Shown here: in pieces, positions 1 to 64,000 of the stretch | Layout: every line of letters begins with the position of its first letter | Numbering within the stretch: the stretch's first letter is position 1 | Source of the DNA: Alteriqipengyuania sp. | Lineage (GTDB): Bacteria; Pseudomonadota; Alphaproteobacteria; Sphingomonadales; Sphingomonadaceae | DNA length: 64,000 nucleotides | Reading direction: 5' to 3' | Assembly: GCA_964222325.1 (NCBI GenBank) | Contig: CAXQBC010000013.1 | Span: 59,072-123,071, forward strand | The notes under the pieces: generated by a model | The model's input: only the letters and a program-made list of their open reading frames with translations | Database searches by the model: none | What the model was told of the DNA's origin: nothing | Program-made: the position numbers and the translations under genes

Positions 1-599
1 TCGCCGCGCATCAGCCGCCCGATATTGGCCCGGTGCTGGACGAGCACGATGGCGGCAATCGCGACCAGCGGCCAGATCACCTGCGGATAGCCCATTGCCC
101 AGGCGACGAGCGGCGCCAGCAACACAGTTGTCATCGAAGAGACCGAGGATATGCGGCTGAGCCAGAGCGTCGCTGCCCAGATCGCGGCGCATACCAGCAT
201 CACCGGCCATGCCAGTGCGAGCAGCGCCCCGGCAGCGGTCGCGAAGCCCTTGCCCCCCTTGAAGCGCAGCCACGGCGTCCAGCAGTGCCCGGCCACGGCC
301 GCGACGGCAGCGATACCTTGCGCCAGCGTACGCTCCTGCCCGCTCCCGTCGAGCGCGAAGACCATCCCGACGACGATTACCGGCAGCGCACCCTTGGCGG
401 CGTCGAGCAGCACGGTCGCCGCTGCCAACTTCTTGTTACCGGTACGCAGCACGTTCGTCGCGCCGATGCTGCCGCTGCCGATGCTGCGGATATCGCCCAG
501 CCCTGCAGCGCGCGTCAGCAGCAGGCCGAAGGGGATCGATCCCAGTGCGAAGGCTAGCAATCCTGCGAATAGCAGTTCCAAATCAATAACCCCGTTCAT
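1..599 (-). CDS. plsY: Glycerol-3-phosphate acyltransferase PlsY (3' end lies outside window)
   Basis: Minus-strand frame is open to the window edge, so it is absent from the ORF track. Translation MNGVIDLELLFAGLLAFALGSIPFGLLLTRAAGLGDIRSIGSGSIGATNVLRTGNKKLAAATVLLDAAKG...HRANIGRLMRG carries PlsY signatures (GSIPFG, GSGxxGATNxxR). ATG at 597-599. Confidence 0.85.
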   Translation of the reverse strand, partial: MNGVIDLELLFAGLLAFALGSIPFGLLLTRAAGLGDIRSIGSGSIGATNVLRTGNKKLAAATVLLDAAKGALPVIVVGMVFALDGSGQERTLAQGIAAVAAVAGHCWTPWLRFKGGKGFATAAGALLALAWPVMLVCAAIWAATLWLSRISSVSSMTTVLLAPLVAWAMGYPQVIWPLVAIAAIVLVQHRANIGRLMRG

Positions 600-684
600 G
601 CTGAGCTTGTCGAAGCATTGCACTTCTTTTAGCGAACCCTCGCGATAAAGAAAAACAGCCCTTCGACAAGCTCGGGGCGAACGG
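592..684. repeat. ~92-bp palindromic intergenic repeat (MITE/REP-like), copy 1
   Basis: CCGTTCATGCTGAGCTTGTCGAAGC ... GCCCTTCGACAAGCTCGGGGCGAACGG. The two termini are inverted repeats of each other. The reverse complement of 18997-19087 aligns end to end with it. Confidence 0.7.
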
Positions 685-686
685 GT

Positions 687-1490
687 TTGATAGATTTGCG
701 CGATTCCGCCCCCATCTTGATCTTCGATTCCGGCGTTGGCGGGCTGACCATCCTTGCCGAGGTACGCAAGAGCCTTCCGCAAGCCCCGGTGATCTATGCC
801 GCCGATTTTGCAGGCCTGCCCTACGGCACCAAGAGCGAGGCGGAGGTCGCCGCGCGCGTGTGCGGCCTGCTGGGCCGGATGGCCGAACGCTACCAGCCGC
901 GCCTCATCTGCATCGCCTGCAACACCGCCAGCACGATTGCGCTGGGCATGGTCCGCGAGGTGCTCGAAATCCCGATTGTCGGCACAGTCCCTGCGATCAA
1001 GCCTGCCGCACTGACCACCAGCAGCGGCACGATCGGATTGCTGGGGACCGGCGCGACCGTGCGCCAGCCCTATGTCGACCGGCTTGAAGCCGAATTTGCC
1101 AGCGACAAGCGACTGATTCGCCACGCCGCCGATGCGCTGGTGCCTTTGGCGGAGGCGAAGCTGCGCGGTGAAAGCCTGCGCGCAGGCGCTCTCACACAGG
1201 CGGTTGCCGGGCTGCGTGATCACCCCGATGCGCGCAATCTCGATACGCTGGTGCTCGCCTGCACACACTTCCCGCTGCTGGCGGACGAGTTGCGCGAGGT
1301 GTTCGGCGCGCGGGTCCAGCTGGTCGATGGGGCGCAGGGGATCGCGCGCAGGATCGCGCACCTGACGCAGGGGCAGGCGATGGAGCGAACGCAAGACGAT
1401 TACGCCATCGCGACGGGACCCATCGCCAGTCTCGAAGCGCTTTCGGCCACCCTTGCCCGATATGGGCTCAAGCAACTGTCTCGCTTCTAG
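687..1490 (+). CDS. murI: Glutamate racemase
   Basis: 267 aa, TTG start. IFDSGVGGLTIL, IACNTAS and LACTHFPLL motifs are typical of MurI. Confidence 0.9.
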   Translation: MIDLRDSAPILIFDSGVGGLTILAEVRKSLPQAPVIYAADFAGLPYGTKSEAEVAARVCGLLGRMAERYQPRLICIACNTASTIALGMVREVLEIPIVGTVPAIKPAALTTSSGTIGLLGTGATVRQPYVDRLEAEFASDKRLIRHAADALVPLAEAKLRGESLRAGALTQAVAGLRDHPDARNLDTLVLACTHFPLLADELREVFGARVQLVDGAQGIARRIAHLTQGQAMERTQDDYAIATGPIASLEALSATLARYGLKQLSRF

Positions 1491-1493
1491 AAG

Positions 1494-1510
1494 TTGCGAT
1501 CCATTCGCAA
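1494..1510 (+). promoter_or_regulatory. 17-bp palindrome upstream of hemA (possible operator)
   Basis: TTGCGA-tccat-TCGCAA lies 48 nt upstream of the hemA start. Spacing does not fit a canonical FNR/FixK box. Function unknown. Confidence 0.2.
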
Positions 1511-1557
1511 AGATCGCGCTGGAAACTGCGGTTTTTGCAGCCTAAACGGGCGCCATC

Positions 1558-2787
1558 GTGATCACCTACGACCGCATATTCGACCAGGCGATTGATCGCC
1601 TACACGAGGAAGGCCGCTACCGCGTCTTCATCGATATCCTGCGCAACAAGGGCGCCTACCCTAATGCGCGCTGCTTCCACGGGCATAACGGCCCCAAGCC
1701 GATCACCGTGTGGTGCTCCAACGATTACCTCGCGATGGGCCAGCACCCCAAGGTGGTCGAGGCGATGGAAGAGGCGCTGCACGATGTCGGCGCGGGCTCT
1801 GGCGGCACGCGCAATATTGGCGGCAACACGCACTACCATATCGAGCTGGAAGCCGAGCTGGCGGACCTGCACGGCAAGGAAGCTGCGCTGATCTTCACCA
1901 GCGGCTATGTGTCGAACGACGCGACGCTCTCCACCCTCGCCAAGCTGCTGCCCGGTTGCGTGATCTTCTCGGACGCGCTCAACCACGCGAGCATGATCGC
2001 AGGGATCCGTAATTCGGGCTGCGCCAAGCGTGTGTTCCGCCATAACGACCTCGAACATCTCGAAGAACTGCTGGCGGCGGAGGACCCCGAAACGCCCAAG
2101 CTGATCGCCTTCGAAAGCGTCTATTCGATGGATGGCGACGTCGCGCCGCTGCACGCGATCTGCGACCTGGCCGACAAGTATAACGCGCTGACCTATTGCG
2201 ACGAGGTCCATGCGGTCGGCATGTACGGCGCGCGCGGTGGCGGCATTTCGGAGCGTGACGAGGCGGCGCACCGGATCGACATCCTCGAAGGCACGCTGGG
2301 CAAGGCCTTCGGCGTGATGGGTGGCTACATTGCGGCGGACAAGCGGATCGTCGATTGCATCCGCAGCTATGCGCCCGGCTTCATCTTCACCACCTCGCTT
2401 TCGCCGGTGCTGGTCGCGGGCGTGCTCGCAGCGGTGAAGCACCTCAAGGCATCGAGCGAGGAGCGCGACGCGCAGCAGGCCTCTGCCGCGCTGCTCAAGC
2501 AGATCATGGCCAACGCGGGCCTGCCCGTGATGGACTCCACCACGCATATCGTGCCGCTGATGGTCGGCGACCCGGTGAAGGCCAAGCGGATCAGCGACAT
2601 CCTGCTGGCCGAATACGGCATGTATGTGCAGCCGATCAATTTCCCGACCGTGCTGCGCGGAACGGAGCGCTTGCGCTTCACCCCCGGCCCTGCGCACACC
2701 GAAGAGATGATGCGCGAACTGGTGAGCGCGCTGGTCGAGATCTGGGAACGGACCGAGCTGGAACTGGAGCTGCGGCAGGCGGCCTGA
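1558..2787 (+). CDS. hemA: 5-aminolevulinate synthase
   Basis: 409 aa, GTG start. N-terminus [17 protein letters not shown]...[13 protein letters not shown] and the overall alpha-oxoamine synthase layout match ALAS. Confidence 0.92.
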
Positions 2788-3065
2788 TGGCGGATACTGC
2801 CGACCCCGATTTCCGGCACGACACCCCGCCCGAACTGCAGGCCATGCTCGATGGCGACGAGGCACTTTCCGCAAAGTGGGACGCGCTGACCGAGCTTGGC
2901 CGCAACGAGTGGATCTGCTGGACGATCTCCGCCAAGCAGGAAGCTACGCGAGAGAAACGCCGCGCGCGGCTGCACGAAGAAGTTCTGGACGGGAAAACGC
3001 GCCCTTGCTGCTGGCCCGGATGCCCGCACCGGCGTGAGTCCGCCCGCAAGTTTGTCGACGCGTAA
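2787..3065 (+). CDS. YdeI/OmpD-associated family protein (small, Cys-rich C-terminus)
   Basis: 92 aa. Its ATG overlaps the hemA stop (ATGA at 2785-2789). LTELGRNEWICWTISAKQEATREKRRARLHEEV resembles the YdeI/DUF1801-like family. Confidence 0.6.
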   Translation: MADTADPDFRHDTPPELQAMLDGDEALSAKWDALTELGRNEWICWTISAKQEATREKRRARLHEEVLDGKTRPCCWPGCPHRRESARKFVDA

Positions 3066-3111
3066 CGCACGCCGATCAATCTGCGATGGAATTGCGTCTG
3101 CGTCGCTCTAA

Positions 3112-4329
3112 ATGAGCGAAATGGAGTTCCTGCATTCACCCCGGTTCCGCGAGAACATGCCGCTGTACGGCGTGCTTGCGATTCTGGTGCTGGCCTTCGC
3201 CACGCTGGCGGTCGCTGGCGCACGAGAACCACAGCAGCCGGTAGAGGCACCGGATACGCCGCTCGACACGCCATTAACCGCTGAAAGGCTCCCGGCCAGT
3301 GGCGAGGAAGAGGGCCTTCTCCAATCCGAGCTTGACCCCACAGATGCGGTAGCGCGCAATGCCGCCGTCGAGATCGTCGAAGGTGGGCCCGGCGCCGCGT
3401 CACCCTTCGCCTTCGCGGGCAACAGCGCCGATCGCGCACGCGCACGCGATTGCCTTGCCCTCGCGGCCATGGCGGAGGCAGGCTATGGCGCTGTCGACCA
3501 GCGTGCCGTCATGCAGGTGATCCTCAACCGGGCGCGGCATCCTGCCTTCGCCAACACCGTGTGCGGCGTGGTCTTCCAGGGATCGCATCGCCCGACCGGA
3601 TGCCAGTTCAGTTTCACCTGCGACGGATCGCTCGCCCGGACCTACCCCGATGCGCAATGGCGGCTCGCGCGCGAGCGCGCGGACGAAGCGCTGGGTGGCC
3701 GGGTCGAGCCCCTGGTGGGCGACGCCACCCATTACCATGCGAATTACGTGTTCCCCTGGTGGAGCGACCAGCTGGACAAGATCGCCGTGGTCGGCCCGCA
3801 CCTGTTCTTCCGCTGGCGGGGGTTCTGGGGCACCGGCAAGGCGATGTCCGTGCGCTATCGCGGGGGGGAGCCCGATCCGATGGCACTGCGCACCACGGCG
3901 CAGGAGGTGGATCGCCCAGCCGACCTGCTCCCCAGCCTCGTCGGCGACAGCAAGGCCGTGCGCAGCATCACCGCGCAAACCGCCGGGGTCACGGACACAT
4001 CCTCCGCGACTCCAGCCCCCCAGCCCGGCTCCGCACCGTCCTCACCGGGTCCGGGCGCGCATTTCGTGCTCGTGAGTGCGGCGGACGATCCGGCAGCGAT
4101 CATAGAGCGCGCACGCACGTTGTGCCCCGGCACGCGATTCTGCCAGGTCTATGGCTGGAGCGACGCGGGCGCGATCCCCACCGAACTGCCGCTGTCGGGC
4201 GAGGCACGACGCCAGCTGCGCTTCAGCTATTTGCCCGCGCGCAGCGGTAACCCGGAAGCGATCTATTTCGATTGCCGCCTGTTCGCCGATGCTGCCGGGG
4301 GGCGCTGCCTGCCGAATGCGCGGCCCTGA
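3112..4329 (+). CDS. Cell wall hydrolase (SleB/Hydrolase_2 domain) with N-terminal TM and unknown C-terminal domain
   Basis: 405 aa. QRAVMQVILNRARHPAFANTVCGVVFQGS...CQFSFTCDG...ATHYHANYVFPWW is the SleB-type hydrolase core. Confidence 0.8.
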   Translation: MSEMEFLHSPRFRENMPLYGVLAILVLAFATLAVAGAREPQQPVEAPDTPLDTPLTAERLPASGEEEGLLQSELDPTDAVARNAAVEIVEGGPGAASPFAFAGNSADRARARDCLALAAMAEAGYGAVDQRAVMQVILNRARHPAFANTVCGVVFQGSHRPTGCQFSFTCDGSLARTYPDAQWRLARERADEALGGRVEPLVGDATHYHANYVFPWWSDQLDKIAVVGPHLFFRWRGFWGTGKAMSVRYRGGEPDPMALRTTAQEVDRPADLLPSLVGDSKAVRSITAQTAGVTDTSSATPAPQPGSAPSSPGPGAHFVLVSAADDPAAIIERARTLCPGTRFCQVYGWSDAGAIPTELPLSGEARRQLRFSYLPARSGNPEAIYFDCRLFADAAGGRCLPNARP

Positions 4330-4357
4330 CCCGGCAGGCCATTACCTTGATGCAGGC

Positions 4358-4951
4358 CTATTCGGGCCCGACAGCCCCGTCGGCGGGCCATGAGGTGTCG
4401 CCAATCCGCTGCAGGTTCATTTCGAGGAACTTGGTGCGGGGCTGGTCACCAAACTGCATGTAGCCGATTTCCACCCACGTGCCGTTCTGCACGACAGCTT
4501 CATAAGTGAAAGTCATCGGGCCACTCTCGACCCCCCAGTGAAAACCGTCCTCGGTCACCTTGAACCACGGCCTTGCAGTCATCCCGCGTGCGGTCGAGGT
4601 CATCACATATTCGTCGGCCGTAGCATCATAGGTGATCATGGCGACCGCATTGAATTCGAGGCTGCCATCCGCGCCGTAGCCGCGCCCCTCGATGATCCGC
4701 GCGACCCCTCCGGCCATCGTGCCCACACGCTCGGTCTGGGTCAGTTCGACCTCGCCCATCTGACCGGTCGAGATGGCCGTTCCGCGCCATTCCCCATCCA
4801 TGAAAGCGAAGCGCTCCATTGCGGCCTGCTGCTCGGCCTGCATCGCCTCCAGATCGGGCATCTGCGCCGATACGCTCGATGCGATCGGAACTGTGGTGAG
4901 CAGCGCACCCCACATCATGGCGCCGACAATCCATTGTTTCGGCCTGAACAT
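4358..4951 (-). CDS. Secreted hypothetical protein (possibly DUF1579-like)
   Basis: 197 aa with signal peptide MFRPKQWIVGAMMWGALLTTVPIASSVSAQ. The family call is tentative. Confidence 0.6.
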   Translation of the reverse strand: MFRPKQWIVGAMMWGALLTTVPIASSVSAQMPDLEAMQAEQQAAMERFAFMDGEWRGTAISTGQMGEVELTQTERVGTMAGGVARIIEGRGYGADGSLEFNAVAMITYDATADEYVMTSTARGMTARPWFKVTEDGFHWGVESGPMTFTYEAVVQNGTWVEIGYMQFGDQPRTKFLEMNLQRIGDTSWPADGAVGPE

Positions 4952-4971
4952 TCCCGTCTCTCCCTCTTGTC

Positions 4972-5814
4972 ATGGTTCCCACATGTGGCACGATCCTGCC
5001 CATGCGCCTGATCACCACCAGATTCATCGCAGATCGTACGCTTCGCAAGCACGGTTTCGTGAACCGCGCGCGTGGCTTCGCGAACTGGCTGGCGAACGGA
5101 CCGGGCATGCCGTTGCTGCCCGTAATCTCTTTCGGGGGTGCGCTGATCGGTACGGTCGCAGGTGCTTTCAATACGGGCGAGCTTCCATTCGGACAGCGGC
5201 TTGCCTTCTGGCTGATCCTGATGGGTATGGAGGCGATCAAGTGGCTCGGCTGGCTTCGCTGGCAAGTAAAGCAGCCGCGCGACTACTGGCGTGCGGCGCT
5301 GATCGGCACGCCCTTGCTGGGGTTGTTCATCCCGCTGGAAATCGCCGCAGCATTCTGGCTGGTCGGGATCGGACCGATGTTCGCAATCGCGCCGGTCCTG
5401 TTAAACGTTGCGGTCATCGGCGTGGCAGTATTGCTCGTAATTCTCGTCGTACTGCGGCCATGGCGCGACGCCCGCGAGGCAGCCCCCACCCTGTTGCAGA
5501 AGGAAGGCGTGGCGCAAGCCGATATCCTCGCCGTGTCATCCGAAGATCATTATTGCAGGCTTTACCTTGCCGGCGGCAGCGAACGGCTGATCCATGCGCG
5601 CCTTGTCGACATCGTGGAGTTGCTCGACCCGGCAGCAGGGACCCGGATCCATCGCAGTCACTGGTGTTCCGATAAGGCGGTTACGGCTTCACGGCGCGCG
5701 GGGCGCGGCTGGGAACTGATCATGCCTTCCGGCGCGGCTTTGCGCGTCAGCGCAACATATCGTGAGGAAGCGCAGCGGCGCGGCTGGCTCAGCCGCAACC
5801 GCCTTGTCGACTAG
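4972..5814 (+). CDS. LytTR-domain membrane protein
   Basis: 280 aa with several TM helices. The C-terminal ILAVSSEDHYCRLYL...IHRSHW is a LytTR DNA-binding domain. An alternative start is ATG 5002. Confidence 0.7.
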   Translation: MVPTCGTILPMRLITTRFIADRTLRKHGFVNRARGFANWLANGPGMPLLPVISFGGALIGTVAGAFNTGELPFGQRLAFWLILMGMEAIKWLGWLRWQVKQPRDYWRAALIGTPLLGLFIPLEIAAAFWLVGIGPMFAIAPVLLNVAVIGVAVLLVILVVLRPWRDAREAAPTLLQKEGVAQADILAVSSEDHYCRLYLAGGSERLIHARLVDIVELLDPAAGTRIHRSHWCSDKAVTASRRAGRGWELIMPSGAALRVSATYREEAQRRGWLSRNRLVD

Positions 5815-7013
5815 CGCAGGTTCACCACGTTGTCCGTCTCCGGGCGGACACGGCGGCCATCGTAGAGGCTCAGCATCGGGTCGTCTTCGACCACCACCTG
5901 CTGCGTCGCGCCGAAACCGTTGAAATCGGTCTTCATCGCTGCGCCATAGGCGCCCAGCATGCCGACTTCGATATAGTCGCCAGCCTTGATGTCGGCGGGA
6001 AGCGCGAAGGGCCCTTCCATGTAGTCCGCATCGTCGCAGGTCGGGCCATAGAGCGCGAAATCCTCGGCAGGGGCATGCTCTTCGTGGTCGAGCGCGCGGA
6101 CCGGGAAGTTCCACCCCAGGTGGGCCGCATCGTACAGCGCGCCGTAGGCACCGTCGTTGATGAACAGCTCTGCCCCGCGGCGCTTTTCCACCCGCGCGAG
6201 GAGCGAGGAATACTCCGCGCACAGCGCCCGGCCGGGTTCGCACCATAATTCTGCCGAATAGGAAATCGGCAGCGATTCCGAGGCGCGGAAGATCACGTCG
6301 AAATAATCTTCGAGCGGCGGCGGCTCCATGCCCGGGTAGATGCTCGGGAAGCCCCCACCCACGTCGATGATGTCGATGACAACGGACGACGCGACGATGG
6401 CCGCACGCGCACGCTCCATCGCCTGCACATAGGCGAACGGGGTCATTGCCTGGCTGCCGACATGGAAGCACACGCCCAGCCAGTCGCAATGCTGGCGGGT
6501 CTGCTGCAGCAGCAAGGGCGCTTCGGTCAGGTCGGCGCCGAACTTGCTCGCGAGCGAGAGTTCGGAAAATTCGCTGGAGACGCGCAGGCGCACCAGCAGC
6601 TTCAGGTCCTTCGCCGGAGTCCCGTCGGGACCGCGGCACGCATCGACGATCTTCGCCAGCTCTTCCTCACTATCGAGGCTGAAGGTGCGGCAGCCGTGCT
6701 GGTGGTAGGCCTCGGCAATCGCGCTCTTCGGCTTGACCGGGTGCATGAAGCACAGTTCGGCCTGCGGAAGCACGCTGCGCACCAGCCGCGTCTCGACGAT
6801 CGAGGCGACATCGTAATGCGTGATCCCGTTATCCCACAGGATGCGGATCAGGTCGGGCGAAGGGTTGGCCTTGACCGCATAGAGCGAGCGTCCGCGAAAG
6901 CTATCCGCGAAGAAACGCGCAGCGCGCGCCGCAGCGTGCGGGCGGTTCAGGATGACCGGTTCGTCCGGCGCGAAAGCCGCGACTACAGATCGAGCGTCAG
7001 GATAAGTGGCCAA
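5811..7013 (-). CDS. Type III PLP-dependent ornithine/lysine decarboxylase
   Basis: 400 aa, TTG start. YAVKANPSPDLIRIL and CFHVGSQ motifs fit Orn/Lys/DAP decarboxylase family 2. The 3' end overlaps the LytTR gene by 4 nt (convergent). Confidence 0.85.
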   Translation of the reverse strand: MATYPDARSVVAAFAPDEPVILNRPHAAARAARFFADSFRGRSLYAVKANPSPDLIRILWDNGITHYDVASIVETRLVRSVLPQAELCFMHPVKPKSAIAEAYHQHGCRTFSLDSEEELAKIVDACRGPDGTPAKDLKLLVRLRVSSEFSELSLASKFGADLTEAPLLLQQTRQHCDWLGVCFHVGSQAMTPFAYVQAMERARAAIVASSVVIDIIDVGGGFPSIYPGMEPPPLEDYFDVIFRASESLPISYSAELWCEPGRALCAEYSSLLARVEKRRGAELFINDGAYGALYDAAHLGWNFPVRALDHEEHAPAEDFALYGPTCDDADYMEGPFALPADIKAGDYIEVGMLGAYGAAMKTDFNGFGATQQVVVEDDPMLSLYDGRRVRPETDNVVNLR

Positions 7014-7222
7014 TTCAAGGGACCCCCAAAACGGTTAGGTTTCAGACAAGGGCTGCCTTGCGGTAAGAGTCCCCTTGGGGCAGCGGAAGCGCGCATCTAG
7101 AGCCTTCGCGCAGCATTGCAAGAGAATTCGTGCATACAGCGGTTTGGTGATTCAACGCTGTCAGGCCGATGAGTTCCGAAATGGTCTGCAACCGGGCGGT
7201 GAAACGGCTCACTATGCCCGGA
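7014..7222 (-). promoter_or_regulatory. Structured 5' leader of the decarboxylase gene (candidate speF-type leader)
   Basis: 209-nt ORF-free leader. The minus-strand RNA contains nested stems GCTGCC..GGCAGC, CCCCAAGGGG, GGGGAC..GTCCC and GCGCG..CGCGC. A speF leader motif is described upstream of alphaproteobacterial ODC genes. No covariance model was run. Confidence 0.3.
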
Positions 7223-7735
7223 TCATTCTGCTGCAGCGCGTTCCCTCAGGTGCTGCGCGACGTTCTTGTACTGCACCTCGAAGGCAACGAGTTGCCTCAA
7301 AAGGTAGCGTGGGGTGACCCCGCCTTCGAGCCTGACATAGCGCCTATAGAACACGTTCTTTTCCGGCCCCAATGTCACGATCTTGATGCCGGAAAATCCC
7401 CGATTGGCATCCATCAGGACCGATTCTGGAGGCGCGACGAGTTCACCGTCCGGGCGCAGGATCACGATGGCCGCGCATCGATTACCCGGTTCGCGATCGC
7501 ATTGTTCCAGCTGGACATAGAAGGCGGGATCTTCGCCGCCCTGAATGCGAAGCAGCTTCGTTTCCTCGACTACGGCGAGCACGCGATAGTCGGCGGCTTC
7601 CAAAAAGCTGTGCAACTCCGGCAAGGTCAGCGTGTCGATCAACTGCACCTGCTTTTGGCCGGGGGCTTGCGCCGATGCGGTGGCGTTTGCGCCCAGCGCC
7701 AGAGCCGCCGCAGCAAGAATGGTCAGGTGCTTCAT
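7223..7735 (-). CDS. Small secreted protein (YbjN-like fold suspected)
   Basis: 170 aa starting at MKHLTILAAAALALGANATASAQ (signal peptide). The long 7223..8377 ORF is an artefactual extension that overlaps nspC. Confidence 0.6.
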   Translation of the reverse strand: MKHLTILAAAALALGANATASAQAPGQKQVQLIDTLTLPELHSFLEAADYRVLAVVEETKLLRIQGGEDPAFYVQLEQCDREPGNRCAAIVILRPDGELVAPPESVLMDANRGFSGIKIVTLGPEKNVFYRRYVRLEGGVTPRYLLRQLVAFEVQYKNVAQHLRERAAAE

Positions 7736-7767
7736 CGGATCGGTCCTCCCCCGAACGGTCCGGCCGG

Positions 7768-8940
7768 TCAGCTCAGCCGGTTGCGAAACTCCTCGTACCC
7801 GAAGCGTTTGACGCAATCGAGCGTATCGCTGTCGCTGTCCCACAACCAGATCGAGGGCAGCGGGACGCCATTGAAGGTGTTGGTCTTGACCATCGAATAA
7901 TGCGCCTGGTCGAGGAAGGCGATCCGCTGTCCGGGCTCGTTTGGCACAGGCAGCGAATATTCGCCGATCACGTCGCCTGCCAGGCAGGACGGGCCGCCAA
8001 GGCGCACCGGCTCGCCGCCAACCTGCTCGCCCAGCATCGCGGGCCGGTACGGCGCTTCGATCACGTCGGGCATGTGGCACGTGGCCGAGATATCGAGGAT
8101 CGCGAGCGGCCCGACGTTCTCTCCCGTGTCGAGGATCGTGCCCACCAGGATCCCCGCATCCAGTGCCACCGCCTCGCCCGGCTCGAGATAGATTTCCGCG
8201 CCCGTATCCTCCTTCGCGTCGCGCAGGAACTCGATCAGCTCCTCGCGAGCGTAGTCGGCCCGCGTGATGTGGTGCCCGCCACCCATGTTGATCCACTTGA
8301 GCTGGCCGAAGAACGGCTCGATCGCGTCGAACACCCGGTCCCACGTCTGGTGCAGCGGCTCGAACCCCTGTTCGCACAGGTTGTGAAAGTGAATGCCCTC
8401 CACGCCCTCCATGTGCTCCTCGGTCAGCTGGTCGAGCGGGAAGCCGAGGCGGCTGCCGGGCGAGGACGGGTCGTAGCGCGGCACCTCGCCGGTCGGTACT
8501 TGCGGGTTGATCCGCAAACCCACGTCGAATGCGCCGCCGCTGGCACGCGCCTGTTCCAGTATCAGCGCGGCGCGGCTCATCTGGCCGGGCGAGTTGAAAA
8601 TCACGTGGTCGGATAGCCGCGCGACTTCCTCCAGCTCATCAGGCTTGTAGGCCGCGCAATAGGTGCTGATCTCGCCATCGTAGAACTCGCTGGCGAGGCG
8701 CGCCTCCCACAGGCCGGACGTGCACACCCCATCCAGATATTCGCCGATGATCGGCGCGGTGCTCCACATGCTGAACGCCTTCAGCGCGCTCAGCATCTTG
8801 ATATCCGCCTCGTCGCGGATTTCCGCGAGGATCTGGCAATTGGCGCGCAGCTTCGCCGCGTCCACCACGAAGGCGGGCGTATCGACGCGAGAAAGATCGA
8901 ATTGGGCGAAGGCGCCCGGATCACCGGCTTTTGTTTCCAT
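7768..8940 (-). CDS. nspC: Carboxynorspermidine/carboxyspermidine decarboxylase
   Basis: 390 aa. TPAFVVDAAKLRANCQIL...ALKAFSMW...GGGHH matches the NspC layout. Confidence 0.9.
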   Translation of the reverse strand: METKAGDPGAFAQFDLSRVDTPAFVVDAAKLRANCQILAEIRDEADIKMLSALKAFSMWSTAPIIGEYLDGVCTSGLWEARLASEFYDGEISTYCAAYKPDELEEVARLSDHVIFNSPGQMSRAALILEQARASGGAFDVGLRINPQVPTGEVPRYDPSSPGSRLGFPLDQLTEEHMEGVEGIHFHNLCEQGFEPLHQTWDRVFDAIEPFFGQLKWINMGGGHHITRADYAREELIEFLRDAKEDTGAEIYLEPGEAVALDAGILVGTILDTGENVGPLAILDISATCHMPDVIEAPYRPAMLGEQVGGEPVRLGGPSCLAGDVIGEYSLPVPNEPGQRIAFLDQAHYSMVKTNTFNGVPLPSIWLWDSDSDTLDCVKRFGYEEFRNRLS

Positions 8941-9078
8941 GGCCGCCAGATAGGGAATCTGGGCGCAGCTGTCATCGTGTCAGGTCATGCGTCGGTCGAC
9001 GAATTGTGACTGGCGCGGCGATGAGTGCTATATGAGCGTTAAGGGATCGGGTTCGCACATAACCGAGGGGGACGGAGA

Positions 9079-10488
9079 ATGCTCCGCATATCGGCGATAT
9101 TTCTGGCACTGGCGGCAATCTTGGCGCCAGCAAGCGCGCAAGAACTGGACGATTTCGTCAATGACGAGATGCGTAAGTCTGCCCTCCCCGGCCTCGCATG
9201 GGCGGTCGTGGATGGAGGAAATCTTACCACCGGCGCGCACGGCGTCGTCGCAAAGGGAACGGATGCCCCGGTAACGGACGAAACGCGTTTCCTGATCGGG
9301 TCGATTTCCAAGAGCTTCACCGCCTTGGCGATCATGCAGCTCGTCGAAGCGGGCAAGGTCGAGCTCGATGCGCCGGTATCCCGCTATCTCCCGCTGTTCG
9401 AGGAACGGCCGGCGGGCGACATCACGATCAGGCAGTTGCTCAGCCACACCAGCGGTTTTTCGACCCTGCAGGGTAACAGCGCGCCCGAGGAGAGCGAGAC
9501 GGGCAGCGATGCGATCGCACGCCGCACCGCCTGGTATGCACAGCAGACGCCGGATTACCTGCCCGGCACACGCTGGGACTATTCCAACGCAAACTACCTG
9601 ATCCTGGGCCGGGTGATCGAGGCCGCGAGCGGTGCGCGGTACGCCGAATACATCGCCAGCAACATCTTCGAGCCGCTCGGCATGGAGCACAGCTACGTTT
9701 CGGGGAGCGGCAAGGAAGGCCCGCTTGCGCAAGGCCACGTGCCCTGGTTCGGATCGATGCGCGCAGTGGATGCCGAAAGGCCCGGGCTTGGCTCGGCACC
9801 GCAAGGCGGGATCGTCTCCACTGCCGGGGATATCGGCCGCTACCTGCGCATGATGCTGAATGGAGAGGACGATCTCCTGAGCGCGGCGGGCAAGGCGCAA
9901 ATGCTGGAGCCGGCCAGCGACGCATCGCCGGGCTATGGCCTCGGCTGGATGCTGAATGGCGAGGAACAGAGCGCCTATCACACCGGGCTGAGCCCCGGGT
10001 TCGAGACGATCGCGGCGATGATCCCGAGCAAAAAGCGCGGCGTGGTCGTGCTGACCAATGGCGGCAGCGGGATGGGCTTCGCGGAGACGGTTCAGCTGCG
10101 ATACGGCACGGTCGCCTTGGCCCTGGGCCAGCCACCACTGGGCGATACCGGGCGCGGCATGCGGATCGTCAATTTCCTCCTGATGGCGTTGGCGCCGGTC
10201 GTGCTCCTGCTGGCGATCGCCTGGGCCTGGGTGAAGCGCGACGCGCTGCGCGCCAAGCGGACCAGCAGGGGCGGCCAGTTCAGCCTGTGGTTGCCGCTAT
10301 TCGCGATGGCGGCGGTGGGATGGGTCTGCGTGTCGATGATCCCCGCGCTGTTCGGGGTCTCGCTCTCGACCCTGCGGCTCTACCAGCCGGACATGGCGCT
10401 GCTGCTGCAGGCAACGGCGGTGCTGGGTGTGGTGTGGGCGGTGGCGAGGTTGGGAATCGCCTATAGTAGTCGGTCGGCGCGAGAATGA
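9079..10488 (+). CDS. Serine hydrolase (class C beta-lactamase/PBP4-like) with C-terminal TM helices
   Basis: 469 aa with a signal peptide and the SxxK motif in IGSISKSFTALAIMQLVE. Confidence 0.85.
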   Translation: MLRISAIFLALAAILAPASAQELDDFVNDEMRKSALPGLAWAVVDGGNLTTGAHGVVAKGTDAPVTDETRFLIGSISKSFTALAIMQLVEAGKVELDAPVSRYLPLFEERPAGDITIRQLLSHTSGFSTLQGNSAPEESETGSDAIARRTAWYAQQTPDYLPGTRWDYSNANYLILGRVIEAASGARYAEYIASNIFEPLGMEHSYVSGSGKEGPLAQGHVPWFGSMRAVDAERPGLGSAPQGGIVSTAGDIGRYLRMMLNGEDDLLSAAGKAQMLEPASDASPGYGLGWMLNGEEQSAYHTGLSPGFETIAAMIPSKKRGVVVLTNGGSGMGFAETVQLRYGTVALALGQPPLGDTGRGMRIVNFLLMALAPVVLLLAIAWAWVKRDALRAKRTSRGGQFSLWLPLFAMAAVGWVCVSMIPALFGVSLSTLRLYQPDMALLLQATAVLGVVWAVARLGIAYSSRSARE

Positions 10489-10520
10489 GGCGACTTGACC
10501 CGGTCGAGACCCAGGCAGAA

Positions 10521-10560
10521 GTTTCTCGCAGAGGCGCAGAGGAAAGAGAGACGGGGAGAA
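10521..10560. repeat. 40-bp inverted repeat, left arm, flanking the GxxExxY gene
   Basis: GTTTCTCGCAGAGGCGCAGAGGAAAGAGAGACGGGGAGAA. The reverse complement of 10961-11000 matches at 38 of 40 positions. Confidence 0.85.
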
Positions 10561-10561
10561 A

Positions 10562-10948
10562 CTATCCCGAATTGTAGTCGTTCGCCACGCGGCGGATGCC
10601 GTCCTTCATCGTGGCGCGAGAGAAATTGAGTAGAAGCCCTACGGGCTGTTTCATCAGCCGAAGATAGGTGACCAACTGGCGAACATGCGTCTGGTTAAGA
10701 CGCTCCACCGCCTTTACTTCGAGGATGAGCCGACCCGCGACGAGAATGTCTATCCTGAATGCCGCGACGAAGGCGTGGCCGTCGAACTCGATGGGAACGG
10801 CCACTTGGCGTTTGACGCGCAATCCGCGCCTCTCGAGCTGACCCGCAAGAATCACTTCGTAGACATTCTCGAACAGCCCGGGACCGAGCTCGCGGTGTAT
10901 CGCGATACACTCATCGACCACCATCCCGGATATCTCATCGATCTCCAC
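10562..10948 (-). CDS. GxxExxY protein (PD-(D/E)XK-like)
   Basis: 128 aa. GPGLFENVYEVILAGQLERRG...ILEVKAV...QLVTYLRL is the GxxExxY family signature. Confidence 0.85.
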   Translation of the reverse strand: MEIDEISGMVVDECIAIHRELGPGLFENVYEVILAGQLERRGLRVKRQVAVPIEFDGHAFVAAFRIDILVAGRLILEVKAVERLNQTHVRQLVTYLRLMKQPVGLLLNFSRATMKDGIRRVANDYNSG

Positions 10949-10960
10949 CGCCCTCCCCCC

Positions 10961-11000
10961 TTCTCCCTGTCTCTCTGTCCTCTGCGCCTCTGCGAGAAAC
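10961..11000. repeat. 40-bp inverted repeat, right arm
   Basis: TTCTCCCTGTCTCTCTGTCCTCTGCGCCTCTGCGAGAAAC. It ends 7 nt from the stop of the upstream dehydrogenase gene. Confidence 0.85.
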
Positions 11001-11006
11001 CGAAGC

Positions 11007-12218
11007 CTAGAACCCCACCGGGCCGTCCAGCTCCTTCACGTTCCACGGCAGGCCGTGCTGGTTCAGCATCTCCATGAAGGGGTCGGGATCGAACTGCTCC
11101 ATGTTGAACACCCCGTCTCCGTCCCAGGTGCCCTGCACCATCATCGCGCTGCCGATCATCGCGGGCACGCCGGTGGTGTAGGATACCGCCTGGTTGCCGG
11201 TTTCCTCGTAGGCGGCTTCGTGCGAGCAGATATTGTTGATATAGAACGTCTTCTCGCCGCTGCCATCCAGCGCCTCGCCCGTCGCGATCACGCCGATATT
11301 GGTCTTGCCCTTGGTCGTCTCGCCCAAGGTTTCCGGCTTGGGCAAAACGGCGGCGAGGAACTGCAGCGGGATGATCTCGCGGCCCTGGTATTTCACCGGC
11401 TCGATGCTGGTCATGCCGACATTCTGCAGCACGGTCAGGTGCTTGATGTACTCATCGCCGAAGGTCATCCAGAAGCGCGCGCGCTCCAGCTCGGGCACGA
11501 ACTTCGCGAGGCTTTCCAGCTCCTCGTGATACATCATGTACATGTTCTTTTCGCCGACTTCCTCGAAGTCGAATGCGACCTTCTTGCCCATCGCCGGGGT
11601 CTCGACGAACTCGCCGCCTTCCCAGTGGCGCGCGGGTGCGGTCACTTCGCGAATGTTGATCTCAGGGTTGAAATTGGTCGCGAAGGCCTGCCCGTGGTCG
11701 CCCCCGTTGCAGTCCAGAATATCCAGCTGGCGGATCGTCTTCAGCTTGTGCTTCTTGAGCCACATCGTGAACACGCTGGTCACGCCCGGATCGAAGCCGG
11801 AGCCGAGCAGCGCGGTCAGCCCGGCGTCCTTGAACCGGTCGTGATAGGCCCACTGCCAGTGGTATTCGAACTTGGCTTCGTCCTTGGGCTCGTAATTCGC
11901 GGTATCGAGGTAATCCACGCCCGCTTCGAGGCACGCATCCATGATGGGAAGATCCTGGTAGGGAAGCGCGAGATTGACCACCAGCTTGGGCTCGATCTTG
12001 CGGATCAGGTTGACCATCGCGGGCACTTCTTCGGCGTCGATCTCGTAGGTCGAGATATCGACTCCTGTGCGATCCTTCACCGAAGCGGCAATCGCATCGC
12101 ATTTCGATTTGGTGCGGCTGGCGAGATGGATATCGCTGAAAATCTCTGCATTCATCGCCATCTTGTGGACGCAGACCGAGCTGACGCCCCCTGCCCCGAT
12201 CACCAGTACCTTCGCCAT
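11007..12218 (-). CDS. Carboxy(nor)spermidine dehydrogenase/synthase (saccharopine dehydrogenase family)
   Basis: 403 aa. MAKVLVIGAGGVSSVCVHKMA Rossmann N-terminus. Length and motifs are typical of CANSDH/CASDH. Confidence 0.9.
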   Translation of the reverse strand: MAKVLVIGAGGVSSVCVHKMAMNAEIFSDIHLASRTKSKCDAIAASVKDRTGVDISTYEIDAEEVPAMVNLIRKIEPKLVVNLALPYQDLPIMDACLEAGVDYLDTANYEPKDEAKFEYHWQWAYHDRFKDAGLTALLGSGFDPGVTSVFTMWLKKHKLKTIRQLDILDCNGGDHGQAFATNFNPEINIREVTAPARHWEGGEFVETPAMGKKVAFDFEEVGEKNMYMMYHEELESLAKFVPELERARFWMTFGDEYIKHLTVLQNVGMTSIEPVKYQGREIIPLQFLAAVLPKPETLGETTKGKTNIGVIATGEALDGSGEKTFYINNICSHEAAYEETGNQAVSYTTGVPAMIGSAMMVQGTWDGDGVFNMEQFDPDPFMEMLNQHGLPWNVKELDGPVGF

Positions 12219-12424
12219 GCTTGTTCTCCGAATTCGAATCCTTGGGCGCGCCTTTAGCCAAACGATGGCGGGGCTCCAAACGATCCGAAATCGTCAGGGC
12301 CAATCTGCGCTTTCCTAATCGGGTGCAGAACGACTATCGGGGCTCCATGAGCATCCGCGCACGCACCCTTCACGGCCCGTCGATACGCGCGGATAATCGG
12401 GCCGGTTTTTCCACCTTAAGACAC

Positions 12425-12442
12425 TGTGTCAGGTGTGTCAGG
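12425..12442 (+). repeat. Perfect tandem 9-mer TGTGTCAGG x2 just upstream of the dehydratase-like/btaAB operon
   Basis: Seen directly. It ends 11 nt before ATG 12454 and overlaps the likely SD (GGGAG). Confidence 0.5.
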
Positions 12443-12453
12443 GAGACTTGGCA

Positions 12454-13407
12454 ATGAACCGGGAACCTACCGCAGACGGCGTACGCAACGCAGCCGCCAG
12501 CATCGCGCAAATCCTGCCTCCAACGCCGCTGTTGCCGGTCGAAATCGACGGAGTACGTTGCTGGGTAAAGGCGGAGAGCCTGCAACCCATCGGCGCGTTC
12601 AAGATCCGCGGCGGCTGGTGGCGACTCTCCAACCTTGGCGACGACGAGCGCAAACGAGGCGTGGTCGCGGTCTCCAGCGGCAACCACGCGCAGGGTGTTG
12701 CATGGGCGGCAAGGAAGCTCGGCATCGAGGCCGCTATCGTGATGCCCCGCGATGCTCCCAAGGTGAAGCTGGAGGCGACCAAGGCGCTGGGCGCGGACAT
12801 CGTGCTCTACGATCGGCCCGGCGAAGATCGCGACGAAGTTGCCGCGCGCGAGATCGAAGCGCGCGGCGGCGCGGTACTCGTCCACGCTTTTGCCGATCCT
12901 TGGGTGATCGAAGGGCAAGGCAGCGCGGGAATCGAGATTGCCGAGCAGCTGGGCAAGCAGCCTCCGCTGATCCTCGCCTGCTGTGGCGGCGGCGGGCTGA
13001 CGGCAGGGCTCTCCCTCGCCTGCCCGCAAAGCGCGGTGGTCCCCGTCGAGCCCGTTGGATGGGATTTGGTCGGGCAGGCGCTGCTGGCAGGCCACATCGT
13101 TCCCGCCGCGCCCGATGCGCCGCGCACGATCTGCGACGCGCTCCAGCCGCCAGCAACGAAGCAAATCAACCTCGACGTCCTGCTGGGTCGTTCCGATCCC
13201 GGCGTCGCCGTCACCGACGAGGAAGTACAGGCCGCGCAGCGCTTTGCCTTTGCCAAGCTGGGCCTTGTCACCGAACCCGGCGGTGCGGCGGCCCTTGCAG
13301 CGGCCCTCGCGGGTAAGGTAGCGCTGCCCGACGATACCACGATCATGGTAACCGGTCGCAATACGGACCCCGCCGCATTCGCCGCCACGATCGCCCCGAG
13401 CCGATAA
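12454..13407 (+). CDS. PLP-dependent serine/threonine dehydratase family protein (no ACT domain)
   Basis: About 317 aa. LQPIGAFKIRGG and VVAVSSGNHAQGVAWAARKLGI are PALP-fold motifs. An alternative GTG start is at 12433. Confidence 0.8.
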   Translation: MNREPTADGVRNAAASIAQILPPTPLLPVEIDGVRCWVKAESLQPIGAFKIRGGWWRLSNLGDDERKRGVVAVSSGNHAQGVAWAARKLGIEAAIVMPRDAPKVKLEATKALGADIVLYDRPGEDRDEVAAREIEARGGAVLVHAFADPWVIEGQGSAGIEIAEQLGKQPPLILACCGGGGLTAGLSLACPQSAVVPVEPVGWDLVGQALLAGHIVPAAPDAPRTICDALQPPATKQINLDVLLGRSDPGVAVTDEEVQAAQRFAFAKLGLVTEPGGAAALAAALAGKVALPDDTTIMVTGRNTDPAAFAATIAPSR

Positions 13408-13418
13408 CGGAGTACCCC

Positions 13419-14633
13419 ATGCCGCAAGGCGAAACCCACATCATCGACCGATCGGTGGTCCGCAAGAGCTCCGGCCTGAAGGACACGCTTCTCGACAAGG
13501 CATTCGCCACCGCATTTCGCGGCCTGGTCTATGCGCAGATCTGGGAAGACCCCGTGGTCGACATGGAAGGGCTCCAGATCGACGAGGACAGCCGCGTGCT
13601 GTGCATTGCCAGCGGCAGCTGCAACGCGCTGAGCTACCTCACCGCCAACCCGGCCGCGATTACGGCAGTCGACCTCAACCGCGCGCATATCGCGCTGGGT
13701 CGCCTGAAGATCGCGGCGATCAACGCCCTGCCCAATTACGACCTGTTCCGCCGCTTTTTCGCGCATTCCGACTACAAGGAGAACGTGGCGATCTACAAGG
13801 ATCGGATCGCCCCACTGCTCGACGACGAAAGCCGCAAGTACTGGGAGGGGCGCGACATTCGTGGCCGTCGCCGGATCACCCAGTTCCAGCGAGGTATCTA
13901 CAAGCAGGGGCTGCTGGGCAACTTCATCGGCATGGCGCATCTGTTCGCCAAGCTTTACGGCGTGGACCTGCGCAAGGTGCTGGAAGCGCCGACGGTGGAA
14001 GAACAGCGGGCCATCTTCGAAAGCGAGTTGGCCCCGGTGTTCGACAAGAAGTTCGTCCGCTGGGTCACCAACCAGCCTGCATCGCTGTTCGGCCTCGGCA
14101 TTCCCCCTGCGCAGTACGACGCACTGGCGGGCGACGAGAAAATGGCCGAGGTTCTGCGCAAGCGGCTGGAGAAACTGGCCTGCGATTTCGACGTGAAGGA
14201 CAACTACTTCGCGTGGCAGGCGTTCAACCGCGGCTATTCCAAGGAAGAGAGCGCGTCTCTGCCGCCCTACCTGCAACGCGAGAATTACGCAGACCTGCGC
14301 GAGCGAGTTGCCAAGCTGAGCGTGCAGCGCGCCAATCTCGCCGAGTTCCTCTCCGCCCAGCCTGCGATGAGCCTCGATCGCTATGTCTTCCTCGATGCGC
14401 AAGACTGGATGGACGACCACCAGCTGACCAACCTGTGGCGCGAGGTCACGCGCACAGCCCGCAAGGGTGCCCGTGTGCTGTTCCGCACTGCCGCCGAGCC
14501 CAGCCTGCTGCCAGGGCGTGTGCCGAACGAGATCCTGGGCCAGTGGACCTATCACGACGATCTGTCGAAGGACCTGACGCAGCGCGATCGCAGCTCGATC
14601 TATGGCGGCGTCCACCTGTACGAGCTGGCGTAA
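13419..14633 (+). CDS. btaA: BtaA-like S-adenosylmethionine:diacylglycerol 3-amino-3-carboxypropyl transferase (DUF3419)
   Basis: 404 aa. YAQIWEDPVVDMEGLQI...VLCIASGSCNALSYL is typical of DUF3419/BtaA. It lies 11 nt after the previous gene. Confidence 0.8.
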   Translation: MPQGETHIIDRSVVRKSSGLKDTLLDKAFATAFRGLVYAQIWEDPVVDMEGLQIDEDSRVLCIASGSCNALSYLTANPAAITAVDLNRAHIALGRLKIAAINALPNYDLFRRFFAHSDYKENVAIYKDRIAPLLDDESRKYWEGRDIRGRRRITQFQRGIYKQGLLGNFIGMAHLFAKLYGVDLRKVLEAPTVEEQRAIFESELAPVFDKKFVRWVTNQPASLFGLGIPPAQYDALAGDEKMAEVLRKRLEKLACDFDVKDNYFAWQAFNRGYSKEESASLPPYLQRENYADLRERVAKLSVQRANLAEFLSAQPAMSLDRYVFLDAQDWMDDHQLTNLWREVTRTARKGARVLFRTAAEPSLLPGRVPNEILGQWTYHDDLSKDLTQRDRSSIYGGVHLYELA

Positions 14634-15298
14634 TGGGGGGCGAACCCGGACAAGTGCGCGACCACGCGGCCCTGATGGATTCAATCTATCGGGGCCAGAA
14701 GTACATCTACGACATCACGCGCAAATACTACCTATTCGGGCGTGACGAGTTAATCCGCGGGCTCGATTGCCAGCCTGACGATGCAGTGCTGGAAATCGCA
14801 TGCGGTACGGGGCGCAACCTCGCCAAGATACAGCGCGCCTACCCCGGCACACGGCTGTTCGGGATCGATATCTCGGCCGAAATGCTGAAAAGCGCGGCGG
14901 GCAAGCTGGGCACCAGAGCCATCCTTGCCCCTGGCGATGCGCGTAACTTCGATGCGCGCGCAATGCTGGGCCGCCCGACATTCGATCGGGTAATCCTGTC
15001 CTACTCGGTCTCGATGATTCCGGACTGGGAGAAAGCGATGCGTCATGCCGCGACATTGGTGGCACCGGGCGGATCGCTGCATGTCGTGGACTTCGGCAGC
15101 TACAGCGCGCGCGAAACGCTCGGTGCGCGCATCCTCAGGTGGTGGTTGAAACGGTTCCATGTCGCACCACGCCTGAACCTGCCCGAGGTCGCGACCGAGC
15201 TGGGCGCCCTGCCCGGCTGGCGGCGCGACGGGCGCGATGGCATGGGCGGCTATTACCGGCTCGAGCGTCTCTACCGCGAGGGTGAGCAGGGCGATTGA
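14633..15298 (+). CDS. btaB: BtaB-like class I SAM-dependent methyltransferase
   Basis: 221 aa. ATGA overlap with the btaA stop. VLEIACGTGRNL is SAM motif I. The N-terminus YRGQKYIYDITRKYYLFGRD resembles BtaB. Confidence 0.75.
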   Translation: MGGEPGQVRDHAALMDSIYRGQKYIYDITRKYYLFGRDELIRGLDCQPDDAVLEIACGTGRNLAKIQRAYPGTRLFGIDISAEMLKSAAGKLGTRAILAPGDARNFDARAMLGRPTFDRVILSYSVSMIPDWEKAMRHAATLVAPGGSLHVVDFGSYSARETLGARILRWWLKRFHVAPRLNLPEVATELGALPGWRRDGRDGMGGYYRLERLYREGEQGD

Positions 15299-15356
15299 CG
15301 GTGCGAGCCTCCGACCGTACGTTTTGATAGAAAACTGATTTCAGGGAGAGGAATCA

Positions 15357-15794
15357 ATGCAGGCACAAATGCTCGCTCCAGCCGCGGTGCTCGTCGCCTG
15401 GTCGCTGGTCATGCTGATCTGGATGGCGGCAACCCGGCTTCCGGCGATTGCAAAGGCCCCCGGTGGTCTCAAAAATGCCAAGCCCGGCGGACGCGGCCAG
15501 GATCTCGAAGGCGTCCTGCCTGACCGGATCAACTGGAAATCGCACAATTACGCGCATCTGATGGAGCAGCCCACGCTTTTCTATGCCGTGGTCGTGATCC
15601 TCGCACTGATGGGTGCAAGCCCTGTCGATGTGCTGCTCGCGTGGATCTACGTGGGCCTGCGCATTGTCCACTCGATCTGGCAGGCAACCGTGAACATCGT
15701 TACGGTACGCCTCCTGATCTTCCTCGTCTCCACCGTCGTGCTCGCCATGCTGGCGGTCCACGCACTTGTCGCAACTCTGGGAGCACCCGCATGA
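15357..15794 (+). CDS. MAPEG family membrane protein (paralog 1)
   Basis: 145 aa, 4 TM. RINWKSHNYAHLMEQPTLFY is shared with paralog 2. Confidence 0.75.
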   Translation: MQAQMLAPAAVLVAWSLVMLIWMAATRLPAIAKAPGGLKNAKPGGRGQDLEGVLPDRINWKSHNYAHLMEQPTLFYAVVVILALMGASPVDVLLAWIYVGLRIVHSIWQATVNIVTVRLLIFLVSTVVLAMLAVHALVATLGAPA

Positions 15795-16225
15795 TCGGAA
15801 TGGACATCCTGCAACCCGCCGTCGCGCTGATGATCTGGACGATGATCGTCTGGGTATGGATGTACGCGACGCGTATTCCGGCCATGCAGGCCAGTAAGGA
15901 TATCGACGTTGCGCACCTCACCGGTGGCACAGGCAAGGATCTGGACCAGCTCCTGCCGGCACGGGTGCAGTGGAAGGCGCATAACTACAACCACCTGCAC
16001 GAGGCCCCGACCGTGTTCTACGCAGTCGCCATCGTACTCGCGATTATCGGCGCGGGCGATGGCATTCCGGCCCTGCTCGCCTGGATCTATACCGGCCTGC
16101 GCGTGATCCACACGCTGGTACAGGTGACCGCGAACAAGGTGATGGTCCGCTTCGTACTGTTCGCCCTGTCCAGCGTGGTGCTGATGGCGCTGATCGTAGT
16201 CGCGGCGGTGCGGGTGTTCGCCTAG
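15791..16225 (+). CDS. MAPEG family membrane protein (paralog 2)
   Basis: 144 aa. ATGA overlap with paralog 1. RVQWKAHNYNHLHEAPTVFY. Confidence 0.75.
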   Translation: MIGMDILQPAVALMIWTMIVWVWMYATRIPAMQASKDIDVAHLTGGTGKDLDQLLPARVQWKAHNYNHLHEAPTVFYAVAIVLAIIGAGDGIPALLAWIYTGLRVIHTLVQVTANKVMVRFVLFALSSVVLMALIVVAAVRVFA

Positions 16226-16229
16226 GCGA

Positions 16230-17207
16230 TCACTCCGCCGCTTCGACCGCGGGCATGTCCTTTGCGTAGTCGAGTGTCGCAAGGAACCGCTCTGCATCGA
16301 GTGCCGCCATGCAGCCCGTTCCCGCTGCGGTGACCGCCTGCCGATAGGTGTGGTCCATCACGTCGCCGCACGCGAACACGCCGGGAATTTCGGTCTTCGG
16401 GGTGCCCGGTTCGACCAGCAGGTAGCCGCTTTCGTCCATCGGCAGCTGGCCGGTGAACAGCTCCGTCGCCGGAGCATGACCGATCGCGACGAAAGCCCCG
16501 TCCACCTCCAGCGTTGATTCCTCGCCGGTTTGCGTATCCCTAAGGACGAGGTGATGCAGGGCCCCGTTCTCGCCCGCCTCGAATCGCTCGACCGTCTTGT
16601 TCCACATGGGCGTGATCTTGTCCGAAGCGAACAGGCGTTCCTGCAGGATCTTCTCGCTGCGCAGTTCGTCACGGCGGTGGATCAGCGTGACGTCGTCCGA
16701 ATGGTTGGTGAGGTACAGCGCTTCCTCCACCGCGGTGTTGCCGCCGCCGATTACTGCGACCTTCTTGCCGCGGTAGAAGAACCCGTCGCACGTCGCGCAG
16801 GCCGACACGCCCTTGCCGCCCAGCTCCTGCTCGCCGGGCACACCCAGCCACTTGGCCGAAGCGCCGGTCGCGATCACCACGCAATCGCCGATATACTCGT
16901 CGCCAGAATCGCCCACGGCGCGGAACGGAGGACCGGACTTCAAATCGATCTCGACGATCGTATCCCAGTGCATCTTGGTGCCGACATGCTCCGCCTGCGC
17001 GCGCATCTGCTCCATCAGCCACGGGCCCTGGATCACGTCGGCGAAGCCGGGGTAATTCTCGACATCGGTGGTGATGGTCAGCTGGCCGCCGGGTTGCAGG
17101 CCCTGGACCATGACCGGCTCCAGCATGGCACGCGCACCGTAGATGGCCGCGCTGTAGCCCGCGGGGCCAGAACCGATGATGAGCATCTTGGTGCGGTGCG
17201 TCGCCAT
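16230..17207 (-). CDS. trxB: Thioredoxin-disulfide reductase
   Basis: 325 aa. IIGSGPAGYSAAIY, redox-active CATCDG, and GGGNTAVEEALYL. Confidence 0.93.
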   Translation of the reverse strand: MATHRTKMLIIGSGPAGYSAAIYGARAMLEPVMVQGLQPGGQLTITTDVENYPGFADVIQGPWLMEQMRAQAEHVGTKMHWDTIVEIDLKSGPPFRAVGDSGDEYIGDCVVIATGASAKWLGVPGEQELGGKGVSACATCDGFFYRGKKVAVIGGGNTAVEEALYLTNHSDDVTLIHRRDELRSEKILQERLFASDKITPMWNKTVERFEAGENGALHHLVLRDTQTGEESTLEVDGAFVAIGHAPATELFTGQLPMDESGYLLVEPGTPKTEIPGVFACGDVMDHTYRQAVTAAGTGCMAALDAERFLATLDYAKDMPAVEAAE

Positions 17208-17271
17208 GTGCGCGCGTCTCCTGTCCGTCTGAAGTATTAGCCTGTGAATATGGGGATCGCCCCCCGAAGAG

Positions 17272-18054
17272 TCACGTCACGAACCGCTCGCTTAGGGCGT
17301 CTCTCAACCGGTCATCCACACCAATCGCTTGCTCTAAGAAGCTATCGAGCGAGCCCCACTCGGCATCGACCACTTCCATGAAGCGATCGAAATACGCCTC
17401 GCGCACCTCCATCAGTTCGGCCACGGCATCGCGAGGCAGCGGCCCCAGCCGCGCTTCGATCCCCGGCAGCGATTGGCGCTCGAGGATTTCGTAAGTCGGC
17501 GCATCATTCGTGCGCAGGAACTCGGCGAGCATGTCCGCCCGCGACACTCCCAGGATATGGTGCAGCAGCGCGGCGGCGATGCCTGTGCGATCCTTGCCCG
17601 CAAAGCAATGGACCAGGCTGGCGCCTTCACGCGAGGCAAGCGCATGCAGGTACTGCCCGAAGATCGTCTGCATTGCCGCGTTCTGCGGCATCCGCGTATA
17701 CACCCCCAGCATCCGCTCACGCGCCGACTCGGCGGTCAGGTCGAACCTTGCCTCCGGCTCGTGCGGGGGGCGCGAGCTCGTTTCGCCATCGTAGAACACG
17801 ACCTCGCCGTCCCACAGATCGGGGCGACGACAAGGATGACGCTCCCGCTCGCCATTGCCGCGCAGGTCGACCACGGTGCGGATGCCGAGATCGGCAAAGG
17901 TCGCAAGGTCCGCCTCGCTCGCCTCGACATGCTGGCCCGAGCGGTAGAGCAGGCCGGTGACCACCCTGCCCCCGCCTTGCGTCGGATAACCGCCGTAGTC
18001 GCGAAAATTGTGGATGCCTTCTGTGGCGAGGAAGGTGGGGGAGGATTCGGCCAT
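17272..18054 (-). CDS. Tyrosine-protein phosphatase (Y_phosphatase3 family)
   Basis: 260 aa. CX5R active site HCFAGKDRTG. Confidence 0.8.
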   Translation of the reverse strand: MAESSPTFLATEGIHNFRDYGGYPTQGGGRVVTGLLYRSGQHVEASEADLATFADLGIRTVVDLRGNGERERHPCRRPDLWDGEVVFYDGETSSRPPHEPEARFDLTAESARERMLGVYTRMPQNAAMQTIFGQYLHALASREGASLVHCFAGKDRTGIAAALLHHILGVSRADMLAEFLRTNDAPTYEILERQSLPGIEARLGPLPRDAVAELMEVREAYFDRFMEVVDAEWGSLDSFLEQAIGVDDRLRDALSERFVT

Positions 18055-18184
18055 GCCGGATCAGGTGGCAGGCAGCCCTCGATGGCGCAACAGGCGACGA
18101 TCCATTTCAAACCGAAACTCTTGCCAAATCCATCTTCATGCCCGAACCAAGCGCCAACGAATTGGGAATGAGGAACCGAGCGCC

Positions 18185-18976
18185 ATGGCCGATTACAACA
18201 CCATCCGTGTCGACCAGACGGGGGGCGTCGTCACCCTGACACTGAACAAGCCCGAAAAGATGAATGCGATGAGCACGGATATGGCTGCGGAGATCACGGC
18301 CCTGTTCGATGCCTTGCCCGGAATGGGCGCCCGGGCCCTCATCATCACCGGCGAAGGCCGCGGGTTCAGTTCTGGCGCGGACCTCAGCGGTCGCGGCTTC
18401 GATGGTGGCAAGCCGGGCGATGCCTCGCGTCGGTCTCTGCAGCATCATTATAACCCGCTGATGCACGCGCTGGCTGGGCTCGACATACCCGTTGTGACGG
18501 CAGTGAATGGCGCGGCAGCGGGGATCGGCTGCACGCTGGCGCTGTCGGGCGACCTGATCGTGGCGGGCAAGTCCGCCTACTTTTTGCAGGCTTTCGTCAA
18601 TATCGGGCTCGTCCCCGATGGCGGCGCAACCTGGGTGCTGCCCAAGTCGGCGGGCATTCCAGCGGCGATGGAAGCGATGCTGCTAGGCGAGCGCATCCCG
18701 GCAGAGCGCGCCTACGAACTCGGCATGGTCAACCGCTGCGTAGAGGACGACGCAGTGTTGGACGAGGCGCGGGCTCTCGCAGAGCGGCTGGCAAATGGCC
18801 CAACCGTGGCAATGGGCCTGATCCGCAGGCTGGTGCGCAATGCGCAGTCGAGCAGCCTGTCAGACGCAATGAATGCCGAGGCCGAAGCGCAGCGAGTCGC
18901 GGGCAATAGCGAGGACTTTATCGAAGGCGTGACGGCGTTCCTCGGCAAGCGCGAGGCGCAGTTCAAAGGAAAGTAG
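18185..18976 (+). CDS. Enoyl-CoA hydratase/isomerase family protein
   Basis: 263 aa from MADYNTIRVDQTGGVVTLTLNKPEKMNAM. Contains GEGRGFSSGADL and VNGAAAGIG motifs. Confidence 0.85.
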   Translation: MADYNTIRVDQTGGVVTLTLNKPEKMNAMSTDMAAEITALFDALPGMGARALIITGEGRGFSSGADLSGRGFDGGKPGDASRRSLQHHYNPLMHALAGLDIPVVTAVNGAAAGIGCTLALSGDLIVAGKSAYFLQAFVNIGLVPDGGATWVLPKSAGIPAAMEAMLLGERIPAERAYELGMVNRCVEDDAVLDEARALAERLANGPTVAMGLIRRLVRNAQSSSLSDAMNAEAEAQRVAGNSEDFIEGVTAFLGKREAQFKGK

Positions 18977-18996
18977 CACAAGCCATTCGGAGCGAT

Positions 18997-19087
18997 CCGT
19001 TCGCCCTGAGCCTGTCGAAGGGCTGCACTTTTTTCGGGCGCGGATTTCAAAAGAAATGCAGTGCTTCGACAAGCTCAGCACGAACGG
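18997..19087. repeat. ~92-bp palindromic intergenic repeat, copy 2 (opposite orientation to copy 1)
   Basis: CCGTTCGCCCTGAGCCTGTCGAAGGGCTGCAC ... GTGCTTCGACAAGCTCAGCACGAACGG. It fills the gap between two convergent genes. Confidence 0.7.
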
Positions 19088-19094
19088 AATTAAA

Positions 19095-19991
19095 TCAATT
19101 TCCCGACCGGGCAATTAAACTCCGCGCCTGTTTCAGGTGCGGGATATCGACCATCTCGCCATCCAGTTGCAGCGCGCCTGTATCGGGATTCGCCTCGAAC
19201 AGCGCGACGATCCTGCGTGCACGTTCCAGCTCTTCATCGGATGGAGTGAAAGCGCGATTGATCGGCCCGACCTGTGCCGGGTGGATCGCCATCATCCCGC
19301 GAAAGCCCACTTTGCGCGCGTCTGCCGGCACCTTCGCCATCCTCTCGGCATCGCGGAAATTGGGATCGATCGTCTCGATCGGAGCGATCCCTGCCGCATG
19401 CGCACCCGCCAGGCAGAGCGTTCGGGCGAGTGCGAAGGGCTCGAGCAGCTGGCCATGGGCGTCGCGGTTGGCCGATGCGCCGAACGCCGCAGCAAGGTCT
19501 TCCGCGCCCCATGTCAGCGCATCGAGCCGGGGCATGCCCGCATAATCGCCCAGCCGGAACAGAGCGGGCGCGGTCTCGGTCGCGACCACGATCATGCGGA
19601 TCGACTCGCGCTCGATCCCTGCCGCGGCCTCCAGCGCAGTGAGGTAATGGCCCAGCAAGACCGCCTCATCCGGCGTTGCCTTGGGCAGCATGATCCCGTC
19701 TGGCCGATGCTTCACGATGGCAACCAGATCGGTCAGCGTATGCGGCGTATCGAGTGGATTGACGCGAACCCATAACGGCTTGCCACGCTCACTCTTCTCC
19801 AGCGCTTCGGCCACATGCACGCGCGCCTCCGGCTTGGCGCTCTCGGCAACGGAATCTTCAAGGTCGAGGATGATGAGGTCCGCGTCGCCACCCAATGCCT
19901 TTTCCAGCTTGCGAGGGCTGTCTCCCGGCACGAACAGCAGGGACCGCGCAGCCCACGGGCGAATATCGGATTGAGGCAAGGAACTGGTCAT
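19095..19991 (-). CDS. HpcH/HpaI aldolase / citrate lyase beta (CitE)-like protein
   Basis: 298 aa. LLFVPGDSPRKLEKALGGDADLIILDLEDSVA is typical of the CitE/malyl-CoA lyase family. Confidence 0.8.
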   Translation of the reverse strand: MTSSLPQSDIRPWAARSLLFVPGDSPRKLEKALGGDADLIILDLEDSVAESAKPEARVHVAEALEKSERGKPLWVRVNPLDTPHTLTDLVAIVKHRPDGIMLPKATPDEAVLLGHYLTALEAAAGIERESIRMIVVATETAPALFRLGDYAGMPRLDALTWGAEDLAAAFGASANRDAHGQLLEPFALARTLCLAGAHAAGIAPIETIDPNFRDAERMAKVPADARKVGFRGMMAIHPAQVGPINRAFTPSDEELERARRIVALFEANPDTGALQLDGEMVDIPHLKQARSLIARSGN

Positions 19992-20041
19992 GTCACCAGC
20001 CCTAGCGTGCCCTTCGCCCGCTCACCAGTGCATGAAGCGGG

Positions 20042-20365
20042 CTAGAGGCGGCACTGTACGCTGATATTGCGGGCAATGGCCTTTCGCCGCTGCGGGTGCG
20101 CGCGATCCTGCGCGGACCAGTCGACCTGGTAATCAATCGATTCATAGATGGTGTCGCGCGGAGTCCATGAATCGGCGCATGCCATCCGTGCCGCCATCTC
20201 GACCCTTTCCGCCAGTTCCCGGCGTGCGGCATCACGATCTTCGAAGTAGCCGCTCTCGACTCCGTTGCTCACCTGCACCAGTATCGCCCGCTGGGCTTGC
20301 TGCGCTGATGCCGGACTGGCGACGAATGCGGTGAAACCGATCGCGTAAGCCAGCTTCCTGAACAT
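20042..20365 (-). CDS. Small secreted hypothetical protein
   Basis: 107 aa from MFRKLAYAIGFTAFVASPASAQ (signal peptide). The longer 20042..20749 ORF is rejected. Confidence 0.5.
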   Translation of the reverse strand: MFRKLAYAIGFTAFVASPASAQQAQRAILVQVSNGVESGYFEDRDAARRELAERVEMAARMACADSWTPRDTIYESIDYQVDWSAQDRAHPQRRKAIARNISVQCRL

Positions 20366-20705
20366 GTTCCTATCCCCCTTCGCGATCGGCCAGGGATCGC
20401 GCGGAGGAAACGTTGCAAGCGAAGCGGTTCTGGTCAAGTTTGCCCCGAACGGCTGGCGCACAGTGAAACGCCCGATAGCGATGGATGGACGTGCATCTGC
20501 AAGCGACCGGACCGAAATACCTGTCTCGACCGCCCCCGCTCCAGTGCCGCGAAAGATTTTGCGAGCCATGGCGGCAATAGTAGCGTAAGGGGCCTCCAAC
20601 TGCGCCGGACGCAAAGAACCCGGCGCCCCCTCATTCCGCACTTTTGCTGACCAAATCCAGCCGCCTGGTTTCCAGCGCGCGTGCATTGATTCCCAAGGTT
20701 TAGCC

Positions 20706-22466
20706 ATGAATTTCAACTCACTGCCCGACACCCTGCAATCCGCACTCACCGAGCGCGGCTATTCCGAGCCGACGGACGTGCAGGCTGCTGTGCTGAAACC
20801 AGAGGCCCAAGGCCGCGACCTCGTTGTCTCGGCGCAGACAGGCTCGGGCAAGACGGTCGCTTTCGGTCTGGCCTTCGCACGCGAGCTGCTGGACGATGGC
20901 GGGAAGGTTCCTTTTCCCGGCGCGCCGCTCGCGCTGGTGATCACCCCCACCCGCGAGCTTGCCTTGCAGGTGAGCCGCGAATTGTCGTGGCTTTATGCCA
21001 AAGCCGGTGGACGAGTCGCGACCTGTGTCGGGGGGATGAACCCATCGGCGGAACGCAAGGCGCTTCGCTCGGGCGCGACCATTGTCGTCGGCACGCCGGG
21101 CCGCCTGCGCGATCATCTGGAGCGTGGTGCGCTCGACCTGTCGGCCTTAAGGGCGGTGACGCTCGACGAGGCTGACGAAATGCTCGACATGGGGTTTCGC
21201 GAAGAGCTGGAGACCATTCTCGACGCGACCCCCGAAGCGCGTCGCACGTTGCTGTTTTCCGCCACGATGCCCAAGCCGATCGAGGCGTTGGCCCGCCGCT
21301 ACCAGAGCAATGCCCTGCGCATCTCAACGGTCAGCGCCGATCGCGGTCACGGGGACATTTCCTATGAAGCAGTCGTAATATCTCCCCCCGAGGTGGAAAA
21401 CGCGGTCGTCAACCTGCTGCGCTATCACGAGGCCGAAACCGCGATCCTGTTCTGCGGCACGCGCGAAAAGGTGCGCCACTTGCACGCGACCTTGCAGGAG
21501 CGCGGCTTTGCGGTGGTCTCGCTCTCGGGTGAAAATTCCCAGTCCGAACGCAACCAGGCGCTACAGGCGCTCCGCGATCGCCGGGCACGCGTGTGCGTGG
21601 CCACCGATGTCGCTGCGCGCGGTATCGACCTGCCCACGCTGAGCCTGGTGGTCCATGTCGAGATTCCGCGCGATGCAGAGACGCTGCAGCACCGGTCGGG
21701 CCGTACAGGGCGCGCGGGTCGCAAAGGAACCGCAGTGCTGGTGGTACCATTCTCGCGCCGTCGCCGCGTGGAGGCGATGCTCCGCAACGCGAAGATCGAT
21801 GCGCGATGGACCGATGCGCCCGACCGCGAGGCGATCAGGGCCAAGGACCGCGACCGGATGATGCAGACCTTGCTGACTGCGGCCGAGCCCGACGAAGAGG
21901 ACAGCGATCTGATCGACAGCCTTCTCGCACAGTGCAGCCCCCGCGAACTCGCAGCCATGTTGGTAGCCTCGCATCGCGCAAAGCTACCCGAGCCGGAGGA
22001 TCTGATCGCCAATACGCCCGAGGCACGTCGCGCGGCAAAGGCCGAAAAGCACCGCGCCGGTTTCGAAGACACGGTGTGGTTCAGGATGGACATCGGTCGC
22101 CGGCGCAATGCCGATCCTCGCTGGATCCTGCCGCTGCTTTGCCGCCGTGGCCACATCACCCGCAACGAAGTCGGCGCGATCCGCATTGGCGCGGACGAGA
22201 CCTACTTCCAGATCCCGCGCGCGATTGCGGACAGGTTTTCCGATGCGCTAGTCCGCACGGCTGGCGATGGCGACGACGGCGAGAATATCCTGATCGAAGC
22301 TTCGGCCAAGGGCCCGCGAGATGCCGCGCGCACCAACCGCAAGGGGCCTCCGCGAGGTCGGCGCAATGGCAAGCCCAAGCCTCATCGCAAGAACAATGAT
22401 GTCGGCGCAAGGCCAGGCCCGAAGGGCAAGGGTGCGCCGAAGAAGGAAAAATTCAAGAACCGGTAA
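20706..22466 (+). CDS. DEAD-box ATP-dependent RNA helicase with DbpA-type RNA-binding domain and basic tail
   Basis: 586 aa. AQTGSGKT, DEAD (TLDEADEM), SAT, HRSGRTGRAG. The C-terminus is K/R-rich. Confidence 0.9.
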   Translation: MNFNSLPDTLQSALTERGYSEPTDVQAAVLKPEAQGRDLVVSAQTGSGKTVAFGLAFARELLDDGGKVPFPGAPLALVITPTRELALQVSRELSWLYAKAGGRVATCVGGMNPSAERKALRSGATIVVGTPGRLRDHLERGALDLSALRAVTLDEADEMLDMGFREELETILDATPEARRTLLFSATMPKPIEALARRYQSNALRISTVSADRGHGDISYEAVVISPPEVENAVVNLLRYHEAETAILFCGTREKVRHLHATLQERGFAVVSLSGENSQSERNQALQALRDRRARVCVATDVAARGIDLPTLSLVVHVEIPRDAETLQHRSGRTGRAGRKGTAVLVVPFSRRRRVEAMLRNAKIDARWTDAPDREAIRAKDRDRMMQTLLTAAEPDEEDSDLIDSLLAQCSPRELAAMLVASHRAKLPEPEDLIANTPEARRAAKAEKHRAGFEDTVWFRMDIGRRRNADPRWILPLLCRRGHITRNEVGAIRIGADETYFQIPRAIADRFSDALVRTAGDGDDGENILIEASAKGPRDAARTNRKGPPRGRRNGKPKPHRKNNDVGARPGPKGKGAPKKEKFKNR

Positions 22467-22770
22467 TTGTAGCGAAAGGAGGACCCGATCCCCGACACGC
22501 GGATTAGGATCGGCTCATACCTTTGCTTCAGAATGGAAATTCTTCCAAACTGAAAGTTCGCGGATACGGAAAAACTGCGCCTTCCGGGCATGTGTTCCAG
22601 CTTCAATGGTGCTGGCAATGTTAGTCCAGAGCTATCCAATGTTTTCCCGGATTAACCGGGAATCGAGCCGCCGGTTTCATCGCCAGATAGCTGCTTAACA
22701 GTAAGCAGGCGTGGCGAAGTAGTGATAGACCGCCACGCGATATGCTAGCTCGGAAAGTGTCGGCTCACGA

Positions 22771-23010
22771 TCACACCTGCCTTTCACTATGCGATGATCC
22801 GGCATTTTGTCGGCTTTCCAAAATCCAGGCACCTTCCTGGGTCTGGGCGATTGTGCCGAGCGATCTTTGTCCCTCGTAAAGTTCGGCCGGCCCACTTAAC
22901 TTCTTTCGCTCCATGATCGAAAATGCTTCGTGGGCATCTTCACCCTCGAAGGAGATCGTTGTTGACGGTTTCGCGCTTCCTCCCCAGATCCGAAGTGAAT
23001 ATTTGTTCAT
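22771..23010 (-). CDS. Hypothetical small protein in a low-GC patch
   Basis: 79 aa from MNKYSLRIWGG, with GGAGG 7 nt upstream of the ATG. No family recognised. Confidence 0.35.
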   Translation of the reverse strand: MNKYSLRIWGGSAKPSTTISFEGEDAHEAFSIMERKKLSGPAELYEGQRSLGTIAQTQEGAWILESRQNAGSSHSERQV

Positions 23011-23219
23011 GCATGCCTCCATATCCCCGCGGTAAGGTTGAGTTACCAAGGGACATTATCGGCCAGACGCAAGAAGCGGGTAGGTTGCGGGCGATAGCCG
23101 GGACCACGAAGAGCCGATGTGGTGAGTACCGCAACCGTCGAACCGCCGTATAGCAGTATCGGCAAATAGAGTCGAACTGAGCCCTAGGTAGTGAGGCAAA
23201 CGGTGGAATTAAGCTAAGC

Positions 23220-23405
23220 TCAATCGTCCTTGTGTACGGGTTTTTCCTTACGCTTGGTGCTGGCGATGTCTGCCAGCTCGTCCTCACTCATCGAATCGTA
23301 CATTTCCTTGGATGCACCCTGCAATTTGCTGACCTTGGTATTGTCGCGCTTGGCGCTGAGCGCTGCACCGGCGGCCATTTGCTGAGCCTTCGATTGAGCG
23401 GGCAT
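23220..23405 (-). CDS. DUF3008 family small protein
   Basis: 61 aa. MPAQSKAQQMAAGAALSAKR...GASKEMYDSMSEDELADIASTKRK fits the DUF3008 pattern. Confidence 0.7.
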   Translation of the reverse strand: MPAQSKAQQMAAGAALSAKRDNTKVSKLQGASKEMYDSMSEDELADIASTKRKEKPVHKDD

Positions 23406-23445
23406 GACACTCTCCTCTACTTGTGTTCTGCTCTTCGCGCGGTTC

Positions 23446-24315
23446 TCAACTGGCGACTATGATCCCGCCATTGGGGTGCAAGACCTGCCCCGACATGTAG
23501 CTGGCATCGTCACAGGCCAAGAACAGGAACGCGGGGGCGACTTCATTGGGCTGGCCGGGGCGACCCATCGGTGTGTTCTTGCCGAAATCGTCCATGTCCT
23601 CGGGCGGCTGCCCGCCGTACGGATTGAGGGGGGTCCATATCGGGCCGGGAGCGACCGCATTTACCCGGATGCCGTCGCTAATCAGGTTCTCGGACAATGA
23701 CCGGGTAAATGCGCTGATTGCGCCCTTTGTGGCTGAGTAATCGAGCAAATTGTCCGAGCCCTTGTACATCGTCACACTGGTGCAGTTCACGATGGCGCTG
23801 CCTTTGCCCAGATGTGGGCGCGCAGCCTGAACCAGGAAGAACATCGAGAAGATGTTGGTTTGGAAGGTCCGTCGCAGCTGCTCCTCTGTTATGTCTTCGA
23901 TTTCCTCATCGGGGTGCTGTTCACCGGCGTTGTTGATCACGATATCCAGCCGTCCGAAGCGCTCGAGTGCGGCGGCAACCACCTCGTCTGCGAATTCCCG
24001 GCAGCCGAGATCGCCCTGCAGGCAGATCGCCTCTCGCCCCTCGTCTCTGACGATTGCCCTGGTCTTCTCCGCGTCTTCGGCTTCTTCATCGGCGAAATAG
24101 ACAATCGCAATATCAGCGCCTTCGCGCGCAAACAGCGCCGCAACGGCGCGGCCGATGCCACTGTCCGCCCCCGTCACAATCGCGACCTTCCCTTCCAGCC
24201 GACCGGAGCCGGGAAAGCGCGGCTGCCAAGCGGGCTTGTCTTCCATTTCCGATTCAGCCCCGGGCATGCGCGGCTGTTCGTCGATCTCGGGCTGGAATGT
24301 GTCGGAATCGTTCAT
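23446..24315 (-). CDS. SDR family oxidoreductase (general-stress YhxC/YdaD-like)
   Basis: 289 aa from MNDSDTF. KVAIVTGADSGIGRA, NNAG and YxxxK (YSATKGA). Confidence 0.85.
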   Translation of the reverse strand: MNDSDTFQPEIDEQPRMPGAESEMEDKPAWQPRFPGSGRLEGKVAIVTGADSGIGRAVAALFAREGADIAIVYFADEEAEDAEKTRAIVRDEGREAICLQGDLGCREFADEVVAAALERFGRLDIVINNAGEQHPDEEIEDITEEQLRRTFQTNIFSMFFLVQAARPHLGKGSAIVNCTSVTMYKGSDNLLDYSATKGAISAFTRSLSENLISDGIRVNAVAPGPIWTPLNPYGGQPPEDMDDFGKNTPMGRPGQPNEVAPAFLFLACDDASYMSGQVLHPNGGIIVAS

Positions 24316-24456
24316 AGCAGCGTAGCGTCCTGTCTTTGAAAGAGTTTGTCGTTCGGGTGCACTCGGGCAAACAATGAGCTGGAATGGGCCGCGTTTCCCG
24401 AATGGTGCCAAGCGTGCCGATGGCGCGACGAACCACCCCAATCCTCGGGGAAGGCT

Positions 24457-26973
24457 TTAGAAGTCCGGCAGGGCCTGTTCGGCAAAGCCCCACCCCGTCA
24501 GCGCCTTGCCGGCCGCGCGTACCAGCAGTTTCTCCGCATCGCCGATGGAGAACGGCTTGGCATCCTTCATGTGCTTTAGTTCTTCCCAGGTTATCGGCAC
24601 CGCCACCGGGGCGCCGCTGCGCGCGCGGGCCGAATAGGGCACCACCGCCGTGCTGCCGCGCTGGTTTCTCAGCCAGTCGATGAAGATCTTGCCCTTGCGC
24701 TTTGCCTTGCTCATCGTAGCGGTGAAGCGCTCTGGTTCGGCGAGGCTCAGCGCCTCGGCGAAGCGCTTGGCGAAGTCCTTGTGCACATCCCAGTCGTGCC
24801 CGGTGGCGAGCGGCACCACCACGTGCACGCCCTTCCCGCCGGAAAGCATCGCGAAGCTCGCCAGGCCGAGATCGGCGAGCCGGGCGCGGATGTCGCGCGC
24901 CGCTGTCTTCACGTCACCGAAATCGAGCCCTTCGTCGGGATCGAGATCGAAGATCATCCGGTCGGGCGCCTCGACATCTGCCGTGCGGCTGCCCCAGCCG
25001 TGGAACTCGATCGTCCCCATCTGCACGCATTGCAGGATACCGCGCGCATCCTCGAGGTAGAGATAGTCTTCGGTGCCGCCGTCCTTCTCACGGATCGGCA
25101 CGTGACGGACAGCATCGCCGAAAGCGCCGCTGTCGTGCTTCTGGAAAAAGCATTTTTTCGCCCGCCCCTGCGGGCAGCGGACCAGGCTGATCGGGCGCCT
25201 GGCGACGAATGGCAGCATGATCGCCTCGACCGCCTCGTAATAATCCGCCAGATCGCCTTTGGTCTGGCCGCTGTCCGGGAAGATCACGCGCTCGCGGCTG
25301 GAAATCTCGACCTCGGCCTCGGCAGCCGGAGCGGCGGCGGACTTCTCGGGGGTGGCCTCGTTCGCCTTCTTGTCGGCGCGAAGGCCGAGGAAGCTGGCAT
25401 GGCGGACATTGCCGGCCCCGGTAAACTCGGTGAAGGCGATCTCGGCAACCAGCTTCGGCGTCAGCCAAGTCACGCCGCGCGACGAGGCTTTGTCGACTTC
25501 GGCGGGAGGTGTCTTGCGCTCGAGCCGCCGCATCTTCGCCGCCAGTTCATCGAGCGTATCCGCATCGAAACCGGTGCCGACATTACCCTTGTAGACCAGT
25601 TCGTCTCCCTCATGCTGCGCCAGCAGCAGCGAGGCGAAGGGGCGCGCTTTGGCGGAACTCTTCTTCCAGCCGATCACCACGAATTCCTGCCGCCGCGTGC
25701 ATTTGACCTTGAGCCAGTTCTTCGATCGGCGTCCGGCGTAGTGGCCGTCGACCGTCTTCGAGATGATTCCCTCCTGCCCCGCCGAGCACATCGCACGATA
25801 CAGCTTCTCGCCTGCGCCGATCACATGGTCGGCGACGTGGATCGGCGCTTCGGCGGTGCCGAGCAGCGCTTCGAGACGCTCCTTGCGTTCGATATTGGGG
25901 AGCGTCGTGAGGCTCTCGCCATCCAGTTCGAGCAGGTCGAAGGCGTGCAGCGCCAGCCGGTCGCTCTCGCCCTGCGCGCCGTGCCCACGCTTGAGCACCT
26001 GCTGCAAGGTCGAGAAATCGGGATTGCCCTGCGCGTCGTAAGCGACAATCTCTCCGTCGATAAGACAGGAGGGCAGATCGAGCGTGGCGAGCGCGTGGAC
26101 CAGCGGGGAGAACTTGTCGCTCCAGTCCTTGCCGTTGCGCGTATAGACGCGGACTTGATCGCCCTTGGCTGCGATCAGCGTGCGATAGCCGTCGAATTTG
26201 ATCTCGTGCATCCAACCGTTGCCGGTGGGGACATCGTCGACCAGCGTCGCCAGCTGCGGCTGGCGGTATTTGGGCAGCGGCGCGGCGCGGCGTTTCTTGC
26301 TGGGCTTGGCCTGCTTCGCATTGTGGGCCGAAGCCTTCTTCATCTGCGCCAGGAAGGCATCGTCCTCCTTGTCGGCGAGCGGATATTCGCCATTCTTGTC
26401 AGCCGCGATTTCGGCCATCGAGCGACCGGTTAGGACGCTGGTCAGTTCGCGCTCGACCAGCGCATCGCCCTCCTGCACATGGTCGTCCTGCAACTTGCGC
26501 AGCAGCCAGTTTTCGCGCTTCTCACCGGCCTTGTTCTTCAGCCGAATCAGAAGCCATTCTCCCTTCATCCGCTCACCGTCGAGCGTGAAATGCAGGTGCC
26601 CCTTGTCGAGATCCTTCGCGCTCTTGCCCTCGATCGGGGCCCAGGTGCCGCGGTCCCACAGCATCACCGTGCCGCCGCCATATTCTCCCTTGGGGATGGT
26701 GCCCTCGAACTCGGCGTAGGACATCGGGTGGTCCTCGGTCCGCACCGCGAGCCGCTTGATCTCGGGATCGGGGCTCGGCCCCTTGGTCACCGCCCAGCTC
26801 CTGAGCACCCCGTCGACCTCCAGCCGCAAGTCCCAGTGCAGCCGCGTCGCATCGTGCTTCTGGACGATGAAGAGATCGCCCCCTGCGCTGTTCTCGGTCT
26901 CGCCCGAGGGTTCGGGCGTCTTCGCGAAATCGCGCTTGGCGTTGTATTCGGCGAGGGGGTCGCGCTTGGCCAT
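24457..26973 (-). CDS. ligD: DNA ligase D (phosphoesterase-ligase-polymerase)
   Basis: 838 aa. N-terminal FIVQKHDATRLHWDLRLE (3'-phosphoesterase domain), ligase motif I EIKFDGYR, and a C-terminal primase-polymerase domain. Confidence 0.92.
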   Translation of the reverse strand: MAKRDPLAEYNAKRDFAKTPEPSGETENSAGGDLFIVQKHDATRLHWDLRLEVDGVLRSWAVTKGPSPDPEIKRLAVRTEDHPMSYAEFEGTIPKGEYGGGTVMLWDRGTWAPIEGKSAKDLDKGHLHFTLDGERMKGEWLLIRLKNKAGEKRENWLLRKLQDDHVQEGDALVERELTSVLTGRSMAEIAADKNGEYPLADKEDDAFLAQMKKASAHNAKQAKPSKKRRAAPLPKYRQPQLATLVDDVPTGNGWMHEIKFDGYRTLIAAKGDQVRVYTRNGKDWSDKFSPLVHALATLDLPSCLIDGEIVAYDAQGNPDFSTLQQVLKRGHGAQGESDRLALHAFDLLELDGESLTTLPNIERKERLEALLGTAEAPIHVADHVIGAGEKLYRAMCSAGQEGIISKTVDGHYAGRRSKNWLKVKCTRRQEFVVIGWKKSSAKARPFASLLLAQHEGDELVYKGNVGTGFDADTLDELAAKMRRLERKTPPAEVDKASSRGVTWLTPKLVAEIAFTEFTGAGNVRHASFLGLRADKKANEATPEKSAAAPAAEAEVEISSRERVIFPDSGQTKGDLADYYEAVEAIMLPFVARRPISLVRCPQGRAKKCFFQKHDSGAFGDAVRHVPIREKDGGTEDYLYLEDARGILQCVQMGTIEFHGWGSRTADVEAPDRMIFDLDPDEGLDFGDVKTAARDIRARLADLGLASFAMLSGGKGVHVVVPLATGHDWDVHKDFAKRFAEALSLAEPERFTATMSKAKRKGKIFIDWLRNQRGSTAVVPYSARARSGAPVAVPITWEELKHMKDAKPFSIGDAEKLLVRAAGKALTGWGFAEQALPDF

Positions 26974-26977
26974 GGAC

Positions 26978-27826
26978 TCAGGCGGATTTCTTGCGGGAGG
27001 TCTTCTTCGGAGTAGCCTTCTTCGCTTGGCCCTTCTTCTCGCTGCCGACCGACTTCTTCAGCGCCGCCATCAAGTCGATCACGTTGCCGCCGCTTTCGGC
27101 TGGCTCCTCGACATCTTCCACTATCTTCTTGCCGCTCTTCGACTTTGCCTTCTTGTCGATCAACTTCCTGAGCGCGCCGGCATAGCGATCCTCGAACTCG
27201 CTCGCGTCGAACGGCGCGGTCTTCTTGTCGATCAGCGTGGTGGCGAGATCGAGCAATTCCTTGTCGGGCTTGTCGTCACCGATATCGTGGAAGAAGGCCT
27301 GCCCTTTCTTCACTTCGTCGGCATAGCGCAGGGTCTCAAGCAGCAACCCATTGCCGCAGGGCTTCAATGCGACCAGCTTCTCCTGCCCGCGCACCGACAG
27401 CTGGCCGAGCCCGACCTTGCCCGCCTTGCGCAGCGCCTCGCGCAGCACCACGAACGCCTCTTCGGCCAGTTCGTCCTTGGGCGCGACGTAATAAGGCTTC
27501 TCGAAATAAAGCGGGTCAATCTCGCACGCCTCGACGAACTGAACCAGTTCGAGCGTCTTCTTGCTCTCGACCTTGACCGCCTCGATCTCGTCCTCGTCGA
27601 GCAGCACGTAGTTGCCCTTGGAAAGCTCGTAACCCTTGACGATCTCCTCGCGATCGACCGGGCCGACGCCCTGCACCACCTTCTCGTAGGAAATCCTCTT
27701 TCCGCTCGGTTCGTGGATCTGGCGAAAACTGATCTTTGCGCCGGACTTGGTGGCCGAATAGATTTCCACCGGGATCGAAACCAGCGCCAGCCTGATCTGT
27801 CCTTGCCAATACGCCCGTGCCACCAT
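26978..27826 (-). CDS. ku: Ku protein (NHEJ)
   Basis: 282 aa. MVARAYWQGQIRLALVSIPVEIYSA. Lys-rich C-terminal tail. Confidence 0.92.
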   Translation of the reverse strand: MVARAYWQGQIRLALVSIPVEIYSATKSGAKISFRQIHEPSGKRISYEKVVQGVGPVDREEIVKGYELSKGNYVLLDEDEIEAVKVESKKTLELVQFVEACEIDPLYFEKPYYVAPKDELAEEAFVVLREALRKAGKVGLGQLSVRGQEKLVALKPCGNGLLLETLRYADEVKKGQAFFHDIGDDKPDKELLDLATTLIDKKTAPFDASEFEDRYAGALRKLIDKKAKSKSGKKIVEDVEEPAESGGNVIDLMAALKKSVGSEKKGQAKKATPKKTSRKKSA

Positions 27827-28092
27827 TCATCGCCTCCTTCGAACGGCGAGTCAGCGCACGGGAGCCCAAATGGTTTCGGGCGGCTGAACCCGGGCTGGAA
27901 GCGGACAGTCCGCCATTTGTCCGAAGAAACCCGCAAGCCGACGTTCTTTTCCAGCGGTTGGCAGGACAGGTTCCGCATATGGTTCGGGTCGACAAGACGA
28001 CGTTCCCTGCCGATCCTTGCGGCATATTTGCCATTTTCCGCATTCGAATTCAGAATGGCACCCCTTGGGAGGTACAGTCAGGGGGACGGGAT

Positions 28093-29160
28093 GTGACTGA
28101 CCGCGAGGCCGGACAGGGCGCGCTGGGTGGGCAACCAGTGCCCAATATCAGCATCAGCAGTGCATCGATCGGCTGCAAGACAGCTTACGAGACATGGCGG
28201 GAATCGGTCGCCGATGTTTTCAACACGCGGCCCGGCGAGCGCACAAATCTGGGCGAGTTCCCGCTCGAAATGAGTACTTTTCACCCGGGCCCCTTGGTGC
28301 TGGGGCGTTTCGCATCAGGGGCGCAGGAATTCGAGCGTAACAATAGGACGATTGCGAGCGGTGGCCTCGATCACTTCCTGTTCCAGCTCTACGAACGCGG
28401 TGGGTTCTGCGGGCTGGCCGATGGAGCGGATATACGAGTTTGCGCAGGCGACATCTGCATTCTCGACCTCACACGCACGCTCGATACCAGAGCAACCGAT
28501 TTCCAGAATGTCACGCTTATCGTGCCAAGATCGCTTCTGGAGAGCTTCATCGACGATGTCGATGCGCTCTCAGGCGTAGTGCTCGCGGGCGACGAGCCGC
28601 TGACCCGCATGCTCGCCAGACATATGCGATCACTTCATTGCGAGATGGCACGCATGTCGCAGGACGAGGCAGAGGCTGCCGCGCGCGCTTCGGCAGCGCT
28701 GATTGCAGTCGCAGCACAGCGTCATGCCCGTTACGGCTCGACCGGGTCCGAGCCGCTCGTATCGCGCTTTCGGGCGATCGTGGCGCACATCGACGCGAAC
28801 CTGCATGACGTGGCGCTCACGCCCAGATCGATCTGCGAAGACCTCGGCATGTCCCGTGCGAGCTTGTATCGGATGTTCGCATCGGTCGGAGGGGTGTCTG
28901 AATTTATCCGCATCCGAAGGCTCGAAGCGGCAATCAGGCTGCTAGTCTCCTCTGCCAGCATGCATCTGGGCATTGCCGAGATCGCCTTCGGCTGCGGCTT
29001 CAAGACGTTGAGCAGCTTCAGCAAGACCTTTCGCAACCATTTCGGGTTGTCGCCAAGCGAGGTCCGCCAGAGCGCTTGCGAGAATGCGCTATCTGACTGC
29101 CGCACAGGCGGCATCGTCGGCAAGGCCGATTTTGCTTATTGGCTCAGAACACTCGATTAA
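28093..29160 (+). CDS. AraC family transcriptional regulator
   Basis: C-terminal HTH IAEIAFGCGFKTLSSFSKTFRNHFGLSPSEVR. The start is uncertain (GTG 28093 chosen). The ORF-track start 27817 overlaps ku. Confidence 0.75.
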   Translation: MTDREAGQGALGGQPVPNISISSASIGCKTAYETWRESVADVFNTRPGERTNLGEFPLEMSTFHPGPLVLGRFASGAQEFERNNRTIASGGLDHFLFQLYERGGFCGLADGADIRVCAGDICILDLTRTLDTRATDFQNVTLIVPRSLLESFIDDVDALSGVVLAGDEPLTRMLARHMRSLHCEMARMSQDEAEAAARASAALIAVAAQRHARYGSTGSEPLVSRFRAIVAHIDANLHDVALTPRSICEDLGMSRASLYRMFASVGGVSEFIRIRRLEAAIRLLVSSASMHLGIAEIAFGCGFKTLSSFSKTFRNHFGLSPSEVRQSACENALSDCRTGGIVGKADFAYWLRTLD

Positions 29161-29384
29161 GAGCCGCAATGTCCGCCAGTGGACGCAACTTCTCCCGCTT
29201 GTCCCTGTGTCTCGCATTGTTTCCCGGCTGTCTCAAACGAGACCCCTTCGCTTGAGAACAAGGTAAATAGAGGCATTCCTCGCGCCGATTGCGGGAGCGG
29301 CACATTGTCAGCCTTGCACGAATGCGCTGTGCGACGGCTCTCAACCTCGCAATTCGAAACTTTTTGCTGTGAGGAGGCGGGACG

Positions 29385-30236
29385 ATGGCGAGCACATTGA
29401 AATGGGGATTGGCAATCGGAGCATGTCTCCTCGGCGGTGTGGTCGCCCACCAAGGTGTTGCGCAGGCCGCGCAGAACAAACGGCTCAGCGCGACCGAGGC
29501 GCGCAGTGCGGTAGCCCAGGCGATCAGGAGCCAGTGTCCGGCCAAGGCGCGGCAAGTTTCCAAGGCCAGTTGCTCGCCCATGGGGTTCGATGGCGATCGC
29601 CACAGCTGCCGCTACGAGATGGAAGACCGGTTTGGTTCACAAACGCTGTGGATCGACAATTCAAGCGGCAGTTGGAAGCCGACCAACACCTTCAACATGT
29701 GCGATATGCCGCCGCTCGCCATCTCCGCACGGCCTCAAAAGGCGCAACTAAACCAGGCGATCCGCCGCGACTGCGGACGGTCAGCACTATCGGTTTCGAC
29801 TGCGATATGCAGCCCCAAGGTTAATGCGTTGCGCGAGGACACCTATACCTGTCGGTACTCCATCGGAGGAACGAGCGGACAGCAGAGCAGCGACATCTAC
29901 CTGCGCCGGGGGCGCTGGAACCTTGCCGAGCGTGGCGAAGTCTGCCCGTCTTTGAGGGTAGCCAGCGACCGCCGCGACTATCGACCAGCGCGTGACTATC
30001 CGCCTGCGCGCGGCGACATGCCGGGCCGTTTCGAATTGGCGGTTGCAATGTTCGATGTCTGCCCTGGCACTGCGCGCGATCTTTCCAGTGTCGCGTGCGA
30101 AGCGACTGGGGAACCGAGCGAATTCAGTTGCATCTTTCGGACAAAAGACACGCCCGATCCAGACTCGACGATCATTGCACGGGATGGCGAATCCTGGGCG
30201 CTGATCGACATACCGAACACCTGTCGGGCGCGATAA
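29385..30236 (+). CDS. Secreted protein built of three ~80-aa four-cysteine repeats (unknown family)
   Basis: 283 aa with a signal peptide and a strong SD (GAGGAGG). The repeat pattern is AI(R)xxC-x10-C-x9-12-C(R/I)(Y/F)-x~30-C. Confidence 0.7.
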   Translation: MASTLKWGLAIGACLLGGVVAHQGVAQAAQNKRLSATEARSAVAQAIRSQCPAKARQVSKASCSPMGFDGDRHSCRYEMEDRFGSQTLWIDNSSGSWKPTNTFNMCDMPPLAISARPQKAQLNQAIRRDCGRSALSVSTAICSPKVNALREDTYTCRYSIGGTSGQQSSDIYLRRGRWNLAERGEVCPSLRVASDRRDYRPARDYPPARGDMPGRFELAVAMFDVCPGTARDLSSVACEATGEPSEFSCIFRTKDTPDPDSTIIARDGESWALIDIPNTCRAR

Positions 30237-30243
30237 TGCCGCC

Positions 30244-30272
30244 ACGCGGCACGGCAATGTCGCCGCGTTTTT
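30244..30272 (+). terminator. Rho-independent terminator-like hairpin after the Cys-repeat gene
   Basis: ACGCGGC-acggcaatgtc-GCCGCGT followed by TTTT. Confidence 0.5.
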
Positions 30273-30343
30273 AGCATGGCGCGCCACACCAACATTGAAA
30301 AAGAAGATCGCGAAGCTCCGTAGCGAGCCTCGCCGTGGGGGAA

Positions 30344-33300
30344 ATGAAAATGACGGCATCTTTCCGGGCGCAGCTGATGGCGGGCGCAGCGGTTGCGAGT
30401 TCGATGGTGATCGCGACACCGGCTCTGGCCGAATGCGATATCGACGGCGATACAGTCACTTGCGATGCGGATGCCGAATCGGACGAAGTCAATGACGCGC
30501 TCGACACGCTACCGGGCCCAGCGGGAGCCCTGGTCATCGCAGACGGTGTGACTATTTCCGCCGTTGGGCCGTACGTCGGGCCGCAGGCGCCGCCCATCGT
30601 CGGTGCGTTTACGATCACGAACAGCGGCACGATCGGGAGCGAGGACGATCCCTTGGGGATCTATTTCCAGCCACCCGACGGCACGCCCCAGCCCGAAACC
30701 TCTTTCAATGTCTACAATGTCGGCGCGCTGATTGGAGACATCGAAGCCAACGCCGGGACGAGTGCGCTGCTGGAGAATGCAGGCTCGATCATCGGCGATA
30801 TCGCGATGACGGCCGGTGTTCAGACCGGCGACACCGAAACGCAGATTCTGGAAGAGACCACGATACTGGACGACGGGAGCGTGCAGTCCGACCAATTCAC
30901 CACCACCACGAGCCGGACTTCGTTCACTCCCGGGATTGCGGAACTGGTCAACGGCGACACCGGCATCATTGAAGGCAATGTCGGACTGAGCGGTTCGGAC
31001 CAGGTGCTTCTGTCCACCTCGGGCCTGATTGACGGTCCGGCGGTACTCAGTTCCGCCTACCAGGAGCTTTTGCAACAGGACACCACTCTGGCGCGGACCA
31101 CCCGCACGCCTGAAGGCGGCGAAGGGTATTCCTTCGTCTCCGTCAGTAATGAGACGCGCAGCACGAATATCGGTGGAGATATCACCGCTATCGTCGGTCC
31201 AGGCGGTGTGATCACGGGCGGTTTGACCGTCTTCACCAATGCCGGGTCGGCAAATGTCGAGATCAATGGCGACATCGGCACGGCAGACACCCTAGCGGGC
31301 CTGACCATCGTGGCGTCCGGCATCGACACGCTCGACAGCTTCGGAACCGATCCCGACGACGGTTCACGATCCGAACGTTCTGAAGAGACCGCCACCGGCG
31401 GTACCGCAGATCTGAGCATAGGCTCCGAGGGTCGCATTTCCGGCGATGTAAGCGTCAATGCCCAAGGGGGGATCACCTTCGATGGAAATGGTACGATCGG
31501 CGGAGACCTTCAACTGACCAGTATAGCGGCGCCTACAACACGCACCGAAGCGATGGAGTTCAGCGCAAATGCGGTGGATGGCGGCTCGCAAAGCGTCGAG
31601 GCACGCACCTCGACATTCGACACGGCTGCGGTCGGCGGGAATATTGACGCGGGCATCGGCTCCGATGCCACTGTCGGAGGCAATGTTGGTGCAACCGGCG
31701 CAGGGACCATCGCGCTCGTGCTCGAAGGCAGCGTCCTCGGCGACATTGATCTGCAATCGCAGGCGAATGACCAGACCAACGAGACGATCCGTACAGTCAC
31801 GACCACTACGAGCGAAATGGCAGGTGAGGACGATCGGGTAGTCGTGCAGACCAGCGAGACAAGCCTGACGCGCAACACCCCGGTCGGCGGCAGCATTGTC
31901 GGGCGCTACGACGGAACGATCGGTGCGCCCGAGGGTGACGAGAGCGCACGCGATGTCGCAGTAACCCAGATCGCGGCCGGTGGCAGCAGCGCATCGATCG
32001 GTGGAACGATCTACGGCAGCTTCGAAGGCAAGGCTGAGGCAGTCGCGTCCATCATCTTGGAAGCAAGCGACATCATTGAAGCGGCCGGCGGTGGCATGCT
32101 CGCGACCCGGCAGGAAGAAACCCAAAAAGCCACCAACATCACTCATCAACAGGCGGATTCCGCGGTTCTCCTCACCGGGTCCGTGCTGCCTAATGGCCAA
32201 GGCGACGGGAATGTCGAGGTGATCGCTGCGATGGGCGATGCGTCCCTGCAGGTGCAAGGCGGCATGGTCGAAGGCGATGTTGCGGTCGCAGGGGGCACGG
32301 GGAGAAACGGCAGCGAAAGCGAATCAAGGTTCGAAGTTTTCGAGGCAGAGGACCCCACAGAAGAGCCGCCTGCCCTCTTCCGCACCGAGACCATCGCCGA
32401 AAGCAGCTTCGCTGCCGGGGGCACCGCCAGCCTGATGCTGGAAGGCGGTTCGATCGAGGGCAATGCCTACGTCCTCGGGGTCGGAAATGGTGAAGGTTCG
32501 ATCGGCGCAAACGTCTCAATCGATGCGCAAAGCCGCATCGGCGGCACACTATTCATCGCGAACGCCGAAGATCAGGACGAGGGCTTTGTCACGTTCGAAC
32601 AGGCGAGCGATACGCGCATGCGCGACGAAGGTGGTCTGGTTTCCAGGACAGTGACGGAACTGGAGGAATACACGCCATCGGAGTTTGCTAGCGATATCGT
32701 CGCGGACGTGCAGGGCGGCGTCGGCGGCATTCTGGCGCGCGCCATCCTGGGCGATGTCACGGTTAGGTTGGGCGGCACGAGCGACGGAGACATCACCCTC
32801 GCATCCGGCGCGCTGGTAACCGGCAGGCTCGAAACTACCACCTATTCGGGAGACGATCCGGAAAGCCTTGAGGCCGAGACAGTCCTGACCCAGGATAAAC
32901 ACGAGATTTCCAGTGTTTATGGCGGCACTGCCTCGCTCACGATTGCGGCAGCTGTGGATGGCGGCGCAACAATCGAGACCGGGAACATCCGCATTGCCGG
33001 CGCGAATAACTCTGTGCTCACGGTCGAATCGGGGGCCATCGTGTTGCCGATGGGCGGTGTGATCGCAATTGGCGAAACCCTGCCCGAAATGGACGATACC
33101 GACGGCGAAAGCGATCCAAGTCACAGCGGCATTGTAAGCGGCAGTGACAGCGAGACCGAGGGCTCGCAAAGCAGCTCGACCAGTGGCGATCCGGAGGAGG
33201 GCGAGGAAACCGTCAGCACGCAGGAAAGCGTGACCCGGACGATCGAGCAATCGAGCGGTTCGAGCATCGCGACCAGCGGCAACTTCTCAGATTTCAGCAA

Positions 33301-36022
33301 CACCACCACAGTTACCGCGGAAACCTATCGCGACGGTAAAGTGGTGACCTCGCGGACCGATCTGACCCAGACGCGCAACACCAACTTCGCAGTGTTCTCC
33401 AATAGCGGCACCGTGGGCAGCACGACCGCTCCCGTCACCATCCGCGTATCCGGCGTTGGCACCGGAGAAAATGCCGTGCTCGACACCGCCATGATCGCCA
33501 ATAGCGGAGCAATCTACGGCGATATCACGGTGAACGCGATCGGATCCCAGGGTTCGGTCAGCTCCATGTCGGACAATAGCGATCCGGAAAACTCGCAAAC
33601 GTCGTTCTCGATCACGCGCGAAGCACTGGCGAGCGGTGCGGCGATCGAAAATTCGGGGCTTATCGCAGGGACCGTCGCCCTGCAGGCAGGTTCTGGTACG
33701 TTCGCGAATACCGGGATCGTGCGCGGCAATATCGATCTGGGGGCCGCCTTCCCCAACCTGATTACCCTGAGCCTCGATCAGGAAGCGCTCGACGCGCTGG
33801 CCGAGGCGGATGAAGATGCGCCCCCACCGACGATCGAGCAGATTCGTGCACTGATCACGACCGAGTTGGACCCATCACTGCTGGAACAGACCTATCGGTT
33901 TCAACAGAATGGGCTGGCTACGGGTACGATCAGCATTGGCGAGATCGCAAAGCTTGGTTTTGCAGGCTTCCTGCCCGACGGCACGCGCACCTCGCAGATC
34001 AACGCAAATATTCTGCTAGGTGAGAACTCCGTCACCCTCGGCAGCATTGCGGGCGAAACCGCTGCAGCTACCGGCGATGGCGCGCCCGAGCGCCTGACCT
34101 CGACTACGGTTTCGCTGACAGGCAGTGGATTTCTGGGGGCTGGCAACGACGACATGCCTGCTGCTGCGATCGGGGGCAACTATCTGCTCACCCCCGATTT
34201 CGCGGCTTTCGTGGCGCTCGACCCCACCCTGCTCGACGATCCTGAGTCGCTGGAATCGGGTACACGCGTGACCGGCGTCGATACTATTGAGAAGACCGGA
34301 ACGGGTACCTTCACCATTGTCGCGGCGCCCTCGGCTCAGGGCAGCTTCGCATTCGACATCGGCGCGCTCGATATCCTGGAAGGCGACATCCAGCTGGGCG
34401 TCGTCGGCGATGATGCCTTTGCGATGCGCGGCGACGTGACGAATAATGGCGGACTGTGGCTAGGCCGGGCAATCGGCGATGTGGAAGGCCTGACCGGGAT
34501 CGAGGGCATTACCTTCGATTTGACCGGCAGCTATCAGCAGGGCGACGAGGGGCGGCTCTACGTGCCTATCAACGCTTCGATCGCGACCACACCCGGCAGC
34601 ACATCGGCATTCTTAAATGTTACCGGCGATGCGAACCTTGCCGGAGAGATTGCGCTCGCGAACCAGATCGGCGTGTATTTCGGGGGCGAGCGGGTCGATT
34701 TCCTCACCGTTGGCGGAACTTTCACGGCGACCGATCTCGGGGTGACTCCGCTCAACAATTCGCCCTTCCTCGAATATAGTCTGTCGACCACGCAGCAAAG
34801 TGACGGCACGCTCGTAGGCATCGAGGTGCTACGCACGCCTTATGCCAGCGCCGCGACCAATGCGAACGAAGTGGCAGTGGCGAACGCGTTTCAGGACGCG
34901 CTGGGTTCGCTCCAGTCCGCCACCGACATTGCCGAGGGCAGCATGCTAGCGGCGCTGCGTGACAGCGTAATCGCATTGGATTTTGGCGGCCAGGACATCT
35001 CCGAACAGTTCGGCGCAGTTGGCACTGCCGCATCCTATGGCTCTATCCTGAGCCTGTCCGCGCTCGACGGATTCAGCCCGCTGGGCTCGGCCGGTCTCGG
35101 CATGGGCTCGGGCGCTTCCCCGGTCGCGCAGCGCGATGCCGGTAACGATGCGCGCTTCACATCGATGCGGTATACCTATCCGGTCGACCAATCGGGTGCT
35201 GCGCTATCGGCGCTCAGCGGTGGTGGCGATGGCGGAACACGTCTGTCTGCCTGGGCGATGCCGAGCTTCGGGACGCAGACCCGCGACGCCAATTTCGCCC
35301 TAGGCACATCACGGGTGGAAAGCGACCATTCCGGGATCATCGGCGGGTTCGAGCTGGCCACCGAGGGCGGCGATCGGTTCGGGCTGGGAATAGGATATGA
35401 CGATATGGACGCCTCGGCCACCGGCTTCGCCGCCGAGGCCGATAGCTTCCTCTTGGGCGCCTATCTTTCGCAACGCCTCGGCCCGGTGATCGCTTCGGCA
35501 CAGGTGGCCTATGCGTGGACCGATTGGGATGTGAATCGGGGCGCTAGCAATGCAATCTATTCCAGCAACGAACTGCGATCGTATGGCGACATCGCCTATA
35601 ACCTGTCGGCCGGGAAGGCCACATTCCAACCCTACGCCGCCTTCACCTGGCGGGTAATCGATGTGGATGGCTTTATCGAAACGGGCGGCGCGACGCCGCT
35701 GGCGGTCGCTGCACAGGAGGACTCGGTATTCTCGCCCGAGCTCGGCCTGAGGTTCGAATATGAGGGCGCTCGCATGCGCCCCTTCGCCTCGGCCAGCTAT
35801 GTCTTCCAGGGCGACATCGACACACAGGCCACCGCAAGCTTCGTCGCGCTTCCCGGTGCCACATTCGCGCTGCAAGGCACACAGCCACTGGATTATGCGC
35901 GGCTGACCGGCGGGCTGGCGATCGATCTGGGCTTCGGCGATCTGGTCCTGCGCGGCGATGCCCTGCTGGGCGAGGAACGCGAGGCAACCGAGTTCGCCGG
36001 GGCCCTGCGCATTCCGTTCTGA
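30344..36022 (+). CDS. Giant autotransporter (type Va) with acidic Gly/Thr/Ser/Asp-rich passenger
   Basis: About 1892 aa. Signal peptide MKMTASFRAQLMAGAAVASSMVIATPALA. One PATR-like stretch (IEKTGTGTFTIVA). C-terminal ~280-aa beta-barrel ends in ALRIPF. Confidence 0.85.
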   Translation: MKMTASFRAQLMAGAAVASSMVIATPALAECDIDGDTVTCDADAESDEVNDALDTLPGPAGALVIADGVTISAVGPYVGPQAPPIVGAFTITNSGTIGSEDDPLGIYFQPPDGTPQPETSFNVYNVGALIGDIEANAGTSALLENAGSIIGDIAMTAGVQTGDTETQILEETTILDDGSVQSDQFTTTTSRTSFTPGIAELVNGDTGIIEGNVGLSGSDQVLLSTSGLIDGPAVLSSAYQELLQQDTTLARTTRTPEGGEGYSFVSVSNETRSTNIGGDITAIVGPGGVITGGLTVFTNAGSANVEINGDIGTADTLAGLTIVASGIDTLDSFGTDPDDGSRSERSEETATGGTADLSIGSEGRISGDVSVNAQGGITFDGNGTIGGDLQLTSIAAPTTRTEAMEFSANAVDGGSQSVEARTSTFDTAAVGGNIDAGIGSDATVGGNVGATGAGTIALVLEGSVLGDIDLQSQANDQTNETIRTVTTTTSEMAGEDDRVVVQTSETSLTRNTPVGGSIVGRYDGTIGAPEGDESARDVAVTQIAAGGSSASIGGTIYGSFEGKAEAVASIILEASDIIEAAGGGMLATRQEETQKATNITHQQADSAVLLTGSVLPNGQGDGNVEVIAAMGDASLQVQGGMVEGDVAVAGGTGRNGSESESRFEVFEAEDPTEEPPALFRTETIAESSFAAGGTASLMLEGGSIEGNAYVLGVGNGEGSIGANVSIDAQSRIGGTLFIANAEDQDEGFVTFEQASDTRMRDEGGLVSRTVTELEEYTPSEFASDIVADVQGGVGGILARAILGDVTVRLGGTSDGDITLASGALVTGRLETTTYSGDDPESLEAETVLTQDKHEISSVYGGTASLTIAAAVDGGATIETGNIRIAGANNSVLTVESGAIVLPMGGVIAIGETLPEMDDTDGESDPSHSGIVSGSDSETEGSQSSSTSGDPEEGEETVSTQESVTRTIEQSSGSSIATSGNFSDFSNTTTVTAETYRDGKVVTSRTDLTQTRNTNFAVFSNSGTVGSTTAPVTIRVSGVGTGENAVLDTAMIANSGAIYGDITVNAIGSQGSVSSMSDNSDPENSQTSFSITREALASGAAIENSGLIAGTVALQAGSGTFANTGIVRGNIDLGAAFPNLITLSLDQEALDALAEADEDAPPPTIEQIRALITTELDPSLLEQTYRFQQNGLATGTISIGEIAKLGFAGFLPDGTRTSQINANILLGENSVTLGSIAGETAAATGDGAPERLTSTTVSLTGSGFLGAGNDDMPAAAIGGNYLLTPDFAAFVALDPTLLDDPESLESGTRVTGVDTIEKTGTGTFTIVAAPSAQGSFAFDIGALDILEGDIQLGVVGDDAFAMRGDVTNNGGLWLGRAIGDVEGLTGIEGITFDLTGSYQQGDEGRLYVPINASIATTPGSTSAFLNVTGDANLAGEIALANQIGVYFGGERVDFLTVGGTFTATDLGVTPLNNSPFLEYSLSTTQQSDGTLVGIEVLRTPYASAATNANEVAVANAFQDALGSLQSATDIAEGSMLAALRDSVIALDFGGQDISEQFGAVGTAASYGSILSLSALDGFSPLGSAGLGMGSGASPVAQRDAGNDARFTSMRYTYPVDQSGAALSALSGGGDGGTRLSAWAMPSFGTQTRDANFALGTSRVESDHSGIIGGFELATEGGDRFGLGIGYDDMDASATGFAAEADSFLLGAYLSQRLGPVIASAQVAYAWTDWDVNRGASNAIYSSNELRSYGDIAYNLSAGKATFQPYAAFTWRVIDVDGFIETGGATPLAVAAQEDSVFSPELGLRFEYEGARMRPFASASYVFQGDIDTQATASFVALPGATFALQGTQPLDYARLTGGLAIDLGFGDLVLRGDALLGEEREATEFAGALRIPF

Positions 36023-36047
36023 TCGGCAGCCCTTATGCCCGGGTGTG

Positions 36048-36692
36048 CTAAACGAACACCCAGGGCGAAAGGATGGCCGACACGACGAAGTGCGCAACGA
36101 TCACTGCAAGCAGGCCGATAGCCCACCTGCGTGACTTGACGAAGGGCATGGCCAGCAGGGTGAGTGTGCCCATCGTGTCGGTCCAGTCCACCACCTCGAC
36201 AATCCAGTCAGCGGCTTCCACCTTCTGCACAGTGGAGAAGGCGCCGCGCGAAATTTCGACCAGGATCGCGATCGCAATCACGCCGAACCAGATAAAGCGG
36301 CGGTGGGCCATGTAGTAATCGTCGAAGTCGGGCCAGGCCTCTGGCTCATCCGGCCAGAGGGCGGAACTGATAAGATAGTACCAGCCGATCACAGAGAGGA
36401 CGCAAACAAGGTTCAGGAAATTGAGCGGTACGTTACCCTGCATCTCGTACATGAATAGCCAGAAGGTGGCCTGGTGAAACAGCACGACTGTGGCGGATAA
36501 CGGGACAAGCCAACCGATCCGCACCTTCAGCGGTGATCCACCGTCGCTCGTGTCGCTCGGTGCCAGGCGACCGTGACGAATGCGACTGCGCAGCTTGTAG
36601 GCGCGGGCATAGCCGGCCAGCACCTCCGCCATCGTCAGGCCCAAGAGCAGCGTAAACAGCTCGAAGGTAATATCGAATTCGCTCATCCTCAT
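36048..36692 (-). CDS. Hypothetical membrane protein (about 5 TM), lower GC than its surroundings
   Basis: 214 aa. No family recognised. It is convergent with the autotransporter with a 25-nt gap. Confidence 0.6.
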   Translation of the reverse strand: MRMSEFDITFELFTLLLGLTMAEVLAGYARAYKLRSRIRHGRLAPSDTSDGGSPLKVRIGWLVPLSATVVLFHQATFWLFMYEMQGNVPLNFLNLVCVLSVIGWYYLISSALWPDEPEAWPDFDDYYMAHRRFIWFGVIAIAILVEISRGAFSTVQKVEAADWIVEVVDWTDTMGTLTLLAMPFVKSRRWAIGLLAVIVAHFVVSAILSPWVFV

Positions 36693-37200
36693 CCCCTGTG
36701 GGGATGAAGGCTAGCGTGTGTACGAAACGTCAGTCCAGTCCACTACTGAACCAAGGGTAGCTTTAGGGGGATCTTGTCGAAGAGCCGAACAATCGAGGTG
36801 CGGCGCAGAGCTGAAGGCCCACCAACTTCTGGGCTGACTTCATTGACCATGCGATCAACCAGCACAACCCGGTCGAAACTCGCATGCCAACCGCACTGAC
36901 AACCCGGCTAAACGATAGACAAATTGTCCCAGCTCGACTCCCGACTTCGCCCAACGGATCGAGCACAACTACCGCAGATCATTGTAAAATGTGGTAGCGG
37001 AGGAGGGAAATATAGGGAGCGTATAACATGCTGATTTACCTAATCAACTTTTTGAATCACCTTGCAAATACCCCCATCAATACCCCCAGAATCGGACAGA
37101 TGAGATAAAGCGCCTTTGGCAAACGATGACATGTAATTCGTAGTGACAGGTGAAAGGAGCGTCGGCCGTTTTCGGGCCGATCAGAAGGCGAAACGCCAGG

Positions 37201-37611
37201 TCATGAACCATCCGCCCGATCGTACAGCGAGGACATGTCATGGTCTGGCATGGACGGCATATTGTGGCCCGCATGCGGATCGGGTGTGTCGCTAGGCTTC
37301 GCATTCATCGGCGGGGGAGTGGCCGCAGGTGACGGCGCTACTACCGGAGTGCTCGCCGGTCGGTCTGGTTGCCTACCGGCAGTCACAGCTTCATCCGACC
37401 GGTTCGTGTTGGCCTCTCCAGCGGGAGAGGCAGCGTTGTCTCTTTCGCCTTCGCCAGGACCTGTGCTCTCGGTCGGCGGGGCCGTATACAGTGGCAAGGC
37501 TTCAGCTTCTGATGAAGTGTCCTGCGTCTGATCACATGCAGCGAGCCCTAGCCCCAGTGCCGCCGCAGCAAGGGGGGCAACAAACCCGTTCCGATTCGAT
37601 CTGCGCATCAT
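37201..37611 (-). CDS. Lipoprotein with Pro-rich linker and His/Met-rich C-terminus
   Basis: 136 aa from MMRRSNRNGFVAPLAAAALGLGLAAC (lipobox). C-terminus DPHAGHNMPSMPDHDMSS. Confidence 0.6.
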   Translation of the reverse strand: MMRRSNRNGFVAPLAAAALGLGLAACDQTQDTSSEAEALPLYTAPPTESTGPGEGERDNAASPAGEANTNRSDEAVTAGRQPDRPASTPVVAPSPAATPPPMNAKPSDTPDPHAGHNMPSMPDHDMSSLYDRADGS

Positions 37612-37619
37612 TCTATCCT

Positions 37620-38291
37620 TCAAAGCCAGGAGATACCAAGATGATTGGCACCGTGCGCAAGCTCGCCGCCCAGAAATCCCTGCACCAGCACTAGAGCGGC
37701 CATGGCAAAGATTGCGGCGCGAAGCGCGGTCCGGCTCGCGGAAGCACGGCTCGCCAGATAGGCCATCGCCAGACCGAGGACCGCGATCAGCATCCCGTTC
37801 CATCGATGGACCTGCATGACGGCATCGCCGCCGAACCAAAGGCCGGTGTGGATCCATCCGAACAGGACTGCGACGACTGCGCCGATTGCTCCGCCGTGGA
37901 CGAGTACGCGCACCGCGCTCTCAAGCCCTGCATCTTTCCGGCGCATGACGAACAACTCGGTGGCAGCAGCCATGAGAAACAGGGCGATCGGGAAGTGGAT
38001 GGTCGCCGGATGCAGTTTTTTCAGGGCGGCGATGACGCCGGAATCGCCCTCATCAGCATGGCCACCAGCCTCGTCATGGCCTCCACTTGCTTCGTCGTGC
38101 GCGGCTGAGGGCTCGCCGACCGCTCCGCCGTCGCCCATCTGCGCCATGGCCGCCTGGTCATGCGCATCGCCATTCGCGGCGGCAGGCGCGGCGCTCGTCT
38201 CTTCGCCATGCTTTTCGTCGCCATGAGCCTGAACTGGTCCGACGAAGAGCAAGCTGGCAGCTACAATAGCCATGAATTGCATTCGTTTCAT
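37620..38291 (-). CDS. DUF2231-domain membrane protein with His/Asp/Glu-rich periplasmic N-terminus
   Basis: 223 aa. Signal peptide, then HGDEKHGEE...AHDEASGGHDEAGGHADEGD, then HPATIHFPIALFL (DUF2231). Confidence 0.75.
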   Translation of the reverse strand: MKRMQFMAIVAASLLFVGPVQAHGDEKHGEETSAAPAAANGDAHDQAAMAQMGDGGAVGEPSAAHDEASGGHDEAGGHADEGDSGVIAALKKLHPATIHFPIALFLMAAATELFVMRRKDAGLESAVRVLVHGGAIGAVVAVLFGWIHTGLWFGGDAVMQVHRWNGMLIAVLGLAMAYLASRASASRTALRAAIFAMAALVLVQGFLGGELAHGANHLGISWL

Positions 38292-38505
38292 TCTCTACGG
38301 GTTCCGGTCTTGGCGATGGTCGTGCGACCTATTGTGTCTGTAATGCTCTGCGAACCCTCATCTCTTGCCGTGATGGAGCGCGGTGATCCTCGGCGCGTGA
38401 GGGTCCAAATTTAACTCATGAGGGGGTTGGGTCTCTTGCCAATATCAGAGCCTTGTTAAGAGGGCGGCCAGCTTTAAGCACGAGCAAGAGCCCGGCTACC
38501 ATCTC

Positions 38506-38919
38506 CTAACCGTCTTGCGCCATGTTCTGGTGAGCCGCCATCTGCTTCATCATATCGTGCATCATCATCATGCGCTGGTGACAGGCCGCCATCATATCGG
38601 CGTTGTCCCCCTGCATCATGCCCGCCATGTGTTCCTGCATCGCTGTGCGGTGCTCGGCCATCAGCCTTTGGCGTTCGGCAGGATCGCTCGCCGCGTGGGC
38701 CTGCTGCATCAGCGCGCGCATTTCAGCCATCTTCTCGCGATGGGCAGCCATAGCGTCGGAATCCTGCATCGTGTGGCCAGCGTGATCCTGCTGCTGTGCC
38801 ACAGCCTGAGCTCCGTGCTCATGCTGTTCCTGGGCCGTCGCCGGAGTGGCTGTCAGGCCAGTGGCGAGAATGAGAGCTAGAGCTGTCCGTTTCACAATCG
38901 ATTTCCTTTCGTCGGTCAT
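38506..38919 (-). CDS. Met/His-rich periplasmic protein (probable Cu-binding)
   Basis: 137 aa. HEHG, DHAGHTMQDSDAMAAH, MQEHMAGMMQGDNADMMAACHQRMMMMHDMMKQM. An alternative GTG start at 38895 has a better SD. The 38976 start is rejected because it would include the promoter motif. Confidence 0.7.
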   Translation of the reverse strand: MTDERKSIVKRTALALILATGLTATPATAQEQHEHGAQAVAQQQDHAGHTMQDSDAMAAHREKMAEMRALMQQAHAASDPAERQRLMAEHRTAMQEHMAGMMQGDNADMMAACHQRMMMMHDMMKQMAAHQNMAQDG

Positions 38920-38947
38920 GCGATGGGTGCTGTGCGCATTCATTCTC

Positions 38948-38976
38948 TTTACGCAGCCAACATCTGTTCCCCTCAA
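38948..38976 (-). promoter_or_regulatory. ECF-type promoter motif TTGAGGG-N16-CGTAAA
   Basis: Minus strand reads TTGAGGG gaacagatgttggctg CGTAAA. The -10 element ends 28 nt before ATG 38919. Confidence 0.55.
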
Positions 38977-39073
38977 ACAATTTCCGCGCCCACCGGAGAC
39001 GGCTGAGCCGATGGCACAGCCGGTTGCAGGAATGGTGTTTTTCGGTCACCCTTTTTGACCGAAGCCGGTCGAG

Positions 39074-39409
39074 ATGAATGGGACAGATCATGGTGACAAC
39101 AGAGCCGTCGGAGAAGCAGTCGTGAGCACGGTCAATGAGGACGGCAGCTGGGACATTCCGGAGCCCGATCATGCCGAGCTGGTGCAAATGCGCATTCGCC
39201 TCATAACTCTCGAGAACATAGTTCTCGGCCTTTTGTCCGGGGCCAGCGATGAACAGATCGACCAGATCAGAAAGCGTGCGGACATGATCGAACCACGCCC
39301 CGAGGCGAGCCGGCATCCGCTTACCGAACTGGCAGCAGGTGACATGCGTAAGTTTCTCGAACGCGCTGCTCGCATGGCCGAGGCGGAGGGCCGCGAAAAC
39401 CATGACTGA
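39074..39409 (+). CDS. Hypothetical protein
   Basis: 111-aa ORF with no recognised family. Coding status is uncertain. Confidence 0.4.
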   Translation: MNGTDHGDNRAVGEAVVSTVNEDGSWDIPEPDHAELVQMRIRLITLENIVLGLLSGASDEQIDQIRKRADMIEPRPEASRHPLTELAAGDMRKFLERAARMAEAEGRENHD

Positions 39410-39502
39410 TCCAGGCTTTGGGGCAGCAAAGGCGCTATGCAGGACGTGGAAATCCGGCCCGCCGCTATTTCCTTGCGCACATCATTCCGGCGTATCCGCA
39501 GC

Positions 39503-39943
39503 ATGACTAGAACTCATTGGCTCATCTTTGTTTGCGGGAGCCTGATCGCGTTCGTCTGGGAGATTTTCCAGATGCCGTTTTTCAAGCCGGGAAATCTCGA
39601 GCCTTATGAGCAGACCATTCGCTGCGGCATTGCAAGCCTAGGCGATGGCGTGATCCTGCTAACAGCTTATAGCCTTGCTGCATTGCGCGGCGGGCGCGCG
39701 TGGCTCTGGCAAGCCGCCAAAATGCCCTATGCGATCTATTTCGGCTTCGGGCTTGTCGTCGCCATCGCCGTCGAAATGATCGCCACATCGCTTCCGGCAG
39801 AAAGCTTCGTGAGCTGGCGCTACAGCGAGTTGATGCCGCACGAGCCAGTGACGGGGTTGGCGCTGATCCCGATCGCGATGTGGACGATCGTGCCTGCGCT
39901 CACGATCCTTCTGGTCCGCTTTGCCCGAGCCGAACCTGATTAA
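39503..39943 (+). CDS. Hypothetical 4-TM membrane protein
   Basis: 146 aa from MTRTHWLIFVCGSLIAF. The ORF is open from 39437. Confidence 0.5.
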   Translation: MTRTHWLIFVCGSLIAFVWEIFQMPFFKPGNLEPYEQTIRCGIASLGDGVILLTAYSLAALRGGRAWLWQAAKMPYAIYFGFGLVVAIAVEMIATSLPAESFVSWRYSELMPHEPVTGLALIPIAMWTIVPALTILLVRFARAEPD

Positions 39944-39956
39944 ACTGGGAGCGGCT

Positions 39957-40691
39957 TCAGGGTGCGTTCGGCACATGTTTCGCCCGCCGCCTGATTCTGG
40001 GAAACCGGTTCGCAAGCAGGACAAAGCCCGAAACCGCGATAATCGTCCCGCCGATCCCGAACAATAGCAGCCACCAGCTGTTGATGCGGTCGCGCTGCGT
40101 CCAGTCCATGATATGCAGCCCCCAGACAAAATCGAACAGGCGCCAGGTGTCGCTGCGGGCAGCGAGCACCGAGCCACTCGATGCATCGATGTAGACGCGG
40201 GTATTGTCCTCATCGCCGTAGGTGATCTGCCACGCCGGAAACGGACCCCGGAATTCGGTCCCGACAGCATCTTCGATGAGGCGCGTGGTCGCTATGGTGG
40301 TTGGTGGCCCGGTCCAGGCATAGCGAGCGATGGCCTGTGCGCTTGCAGCGGGAAGAGGCGAAAGGAGAATGCCGCTGTCCGGGTCGCGGAGCGTGACGCT
40401 TCCATCGTCCCGGCGGACCTCGGTTACGGCCCTGCCGCCGACCGCGCGCGTCGCAAGGGAAACCACCCCCTCGCTGCTATCGAGCCAATGGGGCATGACA
40501 GCATCAGCGGGCAGGACCTCCGGCGCGCGCGAAACGACATGTTCGGACCGAACCTCTTCGATGTCGAGAAACGACATCAGCGCCCCGGTGATCATCCACA
40601 GGAGCACTTGGACGCCGACAAAGATCGCCAGCCATTTGTGAAGCTTGCTGCCCAGCACATGAAGACGCAGCTTGAAAGAGCGTGTCGCCAA
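39957..40691 (-). CDS. PepSY-domain membrane protein
   Basis: 244 aa. KLHKWLAIFVGVQVLLWMITGALMSF is the PepSY-associated TM pattern, with a second TM at the C-terminus. Confidence 0.7.
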   Translation of the reverse strand: MATRSFKLRLHVLGSKLHKWLAIFVGVQVLLWMITGALMSFLDIEEVRSEHVVSRAPEVLPADAVMPHWLDSSEGVVSLATRAVGGRAVTEVRRDDGSVTLRDPDSGILLSPLPAASAQAIARYAWTGPPTTIATTRLIEDAVGTEFRGPFPAWQITYGDEDNTRVYIDASSGSVLAARSDTWRLFDFVWGLHIMDWTQRDRINSWWLLLFGIGGTIIAVSGFVLLANRFPRIRRRAKHVPNAP

Positions 40692-40711
40692 TCGGTGTTC
40701 CCCCGATCAGA

Positions 40712-41272
40712 TCAGTTGTTACGCGGTGCGCGTGACGATGAATGGTACTGAACGATCTTCCAGCCATCTGCATCATGGGCGAGGACCGAGGTCGCAACCC
40801 CTTCGCGGTCGATTACGCGACCGTCGGCCAGTTCGATCCGATAGGTGTACGTTTCGCGGCCATACGCCATATGTCCCATCCGGGTGACTGCGAGCGTCGG
40901 TTCGCCGAAGGTGAAGCTGGTTATTGCATCGAGTTCCGGTCCCAGGTGATGCTCCATGTAATGCGTGAAGCTGCCTTCCGCCTTGCCGTTTTCGTAAATG
41001 AAGGATTCCTGGGCAAACAGCGCAGCCATGGCCTCTGCATCGCGCGACGTCAGGGCATCGCGATATGATGTCAGAATTGCTTCTGCCCCAGCAACGTCAT
41101 CGTTCATCGCAGCCATATGCTCGGCATGGTTCATGCCCTGCTCCGTATGATCCATCGGCGTTGATACCGAATGTTCCGAATGCGCCGAATGGTCCATGGA
41201 TTGTGCCAGGGCGGGAGTGCCCCCTGCAGCCAAGGCCAGGGCGACCGCGCTTAGAGATAGTCTCGTTCTCAT
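40712..41272 (-). CDS. NTF2-like (DUF4440/SnoaL-like) periplasmic protein with His/Met-rich N-terminal extension
   Basis: 186 aa. Signal peptide, then MDHSAHSEHSVSTPMDHTEQGMNHAEHMAAM, then an NTF2-like core (ILTSYRDALTSRDAEAMAALF...GWKIVQYH). Confidence 0.7.
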   Translation of the reverse strand: MRTRLSLSAVALALAAGGTPALAQSMDHSAHSEHSVSTPMDHTEQGMNHAEHMAAMNDDVAGAEAILTSYRDALTSRDAEAMAALFAQESFIYENGKAEGSFTHYMEHHLGPELDAITSFTFGEPTLAVTRMGHMAYGRETYTYRIELADGRVIDREGVATSVLAHDADGWKIVQYHSSSRAPRNN

Positions 41273-41288
41273 TGTATATTTCCTTCAC

Positions 41289-42491
41289 TTAAAACCAGAA
41301 TCGCAAGCCCACGACGTAATTCATCACGCTGGGGTCTTCCCCTGCGGCGCGGGCAAAATCGGCGCCCTCACCGATCCGCCACTCCTGGGAGACGCCGACA
41401 TAGGGCGCGAATTCGCGTGCGAACTCGTAGCGAAGACGCAGACCTGCCTCGATCCGGTCGAGGCCAGCGCCAATGCCGAGTTCGGGAATATCCTGAGCCG
41501 AAAGAGCGATTTCGGCTCGCGGCTGGAGGATCAGCCGCTGCGTGATGCGCTGATCAAGCTCGCCCTCAAAGCGCGCCGTTACATCGCCCTTGCTCGATAC
41601 GAACGCCGCGACGTCGATCTCGAACTGGTAAGGGGCAATGCCCTGGACACCGATGACCGCATGGGTGCGCTCGGGCCCCGTCAGATCCTGACGGACACCG
41701 GCTTGGAAATCGAAGAAGGGTGCGATGGCGCGGCTCCAGAGCGCCTGGACCTCGGCGCCCTCGACGGGCTCACCGAAGCTGCCTTCACCCTCGGATTTGA
41801 ACCAGAACTTGTCGATATCACCGCCATAATATCCCTGGATATCCCAAAGATATCCATCAGCTCCTTCGCGTGCGCGATACTCAAGGCGGTCGCCCTGAAA
41901 CCAGAAGCGCATCCCGCCGTCGGTCTCACGGACAAGTTCGCGCCGCGCTTCGTTCATGGCTTCCTCGCCCCAGATCGCAACCGCCGCGCGCGCGGGACCG
42001 CTCCCAGCTTCGGGAGGAGGCGGCAGCAGCGGGATATCGTCGTTCGAGCCCATCTGCATCGCCGAATGGTCCATGCCCTGCATGTCCTGCGATCCCATCT
42101 GCCCATGGTTCATCTGGCTGTGATCCATCTGCCCATGGTCCATCGACGAGCTGCTGGCTTCCGCCTGCCCCATGTCGCCGCGGTTCATTTGCGAATGATC
42201 CATCGCGCCTTCGTCAGGCCTGCCCTGCGGCATCGAACCATGATCCATCGTCGAATGGTCCATCGCAACTTCAGGCTGGGCAGCGGGGCCGCAAGCCCCC
42301 TCTGCTACCGGATGCCCCATCGCGCGATGGCGCTCGGCTGCCGCCTCGCACTTTGTTTTGGCGTCAGCCTGCGCCTCGGCGCTCTGCTGCGGTTCCACTG
42401 GCGAGTGACCCGCATGCTGCGCCGCGGCGGGGGAGGCGAGAACCGAACCCGCGGCGGCCGAGGCAAGCAGGCTGATGATAGATATCTTCAT
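41289..42491 (-). CDS. copB: Copper resistance protein B (outer membrane)
   Basis: 400 aa. Met/His repeats (MDHSTMDHGSM, MDHSQMNRGDMG, MDHGQMDHSQMNHGQMG). The beta-barrel ends in VVGLRFWF. ATGA overlap with the copA stop. Confidence 0.9.
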   Translation of the reverse strand: MKISIISLLASAAAGSVLASPAAAQHAGHSPVEPQQSAEAQADAKTKCEAAAERHRAMGHPVAEGACGPAAQPEVAMDHSTMDHGSMPQGRPDEGAMDHSQMNRGDMGQAEASSSSMDHGQMDHSQMNHGQMGSQDMQGMDHSAMQMGSNDDIPLLPPPPEAGSGPARAAVAIWGEEAMNEARRELVRETDGGMRFWFQGDRLEYRAREGADGYLWDIQGYYGGDIDKFWFKSEGEGSFGEPVEGAEVQALWSRAIAPFFDFQAGVRQDLTGPERTHAVIGVQGIAPYQFEIDVAAFVSSKGDVTARFEGELDQRITQRLILQPRAEIALSAQDIPELGIGAGLDRIEAGLRLRYEFAREFAPYVGVSQEWRIGEGADFARAAGEDPSVMNYVVGLRFWF

Positions 42492-44335
42492 GCGCCCTCT
42501 CCGGCAGGATTGGCAACCGTGACGATCTGAAACATCCCGGCATGCATGTGATAGAGAAGGTGGCAGTGGAAGGCCCAGTCGCCCGGCTCGTCCGCCGTCA
42601 GGTCGAACTGCGCGCTGCCACCCGGTTGCAGGATAACCGTGTGCTTCAGTGGTTGACGGTTTGGAGGTGCACCGTTGACCAGCTCGAAGAAGTGTCCGTG
42701 CAGATGGATCGGGTGTGCCATCATCGTGTCATTGATCAGCTTTACCCGCACGCGTTCATTATAGGCAAAGCGGATCGGCTCCTCGGAGACGGCGGAGAAT
42801 TTCTTGCCGTCGAACGACCACATGTAGCGTTCCATGTTCCCGGTAAGATGGATTTCCATCCGGCGCGAAGGGCTTCGCGAGTCCTTGTTTGGTGTCAGCG
42901 CGCGCAGCTTGCGATAGTCGAGGGTACGGTGCGGGACATCGGCAAGGCCAATCCCGGGATCGCCCATCCGGTCGACCGGGTTCATCGACACCATGTCGAT
43001 GCCCGGTCCGACCTTCACATCGGGAGGCAATAGCGAGGTATCGCGCATCTGCATGCCTCCCGCCATGCCAGCCATTCCGGTCATCTCCGCCGAACCGCCA
43101 TCCATACCGGACATCCCGTCCGCGCCAGCCGCTCCGCTCGATCCGTGATCCATTCCGGCCATCCCGCCAGCGCCATGGTCCATGCCGGCCATACCAGCAT
43201 CGCCGCCGGAGCCATGGTCCATACCGCTCATGCCCATATCGGCCATAGTGAGCAGCGGGGGATCGCGCAGCGGCGGGATGGCCGCACGCGCGCCGGGCGT
43301 GCTCGCCAGCGTTGCGATGCCCATACCTGACCGATCCATCGACTCCGCCATCAGCGTGTAAGCCTGCTGCTCACCCGGCGTCACCACGACGTCGTAGGTT
43401 TCCGCGACGCCGATCTGGAACTCGTCCACTTCGACCGGCTCGACGTTCTGCCCGTCGGCTTGAACCACGGTCATCGGCAGGCCGGGAATGCGAATATTGA
43501 AAAATGTCATGGCGCCGGCATTGATGAACCGAAGCCGCACACGCTCGCCCGGACGGAAAAGATATTCCAGATTGTCGAGCGGTCCATGACCGTTCAGCAG
43601 ATATGTATAAGTTGCGCTCGACACATCGAGGATGTCGGTTGGCATCATGCGCATTCTGGCCCACATCCGGCGATCCTCGCCCGAGAGCGGATAGTCGTCG
43701 GTCCAGGTATTCTGGTTGTAGTTGAAGTAGCCTTCGCCCTTCTTGAGCTTGTCGAATATCGTGTGGGGCGACATTTCGCTGAACTCGCTCAGCACCACGA
43801 TATATTCGCGGTCGGCCTGCACCGGATCGGGACCTGCGGGATCGACCACGATCGGACCATAATGACCGGCCTGTTCCTGCAGCCCGCTATGCGAATGCCA
43901 CCAATAGGTGCCTGCCTGCCGCACGGGAAATTCCGCTGTGAAGGTCTCGCCCGGCTTCACGCCGGGAAAACTTACGCCCGGCACGCCATCGAGCTGGAAC
44001 GGCACGAGCAGGCCATGCCAGTGGATCGAGGTGTCTTCCTCAAGCTGGTTATGGACGTTGAGGCGGACGGTGGTCCCTTCGCGCAGGCGAAGGAGTGGCC
44101 CAGGGATGCTGCCATTGACGGCAATCGCGCCGCCACGCCTGTTGCCGGTGGAGAAAGCCGAGCGCGCAACCGTCAGATCGATATTCGGTCCGGTCGCCTC
44201 ATCGATACCTCGCCGGGCGGCCCCGGAGAGCAGATCTCCGCCTCGCGCCCAAGCGGGAACGGCACCGCCCAGGCCAAGCAGGCCCAGCCCGCTGGCACTT
44301 GTTCCAAGAAATTTTCGGCGATTGACGGCAGGCAT
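42488..44335 (-). CDS. copA: Copper resistance multicopper oxidase CopA/PcoA (Tat-secreted)
   Basis: 615 aa from MPAVNRRKFLGTS (twin-arginine), with AGGAG 8 nt upstream. HWHG, WWHSH and HCHLLYHMHAGM copper sites plus a Met-rich insert. The ORF is open to 44356, but that start leaves no leader after the promoter motif. Confidence 0.9.
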   Translation of the reverse strand: MPAVNRRKFLGTSASGLGLLGLGGAVPAWARGGDLLSGAARRGIDEATGPNIDLTVARSAFSTGNRRGGAIAVNGSIPGPLLRLREGTTVRLNVHNQLEEDTSIHWHGLLVPFQLDGVPGVSFPGVKPGETFTAEFPVRQAGTYWWHSHSGLQEQAGHYGPIVVDPAGPDPVQADREYIVVLSEFSEMSPHTIFDKLKKGEGYFNYNQNTWTDDYPLSGEDRRMWARMRMMPTDILDVSSATYTYLLNGHGPLDNLEYLFRPGERVRLRFINAGAMTFFNIRIPGLPMTVVQADGQNVEPVEVDEFQIGVAETYDVVVTPGEQQAYTLMAESMDRSGMGIATLASTPGARAAIPPLRDPPLLTMADMGMSGMDHGSGGDAGMAGMDHGAGGMAGMDHGSSGAAGADGMSGMDGGSAEMTGMAGMAGGMQMRDTSLLPPDVKVGPGIDMVSMNPVDRMGDPGIGLADVPHRTLDYRKLRALTPNKDSRSPSRRMEIHLTGNMERYMWSFDGKKFSAVSEEPIRFAYNERVRVKLINDTMMAHPIHLHGHFFELVNGAPPNRQPLKHTVILQPGGSAQFDLTADEPGDWAFHCHLLYHMHAGMFQIVTVANPAGEGA

Positions 44336-44365
44336 AGGGGGCTCCTGAGAAGGCATATACCGTCA

Positions 44366-44394
44366 CTTACGCGGCCACCTGCGCTACCCCTCAA
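44366..44394 (-). promoter_or_regulatory. ECF-type promoter motif TTGAGGG-N16-CGTAAG in front of copA
   Basis: Minus strand reads TTGAGGG gtagcgcaggtggccg CGTAAG. The -35 box is formed by the last codons (ttT GAG GGg tag) of the sigma gene. Confidence 0.55.
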
Positions 44395-44950
44395 AGTTTT
44401 CGAACCGCTCCTTCAGCCGGTTGCGCGCACGATAGATGCGCGTCTCGACAGCTTTCTCCGTGGTGCCGAGCAGCTCGGCAGCCTCGGCCTGGCTGTATCC
44501 CTCGACAGTGACCAGCACGAGCGCCTCTTGCAGCCGCACCGGCAAGCGCCCGATTTCGGCCTGGACCAGCCGCAGCTGTTCGCGGGCTCCGGCAACATTT
44601 TCGGGATTGGGGGCATCGTCGGCAACGGCGTCGGCTTCCCGCCCGTCCGGCAAACTAAGGAAGCCCGCAACTTTCCTCCGGCGGAGCCTGTCGCGGCACC
44701 GGTTGAGAACGATTGTCGTCAAATAAGGACCGATGGGCTTGCTCGGATCGAGGCGATGCCGTGTCAGCCAGACCGAAGCGAGACTGTCCTGGACGACATC
44801 TTGGGCCCGCGAGGGTGAACCCAGCATACGCGTGGCGAGCGCAATCAACCTAGCGATCTCATGCTCGACCAGAGCTGTGAACGCCCGCTTGTCACCGGCT
44901 ATCGCCCGCCCGATCAGAGCTTCGTTCGAAGTGTCATCCACCACTGCCAA
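44384..44950 (-). CDS. ECF (group IV) RNA polymerase sigma factor, CnrH-like position
   Basis: 188 aa. Region 2 is DVVQDSLASVWL. Region 4 is LPVRLQEALVLVTVEGYSQAEAAELLGTTEKAVETRIYRARNRL. Confidence 0.9.
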   Translation of the reverse strand: MAVVDDTSNEALIGRAIAGDKRAFTALVEHEIARLIALATRMLGSPSRAQDVVQDSLASVWLTRHRLDPSKPIGPYLTTIVLNRCRDRLRRRKVAGFLSLPDGREADAVADDAPNPENVAGAREQLRLVQAEIGRLPVRLQEALVLVTVEGYSQAEAAELLGTTEKAVETRIYRARNRLKERFENFEG

Positions 44951-44956
44951 GGCTGA

Positions 44957-45391
44957 TCAGTCACGCGGATCGCGCGTGAGGGCCGCGGACACTTTCCGGT
45001 CGAACTGAAGCTGCTGATCGGGATCGAGAATTTCCCGCATGTCGAAGACGTGGCGCACGGTCGCTTTTTGCAAATCGCCCATGCGCGCATGCACCTCGTC
45101 GATCGCGGCACTGACTTCGGGCCCGTATTCGTGCTCGGTTTCCATTGCCTGGGCGAGCTGGGCGTTGGCTGCGCGCGCAGAGGCTTCGAGCCTTGCCTGT
45201 TCTACCGCGAAACGCGCTTCGAGCGCGTCGAGCCGCTGCTCCTGATCAGCCGTGAGCGAGAGTTCATCGTGCACGAACTGGTGCAGGCTACCCTCGGCAT
45301 CGTTGTTGGACCAGCGATCGGCGGCAAGCGCTCCGAGGCATCCGGCGAGCGCCGCCAGCAGGACCGCGAGGACAAGGTGAAACTTCTTCAA
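44957..45391 (-). CDS. Periplasmic heavy-metal sensor, CnrX-like (Metal_resist family)
   Basis: 144 aa with an N-terminal anchor. Has H37-x3-H41, E58 and H114-x3-M118 in LHQFVHDE ... LEARF ... RHVFDMR. Confidence 0.8.
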   Translation of the reverse strand: MKKFHLVLAVLLAALAGCLGALAADRWSNNDAEGSLHQFVHDELSLTADQEQRLDALEARFAVEQARLEASARAANAQLAQAMETEHEYGPEVSAAIDEVHARMGDLQKATVRHVFDMREILDPDQQLQFDRKVSAALTRDPRD

Positions 45392-45394
45392 CGC

Positions 45395-45685
45395 CTATGA
45401 CCCCACATGAAGCAAAGCAGCGGGCGACAGGGATTCTCCGCCAACGAGGCTCTCGCCAACAATTTCTGTAGGAGCGCCATATTCGGACGGCCATCCGCTG
45501 GTCCCTGCGCCTGCCGCCAGGCCGACGACAAACAGACCGGCGAACAAGGCCATTCTGCGTCGCTGATCGGCAATTTCGCCAAGCTGTCCTGCGCGCTGCC
45601 AGACGCCGTTCATGAAGTCGGGCGGCACGTCGCCAGCCTCCTGCGACGCGCCGAGCATCGCATCGAGTGTCTGATTATCACGCAT
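45395..45685 (-). CDS. Small single-pass anti-sigma factor, CnrY-like position
   Basis: 96 aa. Cytoplasmic N-terminus, one TM (MALFAGLFVVGLAAGAG), short periplasmic tail. AGGAG SD. First gene of the operon. Confidence 0.6.
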   Translation of the reverse strand: MRDNQTLDAMLGASQEAGDVPPDFMNGVWQRAGQLGEIADQRRRMALFAGLFVVGLAAGAGTSGWPSEYGAPTEIVGESLVGGESLSPAALLHVGS

Positions 45686-45713
45686 CCCTTGCTCCTGTCG
45701 GTTGCACGGTTCC

Positions 45714-45742
45714 TATACGCGACACTTCGCGCAAACCCTCAA
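45714..45742 (-). promoter_or_regulatory. ECF-type promoter motif TTGAGGG-N16-CGTATA (autoregulatory position)
   Basis: Minus strand reads TTGAGGG tttgcgcgaagtgtcg CGTATA. The -10 element ends 28 nt before the anti-sigma ATG. Confidence 0.6.
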
Positions 45743-45748
45743 GATAAT

Positions 45749-45777
45749 TTGAGGGCAAGAAGCAATTGATGCGTAAA
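45749..45777 (+). promoter_or_regulatory. ECF-type promoter motif TTGAGGG-N16-CGTAAA (divergent partner)
   Basis: TTGAGGG caagaagcaattgatg CGTAAA, 104 nt upstream of the DUF411 gene. Confidence 0.55.
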
Positions 45778-45881
45778 GGCATTGAGTCAAAAGCACGCGT
45801 CGTTTGTCGGCGCAGAATTTGCGCGGACACATTCTGGCAAAGTCATTCTGCTCGGCGCGGCCTCAGGAAAGGCAAATGTAA

Positions 45882-46349
45882 ATGAGTTTCATCAATCCAT
45901 CAAAACCGTTCAGTCGTTCGCTGGCGGCTTCGCTCCTCCTCGCCCTTGCAGCCTGCTCGAATGCGGCCCAGGCCGCGACATACACGATGTACCGCGACGC
46001 AGGGTGCGGGTGCTGTCTTAACTGGGCCGGTCACGTAGAACACGGGCTCGAAGCGGAGGTCGCCTCGGTCGACTCCGACGACATGGCTGCACTAAAGACA
46101 GCCAGGGGTGTACCGCAGGATCTGTGGTCGTGCCACACGATGGAAGTCGATGGCTATATCATCGAAGGCCACGTGCCGGCCGATGCCGTCGCGAAGCTAT
46201 TACGCGAACGCCCCGAAGGAGTGGCAGGCCTGGCCGTGCCCGGAATGCCGCTTGGCTCGCCCGGGATGGAACTCGGGGACCAGGTGCAGCCCTATGATGT
46301 CATCGCCTTCGGCCCAGGCGGGCGGAGCGTGTTCGCATCCTACCCGTGA
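45882..46349 (+). CDS. DUF411 (CopG-type) metal-binding lipoprotein
   Basis: 155 aa. Lipobox LALAAC. YRDAGCGCCLNW, CHTMEVDGYIIEGHVP, PGMPLGSPGME. Confidence 0.85.
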   Translation: MSFINPSKPFSRSLAASLLLALAACSNAAQAATYTMYRDAGCGCCLNWAGHVEHGLEAEVASVDSDDMAALKTARGVPQDLWSCHTMEVDGYIIEGHVPADAVAKLLRERPEGVAGLAVPGMPLGSPGMELGDQVQPYDVIAFGPGGRSVFASYP

Positions 46350-46392
46350 ATATGGGCAGCCCTTTTTGCGCCAACTCTGACGGAGGACCATC

Positions 46393-46668
46393 ATGTCGGA
46401 CTATTCGGTCAAAACCTCAATTTTCATATGGGGCTGGACACTCAGCCTCTTCCTGCTTTTCAGCTACCTGATCTGCATCGGTTTCGGCCTGCTCGCGCCC
46501 GAACAGGCGCACATGCACGAAGCGTGGGCGCCGCTGCTTCCCGGTTTCGAGTGGCTGACCCTCTCGGGCTTTCTGGCAGGCGCTCTTGGAAGTTTTTTGT
46601 ATGGTTGGTATATTGCTTTAATCGCGGTGCCGCTTTTCCGATATTTTCAGAAGCGTTTCAGTCGATAG
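46393..46668 (+). CDS. Small 3-TM membrane protein (DUF5676-like)
   Basis: 91 aa, 43 nt after the DUF411 gene. The family name is recalled and not verified. Confidence 0.6.
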   Translation: MSDYSVKTSIFIWGWTLSLFLLFSYLICIGFGLLAPEQAHMHEAWAPLLPGFEWLTLSGFLAGALGSFLYGWYIALIAVPLFRYFQKRFSR

Positions 46669-46830
46669 ACAGAGCTTGTCGCGGTAACTTGGTCCAAGAG
46701 GGGCAAGGCCTCGTCTGGCTCATTTCGATCGCATATTATTACTGGAGCTAGAGCCATTCCCAGAACTCCGTCCCAAGGAGAGAGGCGATCCCTGTTAGTT
46801 CACGTCGCCATCGGCGCTGTTCTGGGTGTA

Positions 46831-47568
46831 GTGATTCTTCACCCGCTCACGACGCTCGTCTTTTGGTACGAGTTTGGTGCCTTGGCCTTTGCCGACCAAG
46901 ACAGCGCACTCAGCTTCATAATCGACCGGACTCTCTCCGCGTTTGCGTTCGAAATGTTTGCAATGAGCTTGATATATGCCGCGATCGGCGGCGCGATCGG
47001 ACTGGGTTTTGGAGTGTATCATGTTCGGCTCGTGCACGAGCGGTCCAGAGTTCGCTTTCTGGAACGCGAACTCAATGAAGAACTTCCATTACTAATAGCT
47101 CGCGGCGAAAGCGAGCAGCTGGAATTCAAATCTTCCTTCCGTTGGGACAGGCGTCAGGAGAAAGTCAACCGCAGCTTGCAGCAAGTCATCGTCAAAACCC
47201 TGGCGGGGTTCCTCAACCAAGAGGGCGGCACTCTCCTTATCGGTGTCGAAGATGATGGCAGCATCGCGGGCATCGAGGCGGACATGCAAACGCTTAAGCC
47301 CGCCAACCAGGATGGCTTCGAACGTTTATTGATGGACACAGCAAAAGAGGGTCTTGGAGGACACGCGTGTGCTCTGATCCATTGTAGGTTCCACAAACTC
47401 GAGGAAAAGATCGTTTGCCGAGTTATTGTGGAGAAGAGCTTGGAGCCGATCTATTTTTCCGAAGGGAGCGTGGCCCGGTTCATGCTGCGAGCAGGCAATA
47501 GCACGCGTGAGCTCGATGTGCGCGAAGCTCAGGCTTATCTCCAGCATCGCGGGAAAGTGAGCATCTAA
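46831..47568 (+). CDS. AlbA_2 (Schlafen-type) domain protein with hydrophobic N-terminal segment
   Basis: 245 aa, GTG start. LIARGESEQLEFKSSF...LAGFLNQEGGTLLIGVEDDGSI is the AlbA_2 core. Locally lower GC. A shorter start at GTG 47032 is possible. Confidence 0.6.
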   Translation: MILHPLTTLVFWYEFGALAFADQDSALSFIIDRTLSAFAFEMFAMSLIYAAIGGAIGLGFGVYHVRLVHERSRVRFLERELNEELPLLIARGESEQLEFKSSFRWDRRQEKVNRSLQQVIVKTLAGFLNQEGGTLLIGVEDDGSIAGIEADMQTLKPANQDGFERLLMDTAKEGLGGHACALIHCRFHKLEEKIVCRVIVEKSLEPIYFSEGSVARFMLRAGNSTRELDVREAQAYLQHRGKVSI

Positions 47569-47677
47569 CCGCTGGTCTGTGGGACAGCACGCGTGTTCGG
47601 AGCGCTTTGTCGATCGGCTCAGTTCCTGCAAATTTATGATGCGGTTGGGGCTTCGCCCCGCCACATACTCAAAAATA

Positions 47678-47706
47678 TTGAGGGATGAGCCCCGACCGAA
47701 CGTACT
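47678..47706 (+). promoter_or_regulatory. ECF-type promoter motif TTGAGGG-N16-CGTACT
   Basis: TTGAGGG atgagccccgaccgaa CGTACT, 48 nt upstream of the permease ORF start (TTG 47755). Confidence 0.45.
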
Positions 47707-47754
47707 GTCCGGCATGATCTTTCTTGAACGGGAGACCATCGACAGGGGAAAGTC

Positions 47755-49107
47755 TTGCAAGACCATGAGCACGAGAATCAAAGCGAAACAGCTGGCTCGA
47801 TAACCCTGCTGGGCGGCGTGGCGATGGGAACCGGCGTCATGATCGGTGCCGGCATATTCGCGCTGACCGGGCAGATCGCCGAGCTTGCCGGTCCGCTCTT
47901 CCCCTTATCCTTCATCGCTGGCGCGCTGGTAACCTCGCTGGCGGCGTACAGCTATATCAAGATGTCGAACAAATGGCCGTCTTCGGGCGGCATCGCGATG
48001 ATCTTGCAGAAAGCATACGGACCCGGCGTGATCGCCGCCTCTGCCTCGCTCCTAATGGCGCTGTCGATGGTGATTAACGAGAGCCTCGTGGCCCGCACCT
48101 TTGCCACTTACGCGCTGCGCCCGTTCGGCCTCGAAAGCAGCGGGTGGCTCGTTTCTCTCGCAGCGCTTGCCGTCATCATTTTCGCCTATCTCGTCAATGC
48201 AGCGGGCAACAGGTCGGTAAGCGGCTTCTCGCTTATCATGTCCGCCATCAAGATCGGCGGCATCGCGCTGTTCGCAGTCGCCGCGATCTTGGCCAGCGGT
48301 TTTTCATCAGGCGCATTTTCGCAGCCCGTCTCGCTGACCAATGCAGAAGCCCTGCTCGCCTCGGTTGCTTTCTCGATCCTCGCCTTCAAGGGCTTCACCA
48401 CGATTACCAATAGCGGCGGCGAAATCGTCGACCCGCACAAGAATGTCGGCCGGACGATCATGATCTCGATCGCGGTCTGTATCGTGATCTATCTGCTTGT
48501 CGCAGTGGCGGTGGGTTCGAGCCTGAGCATATCCGAGATCGTCGAGGCGCGCGATTATTCGCTCGCAGCAGCGGCGCGTCCGGCGCTGGGAGAACTGGGC
48601 TTCTATTTCACCGTCGCGATCGCGATCGCCGCAACGACTTCGGGCGTGATCGCGAGCGTATTTGCCGTGTCGCGCATGCTTGCGATGCTGACCGACATGA
48701 AGATGATCCCGCACAGCCATTTCGGCATGAGCGGCGGGATACGCAGCCACATGCTGGTCTATACGGTGGTCATTGCCGGGACGCTTGCCGTCCTGTTCGA
48801 TCTGTCGCGGATCGCCTCGCTGGGCGCCTTCTTCTACCTCGTCATGGATATGCTGGTGCACTGGGGCGTCCTGCGTCACCTGCGCAAGGAAGTCGGCGCG
48901 CGAGCATCAATACTTCTTACAGCACTCGCGGCAGATGGCGTGGTCCTCGCAGCCTTTACCGCGGCCAAATTGCGCAGCGATCCTGCCGTTGTCGCCTATG
49001 CGGCGATCGGCATCGTCGCGGTGTTCGTGGGGGAATGGATCTACCTCTCGCGCAATTCCGAAGCGCCCGCTTCTCACAAAGATGATCGGTCAGGAGAGAA
49101 GAGTTGA
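47755..49107 (+). CDS. APC-family amino acid/polyamine permease
   Basis: 450 aa, about 12 TM. GGVAMGTGVMIGAGIFALTG. TTG start. The N-terminus QDHEHENQ is His/acid-rich. Confidence 0.85.
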   Translation: MQDHEHENQSETAGSITLLGGVAMGTGVMIGAGIFALTGQIAELAGPLFPLSFIAGALVTSLAAYSYIKMSNKWPSSGGIAMILQKAYGPGVIAASASLLMALSMVINESLVARTFATYALRPFGLESSGWLVSLAALAVIIFAYLVNAAGNRSVSGFSLIMSAIKIGGIALFAVAAILASGFSSGAFSQPVSLTNAEALLASVAFSILAFKGFTTITNSGGEIVDPHKNVGRTIMISIAVCIVIYLLVAVAVGSSLSISEIVEARDYSLAAAARPALGELGFYFTVAIAIAATTSGVIASVFAVSRMLAMLTDMKMIPHSHFGMSGGIRSHMLVYTVVIAGTLAVLFDLSRIASLGAFFYLVMDMLVHWGVLRHLRKEVGARASILLTALAADGVVLAAFTAAKLRSDPAVVAYAAIGIVAVFVGEWIYLSRNSEAPASHKDDRSGEKS

Positions 49108-49178
49108 TGGCACCTTCTTCAACCAGCTTTGCCGCTTTTACGCCGGGCTTTTTCGAAACTGTTTCCCGAAAACCTGAG

Positions 49179-49198
49179 TTGACGAAGCGAAACGTCAA
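49179..49198 (+). promoter_or_regulatory. Inverted repeat TTGACG-N8-CGTCAA upstream of the grx-mauE operon
   Basis: Perfect 6-bp arms, 10-22 nt before the candidate start codons. Function unknown. Confidence 0.25.
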
Positions 49199-49207
49199 GA
49201 AAAACAG

Positions 49208-49969
49208 ATGGAGCGATTCATGACGACCCGAACAGCGGCGGTCTACCGCATGGTGATGGAGGACCATGTCTGTCCCTATGGCATCAAGACGGTCGATCTT
49301 GTCAAGCGGCAAGGCTTCGAGGTCGACGATCATCACCTGACCAGCAGGGAGGAAACCGATGCGTTCAAGGACAAGTACGACGTCGAGACCACCCCGCAGA
49401 CCTTTATCGAAGGCAAGCGCATTGGCGGCTATGACGATGTCCGCGAATTCTTCGGCAAGAGCCGCTCGCAGCCTGAGGAAGGCGAAACCAGCTATCAGCC
49501 GGTCATTGCGATTTTCGCGGTCGCGCTGCTGCTCGCGCTAGGGCTGAGCTGGGCGTTTTTTGACGACCTCTTCACTGTCCGGGCCGCAGAATGGTTCGTG
49601 AGCCTGTCGATGACCCTGCTCGCCGTTCAGAAGCTTCAGGACGTGCGCAGTTTCTCGACGATGTTCCTCAACTACGACCTGCTCGCACGGCGCTGGGTGC
49701 CCTATGGCTTCGTCTACCCGTTCGGCGAAGCCGCTGCCGGCATTCTCATGACCGCGGGCGCGCTGACCTGGCTCTCGGCCCCGCTGGCATTGTTCATCGG
49801 CACAGTCGGCGCTGTCAGCGTCTTCAAGGCTGTCTACATCGACAAGCGCGAGCTTAAATGCGCCTGCGTGGGCGGCAGCAGCAATGTGCCGCTCGGCTTT
49901 GTCTCGCTGACCGAAAATCTGTTCATGATCGGAATGGGTCTGTGGATGGGCGCGAAGCTTCTCGCATGA
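49208..49969 (+). CDS. Glutaredoxin-domain / MauE-DoxX-type membrane protein fusion
   Basis: 253 aa. The N-terminal Grx-like domain has a CPYG motif (VCPYGIKTVDL...TPQTFIEGKRIGGYDD), followed by 4-5 TM of MauE type. ATG 49220 is an alternative start. Confidence 0.75.
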   Translation: MERFMTTRTAAVYRMVMEDHVCPYGIKTVDLVKRQGFEVDDHHLTSREETDAFKDKYDVETTPQTFIEGKRIGGYDDVREFFGKSRSQPEEGETSYQPVIAIFAVALLLALGLSWAFFDDLFTVRAAEWFVSLSMTLLAVQKLQDVRSFSTMFLNYDLLARRWVPYGFVYPFGEAAAGILMTAGALTWLSAPLALFIGTVGAVSVFKAVYIDKRELKCACVGGSSNVPLGFVSLTENLFMIGMGLWMGAKLLA

Positions 49970-50379
49970 TCACCGCGCTCCTTCTCTCCGTCTTTCTGTT
50001 CCTCTCGGCTGTCGCTTCGCACCTTGCCATTCTGGGTGTCGGTCACCGGCTTCTCGACCGGCGCCGCGATACGCAGGCAAAGCTTGCCGTTTCGCTGATC
50101 GTGCTCGCGTCGCATTTCCTCGTGGCGATCCTTTTTGCCGCAGGTTTCTGGCTGGGCGCGCAATGGGGCCTGGGAGGTTTCGACAAGGCGCCTTCCATGG
50201 ACTGGATGGACTACTTCTATTTCTCGCTCATCAATGTGACCACACTGGGCCTGGGCGACATTTATCCGACCGAGCACCTGAGAGTCCTGGCCGGCGTCGA
50301 GGCCCTCACCGGCTTCGCTCTCATCAGCTGCTCGGCGCAGCTATTCTGGACCATGATGCACAAAGGAGAAGAAGCATGA
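49966..50379 (+). CDS. Minimal K+-channel-like pore protein
   Basis: 137 aa. ATGA overlap with the upstream gene. The pore-helix/filter-like sequence is FYFSLINVTTLGLGDIYP. Confidence 0.65.
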   Translation: MITALLLSVFLFLSAVASHLAILGVGHRLLDRRRDTQAKLAVSLIVLASHFLVAILFAAGFWLGAQWGLGGFDKAPSMDWMDYFYFSLINVTTLGLGDIYPTEHLRVLAGVEALTGFALISCSAQLFWTMMHKGEEA

Positions 50380-50903
50380 CTGAAAAGACGACCCACTCGG
50401 ACAAGGGAGGGGGCGGCAGCTACTGGCGATTCATGGCCATGGTGTCGACCTCGACCGTGATCATGTTCTTCCTGATGTATGCCAACACCTTTACCGTCGA
50501 TGATCTTTTCTGGAGCGAAACGCGCTTCTGGATGATGTTTGTCATGGGCGCGATGATGATGGTTGTCATGCTGCTCTTCATGTGGGGCATGTACAAGGAC
50601 CGGACCAAGAACTTCATTATTCTGGGCGTCGGCGCCTTCGTGTTCGCCCTCGCGCTGTGGCTGGTGCGCAGCCAGACCACCGTCGACGATACCGAATATA
50701 TGGCAGCGATGATCCCGCACCACTCGATCGCGATCATGACCAGCGAACGCGCGAGCCTGAAGGATCCTCGCGTGCGCGAACTCGCTCAGGCCATCATCGT
50801 CGCCCAGCGCCGCGAAATCGCCGAGATGAAATATCTCATCGACGATATCGAGCAGAACGGTCCTCGGACCGAAGAACGCCTGCCCGAGGAGATGCAGCCA
50901 TGA
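50376..50903 (+). CDS. DUF305 domain membrane protein
   Basis: 175 aa. ATGA overlap. MIPHHSIAIMTSE...AQAIIVAQRREIAEM is the DUF305 core. The N-terminal TM region is Met-rich. Confidence 0.8.
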   Translation: MTEKTTHSDKGGGGSYWRFMAMVSTSTVIMFFLMYANTFTVDDLFWSETRFWMMFVMGAMMMVVMLLFMWGMYKDRTKNFIILGVGAFVFALALWLVRSQTTVDDTEYMAAMIPHHSIAIMTSERASLKDPRVRELAQAIIVAQRREIAEMKYLIDDIEQNGPRTEERLPEEMQP

Positions 50904-51388
50904 ACAAGATAGCTTTCACGGCGCTCATCGCGCTACCGCTTGCCGCCTGCAATTCGAACACCGCTCCGGGCAACGACCGCGAAGCCCAGCTCGACCCGCC
51001 TGCCACTGCCGCGCCGATCGAGGATGCGGCCAGTGCACTGGCAAATGTTGACTCAGGCCTGATGCTTCCCGGGACCATGAATGACGCGGATCTTGCTGCT
51101 CTGGGCGCAGGACAGGCCTGCCAGTTCCGCCTGACCGAAGTGGCCTTTCCCTCATTTGTCTATGACGGCGACGGGGGCGGAGCAATCAAGATCAATGGCA
51201 AATTGATCCCCGTCACTGCCGATGGCCCCGGCAGCTATTCGAACGGTGAGCTTCGGATCAGAACCCGCATGCTGGATGATGAAGGCGATGCGAGCCTGCA
51301 GATGCAGGAGATGATCGTGGCAGCGCCAAGAGCCAAGGATGAGTTTGGCTTTTGGGGCTATACCACCTGTCCAGCCGAGGGAGCCTGA
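50900..51388 (+). CDS. Lipoprotein, unknown function
   Basis: 162 aa. ATGA overlap. Lipobox LPLAAC. Confidence 0.6.
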   Translation: MNKIAFTALIALPLAACNSNTAPGNDREAQLDPPATAAPIEDAASALANVDSGLMLPGTMNDADLAALGAGQACQFRLTEVAFPSFVYDGDGGGAIKINGKLIPVTADGPGSYSNGELRIRTRMLDDEGDASLQMQEMIVAAPRAKDEFGFWGYTTCPAEGA

Positions 51389-51396
51389 TACTGGCA

Positions 51397-51433
51397 GGGC
51401 GCATGGGCGGGCCGTCGGTTACCCCATGCGCCC
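51397..51433 (+). terminator. 11-bp GC hairpin after the four-gene operon (no U-tract)
   Basis: GGGCGCATGGG-15 nt-CCCATGCGCCC. Confidence 0.35.
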
Positions 51434-51481
51434 GCGCCTCCGCCCTTCGTCGCCCTCACCAGTTTTAACAGGAACAAGCAG

Positions 51482-52186
51482 ATGACCGATACGAGGCCCA
51501 TCGCTGTCTTCGGCGCAGGCGGGAAGACCGGCACCGAGCTACTGAGGCATGCCCTTGCCCGGGACATACCGATCCGCGCCTTCGAACACACGGTGCCCGG
51601 ACCAGACGAGCGGGTGGGCGACTTCGAATATATCGAATGCGATGTGCTGTCGGACGATTTCGCTGGCGATCTCGATGGCTGCCGCGCGGTTATCTCGACC
51701 CTCGGTGTCGCTTTTGGTCCGGGCAATGCGATCGATCCACCGCCGCTTTATACCGATGGCACGCGCAACCTGCTCGGGGCGATGGCACAGACGAAGATCG
51801 ACCGCATTGCCGTGATCTCCGCTGCCTTTGTCGAACATCAGTCGAGCGTCCCGGCCTGGTTTGAGCTCACCGCCAAGCCTGCATTGTTCAATATACTCGA
51901 GCAGATGCGCGCCATGGAAGCGATGCTCAGCGACGCCCAAGGTATCAAATGGACGGCCGCACGGCCGGGCTGGCTGCTGGATGAGCCTTACACCGGCGAT
52001 GCCGTCATTACGGACGAACGCTTGGCAGAAGGCTGTTTCCGCTGCCGTCATGCTGATCTAGCGGCGAGCCTGCTTGAATTCGTGTGCGAAGATACCTGGA
52101 TCAACGCAAAGCCTGCCATCGGCAGGCCCGAAGCCGAACGTTTCGAAAGTCCTGCCGCCATCAAGGCCGAACTCGGGATCGATTAA
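51482..52186 (+). CDS. NAD(P)H-binding (NmrA/BVR-B-like) protein
   Basis: 234 aa. IAVFGAGGKTGTELL Rossmann motif. Confidence 0.75.
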   Translation: MTDTRPIAVFGAGGKTGTELLRHALARDIPIRAFEHTVPGPDERVGDFEYIECDVLSDDFAGDLDGCRAVISTLGVAFGPGNAIDPPPLYTDGTRNLLGAMAQTKIDRIAVISAAFVEHQSSVPAWFELTAKPALFNILEQMRAMEAMLSDAQGIKWTAARPGWLLDEPYTGDAVITDERLAEGCFRCRHADLAASLLEFVCEDTWINAKPAIGRPEAERFESPAAIKAELGID

Positions 52187-52206
52187 ACGTCGTAACATTT
52201 TTCAAT

Positions 52207-52230
52207 CTGTAACGAGCCCGAACGTTACAG
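52207..52230 (+). promoter_or_regulatory. Inverted repeat CTGTAACG-N8-CGTTACAG upstream of the MBL-rhodanese gene
   Basis: Perfect 8-bp arms that end 27 nt before ATG 52258. Confidence 0.3.
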
Positions 52231-52257
52231 ACTTTGAGCAACAGACAAGGAAGTCGC

Positions 52258-53610
52258 ATGTTTCTGGAGAAAATCAAAACCCCCGGTCTCTCACACCTTT
52301 CCTACATCATCGGCTCGGGCGGAAAGGCAGCGGTCATCGATCCGCGCCGGGACTGCGAGGTCTATGTCGAAAAGGCCCGGGCCGAAGGGCTGGAGATAAC
52401 GCATATCTTCGAAACCCATCGCAATGAGGATCTGCTCAGCGGCTCGCCGATCTTGGCCAATTTGACAGGAGCCACGGTCTATCACGGGCCCAACGCGGCA
52501 GGCGAAGTCATCTTTGCCAGGACCGCGCGCGAAGGCGATTGTTTCGAGCTGGGTCAATTGAAGATCGAAGTGCTTGAAACACCTGGACACACCGACGATC
52601 ATCTCGCTTTCGTCATCCATGACAGCGAATATTCCGAGGGGCCGGTCGGCGTCTTTACCGGCGATGCCCTGTTCGTCGGCGATGTCGGGCGCACCGATTT
52701 CTATCCCGAGCGCAAGGAAGAAGTCGCGGGCCTTCTATTCGACTCCCTGCAGAAACTTTGCGGCCTCGGCGATCAGGCGATTATCTACCCGGCGCATGGT
52801 GCGGGCTCGGTCTGCGGGTCGGGAATGGCGGACCGGGAATTCTCGACAATCGGCCACGAGCGGCGCAACAACCCGCGCCTGCGCATCTCCGACCGCGACG
52901 AGTTCATCGAGGCGAAGGTAGCAGAGCACCACTACCAGCCGCCCTATTTCCGGCTGATGGAGCGGCTCAACCTTGCAGGGTCCGATGCCGCGCCGCGCGT
53001 CATGCGGCCAAGGCGTCTGGGGCTGGAAGACCTTAGCGAGAGCGGCGCCGATCACCTGGTCGATGTGCGCGAGCCGCTCGCCTACGCTGCCGGCCATCTG
53101 CCGGGTGCCATGTGCCTTCCGGTTGGAATGATACCGGCCTTTGCCGGATGGTTCCTCGGTGAAGGCGACAGGATCGCCCTCATTGCTTCCGAGGAAGGCC
53201 AGCTAGCCCAGGCCATGGCCCATCTGGTGCGCATCGGTCTCGATAATGTTGTGGGCGGCTATGTCGGCGTGGTTCCAGCCGCCGCACAGGGCAAAGCGAT
53301 GCGCAGCATTCCCATGATTGGCACCGAGGAAGTCGCGCGCAGGCTCGATCAAGACAGCGGCGAGTGGACCTTGCTCGACGTGCGCGACGCGGACGAACGG
53401 CAAGAAGCAAGCATCGACGGCTCAGGACATATCTATGTCGGTGAGCTCAACACGCGGTGGGAAGAGCTCGACCGCGACCGCCACTACACGCTGATGTGCG
53501 CGAGCGGCATGCGGGCGAGCGTTGCGGCGGGTTGGCTGGCCAGCAAGGGTTTCGAGCACCTCGATATCTATCTGGGCTCTATGGGGGCGTGGACAAACGC
53601 CTCCGGCTGA
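52258..53610 (+). CDS. MBL-fold protein fused to two rhodanese domains (CstB-like persulfide dioxygenase/sulfurtransferase architecture)
   Basis: 450 aa from MFLEKIKTPG. The MBL motif reads ETHRNEDLLSG (HxNxD instead of HxHxD). The C-terminal rhodanese repeats contain CASGMRAS. Confidence 0.85.
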   Translation: MFLEKIKTPGLSHLSYIIGSGGKAAVIDPRRDCEVYVEKARAEGLEITHIFETHRNEDLLSGSPILANLTGATVYHGPNAAGEVIFARTAREGDCFELGQLKIEVLETPGHTDDHLAFVIHDSEYSEGPVGVFTGDALFVGDVGRTDFYPERKEEVAGLLFDSLQKLCGLGDQAIIYPAHGAGSVCGSGMADREFSTIGHERRNNPRLRISDRDEFIEAKVAEHHYQPPYFRLMERLNLAGSDAAPRVMRPRRLGLEDLSESGADHLVDVREPLAYAAGHLPGAMCLPVGMIPAFAGWFLGEGDRIALIASEEGQLAQAMAHLVRIGLDNVVGGYVGVVPAAAQGKAMRSIPMIGTEEVARRLDQDSGEWTLLDVRDADERQEASIDGSGHIYVGELNTRWEELDRDRHYTLMCASGMRASVAAGWLASKGFEHLDIYLGSMGAWTNASG

Positions 53611-53635
53611 AGCGCCAAAATCTTGAAAAGCAAGC

Positions 53636-53657
53636 CAAAATCTTTTGCGAGATTTTG
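53636..53657. terminator. AT-rich hairpin between convergent genes
   Basis: CAAAATCT-tttgcg-AGATTTTG. GCCAAAATCTT is also directly repeated 20 nt upstream. Confidence 0.35.
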
Positions 53658-53688
53658 CTCGTATGTGGTAGGTGAGCTTGCTCTTCGC

Positions 53689-54135
53689 TCAACGAGCAGC
53701 GCGACCGGGCGCTTTATCCATCGAGTGACTTCCTGGTCCTCGAACGAAGACGAATGCCAGCGCCCCCAGGATAGCGATATTTTTGAGCAAAGGACCTGTG
53801 TGACCTGGGGCGATATGGATCGCAAGAGTTATCGGAACGAGGGTAAGAAATAACGCGGTGCATGAGAGCCGGGTCATCCACCCCAAGGCCAGTGATGTTC
53901 CTGCACCGATGAAAACCAAGCCAGACAGCCACAAAAGAATGGACGCATCTCCAATTAGAGCAACGTGATCTTTCCATGGCGACAATGCCATCCGGCCCAG
54001 CATATATTCATGCGCAAGAAAATGCCCCAATCCGCCTATGATGAATATGAGGCTCAAACAGAGGCGGAAGACCGGATCGATCAATCGCACTTTTGCGGCC
54101 CATGTCGCTAGGCTGTTTTCCATATTCCGGATCAT
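53689..54135 (-). CDS. DoxX family membrane protein
   Basis: 148 aa, 4 TM. RLCLSLIFIIGGLGHF. Confidence 0.8.
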   Translation of the reverse strand: MIRNMENSLATWAAKVRLIDPVFRLCLSLIFIIGGLGHFLAHEYMLGRMALSPWKDHVALIGDASILLWLSGLVFIGAGTSLALGWMTRLSCTALFLTLVPITLAIHIAPGHTGPLLKNIAILGALAFVFVRGPGSHSMDKAPGRAAR

Positions 54136-54175
54136 AGAGTTCTTTCCCCCTCAGGTTGATACGTCGATGGCAGAC

Positions 54176-55084
54176 TTATTGGGTGCGCGGACCAGTTTCT
54201 TCGGGAGGCGTCTGTGGTTCACCCAAAACGTTGACCGGCAGTTTCAGATAGATCGTACCGTTTCCTTCTGCGCGAGGCATATTCCCTCCGCGAATGTTGA
54301 CCTGGATTGATGGCAGGATGAGGCGCGGCATACCCAGCTGGTTGTCGCGCTCCTCACGCATGGCTACAAATGCATTCTCGTCGACCCCGGCATGGATATG
54401 AATGTTGCTGTGCTTTTGTTCTTTCACCGTCGTTTCCCATTGGTGCTGCGAGCGGCCCTCCGGCAGGTAGTCGTGGCACATAAACAGCCGCGTCTCCTCC
54501 GGTAGCTCGAAAATCCGGCGAATAGAGCGATAGAGCGTGCGTGCATCGCCGCCGGGAAAATCGGCCCGCGCCGTGCCGTAATCGGGCATGAACAGCGTAT
54601 CGCCGACAAAGGCGGCGTCTCCGATAACATAGGTCATGCACGCGGGCGTATGTCCCGGCGTATGGAGTGCCTGGGCCGATATGGCGCCTAGGTCAAAGCT
54701 GTCATTATCGGCAAACAAATGGTCGAACTGGCGTCCATCGCGTGGCAGGTCCACTCCGGCATTGAATATCGGCCCGAAGGTGTTCTGCGTGACGGTGATC
54801 TCGCTACCAATAGCAAGTTTGCCGCCTAGTGCGCGGCGGATGTAGGGTGCGGCGGAAAGGTGATCGGCATGGACATGGGTTTCCAGGATCCACTCGCACT
54901 TGAAATCCATTTGCCGGACGAATTCGATCACTTTATCGGCGGACTTAGTCGCCGTTCGCGCCGCTGCGGCATCGAAATCGAGCACCGGATCGATCACCGC
55001 GCACGCCTTGGTTGCAGGATCGGACACGACATAGGTCACGGTGTTCGTGTTCGTGTCGAAAAATGCCTCTGTGTCGGGTTTCAT
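54176..55084 (-). CDS. MBL-fold persulfide dioxygenase-like protein (Blh C-terminal-domain equivalent)
   Basis: 302 aa. ETHVHADHLS (HxHxDH), TPGHTPACMTY. Confidence 0.8.
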   Translation of the reverse strand: MKPDTEAFFDTNTNTVTYVVSDPATKACAVIDPVLDFDAAAARTATKSADKVIEFVRQMDFKCEWILETHVHADHLSAAPYIRRALGGKLAIGSEITVTQNTFGPIFNAGVDLPRDGRQFDHLFADNDSFDLGAISAQALHTPGHTPACMTYVIGDAAFVGDTLFMPDYGTARADFPGGDARTLYRSIRRIFELPEETRLFMCHDYLPEGRSQHQWETTVKEQKHSNIHIHAGVDENAFVAMREERDNQLGMPRLILPSIQVNIRGGNMPRAEGNGTIYLKLPVNVLGEPQTPPEETGPRTQ

Positions 55085-55128
55085 CGAATAGTCTTTTCGT
55101 ATGCTGGTTGAGAGCGGTTCTGCGTAGG

Positions 55129-55581
55129 TCAGTCCTGCGCCCGGTCGACGTAATTACGGACGAAGTTTTCCAGCGCCGGTTCGTCGCACACGAAGCCCAT
55201 ATCCGCCGCCTTCTGTAGGGTCGCATCGCCGCTCATTCCCTGCTGCGACGCCAGATGCATTATTGTGAAGGCTCCTGCGCGCTTGCCCGAGGCGCAATGG
55301 ACCAGCACCGGCTTCGGAAGCGCTTCGACACTGGCCCTGAACTCATCGACGAGCTCGTCCGATATGGTGCCGCCCGCCACCGGCAAGTGACAATATTCAA
55401 GGCCGAGCGATGCCACCACTTCACCTTCGCGGTCCGGGGCGAGAGGCTGATCCGCCTCATCCTGGCAGCGCAGGTTGACGACCGCCTTGTAACCATCCTC
55501 CGCCAATGCGCGCAGGTCGCCCTCGGAAGGCGGAGCGGTCGAGACGGCGAATCTGCCATTGAGGATCTTGATTTGGGTCAT
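55129..55581 (-). CDS. TIGR01244/DUF442 family sulfurtransferase/phosphatase-like protein (Blh N-terminal-domain equivalent)
   Basis: 150 aa. VVNLRCQDE ... VLVHCASGKRAG. Confidence 0.75.
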   Translation of the reverse strand: MTQIKILNGRFAVSTAPPSEGDLRALAEDGYKAVVNLRCQDEADQPLAPDREGEVVASLGLEYCHLPVAGGTISDELVDEFRASVEALPKPVLVHCASGKRAGAFTIMHLASQQGMSGDATLQKAADMGFVCDEPALENFVRNYVDRAQD

Positions 55582-55655
55582 AAGGCATCATCCTGGTTCA
55601 GGTTCAAAGGTCCGGGTCCGCGATTGCGCGGCAGCAGATTACGATTGACTTTATA

Positions 55656-55685
55656 TTCATACCTTCGCATATATGCAAGTATGAA
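55656..55685 (+). promoter_or_regulatory. AT-rich dyads in the divergent bigR-like promoter region
   Basis: TTCATAC-N16-GTATGAA encloses the palindrome GCATATATGC (55667-55676). The right arm includes the regulator's ATG. Confidence 0.4.
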
Positions 55686-56010
55686 AGCCGAAGATATTCG
55701 CGATCAAGCCGAAAAGGCGGTGGCATTGCTCAAGGCGCTGGGCAGCCACAACCGCCTGATGATCGCCTGCCAATTGGTTGAAGGCGAGCGCAGCGTGGGC
55801 GAGCTGGCCGAACTGCTGGAACTTCGGGAAACCGTGGTTTCGCAGCATCTGGCGCTTATGCGGAAGGATGGCCTGGTCGCAGCGCGGCGCGATGGCCGCA
55901 CGATCCATTATTCGCTTTGCGGCGATGCGCCGCGCCGGGTGCTGGAAACGCTCTACGCCATCTATTGCAGCTCCGCCGACGATACGACCGGTCCAGCAGA
56001 CGGCCATTGA
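55681..56010 (+). CDS. ArsR/SmtB family regulator, BigR/SqrR-like persulfide sensor
   Basis: 109 aa. HTH is ELAELLELRETVVSQHLALMRKDGLV. Cys30 and Cys96 are 66 residues apart. Confidence 0.8.
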   Translation: MKAEDIRDQAEKAVALLKALGSHNRLMIACQLVEGERSVGELAELLELRETVVSQHLALMRKDGLVAARRDGRTIHYSLCGDAPRRVLETLYAIYCSSADDTTGPADGH

Positions 56011-56041
56011 ACAGGCTTTCAGTTATGTTGGACAATCCCGG

Positions 56042-56845
56042 ATGATGGATATCGGCGTCATCGTGGCGCTCCTATCGCTTACCTCGGGCCTCCTCGTGGG
56101 CTTTTCGCTTGGACTACTCGGCGGTGGGGGATCGATCCTCGCAGTGCCGTTGCTTGTGTATGTCGTCGGTGTTCACGACACCCATGTCGCTATCGCCACG
56201 TCCGCTGCTGCGGTGGCGGCCAGCGCCTTGGCAAACTTATTGTTCCATGCGCGAGGCGGCAATGTGAAGTGGCGCTGCGCAGGCCTATTCGCAGCATTCG
56301 GCGTTGTCGGAGCTGCCGCCGGATCAAGCCTGGGAAAAATTACATCGGGCGATCTGCTTTTGGGCCTGTTCGGTCTGGTGATGATTGTCGTCGGCCTCTC
56401 GATGCTGCGCGAGAAATCGGGCGGATCCGACCCGGATGTCCAGCTCACCCGAGCCACGGCGCTGCGCCTCACCCCGCGCCTCGCGTTCGGAGGATTGCTG
56501 GTAGGCGGACTGTCCGGTTTCTTCGGTATCGGCGGGGGCTTTCTGGTGGTGCCGGGTCTGGTTGCCGCGACGGCCATGCCGATTCTCAACGCGATCGGCT
56601 CCTCGCTGGTCTCTGTAGCCGCTTTCGGTACGACCACAGCCGCCAATTACGCCCTCGACGGACTCGTCGATTGGGAGATTGCCGCGTTTTTCATCGGCGG
56701 CGGCGGTATAGGCGGCTGGCTGGGTACTCGCGCATCGAACCTGTTGGCTAAGCGCAAACGAGCGCTGAACTTTATATTCGCGGCGGTCATCATCCTCGTT
56801 GGCATCTTCATAAGCGGCCAATGGGCGATAACAGCCATAACGTGA
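56042..56845 (+). CDS. TauE/SafE family sulfite exporter
   Basis: 267 aa. GLLGGGGSILAVPLLVYV and a second repeat, GFFGIGGGFLVVPGLV. Confidence 0.85.
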   Translation: MMDIGVIVALLSLTSGLLVGFSLGLLGGGGSILAVPLLVYVVGVHDTHVAIATSAAAVAASALANLLFHARGGNVKWRCAGLFAAFGVVGAAAGSSLGKITSGDLLLGLFGLVMIVVGLSMLREKSGGSDPDVQLTRATALRLTPRLAFGGLLVGGLSGFFGIGGGFLVVPGLVAATAMPILNAIGSSLVSVAAFGTTTAANYALDGLVDWEIAAFFIGGGGIGGWLGTRASNLLAKRKRALNFIFAAVIILVGIFISGQWAITAIT

Positions 56846-56891
56846 TCGCTGCCTTTTCGAACCGAATTGTCCGAAGGATCAACACTGCTGT

Positions 56892-59222
56892 TCACCGGGC
56901 GAAGCTCAAGCCGCGCAGACGCAGGGCGTTGCCGATCACAGACACCGAAGACAAGCTCATCGCCGCTGCCGCGATCATCGGGCTGAGTAGCACTCCGAAG
57001 AATGGAAACAGTACGCCTGCTGCGACCGGAATGCCGAGCGTATTGTAAGCGAAGGCGAAAAACAGGTTCTGCCGGATGTTGCGCATCGTTCCGCGCGACA
57101 GCACGGTGGCCTGCACCACTCCTGTCAAATCACCACGAACCAGTGTGACCCCGGCGCTTTCGATCGCCACATCGGTACCAGTGCCCATGGCAATACCAAC
57201 ATCGGCGGCAGCCAGCGCAGGAGCATCGTTGATCCCGTCCCCGGCCATGCCGACCCGGCGACCTTGCGCTTTCAGCTCTTCGATCTTGCGGTGCTTGTCT
57301 TCGGGCGAGACATTGGCGTGTACCTCGTCGATACCCATTTCGCGCGCGACCGCTTCGGCAGTGCCGCGGCTGTCGCCCGTGAGCATAACGACCCGGATAT
57401 CGCGCTTGTGCAGAGCCGCAATGGCCGCTGCACTGGTAGGCTTGATCGGATCGGCCACCGCGATGAGCCCTGCCGGACGGCCATCGAACGCAACGAACAT
57501 CACCGTCTGACCCTGCTTGCGGCCATTTTCGGCCGAGCCGAGCCAGGCCTCGTCATCGATCCCGACGCGCCGCATCATCTTTTCGTTGCCGATCGCAACC
57601 CGGCCCCCCTGGACATTGGCTTCAACACCTTCCCCGGTCGTCGAAGCGAGATCCGTGGCATTGGCGGGCGAGACGCCGCGCGCTTTTGCGCCTTCGACGA
57701 TGGCATGGGCCAGCGGATGCTCGCTGCCCATTTCGACACCTGCAACCGCTGCCAGGAATTCAGTTTCGTCGATGCCGTCTGCAGGCTTCACCGCCACCAG
57801 ATCGGGCTTGCCTATCGTCAACGTGCCGGTCTTGTCGACCACCAGCGTATCGATCTTCTCGAGTGTCTCCAGCGCTTCGGCATTGCGGATCAGGATGCCG
57901 TGCTGGGCACCCTTGCCTGTGCCTGTCATGATCGACATCGGCGTAGCGAGGCCAAGCGCGCAGGGACAAGCGATGATCAGGACCGCAATGGCATTGACCA
58001 ATGCGTAGGCAAGCGCAGGGGCGGGACCCCAGATTGCCCAGACCACGAAGGTGGCGATGGCGATCACAACCACCGCAGGCACAAACCAGCCAGCCACCTG
58101 ATCGGCGAGCCGCTGGATCGGTGCGCGGCTGCGCTGCGCGTCGGCCACCATCTGGACGATCTTGGACAGCATCGTGTCCTTGCCCACGCCGGTTGCGCGC
58201 ATGACGAACCCTCCAGTCTGGTTGACCGTGCCGCCGATGACAATGTCGCCAGCCTGTTTGGCGACCGGAAGCGGTTCGCCGCTGATCATGGATTCATCGA
58301 TCGCGCTCGATCCCTCCTCGATTTCGCCATCGACGGGAACCTTGTCGCCGGGTCGAACGCGCAGACGATCGCCTGTGGTTAGCTGATCGAGCGGCACCTC
58401 GCGCTCGTCGCCTGAGCCAAAGATCTTGACCGCGCTGGGCGGTGCCAGCTCGAGCAGTGCGCGCAAGGCGCTCGAGGTCGAACCCCTGGCCTTGAGCTCG
58501 AGGACCTGTCCGAGCAGAACGAGCGTCGTGATGACCGCTGCCGCCTCGAAATAGACCCCGACCCGTCCCGAATGGTCGCGGAACGCTGCAGGGAACAGAT
58601 CGGGCGCGACCGTCGCCACGACGCTAAAAAGATAGGCGATGGCCACGCCGAACCCGATCAGGGTGAACATGTTGAGATTGCGCGTCTTGAGCGACTGGAT
58701 GGCCCGAACGAAGAACGGCCAGGCGCCCCATAGAACCACCGGGGTTGCGAGCGCAAATTGCGCCCACTGCGCCCAGGCCGGTTCTATCAGACGGTCGAAA
58801 CTGAGCCCCGGTGCCATGTCGCTCATCGCATAGACGAACAGAGGCAGCGTGAGCAGCGCGCTCCACCAGAACCTACGCAGCATGTCGACCAGTTCGGGGT
58901 CGGGGCCATCGCCCAGCGAAACGGTTTCCGGTTCGAGCGCCATGCCGCAAATCGGGCATGAACCCGGCCCGGGCTGGCGGATTTCAGGGTGCATCGGACA
59001 GGTGTAGATCGTGCCTTCGGGCACATCCTCGACCGCGTCGAGATGCGCGCCCGAGAGATAGAGCTCGGGATCGGTGACGAACTTGTCGTGACAGCGCGGC
59101 GAACAGAAATAGTGTGTCGCGCCCTCATGCGTCGCGATATGCTGAGCCCCGTCGATTGCAACGCTCATGCCGCATACCGGGTCGATCGCGGTACCCTCGA
59201 TCACACTCTGGTCCTTGCTCAT
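56892..59222 (-). CDS. Copper-translocating P1B-type ATPase with YHS/TRASH and CPxCGM N-terminal metal-binding domains
   Basis: 776 aa. DPVCGMSV...[11 protein letters not shown]; [24 protein letters not shown]; the CPC motif ([13 protein letters not shown]); DKTGT; GDGINDAP. Confidence 0.93.
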
Positions 59223-59234
59223 CGCCTGTCCTTT

Positions 59235-60779
59235 CTAGCTCTTCACGACTACGAACTGCCCCATCATGCCTGCATCCTCGTGTTCGAGAATGTGGCAGTG
59301 ATACATGTAGGGCAGGTCTGGGTCGGTGTGTTCTTCAAAACGCAGGAGAAGGCGTACCTGCTCGCGCGGGTTGACGATCACGGTATCCTTCAAACTGGTT
59401 TCCAATGGTGGGGGCGCTCGGCCATCGCGGTCGATCACACGAAACTGGACGTTATGGATATGAAACGGGTGGGCCATCATCGAAGCGTTGGCGATCTCCC
59501 AGATTTCCCATTGGCCGACTGGCACACGTTCGTTGATCACATTCATGTCCATCGCAGCACCGTTAATGGACATTCCGCCGCCCATCATGCCCATGTCGAG
59601 AACGAAACGCCGGGTTCGGACGGCTGACGACGGGTCGGTTGGAGCAAGCGATGCCAGTTGTGTCGGCACCCTGATGCGCTGGGCCGAACTTGCCGGCCTG
59701 ATATCGAGGATTTGAAACACGTCTGCGGAAGCATCGCCGCTATCGCCGCGCCCCATCATCCCGCCGCCCATCATTCCGCGTCCGCCCATCATGCCCATGG
59801 CGTTTTCGGGACTGCTGGCAAGAAGGCGAAGCGGGCGTCCTTCCGAGAGATCGATAATTACCTGCGCGCGCTCCCCCGGGGCGAGCCTGACCGAGCGGAC
59901 GATGTGCGAACGATCGAGCAAGCCGCCATCGCTCGCGATCAGTTGCATCGAACGATCACCTTCGAGCGAAAAATCGTAAAGGCGGGCGTTCGATCCATTG
60001 AGGATGCGCAGCCGCAATTGGCCTGTCTGTGCGTCGAACACAGCGTTTTCAGTGCCGTTGACGAATATCCGGCTCCCGCGCACGCCCATCATCCGCGCGT
60101 GCATACTCAGCGGGTACACCAAGCGGCCGGATCCATCGATCACGCGGTCCTGCACGATCAGCGGAATGTCGTCGACGCCATAGTCGCTCGGCAAGTCGAG
60201 GCGCTCTTCCTCGTCGTCGCGAACATAGATCGGTGCGGCGAGCCCGGCATAGACCTGCGGCCCGGCTCCGCGCTCCAAGTGTGAATGATACCAGTAGAGC
60301 GAAGCCCGCTGGCGAACTTGGAAAGAAGGCCTCCAGCGTTCGCCGGGACGGATCAACTGATGCGGTCCGCCATCGGCTGCGGCAGGAAGTTCGAAACCAT
60401 GCCAATGGACCGTAGCGCCTTCGGCCAGCTTGTTGTCGATATGGAACTGCACCCACTCGCCCCGGCGCATTTCCAGCGTCGGTCCCAGATAGGGTGCGTC
60501 GATGCCGATGGTGGGCGAAGCAACACCGGTGACGAATTCCTTCTGGCCTGGGGTCAAAGACAAGCGGAAAACCCGTGCGCCCTGCTCAATCTCGCCACGC
60601 TGCAAGGGCGGTATAGCGAGCAAATTGGATCCGTCAGTGCTGTCCAGCATCGATGCGTCTTGCGCTTTGCATCCCGCAAGCGGGAACGCGGCAAAGCCTG
60701 CAGCAGCAAAACCAGCGCTTTTGATCAGTGTGCGGCGGTCCACGGGGAATGCCTGGGTTATGCGGGGTGTCCGGATCAT
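59235..60779 (-). CDS. CueO-like multicopper oxidase (Tat-secreted) with Met/Gly-rich inserts
   Basis: 514 aa from MIRTPRITQAFPVDRRTLIKSAGF. HWHG, WYHSH, HPFHIHN and HCHILEHEDAGMM motifs. Insert NAMGMMGGRGMMGGGMMGRG. Confidence 0.88.
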   Translation of the reverse strand: MIRTPRITQAFPVDRRTLIKSAGFAAAGFAAFPLAGCKAQDASMLDSTDGSNLLAIPPLQRGEIEQGARVFRLSLTPGQKEFVTGVASPTIGIDAPYLGPTLEMRRGEWVQFHIDNKLAEGATVHWHGFELPAAADGGPHQLIRPGERWRPSFQVRQRASLYWYHSHLERGAGPQVYAGLAAPIYVRDDEEERLDLPSDYGVDDIPLIVQDRVIDGSGRLVYPLSMHARMMGVRGSRIFVNGTENAVFDAQTGQLRLRILNGSNARLYDFSLEGDRSMQLIASDGGLLDRSHIVRSVRLAPGERAQVIIDLSEGRPLRLLASSPENAMGMMGGRGMMGGGMMGRGDSGDASADVFQILDIRPASSAQRIRVPTQLASLAPTDPSSAVRTRRFVLDMGMMGGGMSINGAAMDMNVINERVPVGQWEIWEIANASMMAHPFHIHNVQFRVIDRDGRAPPPLETSLKDTVIVNPREQVRLLLRFEEHTDPDLPYMYHCHILEHEDAGMMGQFVVVKS

Positions 60780-60835
60780 GCTCCTCCTGTTTCGCGATGG
60801 GCGGCACCAGATTTGCCTGGCACCGCCCAACCGAT

Positions 60836-61219
60836 TTACTCCTTCGTGATCGACGTGATCACACTGCCTTCAGAACCAGTACGAAATTCAAAGGCAATGC
60901 CCTCACCGACGCTTACTTCGCTGCGCAGTTGCTCATCGGCTTCGAACGCCATGGTCATTGCCGGCCATTCGATTGCGGGAACCGGGCCGTGGTCGACGGT
61001 GATCGTACCCGCTTCGGCGTCGATGGCGGTGACGGTGCCTTGCGCACTCGCGGACTGCATTGCGTTGCCGGTATCCGCCATCGGCATATCCTGGCCGTCC
61101 ATCATCATTGCATCTTCAGCCATCGGCATGTCCTCCATCTCGGCAGTGTCCTGGCCAGAATCGCAGGCTGCCAGCGCCAGCGGCGCGGCCAATAGGGTTA
61201 TGAGGGTTGTGTGACGCAT
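60836..61219 (-). CDS. cusF: CusF-like periplasmic copper-binding lipoprotein
   Basis: 127 aa. Lipobox LALAAC. Met-rich linker [22 protein letters not shown]. The core [32 protein letters not shown] is CusF-like. The start overlaps the cusA 3' end by 22 nt. Confidence 0.75.
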
Positions 61220-64000
61220 TCTTCTTCTCCTTGGGGTTGGGTTGGCCGTTCCGGCCGGGGACGACGCAGCAACAGATAGGCTGCGGGAAGCACGAACATG
61301 GACAGGAGCGGCGCGGTGATCATCCCGCCGATCATCGGCGCGGCGATGCGGCTCATCACTTCGGAGCCAGCCCCAGTGCCGATCAGGATCGGAAACAGGC
61401 CGGCGAGGATGACCGCGACGGTCATTGCCTTGGGCCGGACGCGCAACAATGCCCCTTCACGGATGGCGGCGGAGACTTCCTCCGCATCCGGGTCCTCACC
61501 GCGCCGCTCCAGCGCAGCTTTCAGATAGATCAGCATGATGACGCCAAATTCGGCTGACACCCCGGCCAGCGCGATGAAGCCGACGGCGGTCGCGACCGAC
61601 TGGTTGTATCCCATCAGGTAAAGCAGCCAGAAGCCGCCTGTCAGCGCGAACGGCAAGGTGCCCATGATGAGCAGCGCCTCGTCGAACCGGCGGAAGATCA
61701 GGTAAAGCAGCAGGAATATGATCGCGAGCGTAGCCGGAACGACGATCTGCAGACGTTCGTAGGCCCGCGTGAGATATTCAAACTGCCCGGCATAGGACAG
61801 GCTGACGCCCGGAGGCAGATCGACCTCGGCCGCGATAACCTCCTGCAGATCGCCAACCACAGAAGACAGATCGCGCCCGCGCACATCGATATAGACATAG
61901 CTTGTGGGACGGCCCTGTTCGCTCTTGAGCATGGGCGGGCCGCTGGTCACACGCACCTGCGCAACGGTACCAAGCGTGATCTGCTGACCAGACGGGGTCA
62001 GCACCGGCAGATTGCGCAGCTCGTCGACACTGTCGCGGATCTCGCGCGGATAGCGAACATTGATCGGGTATCTTGCGAGGCCTTCGACTGTACGGGCCAC
62101 ATTGGCACCGCCAATTGCGCCGGAGACGATCTGCTGCACGTCGGCGATGTTGAGACCGTAGCGGGCCGCTTCCAGCCGGTCGATATCGACATCGACATAG
62201 CGGCCTCCCGACAGCCTTTCAGCCAGCGCAGAACTGACGCCGGGAATGTTCTTTGCCGCCTGTTCGATCTGGAGCGCGACGCGTTCCAGCTCGCCGAGAT
62301 CTTCGCCCGAAACCTTGACCCCGATCGGGCTCTTGATCCCGGTTGCGAGCATGTCGATCCGGTTGCGGATCGGCGGCACCCATACATTGGCAAGGCCAGG
62401 CACCTGCACGGCGCGGTCCAGTTCCTCGACCAGCATATCCGGTGTCATGCCCTCGCGCCACTCATCGCGTGGTTTGAAGCGGATGGTCGTCTCGAACATT
62501 GTGAGAGGGGCGGGATCGGTGGCGGTATCGGCGCGCCCGGCCTTGCCGAACACGGTTTCGACTTCCGGTACGGTCATGATCAGCCGGTCGGTGCGCTGTA
62601 GCAGCGCTGACGCCTCTCCGGGAGACAATCCAGGCAGGGCGCTGGGCATGTAGAGCAGGTCGCCTTCGTCGAGCGGCGGCAGGAATTCGCCGCCAAGCCG
62701 CGAGAAGGGAACGAGCGTGGTCAGGAAGACCAGCCCAGCGATGACCAAAGCGGTCTTCGGGCGGCGCATCACCCAGTCTAGCCCGGGCCGATAGGCCCGG
62801 GTCAGCACGCGATTGACCGGGTTGCTGTCCTCTGCCGGAATCTTTCCGCGCACCAGCCATCCCATCAGCACCGGAACCAGAGTGATCGACAGGATCGCAG
62901 CAGCCGCCATGGCATAGGTCTTGGTAAAGGCCAGCGGTGCGAACAGCCGTCCCTCCTGCGCCTGCAAGGTGAACACCGGCAGAAACGACAAGGTGATGAT
63001 CAGCAGGCTGAAAAACAGCGCCGGGCCGACTTCCTTCGAGGCATCCGCGACGATCCGCCAGCGCTCCTGGACGGACAGAACCGTGTCAGGGTTCTCCTCG
63101 GCCCAGCGCTCCAGATGCTTGTGGGCGTTCTCGATCATCACCACCGCAGCATCGACCATCGCGCCGACCGCGATGGCGATCCCGCCAAGAGACATGATGT
63201 TCGCGTTTACGCCCTGAAAGCGCATCACGATGAAGGCCGCGAGCACGCCGAGCGGAAGGGTGACGACCGCGACGAGTGCCGAGCGCGCGTGCCACAGGAA
63301 CAGCAGGCACACCAGGGCAACGACAATGAATTCCTCGATGAGCTTGGAGGTCAGGTTTTCGACCGAAGCATCGATCAATTGCGAACGGTCGTAGGTGGTG
63401 ACGATCTCGACCCCTTCGGGCAGGCTTGCCTGCAATTGTTCGAGCTTCGCTTCGACCGCCGCAATTGCGCTGCGCGCATCGGCGCCCTGGCGCAGAATGA
63501 CGATACCGCCGGCAACCTCGCCTTCGCCGTTGAGTTCCGCAATGCCGCGCCGCAGCTCCGGGCCGATCTGGATATTGGCCACATCGTCCAGCGTTACCGG
63601 AGTGCCGCCCGCTTCGGCGCGCAAGGGTATGCTGCGAAAATCCGCCAGCGTGCCGAGATAGCCCGAGGCACGGACCATATATTCGGCCTCGCCCATTTCG
63701 ACGATAGAGCCCCCGGTTTCCTGATTGCCTGCCTGCACCGCGCGGACCACTTGCGCGTGCGTCACGCCCAGCGAAGCCATGCGATAGGGGTCGAGCACGA
63801 TCTGGTACTGCTTGACCATGCCGCCCACGCTGGCGACTTCGGCGATGCCGGGAATGGTTTTCAGCTCGTAGCGCAGGAACCAGTCCTGCAGGCTCCTGAG
63901 CCCGGCCAAGTCGTGACCGCCGCTGCGGTCGACCAGCGCATATTCGTAGATCCAGCCCACCCCGGTTGCATCAGGGCCGAGTGTGCTCTGAACCCCGTCG
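61198..64000 (-). CDS. cusA: CusA-type heavy-metal efflux RND transporter (5' end outside window)
   Basis: The frame is open to the window edge (...[54 protein letters not shown]). It is very close to my recollection of E. coli CusA in this segment. Confidence 0.93.

Follow-up and report, generated by a model that had tools for sequence, protein, structure and literature searches.

A CnrYXH-type σ-factor module and its predicted promoters at a copper-type regulon in Alteriqipengyuania and other Sphingomonadales

CnrYXH, from plasmid pMOL28 of Cupriavidus metallidurans CH34, and NccYXH share one gene order, in which a small membrane protein is followed by a Metal_resist sensor, an ECF σ-factor and the target operon. 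The textbook target of CnrH is a nickel/cobalt pump, and ECF291, the group to which the family belongs, was formerly part of ECF20. The usual regulators of copAB/pco and of copper ATPases are the two-component systems CopRS and CusRS and the MerR-family protein CueR. In Myxococcus xanthus, the copper- and Cd/Zn-responsive ECF σ-factors CorE and CorE2 (ECF44/ECF238) preside over a multicopper oxidase and copper-handling genes. CorE has no anti-σ and is its own metal sensor, by way of a CxC motif and a Cys-rich domain at the C-terminus, and the ligand set of CnrX gives nickel/cobalt signalling (PMC6851896). A search of the literature for a CnrYXH-type module in sphingomonads found nothing relevant. 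The present analysis of 64,000 nucleotides from Alteriqipengyuania sp. (the window) suggests that a module of this kind is wired to genes of copper type. Specifically, five copies of the motif TTGAGGG-N16-CGTA within a mobile island of metal-resistance genes very probably serve as promoters for RNA polymerase carrying a CnrH-type σ encoded among them, driving five metal-controlled units (Table 1).

The σ-factor, of 188 aa, has CnrH (4cxf) as its best PDB match (E=2e-26), ahead of SigW (1e-12), and is 39% identical to CnrH over 180 aa (tblastn). An earlier note on this DNA had named its gene the sole σ gene in the window, and tblastn indeed finds one σ-like gene. As with CorE, the genes under this σ would include a multicopper oxidase and copper-handling functions. 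However, the protein has one Cys (in NRCRDR), ends 9 residues past region 4 with no C-terminal extension or Cys-rich domain, and is encoded alongside a membrane protein and a periplasmic sensor, features that set it apart from the CorE-like σ-factors (ECF44/ECF238), whose CxC motif lies between σ2 and σ4. The sensor gene lies directly upstream of the σ gene, and its product matches NccX (4clv, E=2e-20) and CnrX (E=1e-19) in the PDB, and its H-x3-H, Glu, His and Met ligands line up with theirs. The position of CnrY is taken by a 96-aa protein with ~45 cytoplasmic residues, one TM segment and ~35 periplasmic residues ending LSPxxLL. Its length and topology are those of the 95-aa CnrY, and its conserved C-terminal P-x-x-L-L resembles the SPFGLL of CnrY/NccY. 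Unlike its counterpart in cnr, however, it is not recognisable as CnrY by sequence or profile: BLASTP, phmmer against the PDB, Pfam, NCBIfam and two hhalign runs, one of them including intermediates from Sphingobium and Asticcacaulis, gave no similarity to CnrY/NccY. It is presumed to be the anti-σ factor. The analysis supports reading the operon behind site (a) as a CnrY-X-H-type module of the CnrYXH/ECF291 family, in which case the promoter type is already known.

The motif itself had been picked out by eye in the earlier note, as five copies with a constant 16-nt spacer. An exact pattern search of both strands recovers the same five sites and none further in the whole window, and their distances to the start codons (28–104 nt, every copy pointing at a gene start) had been given correctly. 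Chance matches average 0.01 in 100 dinucleotide-preserving shuffles, 0 of which reached five. A position weight matrix (PWM) derived from related loci gives the five sites 26.7–36.7 bits and everything else in the window at most 5.5 bits (99.99th percentile across the window, −2.6), and the consensus extends beyond the 11 fixed bases as A-A-A-W-W-t-T TTGAGGG g T ... G CGTA a. With one mismatch allowed, the search adds a single site, GTGAGGG..CGTA at 60880–60906 on the minus strand. This candidate was rejected as a sixth site and is probably a chance match, because it lies within a CusF-like coding sequence, scores 5.5 bits and lacks the upstream A/T-rich stretch. A second multicopper oxidase lies 50 nt downstream of it. 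A consensus scan for σ70-like promoters found 6 against 4.6 expected, no excess over chance, and none of the 6 falls on any of the five motifs in promoter geometry (TTGACA-N16-18-TATAAT-like). Intrinsic terminators, sought to delimit the transcription units, gave nothing above chance.

Table 1. Candidate promoters, module genes and predicted target units in the window
Feature	Position	Strand	Basis	Predicted start
Promoter (a), TTGAGGG-N16-CGTA(TA), predicted for the anti-σ/sensor/σ operon	45716–45742	−	exact match; PWM 36.7 bits; geometry as cnrYp	~45707
Promoter (b), copA	44368–44394	−	exact match; PWM 35.1 bits	~44359
Promoter (c), Met/His-rich periplasmic protein gene	38950–38976	−	exact match; PWM 36.0 bits	~38941
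Promoter (d), DUF411 (CopG-like) and small 2-TM protein	45749–45775	+	exact match; PWM 29.9 bits	~45784
Promoter (e), APC-permease operon	47678–47704	+	exact match; PWM 26.7 bits	~47713
CnrH-type ECF σ	44384–44950	−	PDB CnrH 4cxf; Pfam Sigma70_r2 and r4_2	
CnrX/NccX-type periplasmic metal sensor	44957–45391	−	Pfam PF13801 (Metal_resist), E=4e-16	
96-aa single-pass membrane protein, CnrY position (−2 relative to σ)	45395–45685	−	position, size, topology	
copA (multicopper oxidase)-copB-SnoaL/DUF4440-like-PepSY_TM unit	39957–44335	−	Pfam; NCBIfam TIGR01480 copper_res_A, 779 bits	
Met/His-rich secreted protein (first; 38506–38919) and DUF2231 membrane protein (37620–38291)	37620–38919	−	translation; Pfam DUF2231	
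DUF411 protein (45882–46349) and 2-TM protein (46393–46668)	45882–46668	+	PF04214 E=2e-26; synteny in related loci	
APC-family permease, glutaredoxin-MauE fusion, ion-channel-like, DUF305, DUF6692	47755–51388	+	Pfam; conserved gene order	

Conservation was assessed in 80 related genomic loci (1.5 Mb in all) whose σ is 55–96% identical. The 235 exact motif sites in these loci all fall within five positional classes: before the anti-σ gene, copA, the APC-permease operon, the Met/His-rich gene and the divergent unit. In regions picked by gene position alone, the motif occurs with at most one mismatch before the anti-σ gene in 73 of 77 loci (frequently in the form TTaAGGG-N16-CGTATA), before copA in 75 of 76 and before the APC permease gene in 62 of 68, and it is exact before the Met/His-rich gene in all 19 loci that have that gene. 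The divergent copy, the class of site (d), is the most conserved, with 77 exact sites against 25 for the autoregulatory copy. Eight internal operon genes, MauE and DUF305 among them, have 0 motifs before them across the loci, so that the tabulation of positions in relatives, which the earlier note had proposed, places the motif before the first genes of operons only. Spacers and flanks, by comparison, diverge between lineages (45–78% pairwise identity), with 6–15 distinct spacers per main class. The motif accompanies the σ gene in 78 of the 80 loci and in many genera, and σ relatives at ~40% identity (a Sphingobium plasmid, Asticcacaulis, Ralstonia) retain (G/A)AGGG-N16/17-CGTAT ahead of genes of the same types. 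Promoter (d) is divergent from promoter (a), and the inverted arrangement of the pair, CCCTCAA-N6-TTGAGGG, could also suggest that the motif is the operator of a DNA-binding regulator, with the back-to-back copies forming one palindromic site. However, sites (b), (c) and (e) each stand alone and lack symmetry, pairs of the (a)/(d) type have gaps of 6 to 9 nt depending on the lineage, the spacing between the two parts of the motif is fixed, every copy faces a gene start, and no transcription-factor gene is conserved alongside the motif in the loci, all of which makes an operator most improbable.

As promoters, the sites resemble those of cnr. On pMOL28, cnrYp reads TCAAGGG-N17-CGTATA and cnrCp, directly after the cnrH stop, CCGAGGG-N17-CGTATA, both boxes having the same orientation as in the window. 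Mapping placed the cnr transcription starts 24 nt (cnrY) and 25 nt (cnrC) ahead of the genes (PMC9045368; positions checked against the pMOL28 sequence), and they therefore lie 7 nt after CGTATA. The two systems appear to share a promoter grammar, with GAGGG at −35 and CGTAT at −10, and both have leaders of 22–25 nt, a promoter before the first regulatory gene and another at or just after the σ stop codon. They differ in the spacer (16 nt here, 17 in cnr), in the first bases of the −35 element (TT here, CC in cnr) and in the number of promoters (five here, one of them divergent, against two). The earlier assignment of the motif to the ECF type is supported. The argument then given, a CGT-containing −10 with a 16-nt spacer, is a generic one; specificity comes from the match to the cnr promoters. 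TTGAGGG, preceded by an A/T-rich stretch, would constitute the −35 element and (G)CGTA(t/a)(a) the −10 element, with transcription starting ~7 nt past the −10 hexamer.

The opposite orientation is implied by the ECF291 consensus in a 2026 study (PMC13492112, Table 4; reportedly taken from ECF Hub), which is the reverse complement of the window motif and would make ATACGC the −35 and CCCTCA the −10 element. The (a)/(d) pair is symmetric and therefore cannot by itself fix the orientation. However, in the reversed reading transcription from sites (b) and (e) would run antisense into the σ gene and an SLFN-like gene, CGTATA precedes the mapped starts of cnrYp and cnrCp, and CGTA is a typical ECF −10 core, so that a reversed orientation is barely credible. 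The printed form would follow if the motif search had been run along the operon strand and had caught the better-conserved divergent promoter. These comparisons indicate that the ECF291 consensus now in use is printed as its reverse complement, and the 395 C. metallidurans start sites assigned with it (3.06% of all TSSs; Table 3, PMC13492112) would therefore be affected.

A CGT-containing −10 element is common to many ECF groups (Table 4, PMC13492112), and the motifs might in principle be read by another ECF σ encoded elsewhere in the genome, the local σ having other targets. That is very unlikely: the motif travels with the local σ gene, it matches the promoters of CnrH, the closest characterised homologue of this σ, and in site (b) its −35 box overlaps the final codons and stop of the σ gene itself. 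The proposal of the earlier note that the sites are promoters of the local ECF σ therefore gains support from the CnrH homology, the Y-X-H order, the cnr match, the positional conservation and the diverged spacers. Autoregulation through site (a), also proposed there, is likewise predicted here, given the motif at the anti-σ gene across the loci and the cnrYp-like geometry.

In the proposed mechanism, the 96-aa protein, first in its operon, would hold the σ at the membrane in the resting state, and binding of a periplasmic metal ion by the CnrX-type sensor would release it; we infer both sequestration and release. Released σ would then raise its own operon from site (a), copA-copB-SnoaL-PepSY_TM from site (b), the Met/His-rich protein and DUF2231 from site (c), DUF411 and the 2-TM protein from site (d), and the APC permease-Grx/MauE-channel-DUF305-DUF6692 unit from site (e). 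The extents of these operons are predicted; by gene spacing alone, the last of them is the probable target operon of promoter (e), whose base 47678 is the exact point at which DNA homology to four close relatives (L001, L002, L004 and L006) resumes. The copA start given in the earlier note, ATG 44335, is plausible, with a Tat signal (RRKFL) and AGGAG upstream. For the gene behind site (c), GTG 38895 is an alternative start with a better ribosome-binding site than ATG 38919, and in other lineages the Met/His-rich and DUF2231 genes are fused as one gene behind the divergent promoter. The 2-TM protein unit also gives a weak DUF5676 match in Pfam.

In its predicted targets the locus departs from cnr, with copA/copB and four further units in place of the cnrCBA(T) RND pump. 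The σ gene is followed by copA and then copB rather than by a cnrCBA/nccCBA operon, and the RND gene at 61198–63960 has no motif. Judged solely from this regulon content, the inducing metal would be copper. However, the sensor keeps all five CnrX ligands (equivalents of His42, His46, Glu63, His119 and Met123), which are conserved in 42 distinct orthologues, and its sequence therefore does not say copper. With promoters and σ as described, the complete ligand set would favour a sensor that answers to nickel/cobalt or to several metals. Yet every recognisable effector is of copper type (the CopA multicopper oxidase, CopB, the DUF411/CopG-like protein and the Met/His-rich proteins), the more distant modules face copCD or a “copper-binding protein,” and the RND pump lies outside the motif-bearing units; we consider a nickel/cobalt or multi-metal sensor unlikely, if still deserving some weight. 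Our preference, a slight one, is for a CnrX-fold sensor with complete Ni/Co ligands that has been retuned to copper, in a ~17-kb cassette spreading among marine Sphingomonadales. Unlike cnr, the system occurs in alphaproteobacteria (Erythrobacteraceae and other Sphingomonadales), on a laterally spread island, and CnrYXH-type signalling with a copper-type regulon is widespread and mobile in Sphingomonadales. A search for near-identical plasmid sequences gave only ~80% matches, inside copA. Its output is of the same kind as that of CopRS/CusRS and CueR, the induction of periplasmic copper detoxification genes, but its logic would be that of σ and anti-σ rather than of a phosphorelay or an allosteric activator, and no palindromic operator is present. 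On pSPHCH01 of Sphingobium chlorophenolicum, a CueR-ATPase pair lies beside a Y-X-H-copAB module, and both systems thus coexist.

Both the promoter type and the signalling family are known; what would be new is CnrYXH-type signalling wired to a copper-type regulon. For a branch of the CnrH family that is uncharacterised, the locus supplies a clearly delimited regulon of five predicted promoters, which makes the role of these σ-factors in alphaproteobacteria directly testable, and it ties ~10 genes of unknown function, including an APC-permease operon conserved in most relatives, to metal stress, probably that of copper. That an unchanged CnrX ligand set goes with what looks like a different output also makes the locus a natural experiment on metal selectivity. 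If the copper reading is true, then Sphingomonadales would possess a way of sensing periplasmic copper through σ and anti-σ that differs from CopRS/CusRS, CueR and CorE and switches on not only CopAB but also an uncharacterised APC permease, a Grx-MauE fusion and DUF6692, DUF2231, PepSY_TM and SnoaL-like genes.

An exact pattern search of the 64-kb window recovers TTGAGGG-N16-CGTA five times, at the positions and on the strands that the earlier note had read by eye and nowhere else, against a chance expectation of 0.01 matches on average in dinucleotide-preserving shuffles. Allowing one mismatch adds a single further site, GTGAGGG-N16-CGTA. When scored with a weight matrix derived from a set of 88 distinct related sites, the five copies reach 26.7–36.7 bits, compared with 5.5 bits for this sixth site and −2.6 for the 99.99th percentile of the window; they are thus a discrete class and not the upper end of a continuum. 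The 11 fixed bases of the earlier note are borne out, but the true motif extends beyond them: an A/T-rich stretch (AAAWWtT) is conserved before the −35 box, as are a T at +2 after that box and a G before CGTA. The sixth site was treated as a chance occurrence, which it probably is; it lies inside a CusF-like gene. At a distance of 50 nt downstream of it comes a second multicopper oxidase gene, with a P-type ATPase gene beyond, and the fetched related loci end short of this region.

Candidate promoters, regulatory genes and other features of the window, with predicted transcription starts and the related loci that carry the motif (at most one mismatch) upstream of the corresponding gene
Feature	Coordinates (strand)	Genes or content	Predicted start (near)	Loci with motif
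Promoter (a)	45716-45742 (-)	96-aa protein, 144-aa Metal_resist protein, 188-aa ECF sigma, in that order	45707	73/77
Promoter (b)	44368-44394 (-)	copA (multicopper oxidase, TIGR01480, 779 bits), copB, SnoaL/DUF4440-like gene, PepSY_TM gene	44359	75/76
Promoter (c)	38950-38976 (-)	Secreted Met/His-rich protein, DUF2231 membrane protein	38941	19/19
Promoter (d)	45749-45775 (+)	DUF411 (CopG-like) gene, small 2-TM gene	45784	
Promoter (e)	47678-47704 (+)	APC-family permease, glutaredoxin-MauE fusion, ion-channel-like protein, DUF305 protein, DUF6692 protein	47713	62/68
Presumed anti-sigma	45395-45685 (-)	96-aa protein		
Sensor	44957-45391 (-)	Metal_resist protein		
Sigma	44384-44950 (-)	ECF sigma		
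One-mismatch copy	60880-60906 (-)			
Island	~36990-58450			
Lower-GC segment	45744-45845	~100 nt		
Schlafen/AlbA_2-domain gene	46661-47678			
Sulfur-handling cluster	52234-56845	Metallo-beta-lactamase (MBL)-rhodanese fusion, second MBL protein, BLH-type phosphatase-like protein, TauE/SafE exporter		
Second copper system	56892-63960 (-)	RND CusA-like, CusF-like, multicopper oxidase (59235-60830), P-type ATPase with YHS and HMBD (56892-59222)		
LigD	24457-26973 (-)	Phosphoesterase, ligase and primase-polymerase domains		

The genes behind promoter (a) resemble the regulators of the nickel/cobalt system of Cupriavidus metallidurans. The best solved relative of the sigma factor is CnrH (4cxf, E=2e-26; 39% identity over 180 residues), followed by SigW (1e-12), and the Metal_resist protein is closest to NccX (E=2e-20) and CnrX (E=1e-19). 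In this sensor, whose soluble domain spans residues ~30–144, every Ni/Co ligand of CnrX (His-x3-His, Glu, His, Met) is matched by an identical residue, and these residues are invariant in 42 distinct orthologues. The 96-aa protein has no family match, and neither sequence nor profile methods detect any similarity to CnrY/NccY; its layout, with ~45 residues in the cytoplasm, a single membrane segment and ~35 residues in the periplasm, follows the same plan at the same length as CnrY (95 aa), which it also fits in position, size and topology. The three genes together, by homology and protein layout, are best read as a CnrY-X-H-type module. The only similarity detected between the presumed anti-sigmas of the alphaproteobacterial modules (window; L081 511-795; L084 5280-5567) and CnrY/NccY is a conserved P-x-x-L-L, ~6 residues from the C terminus, which reads LSPAALL in the alphaproteobacterial proteins and thereby recalls the SPFGLL of CnrY/NccY (ASPFGLL); this element could be a contact with the CnrX-type sensor. 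The claim that the window holds a single sigma gene agrees with tblastn, which gives one sigma-like gene only. A CorE-type sigma is ruled out, since the sigma here contains only one Cys and lacks a Cys-rich tail. Measured against the ECF291/CnrYXH family (PMC7826278), the locus agrees in sigma, sensor and promoter and departs in the RND efflux target.

The motif is conserved by position. A sigma profile search gave 80 genomic loci whose sigmas are 55–96% identical; apart from a few bins with other labels, these loci belong to Erythrobacteraceae and other Sphingomonadales. The 1.5 Mb of these loci contain 235 exact copies, with at least one in 78 of the 80, and all fall in five positional classes: copA, anti-sigma, APC permease, Met/His-rich protein and divergent unit. 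The locus counts in the table avoid circularity, upstream regions having been picked by gene position alone and the best motif match taken in each; by the same measure, none of the 47–80 loci available per gene has a copy with at most one mismatch upstream of copB, SnoaL, PepSY_TM, sensor, sigma, MauE, DUF305 or the 2-TM gene. Inexact autoregulatory copies read TTaAGGG-N16-CGTATA at the same place, and the spacers vary by lineage, with 6–15 distinct spacers in each of the five main classes at 45–78% pairwise identity. Promoters (a) and (d) lie back to back, so that the pair might be read as a single palindromic operator; this reading is disfavored because the −35 boxes of the pair lie 6 to 9 nt apart, depending on the locus. 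In the window, promoter (b) overlaps the sigma stop codon (TTT GAG GGG TAG). Distant modules with ~40% identical sigmas keep the promoter grammar: Sphingobium chlorophenolicum pSPHCH01 (Y-X-H-copA-copB) has TTGAGGG-N16-CGTA at the sigma stop, and a second copy there, gCGAGGG-N16-CGTA, points at copCD; in Asticcacaulis pASTEX02, TGAGGG-N16-CGTAC is directed toward a copper-binding-protein/DUF2231/copAB unit; and in an ncc-like module of Ralstonia, GCGAGGG-N17-CGTATT follows the sigma gene. Sigma-70-like promoters and intrinsic terminators occur in the region at chance level only.

The island shares ~90–94% DNA identity over some 17 kb with loci L001–L014, which by genome assignment belong to at least seven named genera (Parasphingorhabdus, Qipengyuania, Erythrobacter, Altererythrobacter, Pseudopontixanthobacter, Aurantiacibacter and Croceicoccus), and this identity across genera points to recent lateral transfer; Erythrobacter sp. 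NAP1 and Qipengyuania isolates are among the carriers. Homology begins just past a 1895-aa autotransporter gene; the chromosomal part to the left includes a full-length LigD, unrelated to the regulon. Rearrangement has spared the promoter boxes: the spacer and flanks of promoter (d) are unrelated to those of the closest relatives, and DNA homology to several of these (L001, L002, L004, L006) resumes at the exact first base of promoter (e). Most relatives (L001, ~8430-9160, and most other loci) carry a 228–237-aa SAM-methyltransferase-like gene that immediately follows the divergent promoter and precedes DUF411; the window lacks this gene and has in that place a segment of lower GC content, unrelated in sequence, in which the copy of promoter (d) is spaced differently. 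Between promoter (e) and the DUF411 unit lies the Schlafen/AlbA_2-domain gene, which some related islands share and the closest lack. The metal island also contains a sulfur-handling cluster without the motif that resembles persulfide or sulfite detoxification operons. The second copper system has no strong motif copy and is presumably under a different regulator, none having been identified within the window.

The present analysis shows the homology, the gene order, the identity of the promoters and the conservation; sequestration and release, start positions and operon extents would follow the CnrYXH model (PMC6851896). In the best-supported reading, periplasmic metal would bind the CnrX-type sensor, whereupon the small membrane protein would let go of sigma, and the sigma holoenzyme would fire all five promoters, which would feed back positively on the regulators and switch on four effector units. 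Regulon content alone tilts slightly toward copper specifically as the inducing signal, a preference kept small because the sensor has the same ligands that CnrX uses for Ni/Co. Promoter type and signaling architecture are already known; we found no description in the literature of the copper-type regulon, the five-promoter layout, the divergent anti-sigma or the wide lateral spread.

The mapped cnr promoters of pMOL28 bear on both the start positions and the family consensus. There, cnrYp reads TCAAGGG-N17-CGTATA, and cnrCp, which begins 11 nt past the stop codon of cnrH, reads CCGAGGG-N17-CGTATA. By primer extension, transcription was placed as starting 24 nt ahead of cnrY and 25 nt ahead of cnrC (PMC9045368); on the pMOL28 sequence each of these starts falls 7 nt beyond the final A of CGTATA. 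With the starts predicted by this 7-nt rule, the leaders would be 22 nt long for the anti-sigma and 24 nt for copA, very close to the cnr lengths. For ECF291, the CnrH group, the consensus that comes from ECF Hub is printed as −35 xATACGC and −10 xxCCCTCA (PMC13492112 Table 4, 2026), the exact reverse complement of TGAGGG...GCGTAT as found at 45714-45777 and alike in cnrYp and cnrCp. Gene positions and the mapped cnr starts support TGAGGG as −35 and GCGTAT as −10, since reversed sites (b) and (e) would be antisense. With 77 exact copies against 25, conservation is better for the divergent promoter than for the autoregulatory one, and a motif search confined to one strand in the DNA preceding the operon would report the divergent promoter backwards, which is a plausible origin of the inversion. 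No ECF291 promoter was found at cnr, and ECF291-assigned starts were regulated even in a strain without CnrH (PMC13492112), both of which are consistent with an inverted consensus. The 395 C. metallidurans start sites (3.06%) assigned with the printed ECF291 consensus (PMC13492112) may therefore need re-scoring.

What the first reader, a model, noticed from the sequence alone, without database searches (positions are those of the whole stretch)
44384..45685. Complete CnrY-CnrX-CnrH-type signalling module, attached to copAB instead of an RND nickel/cobalt pump
The gene order and sizes are a small one-TM protein (96 aa), a membrane-anchored periplasmic Metal_resist-type sensor (144 aa) and an ECF sigma (188 aa). 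This reproduces the cnrYXH layout of Cupriavidus metallidurans as I recall it (about 95, 148 and 191 aa).

The sensor has H37, H41, E58, H114 and M118. As far as I recall from the CnrX structural work, the Ni/Co ligands are H42, H46, E63, H119 and M123. That is a constant offset of 5 for all five residues. The local sequence (LHQFVHDE..., ...GDLQKATVRHVFDMR) also resembles CnrX.

No cnrCBA-like pump follows the module. The operon runs straight into copA-copB, and the predicted regulon is copper-flavoured. Two readings are possible. Either a Ni/Co-type sensor controls copper hardware, or this ligand set has been retuned to copper. I do not know of either being described.
Basis: partly seen in the sequence, partly recalled or inferred. 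Interest (0 to 1): 0.75.

Follow-up and report, generated by a model that had tools for sequence, protein, structure and literature searches.

The report
CnrXH-type metal-sensing module driving copAB
A three-gene membrane signalling unit, whose sensor and sigma factor are related to the nickel/cobalt switch CnrYXH of Cupriavidus, sits in front of the copper-resistance genes copAB and probably switches them on; this arrangement is common in Sphingomonadales, but I found no paper describing it.

Summary
Three tightly packed minus-strand genes (96, 144 and 188 aa) occupy 44384-45685.

- **Sensor:** it is a clear CnrX/NccX homologue (E about 1e-20, 39% identity, predicted fold TM-score 0.77-0.86). 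All five CnrX metal ligands align at a constant offset of 5.
- **Sigma factor:** it is 41% identical to CnrH, far closer than to any other solved ECF sigma.
- **Small protein:** it matches CnrY in position, size and topology, and it shares a C-terminal SPxxLL motif. It is not a detectable CnrY homologue: no PF17524 hit, and hhalign probability about 1%.
- **Promoters:** TGAGGG-N16-CGTA occurs six times in the window (0.14 expected). The sites include one before the module, one divergent, and one directly before copA. The copA site mirrors cnrCp (CGAGGG-N17-CGTATA).
- **Conservation:** 76 of the 80 closest species-level loci have sensor-sigma-copA-copB, and 72 of those 76 keep the copA promoter.
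- **Ligand set:** HHEHM is found in 82 of 115 family representatives whatever hardware lies nearby, so it does not mark Ni/Co sensing. CnrX/NccX is the atypical branch.

Most likely this is a copper-responsive variant of a known signalling type, common but with no published description found. Copper induction is inferred, not shown.

The parts
45395..45685 (-). 96-aa single-pass membrane protein, putative anti-sigma factor (positional and topological counterpart of CnrY)
   Evidence: ORF. It has no Pfam, NCBIfam or PDB match. About 60 homologous clusters exist, all unnamed. Conserved features are DFMDGVWQRAGQL, an RRRR-plus-transmembrane segment, and a C-terminal LSPAALLHVG. The AF2 secondary structure is H3-14, H24-63 and H89-92, at low confidence. 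R43-R44, S87-P88 and L91-L92 occupy the same positions in CnrY. The protein is homologous to the small ORFs upstream of distant sensors (hhalign 97.9%) but not to the CnrY family.
44957..45391 (-). 144-aa membrane-anchored periplasmic metal sensor, CnrX/NccX homologue (ligands H37, H41, E58, H114, M118)
   Evidence: Supported. The AF2 model has pLDDT 82 with helices 2-29, 36-43, 48-85, 91-121 and 124-139. The top 15 Foldseek PDB hits are all CnrX or NccX, with target-normalised TM-scores of 0.70-0.86 (0.77-0.86 for the CnrX soluble domains).
44384..44950 (-). 188-aa ECF sigma factor, CnrH-type
   Evidence: Pfam regions 2 and 4. Matches CnrH 4cxf at 2.2e-26 and is 41% identical to CnrH.
45714..45741 (-). 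Predicted autoregulatory promoter of the module: TGAGGG (45741-45736), N16, CGTATA (45719-45714)
   Evidence: The strict motif is present at this place in 43 of 80 related loci. It resembles cnrYp, AAGGGG-N16-CGTATA.
45750..45777 (+). Divergent promoter of the same type (TGAGGG-N16-CGTAAA), back to back with the module promoter and facing the DUF411 gene
   Evidence: Conserved in 66 of 80 related loci.
44366..44393 (-). Predicted copA promoter, TGAGGG-N16-CGTAAG. It overlaps the sigma stop codon and is the counterpart of cnrCp
   Evidence: Conserved in 72 of 76 loci that carry copA. cnrCp is CGAGGG-N17-CGTATA.
42488..44356 (-). copA, a Tat-exported multicopper oxidase. The true start is probably ATG 44335
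   Evidence: TIGR01480 at 780 bits, three Cu-oxidase domains and a Tat signal.
41289..42491 (-). copB, outer-membrane copper resistance protein with a His/Met-rich N-terminal half
   Evidence: PF05275 at 287 bits.
40712..41272 (-). SnoaL_3/DUF4440 secreted protein with a His/Met-rich N-terminus, conserved after copB
   Evidence: Conserved position.
39957..40691 (-). PepSY_TM membrane protein, conserved at the end of the copAB unit
   Evidence: Conserved position.
45882..46349 (+). DUF411 (CopG-like) protein downstream of the divergent promoter
   Evidence: PF04214 at 92 bits. Conserved neighbour.
37620..38975 (-). A further motif copy (38950-38975), followed by a His/Met-rich 129-aa secreted protein (38506-38895) and a DUF2231 membrane protein (37620-38291)
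   Evidence: The motif lies about 80 nt upstream of this gene in related loci.
47679..49107 (+). A motif copy (47679-47704), followed by an APC-family permease (47755-49107)
   Evidence: The motif is conserved 75-77 nt upstream of the permease start in diverged loci.
56892..60905 (-). A motif copy (60880-60905) inside the 3' end of the cusF-like gene, ahead of a second multicopper oxidase (59235-60830) and a copper P-type ATPase (56892-59222). Membership of the regulon is unverified
   Evidence: The -10 element here is CGTACT, and conservation elsewhere was not checked.

Best explanation
This is a three-component transmembrane ECF signalling module of the CnrYXH type.

Proposed mechanism, all steps inferred by analogy with CnrYXH:
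1. The 144-aa sensor is held in the inner membrane by an N-terminal helix. It exposes a four-helix periplasmic domain with a 3His/1Glu/1Met metal site.
2. The 96-aa single-pass protein holds the ECF sigma factor at the membrane through its cytoplasmic N-terminal 44 residues or so. Its periplasmic tail (LSPAALLHVG) contacts the sensor.
3. Metal binding in the periplasm changes the contact between the sensor and the small protein, and the sigma factor is released.
4. The free sigma factor directs RNA polymerase to TGAGGG-N16-CGTA(A/T) promoters. These lie before its own operon (positive feedback), directly before copA-copB-SnoaL-PepSY_TM, divergently before a DUF411 gene, and before at least two further gene sets.

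The inducing metal is most likely periplasmic copper, because every conserved target and neighbour is copper hardware.

What is shown: homology of the sensor and the sigma factor, conservation of the ligands, the gene order, and the comparative promoter footprint. What is inferred: anti-sigma function of the small protein, release of the sigma factor, and copper as the signal.
For: - Sensor: homologous to CnrX/NccX, with all five ligands aligned and the same fold predicted.
- Sigma factor: closest to CnrH by a wide margin.
- Gene order and packing: as in cnrYXH.
- Motif statistics: six sites in the window against 0.14 expected, and none of 100 shuffles reached six.
- Motif spacing: across related loci a 16-nt spacer gives 236 sites, against 15 or fewer for any other spacing from 13 to 20. 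The spacer sequence itself varies.
- Motif conservation: present before copA in 72 of 76 loci and divergently in 66 of 80.
- Match to known CnrH promoters: the motif resembles cnrCp and cnrYp, the published CnrH -10 element CCGTATA, and the ECF291 consensus read as its reverse complement.
- Context: sensor-sigma-copA-copB occurs in 76 of the 80 closest GTDB species loci, in Tara and NCBI contigs, and on sphingomonad and Caulobacter plasmids beside copCD, cueR, a P-type ATPase, DUF305 and DUF411.
- Exceptions: L036 carries conjugation genes after the sigma factor; L080 is still copper-linked, with CopB-like and CopD genes.
- CnrX and copper: CnrX itself was crystallised with copper at this site (PDB 3epv; reference).
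- Small protein: it has the CnrY length, an Arg pair before the transmembrane segment and SPxxLL at the C-terminus. Two cytoplasmic helices are predicted, like the two CnrY helices that clasp CnrH (PMC4598750).
Against: - No experiment was available, so copper induction rests on guilt by association.
- The small protein has no detectable sequence homology to CnrY/NccY (PF17524 not matched; hhalign probability 1% or less). Its model is of low confidence (pLDDT 57).
- The first-shell ligands are identical to those of a Ni/Co sensor, so the sequence does not exclude a response to Ni, Co or several metals.
- The strict promoter pattern before the module itself is found in only 43 of 80 loci.
- The site before the second oxidase has a weaker -10 element, and its conservation was not checked.
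- In CnrX, copper is not listed among the inducers.
Confidence: 0.7

Rival explanations
1. The sensor keeps CnrX-like Ni/Co specificity. Nickel or cobalt, not copper, therefore switches on the copper hardware, as cross-protection or as an evolutionary leftover.
For: The five ligands are identical to those of CnrX, including the Met that Ni and Co recruit. The sensor is 39% identical to CnrX.
Against: - No Ni/Co export gene lies in the operon or the window.
- The copAB linkage and its promoter are conserved across 48-98% sensor identity in 76 of 80 species loci. That is hard to explain for a mismatched signal.
- The ligand set is family-wide whatever the output.
- CnrX/NccX differ from the rest of the family at conserved positions: Q50/H101/M104/Q126 against E55/E106/A109/H131.
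Confidence: 0.07
2. The module is a broad sensor of periplasmic divalent metals or of envelope stress, responding to Cu and also to Zn, Ni, Co, Cd or Ag. The copper genes are only its locally attached output.
For: A 3His/Glu/Met site binds several metals in CnrX: Ni, Co, Zn and Cu structures all exist. Distant relatives with the same ligands sit next to CzcA-like, CusA-like, oxidase and ATPase genes. The regulon includes genes of unclear metal relation, such as the APC permease and DUF2231.
Against: Within this clade every conserved neighbour with a known role is copper-specific: CopA, CopB, CopC/D, DUF411, CueR with a Cu-ATPase, and CusA/F. In CnrX, binding and activation are separable, since Zn binds but does not activate.
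Confidence: 0.18
3. The 144-aa protein is a CpxP/Spy-like periplasmic chaperone or adaptor, not a signal-transducing metal sensor. The sigma factor is controlled in some other way.
For: There is a weak LTXXQ Pfam hit (27.4 bits). CpxP and Spy appear as remote structural neighbours. JGI names some homologues 'Spy/CpxP family protein refolding chaperone'.
Against: - CnrX/NccX hits are about five orders of magnitude better than CpxP/Spy hits.
- All metal ligands are invariant or nearly so in 63 distinct clade members.
- The protein has a membrane anchor, not a cleavable signal peptide. The Cys of the apparent lipobox is not conserved (C in 39 of 63).
- The sensor is followed by the sigma gene in all 80 genome loci and in nearly all metagenome contigs long enough to show it.
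Confidence: 0.05

Closest known systems
CnrYXH of Cupriavidus metallidurans CH34 (plasmid pMOL28), with the paralogous NccYXH
   Same: - The gene order is small single-pass protein, membrane-anchored periplasmic sensor, ECF sigma factor, with nearly identical sizes (96/144/188 against 95/148/191 aa).
- The sensor is 39% identical, with the same predicted fold and the same five ligands.
- The sigma factor is 41% identical.
- There are two promoters of the same type, one before the module and one directly after the sigma gene in front of the output genes (GAGGG-N16/17-CGTATA).
   Different: - The output is copA-copB-SnoaL-PepSY_TM plus other copper genes, not the CnrCBA RND pump and CnrT.
- The small protein is not a member of the CnrY family PF17524.
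- The sensor carries the family-typical Q50, H101, M104 and Q126, and clade-typical M83, E86 and H87, where CnrX and NccX have E55, E106, A109, H131, I, N and P.
- A third, divergent promoter sits back to back with the module promoter.
- The host is an alphaproteobacterium (Erythrobacteraceae), not a betaproteobacterium.
- The inducing metal is presumably copper.
ECF291 group of the ECF sigma factor classification (Casas-Pastor et al. 2021)
   Same: [quoted passage not shown] The published group consensus (ATACGC / CCCTCA) is the reverse complement of the motif found here.
   Different: [quoted passage not shown] Formal assignment with the ECF Hub models could not be run.
CopRS, PcoRS and CusRS two-component systems that control copABCD/pcoABCD
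   Same: They also sense periplasmic copper and induce the CopA multicopper oxidase and the CopB outer-membrane protein.
   Different: They use a histidine kinase and a response regulator rather than a sensor, anti-sigma factor and ECF sigma factor. There is no homology.
CorE (and CarQ/CarR) of Myxococcus xanthus, the copper-responsive ECF sigma factors listed in reviews
   Same: An ECF sigma factor switches on a multicopper oxidase and copper export genes in response to copper.
   Different: CorE binds copper itself in the cytoplasm through a Cys-rich extension and has no anti-sigma factor. It belongs to a different ECF group (ECF44/ECF238) and has no periplasmic sensor.
CpxP / Spy / ZraP (the LTXXQ and Metal_resist superfamily)
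   Same: These are remote structural relatives of the sensor's helical hairpin fold.
   Different: They are soluble periplasmic chaperones or adaptors. They lack the membrane anchor, the HHEHM site and the ECF partner.

Membership tests
CnrX/NccX periplasmic metal sensors (Pfam Metal_resist PF13801) | Significant sequence match to the family model and to CnrX/NccX | tested here: met
   PF13801 at 59.8 bits against a cut-off of 29.2. NccX 2.3e-20 and CnrX 9.5e-20. 39% identity over 137 aa.
CnrX/NccX periplasmic metal sensors (Pfam Metal_resist PF13801) | Four-helix hooked-hairpin fold behind an N-terminal membrane anchor | tested here: met
   The AF2 model has pLDDT 82 with helices 2-29 (anchor), 36-43, 48-85, 91-121 and 124-139. 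The top 15 PDB matches are all CnrX or NccX, with target-normalised TM-scores of 0.70-0.86 (0.77-0.86 for the CnrX soluble domains). This is a prediction only.
CnrX/NccX periplasmic metal sensors (Pfam Metal_resist PF13801) | Metal ligands His42, His46, Glu63, His119 and Met123 | tested here: met
   H37, H41, E58, H114 and M118 align to them. In 63 distinct clade members they are present in 63, 62, 62, 63 and 63 sequences respectively.
CnrX/NccX periplasmic metal sensors (Pfam Metal_resist PF13801) | Activation by Ni(II) or Co(II) | not testable with these tools
   The genomic context argues for copper instead. CnrX/NccX-specific residues E55, E106, A109 and H131 are not shared.
CnrH-type ECF sigma factors (ECF291) | Regions sigma-2 and sigma-4 only, with closest similarity to CnrH | tested here: met
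   2.2e-26 to CnrH against 1.2e-12 to the next solved ECF, and 41% identity.
CnrH-type ECF sigma factors (ECF291) | Sensor gene at position -1 and a small single-pass anti-sigma gene at position -2 | tested here: met
   Gene order, conserved. The group is defined.
CnrH-type ECF sigma factors (ECF291) | Target promoters like cnrYp and cnrCp (GAGGG ... CCGTATA) | tested here: met
.
CnrH-type ECF sigma factors (ECF291) | Formal assignment by the ECF Hub group models | not testable with these tools
   No ECF Hub models were on hand, and the paper's supplement is not held.
CnrH-type ECF sigma factors (ECF291) | A metal-efflux RND operon as the conserved output | tested here: not met
   The output is copAB. 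The only RND pump in the window is CusA-type, 16 kb away.
CnrY/NccY anti-sigma factors (Pfam PF17524) | Match to the family model or profile | tested here: not met
   No Pfam hit even at E up to 10, whereas CnrY scores 175 bits as a control. No PDB hit to 4cxf chain B with either the sequence or a profile. hhalign against the CnrY family gives probability 1% or less.
CnrY/NccY anti-sigma factors (Pfam PF17524) | About 95 aa, cytoplasmic N-terminus of about 45 aa with two helices, one transmembrane helix and a short periplasmic tail | tested here: met
   96 aa with an Arg cluster at 43-45 before the hydrophobic stretch 46-63. Predicted helices are 3-14 and 24-63, with a tail at 64-96 (low-confidence model).
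CnrY/NccY anti-sigma factors (Pfam PF17524) | C-terminal periplasmic segment that docks on the sensor dimer | tested here: inconclusive
   S87-P88-x-x-L91-L92 occupies the same positions as in CnrY (...ASPFGLLIGK). The motif [SA]PxxLL is conserved in the small ORFs found upstream of the sensor in nearly all of the 80 loci and recurs as PSTLL in many of the distant ones. Docking itself could not be tested.
CnrY/NccY anti-sigma factors (Pfam PF17524) | Binds and inhibits the cognate sigma factor | not testable with these tools
Cop-type copper resistance (CopA multicopper oxidase with CopB) | CopA and CopB family models matched above their cut-offs, with the genes adjacent | tested here: met
   TIGR01480 at 780 bits against a cut-off of 479. 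PF05275 at 287 bits.

The most novel reading that the evidence does not exclude
The CnrX sensor family may be, in the main, a copper-sensing (or more general metal-sensing) family, and the textbook Ni/Co sensors CnrX and NccX a small derived branch. On this reading, metal specificity is set not by the invariant 3His/Glu/Met first shell but by a second set of conserved residues. These are Q50, H101, M104 and Q126 here, against E55, E106, A109 and H131 in CnrX, perhaps together with M83, E86 and H87. It may also depend on a different, so far unclassified, anti-sigma partner family. The Sphingomonadales module would then be the first periplasmic sensor, anti-sigma and ECF pathway for copper, and a natural specificity swap on one scaffold.
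Probability: 0.3. Interest if true: 0.7.

Novelty: new variant of a known kind. Interest (0 to 1): 0.55.

Why it matters
- **A different regulator for copAB.** Control of copAB/pcoAB is normally ascribed to CopRS-type two-component systems. Reviews list only CorE and CarQ as copper-related ECF sigma factors. Here a whole order of environmentally abundant bacteria seems to use a CnrXH-related transmembrane ECF pathway instead, both on chromosomes and on conjugative plasmids.
- **A test case for metal selectivity.** The first-shell ligands are identical to those of the structurally best-studied periplasmic Ni/Co sensor. The pair therefore offers a clean way to ask how metal selectivity is encoded beyond the ligands.
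- **Possible tools.** The sharply defined promoter (TGAGGG-N16-CGTA) and the compact three-gene cassette could also serve as a copper biosensor or as an orthogonal switch.

Tried and rejected
- **CnrY in the PDB.** Searching with the small protein alone found nothing relevant. A 21-sequence profile gave only spurious WD40-repeat hits on the motif VW-R-GQL, which I rejected as chance.
- **Profile comparisons with CnrY.** hhalign of the small-protein profiles against CnrY or the CnrY family, in local and global modes, was not significant. I therefore do not file the small protein under CnrY.
- **Locus scans.** Narrower alignments worked. The genome scan returned only the 80 closest of 563 confirmed relatives, so family-wide context statistics are incomplete.
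- **Plasmid search.** A search with the distant representative P0304 only found the sphingomonad and Caulobacter group again.
- **Cluster look-up.** The look-up of distant representatives gave no taxonomy.
- **Residue 104 and output type.** I looked for a correlation between residue 104 (M or Q) and the type of output among 21 metagenome loci. There was none.
- **Lipoprotein reading of the sensor.** LAGC at 15-18 gives an LPAM_1 score of 19.6, below the cut-off of 20. I rejected this reading because the Cys is not conserved and the hydrophobic stretch continues past it.
- **Papers not held.** The primary CnrX and CnrY structure papers and Grass et al. 2000 are not in the library; a look-up of Tibazarwa et al. 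2000 failed on a search-term error and was not repeated. The ECF classification supplement is not held either.
Full report
**1. The observation**

The region 44384-45685 holds three minus-strand ORFs of 96, 144 and 188 aa, separated by 3 and 6 nt. Downstream on the same strand lie four more genes:
- copA (42488-44356), matching TIGR01480 at 780 bits, with three Cu-oxidase domains and a Tat signal
- copB (41289-42491), matching PF05275 at 287 bits
- a SnoaL_3/DUF4440 protein
- a PepSY_TM protein

The window comes from an Erythrobacteraceae genome. Near-identical sensor proteins are named from Citromicrobium and Qipengyuania.

**2. The sensor**

- It matches Pfam Metal_resist above the cut-off.
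- Among all PDB sequences it matches only CnrX and NccX significantly, at E 2e-20 to 1.5e-17. The next hit has E = 1.1.
- It is 39% identical to CnrX over 137 residues.
- H37, H41, E58, H114 and M118 align with CnrX H42, H46, E63, H119 and M123. The literature gives these as the Zn/Ni/Co ligands, with Met123 recruited only by the activating metals.
- An AlphaFold2 model (pLDDT 82) has an N-terminal membrane helix followed by four helices.
- Its 15 best PDB matches are all CnrX or NccX, with target-normalised TM-scores of 0.70-0.86 (0.77-0.86 for the CnrX soluble domains). There is then a gap of about five orders of magnitude in E-value before CpxP and Spy.

**3. The sigma factor**

It has regions 2 and 4 only. 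Its best solved relative is CnrH at 2.2e-26, against 1.2e-12 for SigW, and it is 41% identical to CnrH.

**4. The small protein**

Evidence against membership of the CnrY family:
- It has no Pfam, NCBIfam or PDB match.
- CnrY and its ten relatives all carry PF17524. CnrY scores 175 bits as a control, whereas the window protein and its relatives score nothing even at E up to 10.
- Profile-profile comparison with the CnrY family is not significant (probability 1% or less).

Resemblances to CnrY:
- The length is almost the same, 96 against 95 aa.
- An Arg pair sits at positions 43-44, just before a hydrophobic stretch.
- S87-P88-x-x-L91-L92 occupies the same positions as in CnrY (...ASPFGLLIGK).
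- The predicted secondary structure is two cytoplasmic helices, the second running into the transmembrane helix, then a disordered periplasmic stretch and a short C-terminal helix. The model is of low confidence.
- CnrY uses two cytoplasmic helices to clasp CnrH. Its structural class includes NepR, which has no sequence similarity to it. Lack of sequence similarity is therefore weak evidence against an equivalent role.

Evidence that the small protein belongs to a wider, separate family:
- Small ORFs with a C-terminal [SA]PxxLL motif precede the sensor in nearly all of the 80 related genome loci.
- In many of the distant metagenome loci the tail recurs as PSTLL.
- The two sets are homologous to each other (hhalign 97.9%, E 5e-13).

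I conclude that the small protein belongs to an unclassified family that holds the CnrY position throughout most of the sensor family. It is probably an anti-sigma factor, but it is not a demonstrable CnrY homologue.

**5. Promoters**

Upstream of the small gene lies a palindrome, CCCTCAA-N6-TTGAGGG. Each arm is followed after 16 nt by CGTA(A/T)A.

The pattern TGAGGG-N15-17-CGTA occurs six times in the window, against 0.14 expected, and none of 100 shuffles reached six. The six sites are:
- before the module
- divergently, before a DUF411 gene
- overlapping the sigma stop codon, directly before copA
- before a His/Met-rich secreted protein and a DUF2231 gene
- before an APC-family permease
- inside the 3' end of a cusF-like gene, ahead of a second multicopper oxidase and a Cu-type P-type ATPase

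Comparative support from the 80 related loci:
- The strict pattern is present before copA in 72 of 76 loci, divergently in 66 of 80, and before the small gene in 43 of 80. The spacer sequences vary freely.
- The spacing is sharply 16 nt: 236 sites, against 15 or fewer for any other spacing from 13 to 20. A T-rich run precedes the -35 element.
- The permease site keeps its distance of 75-77 nt from the start codon in diverged loci.

Comparison with the cnr promoters on pMOL28:
- cnrCp reads CGAGGG-N17-CGTATA, and cnrYp reads AAGGGG-N16-CGTATA.
- This agrees with the published CnrH -10 element CCGTATA.
- The ECF291 consensus quoted in PMC13492112 (-35 ATACGC, -10 CCCTCA) is the exact reverse complement of GCGTAT / TGAGGG. 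The back-to-back divergent promoters seen here would explain that.

The architecture thus parallels cnr. One promoter serves the regulatory genes and a second, placed right after the sigma gene, serves the output genes.

**6. How common it is**

- The sensor has 536 relatives among 50%-identity cluster representatives.
- A scan of one genome per GTDB species confirmed 563 relatives. The 80 closest (48-98% identity) are almost all Sphingomonadales, and 76 of them have sensor-sigma-copA-copB in a row.
- Of the exceptions, L036 carries conjugation genes directly after the sigma gene. L080 has a CopB-like gene after the sigma gene and a divergent copD.
- A cluster at 74% sensor identity lies on at least 266 contigs with the same order.
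- 82 plasmids, mostly from Sphingobium, Sphingomonas and Novosphingobium and many of them conjugative, carry a homologue.
- The plasmids inspected show the trio beside copCD, cueR with a P-type ATPase, copAB, DUF305 and DUF411.

**7. The ligand set is not a Ni/Co signature**

- Of 115 full-length family representatives, 82 have HHEHM.
- In a distant clade recovered from metagenomes, the sensor is followed by an ECF sigma gene wherever the contig is long enough. The neighbouring hardware varies: CzcA/CnrA-like RND pumps, CusA-like RND pumps, multicopper oxidases, CopAB and P-type ATPases. All 21 sensors checked have HHEHM.
- CnrX, NccX and their nearest representative differ from the rest of the family at strongly conserved positions. 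Q50 (93% of the family), H101 (88%), M104 (68%) and Q126 (96%) are E55, E106, A109 and H131 in CnrX.
- In 63 distinct copAB-linked sensors, H101 and M104 are invariant, and M83, E86 and H87 are nearly so.
- CnrX is therefore the unusual member. I could not place these residues in three dimensions, and residue 104 does not track the output type. Their role is open.

**8. Mechanism and signal**

By homology and anatomy the most likely mechanism is that of CnrYXH:
1. Metal binds in the periplasm to the sensor dimer.
2. The sensor's contact with the tail and transmembrane helix of the small protein changes.
3. The sigma factor is released.
4. Transcription starts from the TGAGGG-N16-CGTA promoters, including positive feedback on the module itself.

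Copper is the most likely signal because every conserved target or neighbour of known function is copper hardware. No Ni/Co exporter is present. CnrX can bind copper at this very site (PDB 3epv). None of this is experimental. A response to several metals remains possible, and a pure Ni/Co response is unlikely.

**9. Comparison with what is known, and novelty**

- The module is a member, in the wide sense, of the CnrH-type ECF group ECF291. [quoted passage not shown]
- This module differs in its output (copAB), its probable signal (copper), its anti-sigma family, and conserved second-shell residues of the sensor.
- Reviews of metal-responsive ECF sigma factors and of copper signalling list only CorE and CarQ for copper, and CnrH for Ni/Co.
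- Full-text searches for CnrX-, CnrH- or CnrY-like systems linked to copper or to sphingomonads found nothing.
- NCBI annotates the genes only as 'periplasmic heavy metal sensor' and 'RNA polymerase sigma factor', and the small gene as hypothetical.

I rate it a new variant of a known kind. It is common in genomes, I found no published study of it, and it is of moderate interest.

Noticed in passing
window 44335-44393 (- strand): The copA ORF listed from ATG 44356 probably starts at ATG 44335, which is M8. The conserved promoter's -10 element (44371-44366) leaves only about 10 nt before 44356. An AGGAG lies 7 nt upstream of 44335. The sigma protein's last codons (F-E-G-stop) double as the -35 element.
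   Followed up: partly
window 47679-49107 (+ strand); L008 5945, L020 5754, L028 5276, L033 5098, L038 2326, L050 2507: An APC-family amino-acid/polyamine permease carries the same ECF-type promoter 75-77 nt upstream of its start in diverged loci. It seems to be a conserved regulon member with no obvious link to copper.
   Followed up: partly
window 37620-38975 (- strand): A 129-aa secreted protein very rich in His and Met (38506-38895) has no Pfam family. It lies behind another copy of the promoter motif and is followed by a DUF2231 membrane protein. The pair is conserved in the closest loci.
   Followed up: partly
window 45714-45777; PMC13492112 Table 4: The ECF291 promoter consensus quoted from the ECF Hub (-35 ATACGC, -10 CCCTCA) is the exact reverse complement of the GCGTAT / TGAGGG elements found here. 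The back-to-back divergent promoters upstream of these operons would explain a motif read on the wrong strand. That paper then used the consensus to assign CnrH promoters in C. metallidurans.
   Followed up: partly
sensor residues Q50, H101, M104, Q126 (window 44957-45391), also M83, E86, H87: These positions are strongly conserved across the family (93%, 88%, 68% and 96% of representatives). H101 and M104 are invariant in 63 copAB-linked sensors. CnrX and NccX instead have E55, E106, A109 and H131. They are candidate specificity or coupling determinants, but their place in the structure was not determined.
   Followed up: partly
window 45395-45685; L090-L155 upstream ORFs: The small proteins upstream of CnrX-family sensors form one wide family of about 90-115 aa. 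They share an N-terminal LDxxL...F..VW.R motif, one transmembrane helix and a C-terminal PS/AxLL motif. The family has no Pfam model and is distinct from PF17524 (hhalign between the two clades 97.9%).
   Followed up: yes
window 56892-63960 (- strand): A second copper cluster is present: cusA (runs off the window end), a cusF-like gene (60836-61219), a CueO-like multicopper oxidase with a Met/Gly-rich insert (59235-60830) and a P-type ATPase with YHS and HMBD domains (56892-59222). One motif copy (60880-60905, -10 element CGTACT) lies inside the 3' end of cusF. Its conservation was not checked.
   Followed up: no
window 46831-47568 (+ strand): A Schlafen/AlbA_2-domain gene lies between the 91-aa gene and the permease. 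It is absent at that place in the closest loci (L008 type) but present in others (L028, L033, L037), so it is a variable insert within the copper island.
   Followed up: no
L036 (Erythrobacter longus) 8001-15791; L088 10327-13839: In some genomes the module is cut off from copAB by mobile DNA. The inserts are TrwC relaxase and coupling protein genes in L036, and a Mu-type transposase and a recombinase in L088. This leaves orphan small-sensor-sigma trios.
   Followed up: partly
window 24457-26973 (- strand) and 30335-36022 (+ strand): A full-length LigD (phosphoesterase, ligase and primase-polymerase domains) and a 1895-aa autotransporter lie upstream of the copper island.
   Followed up: no
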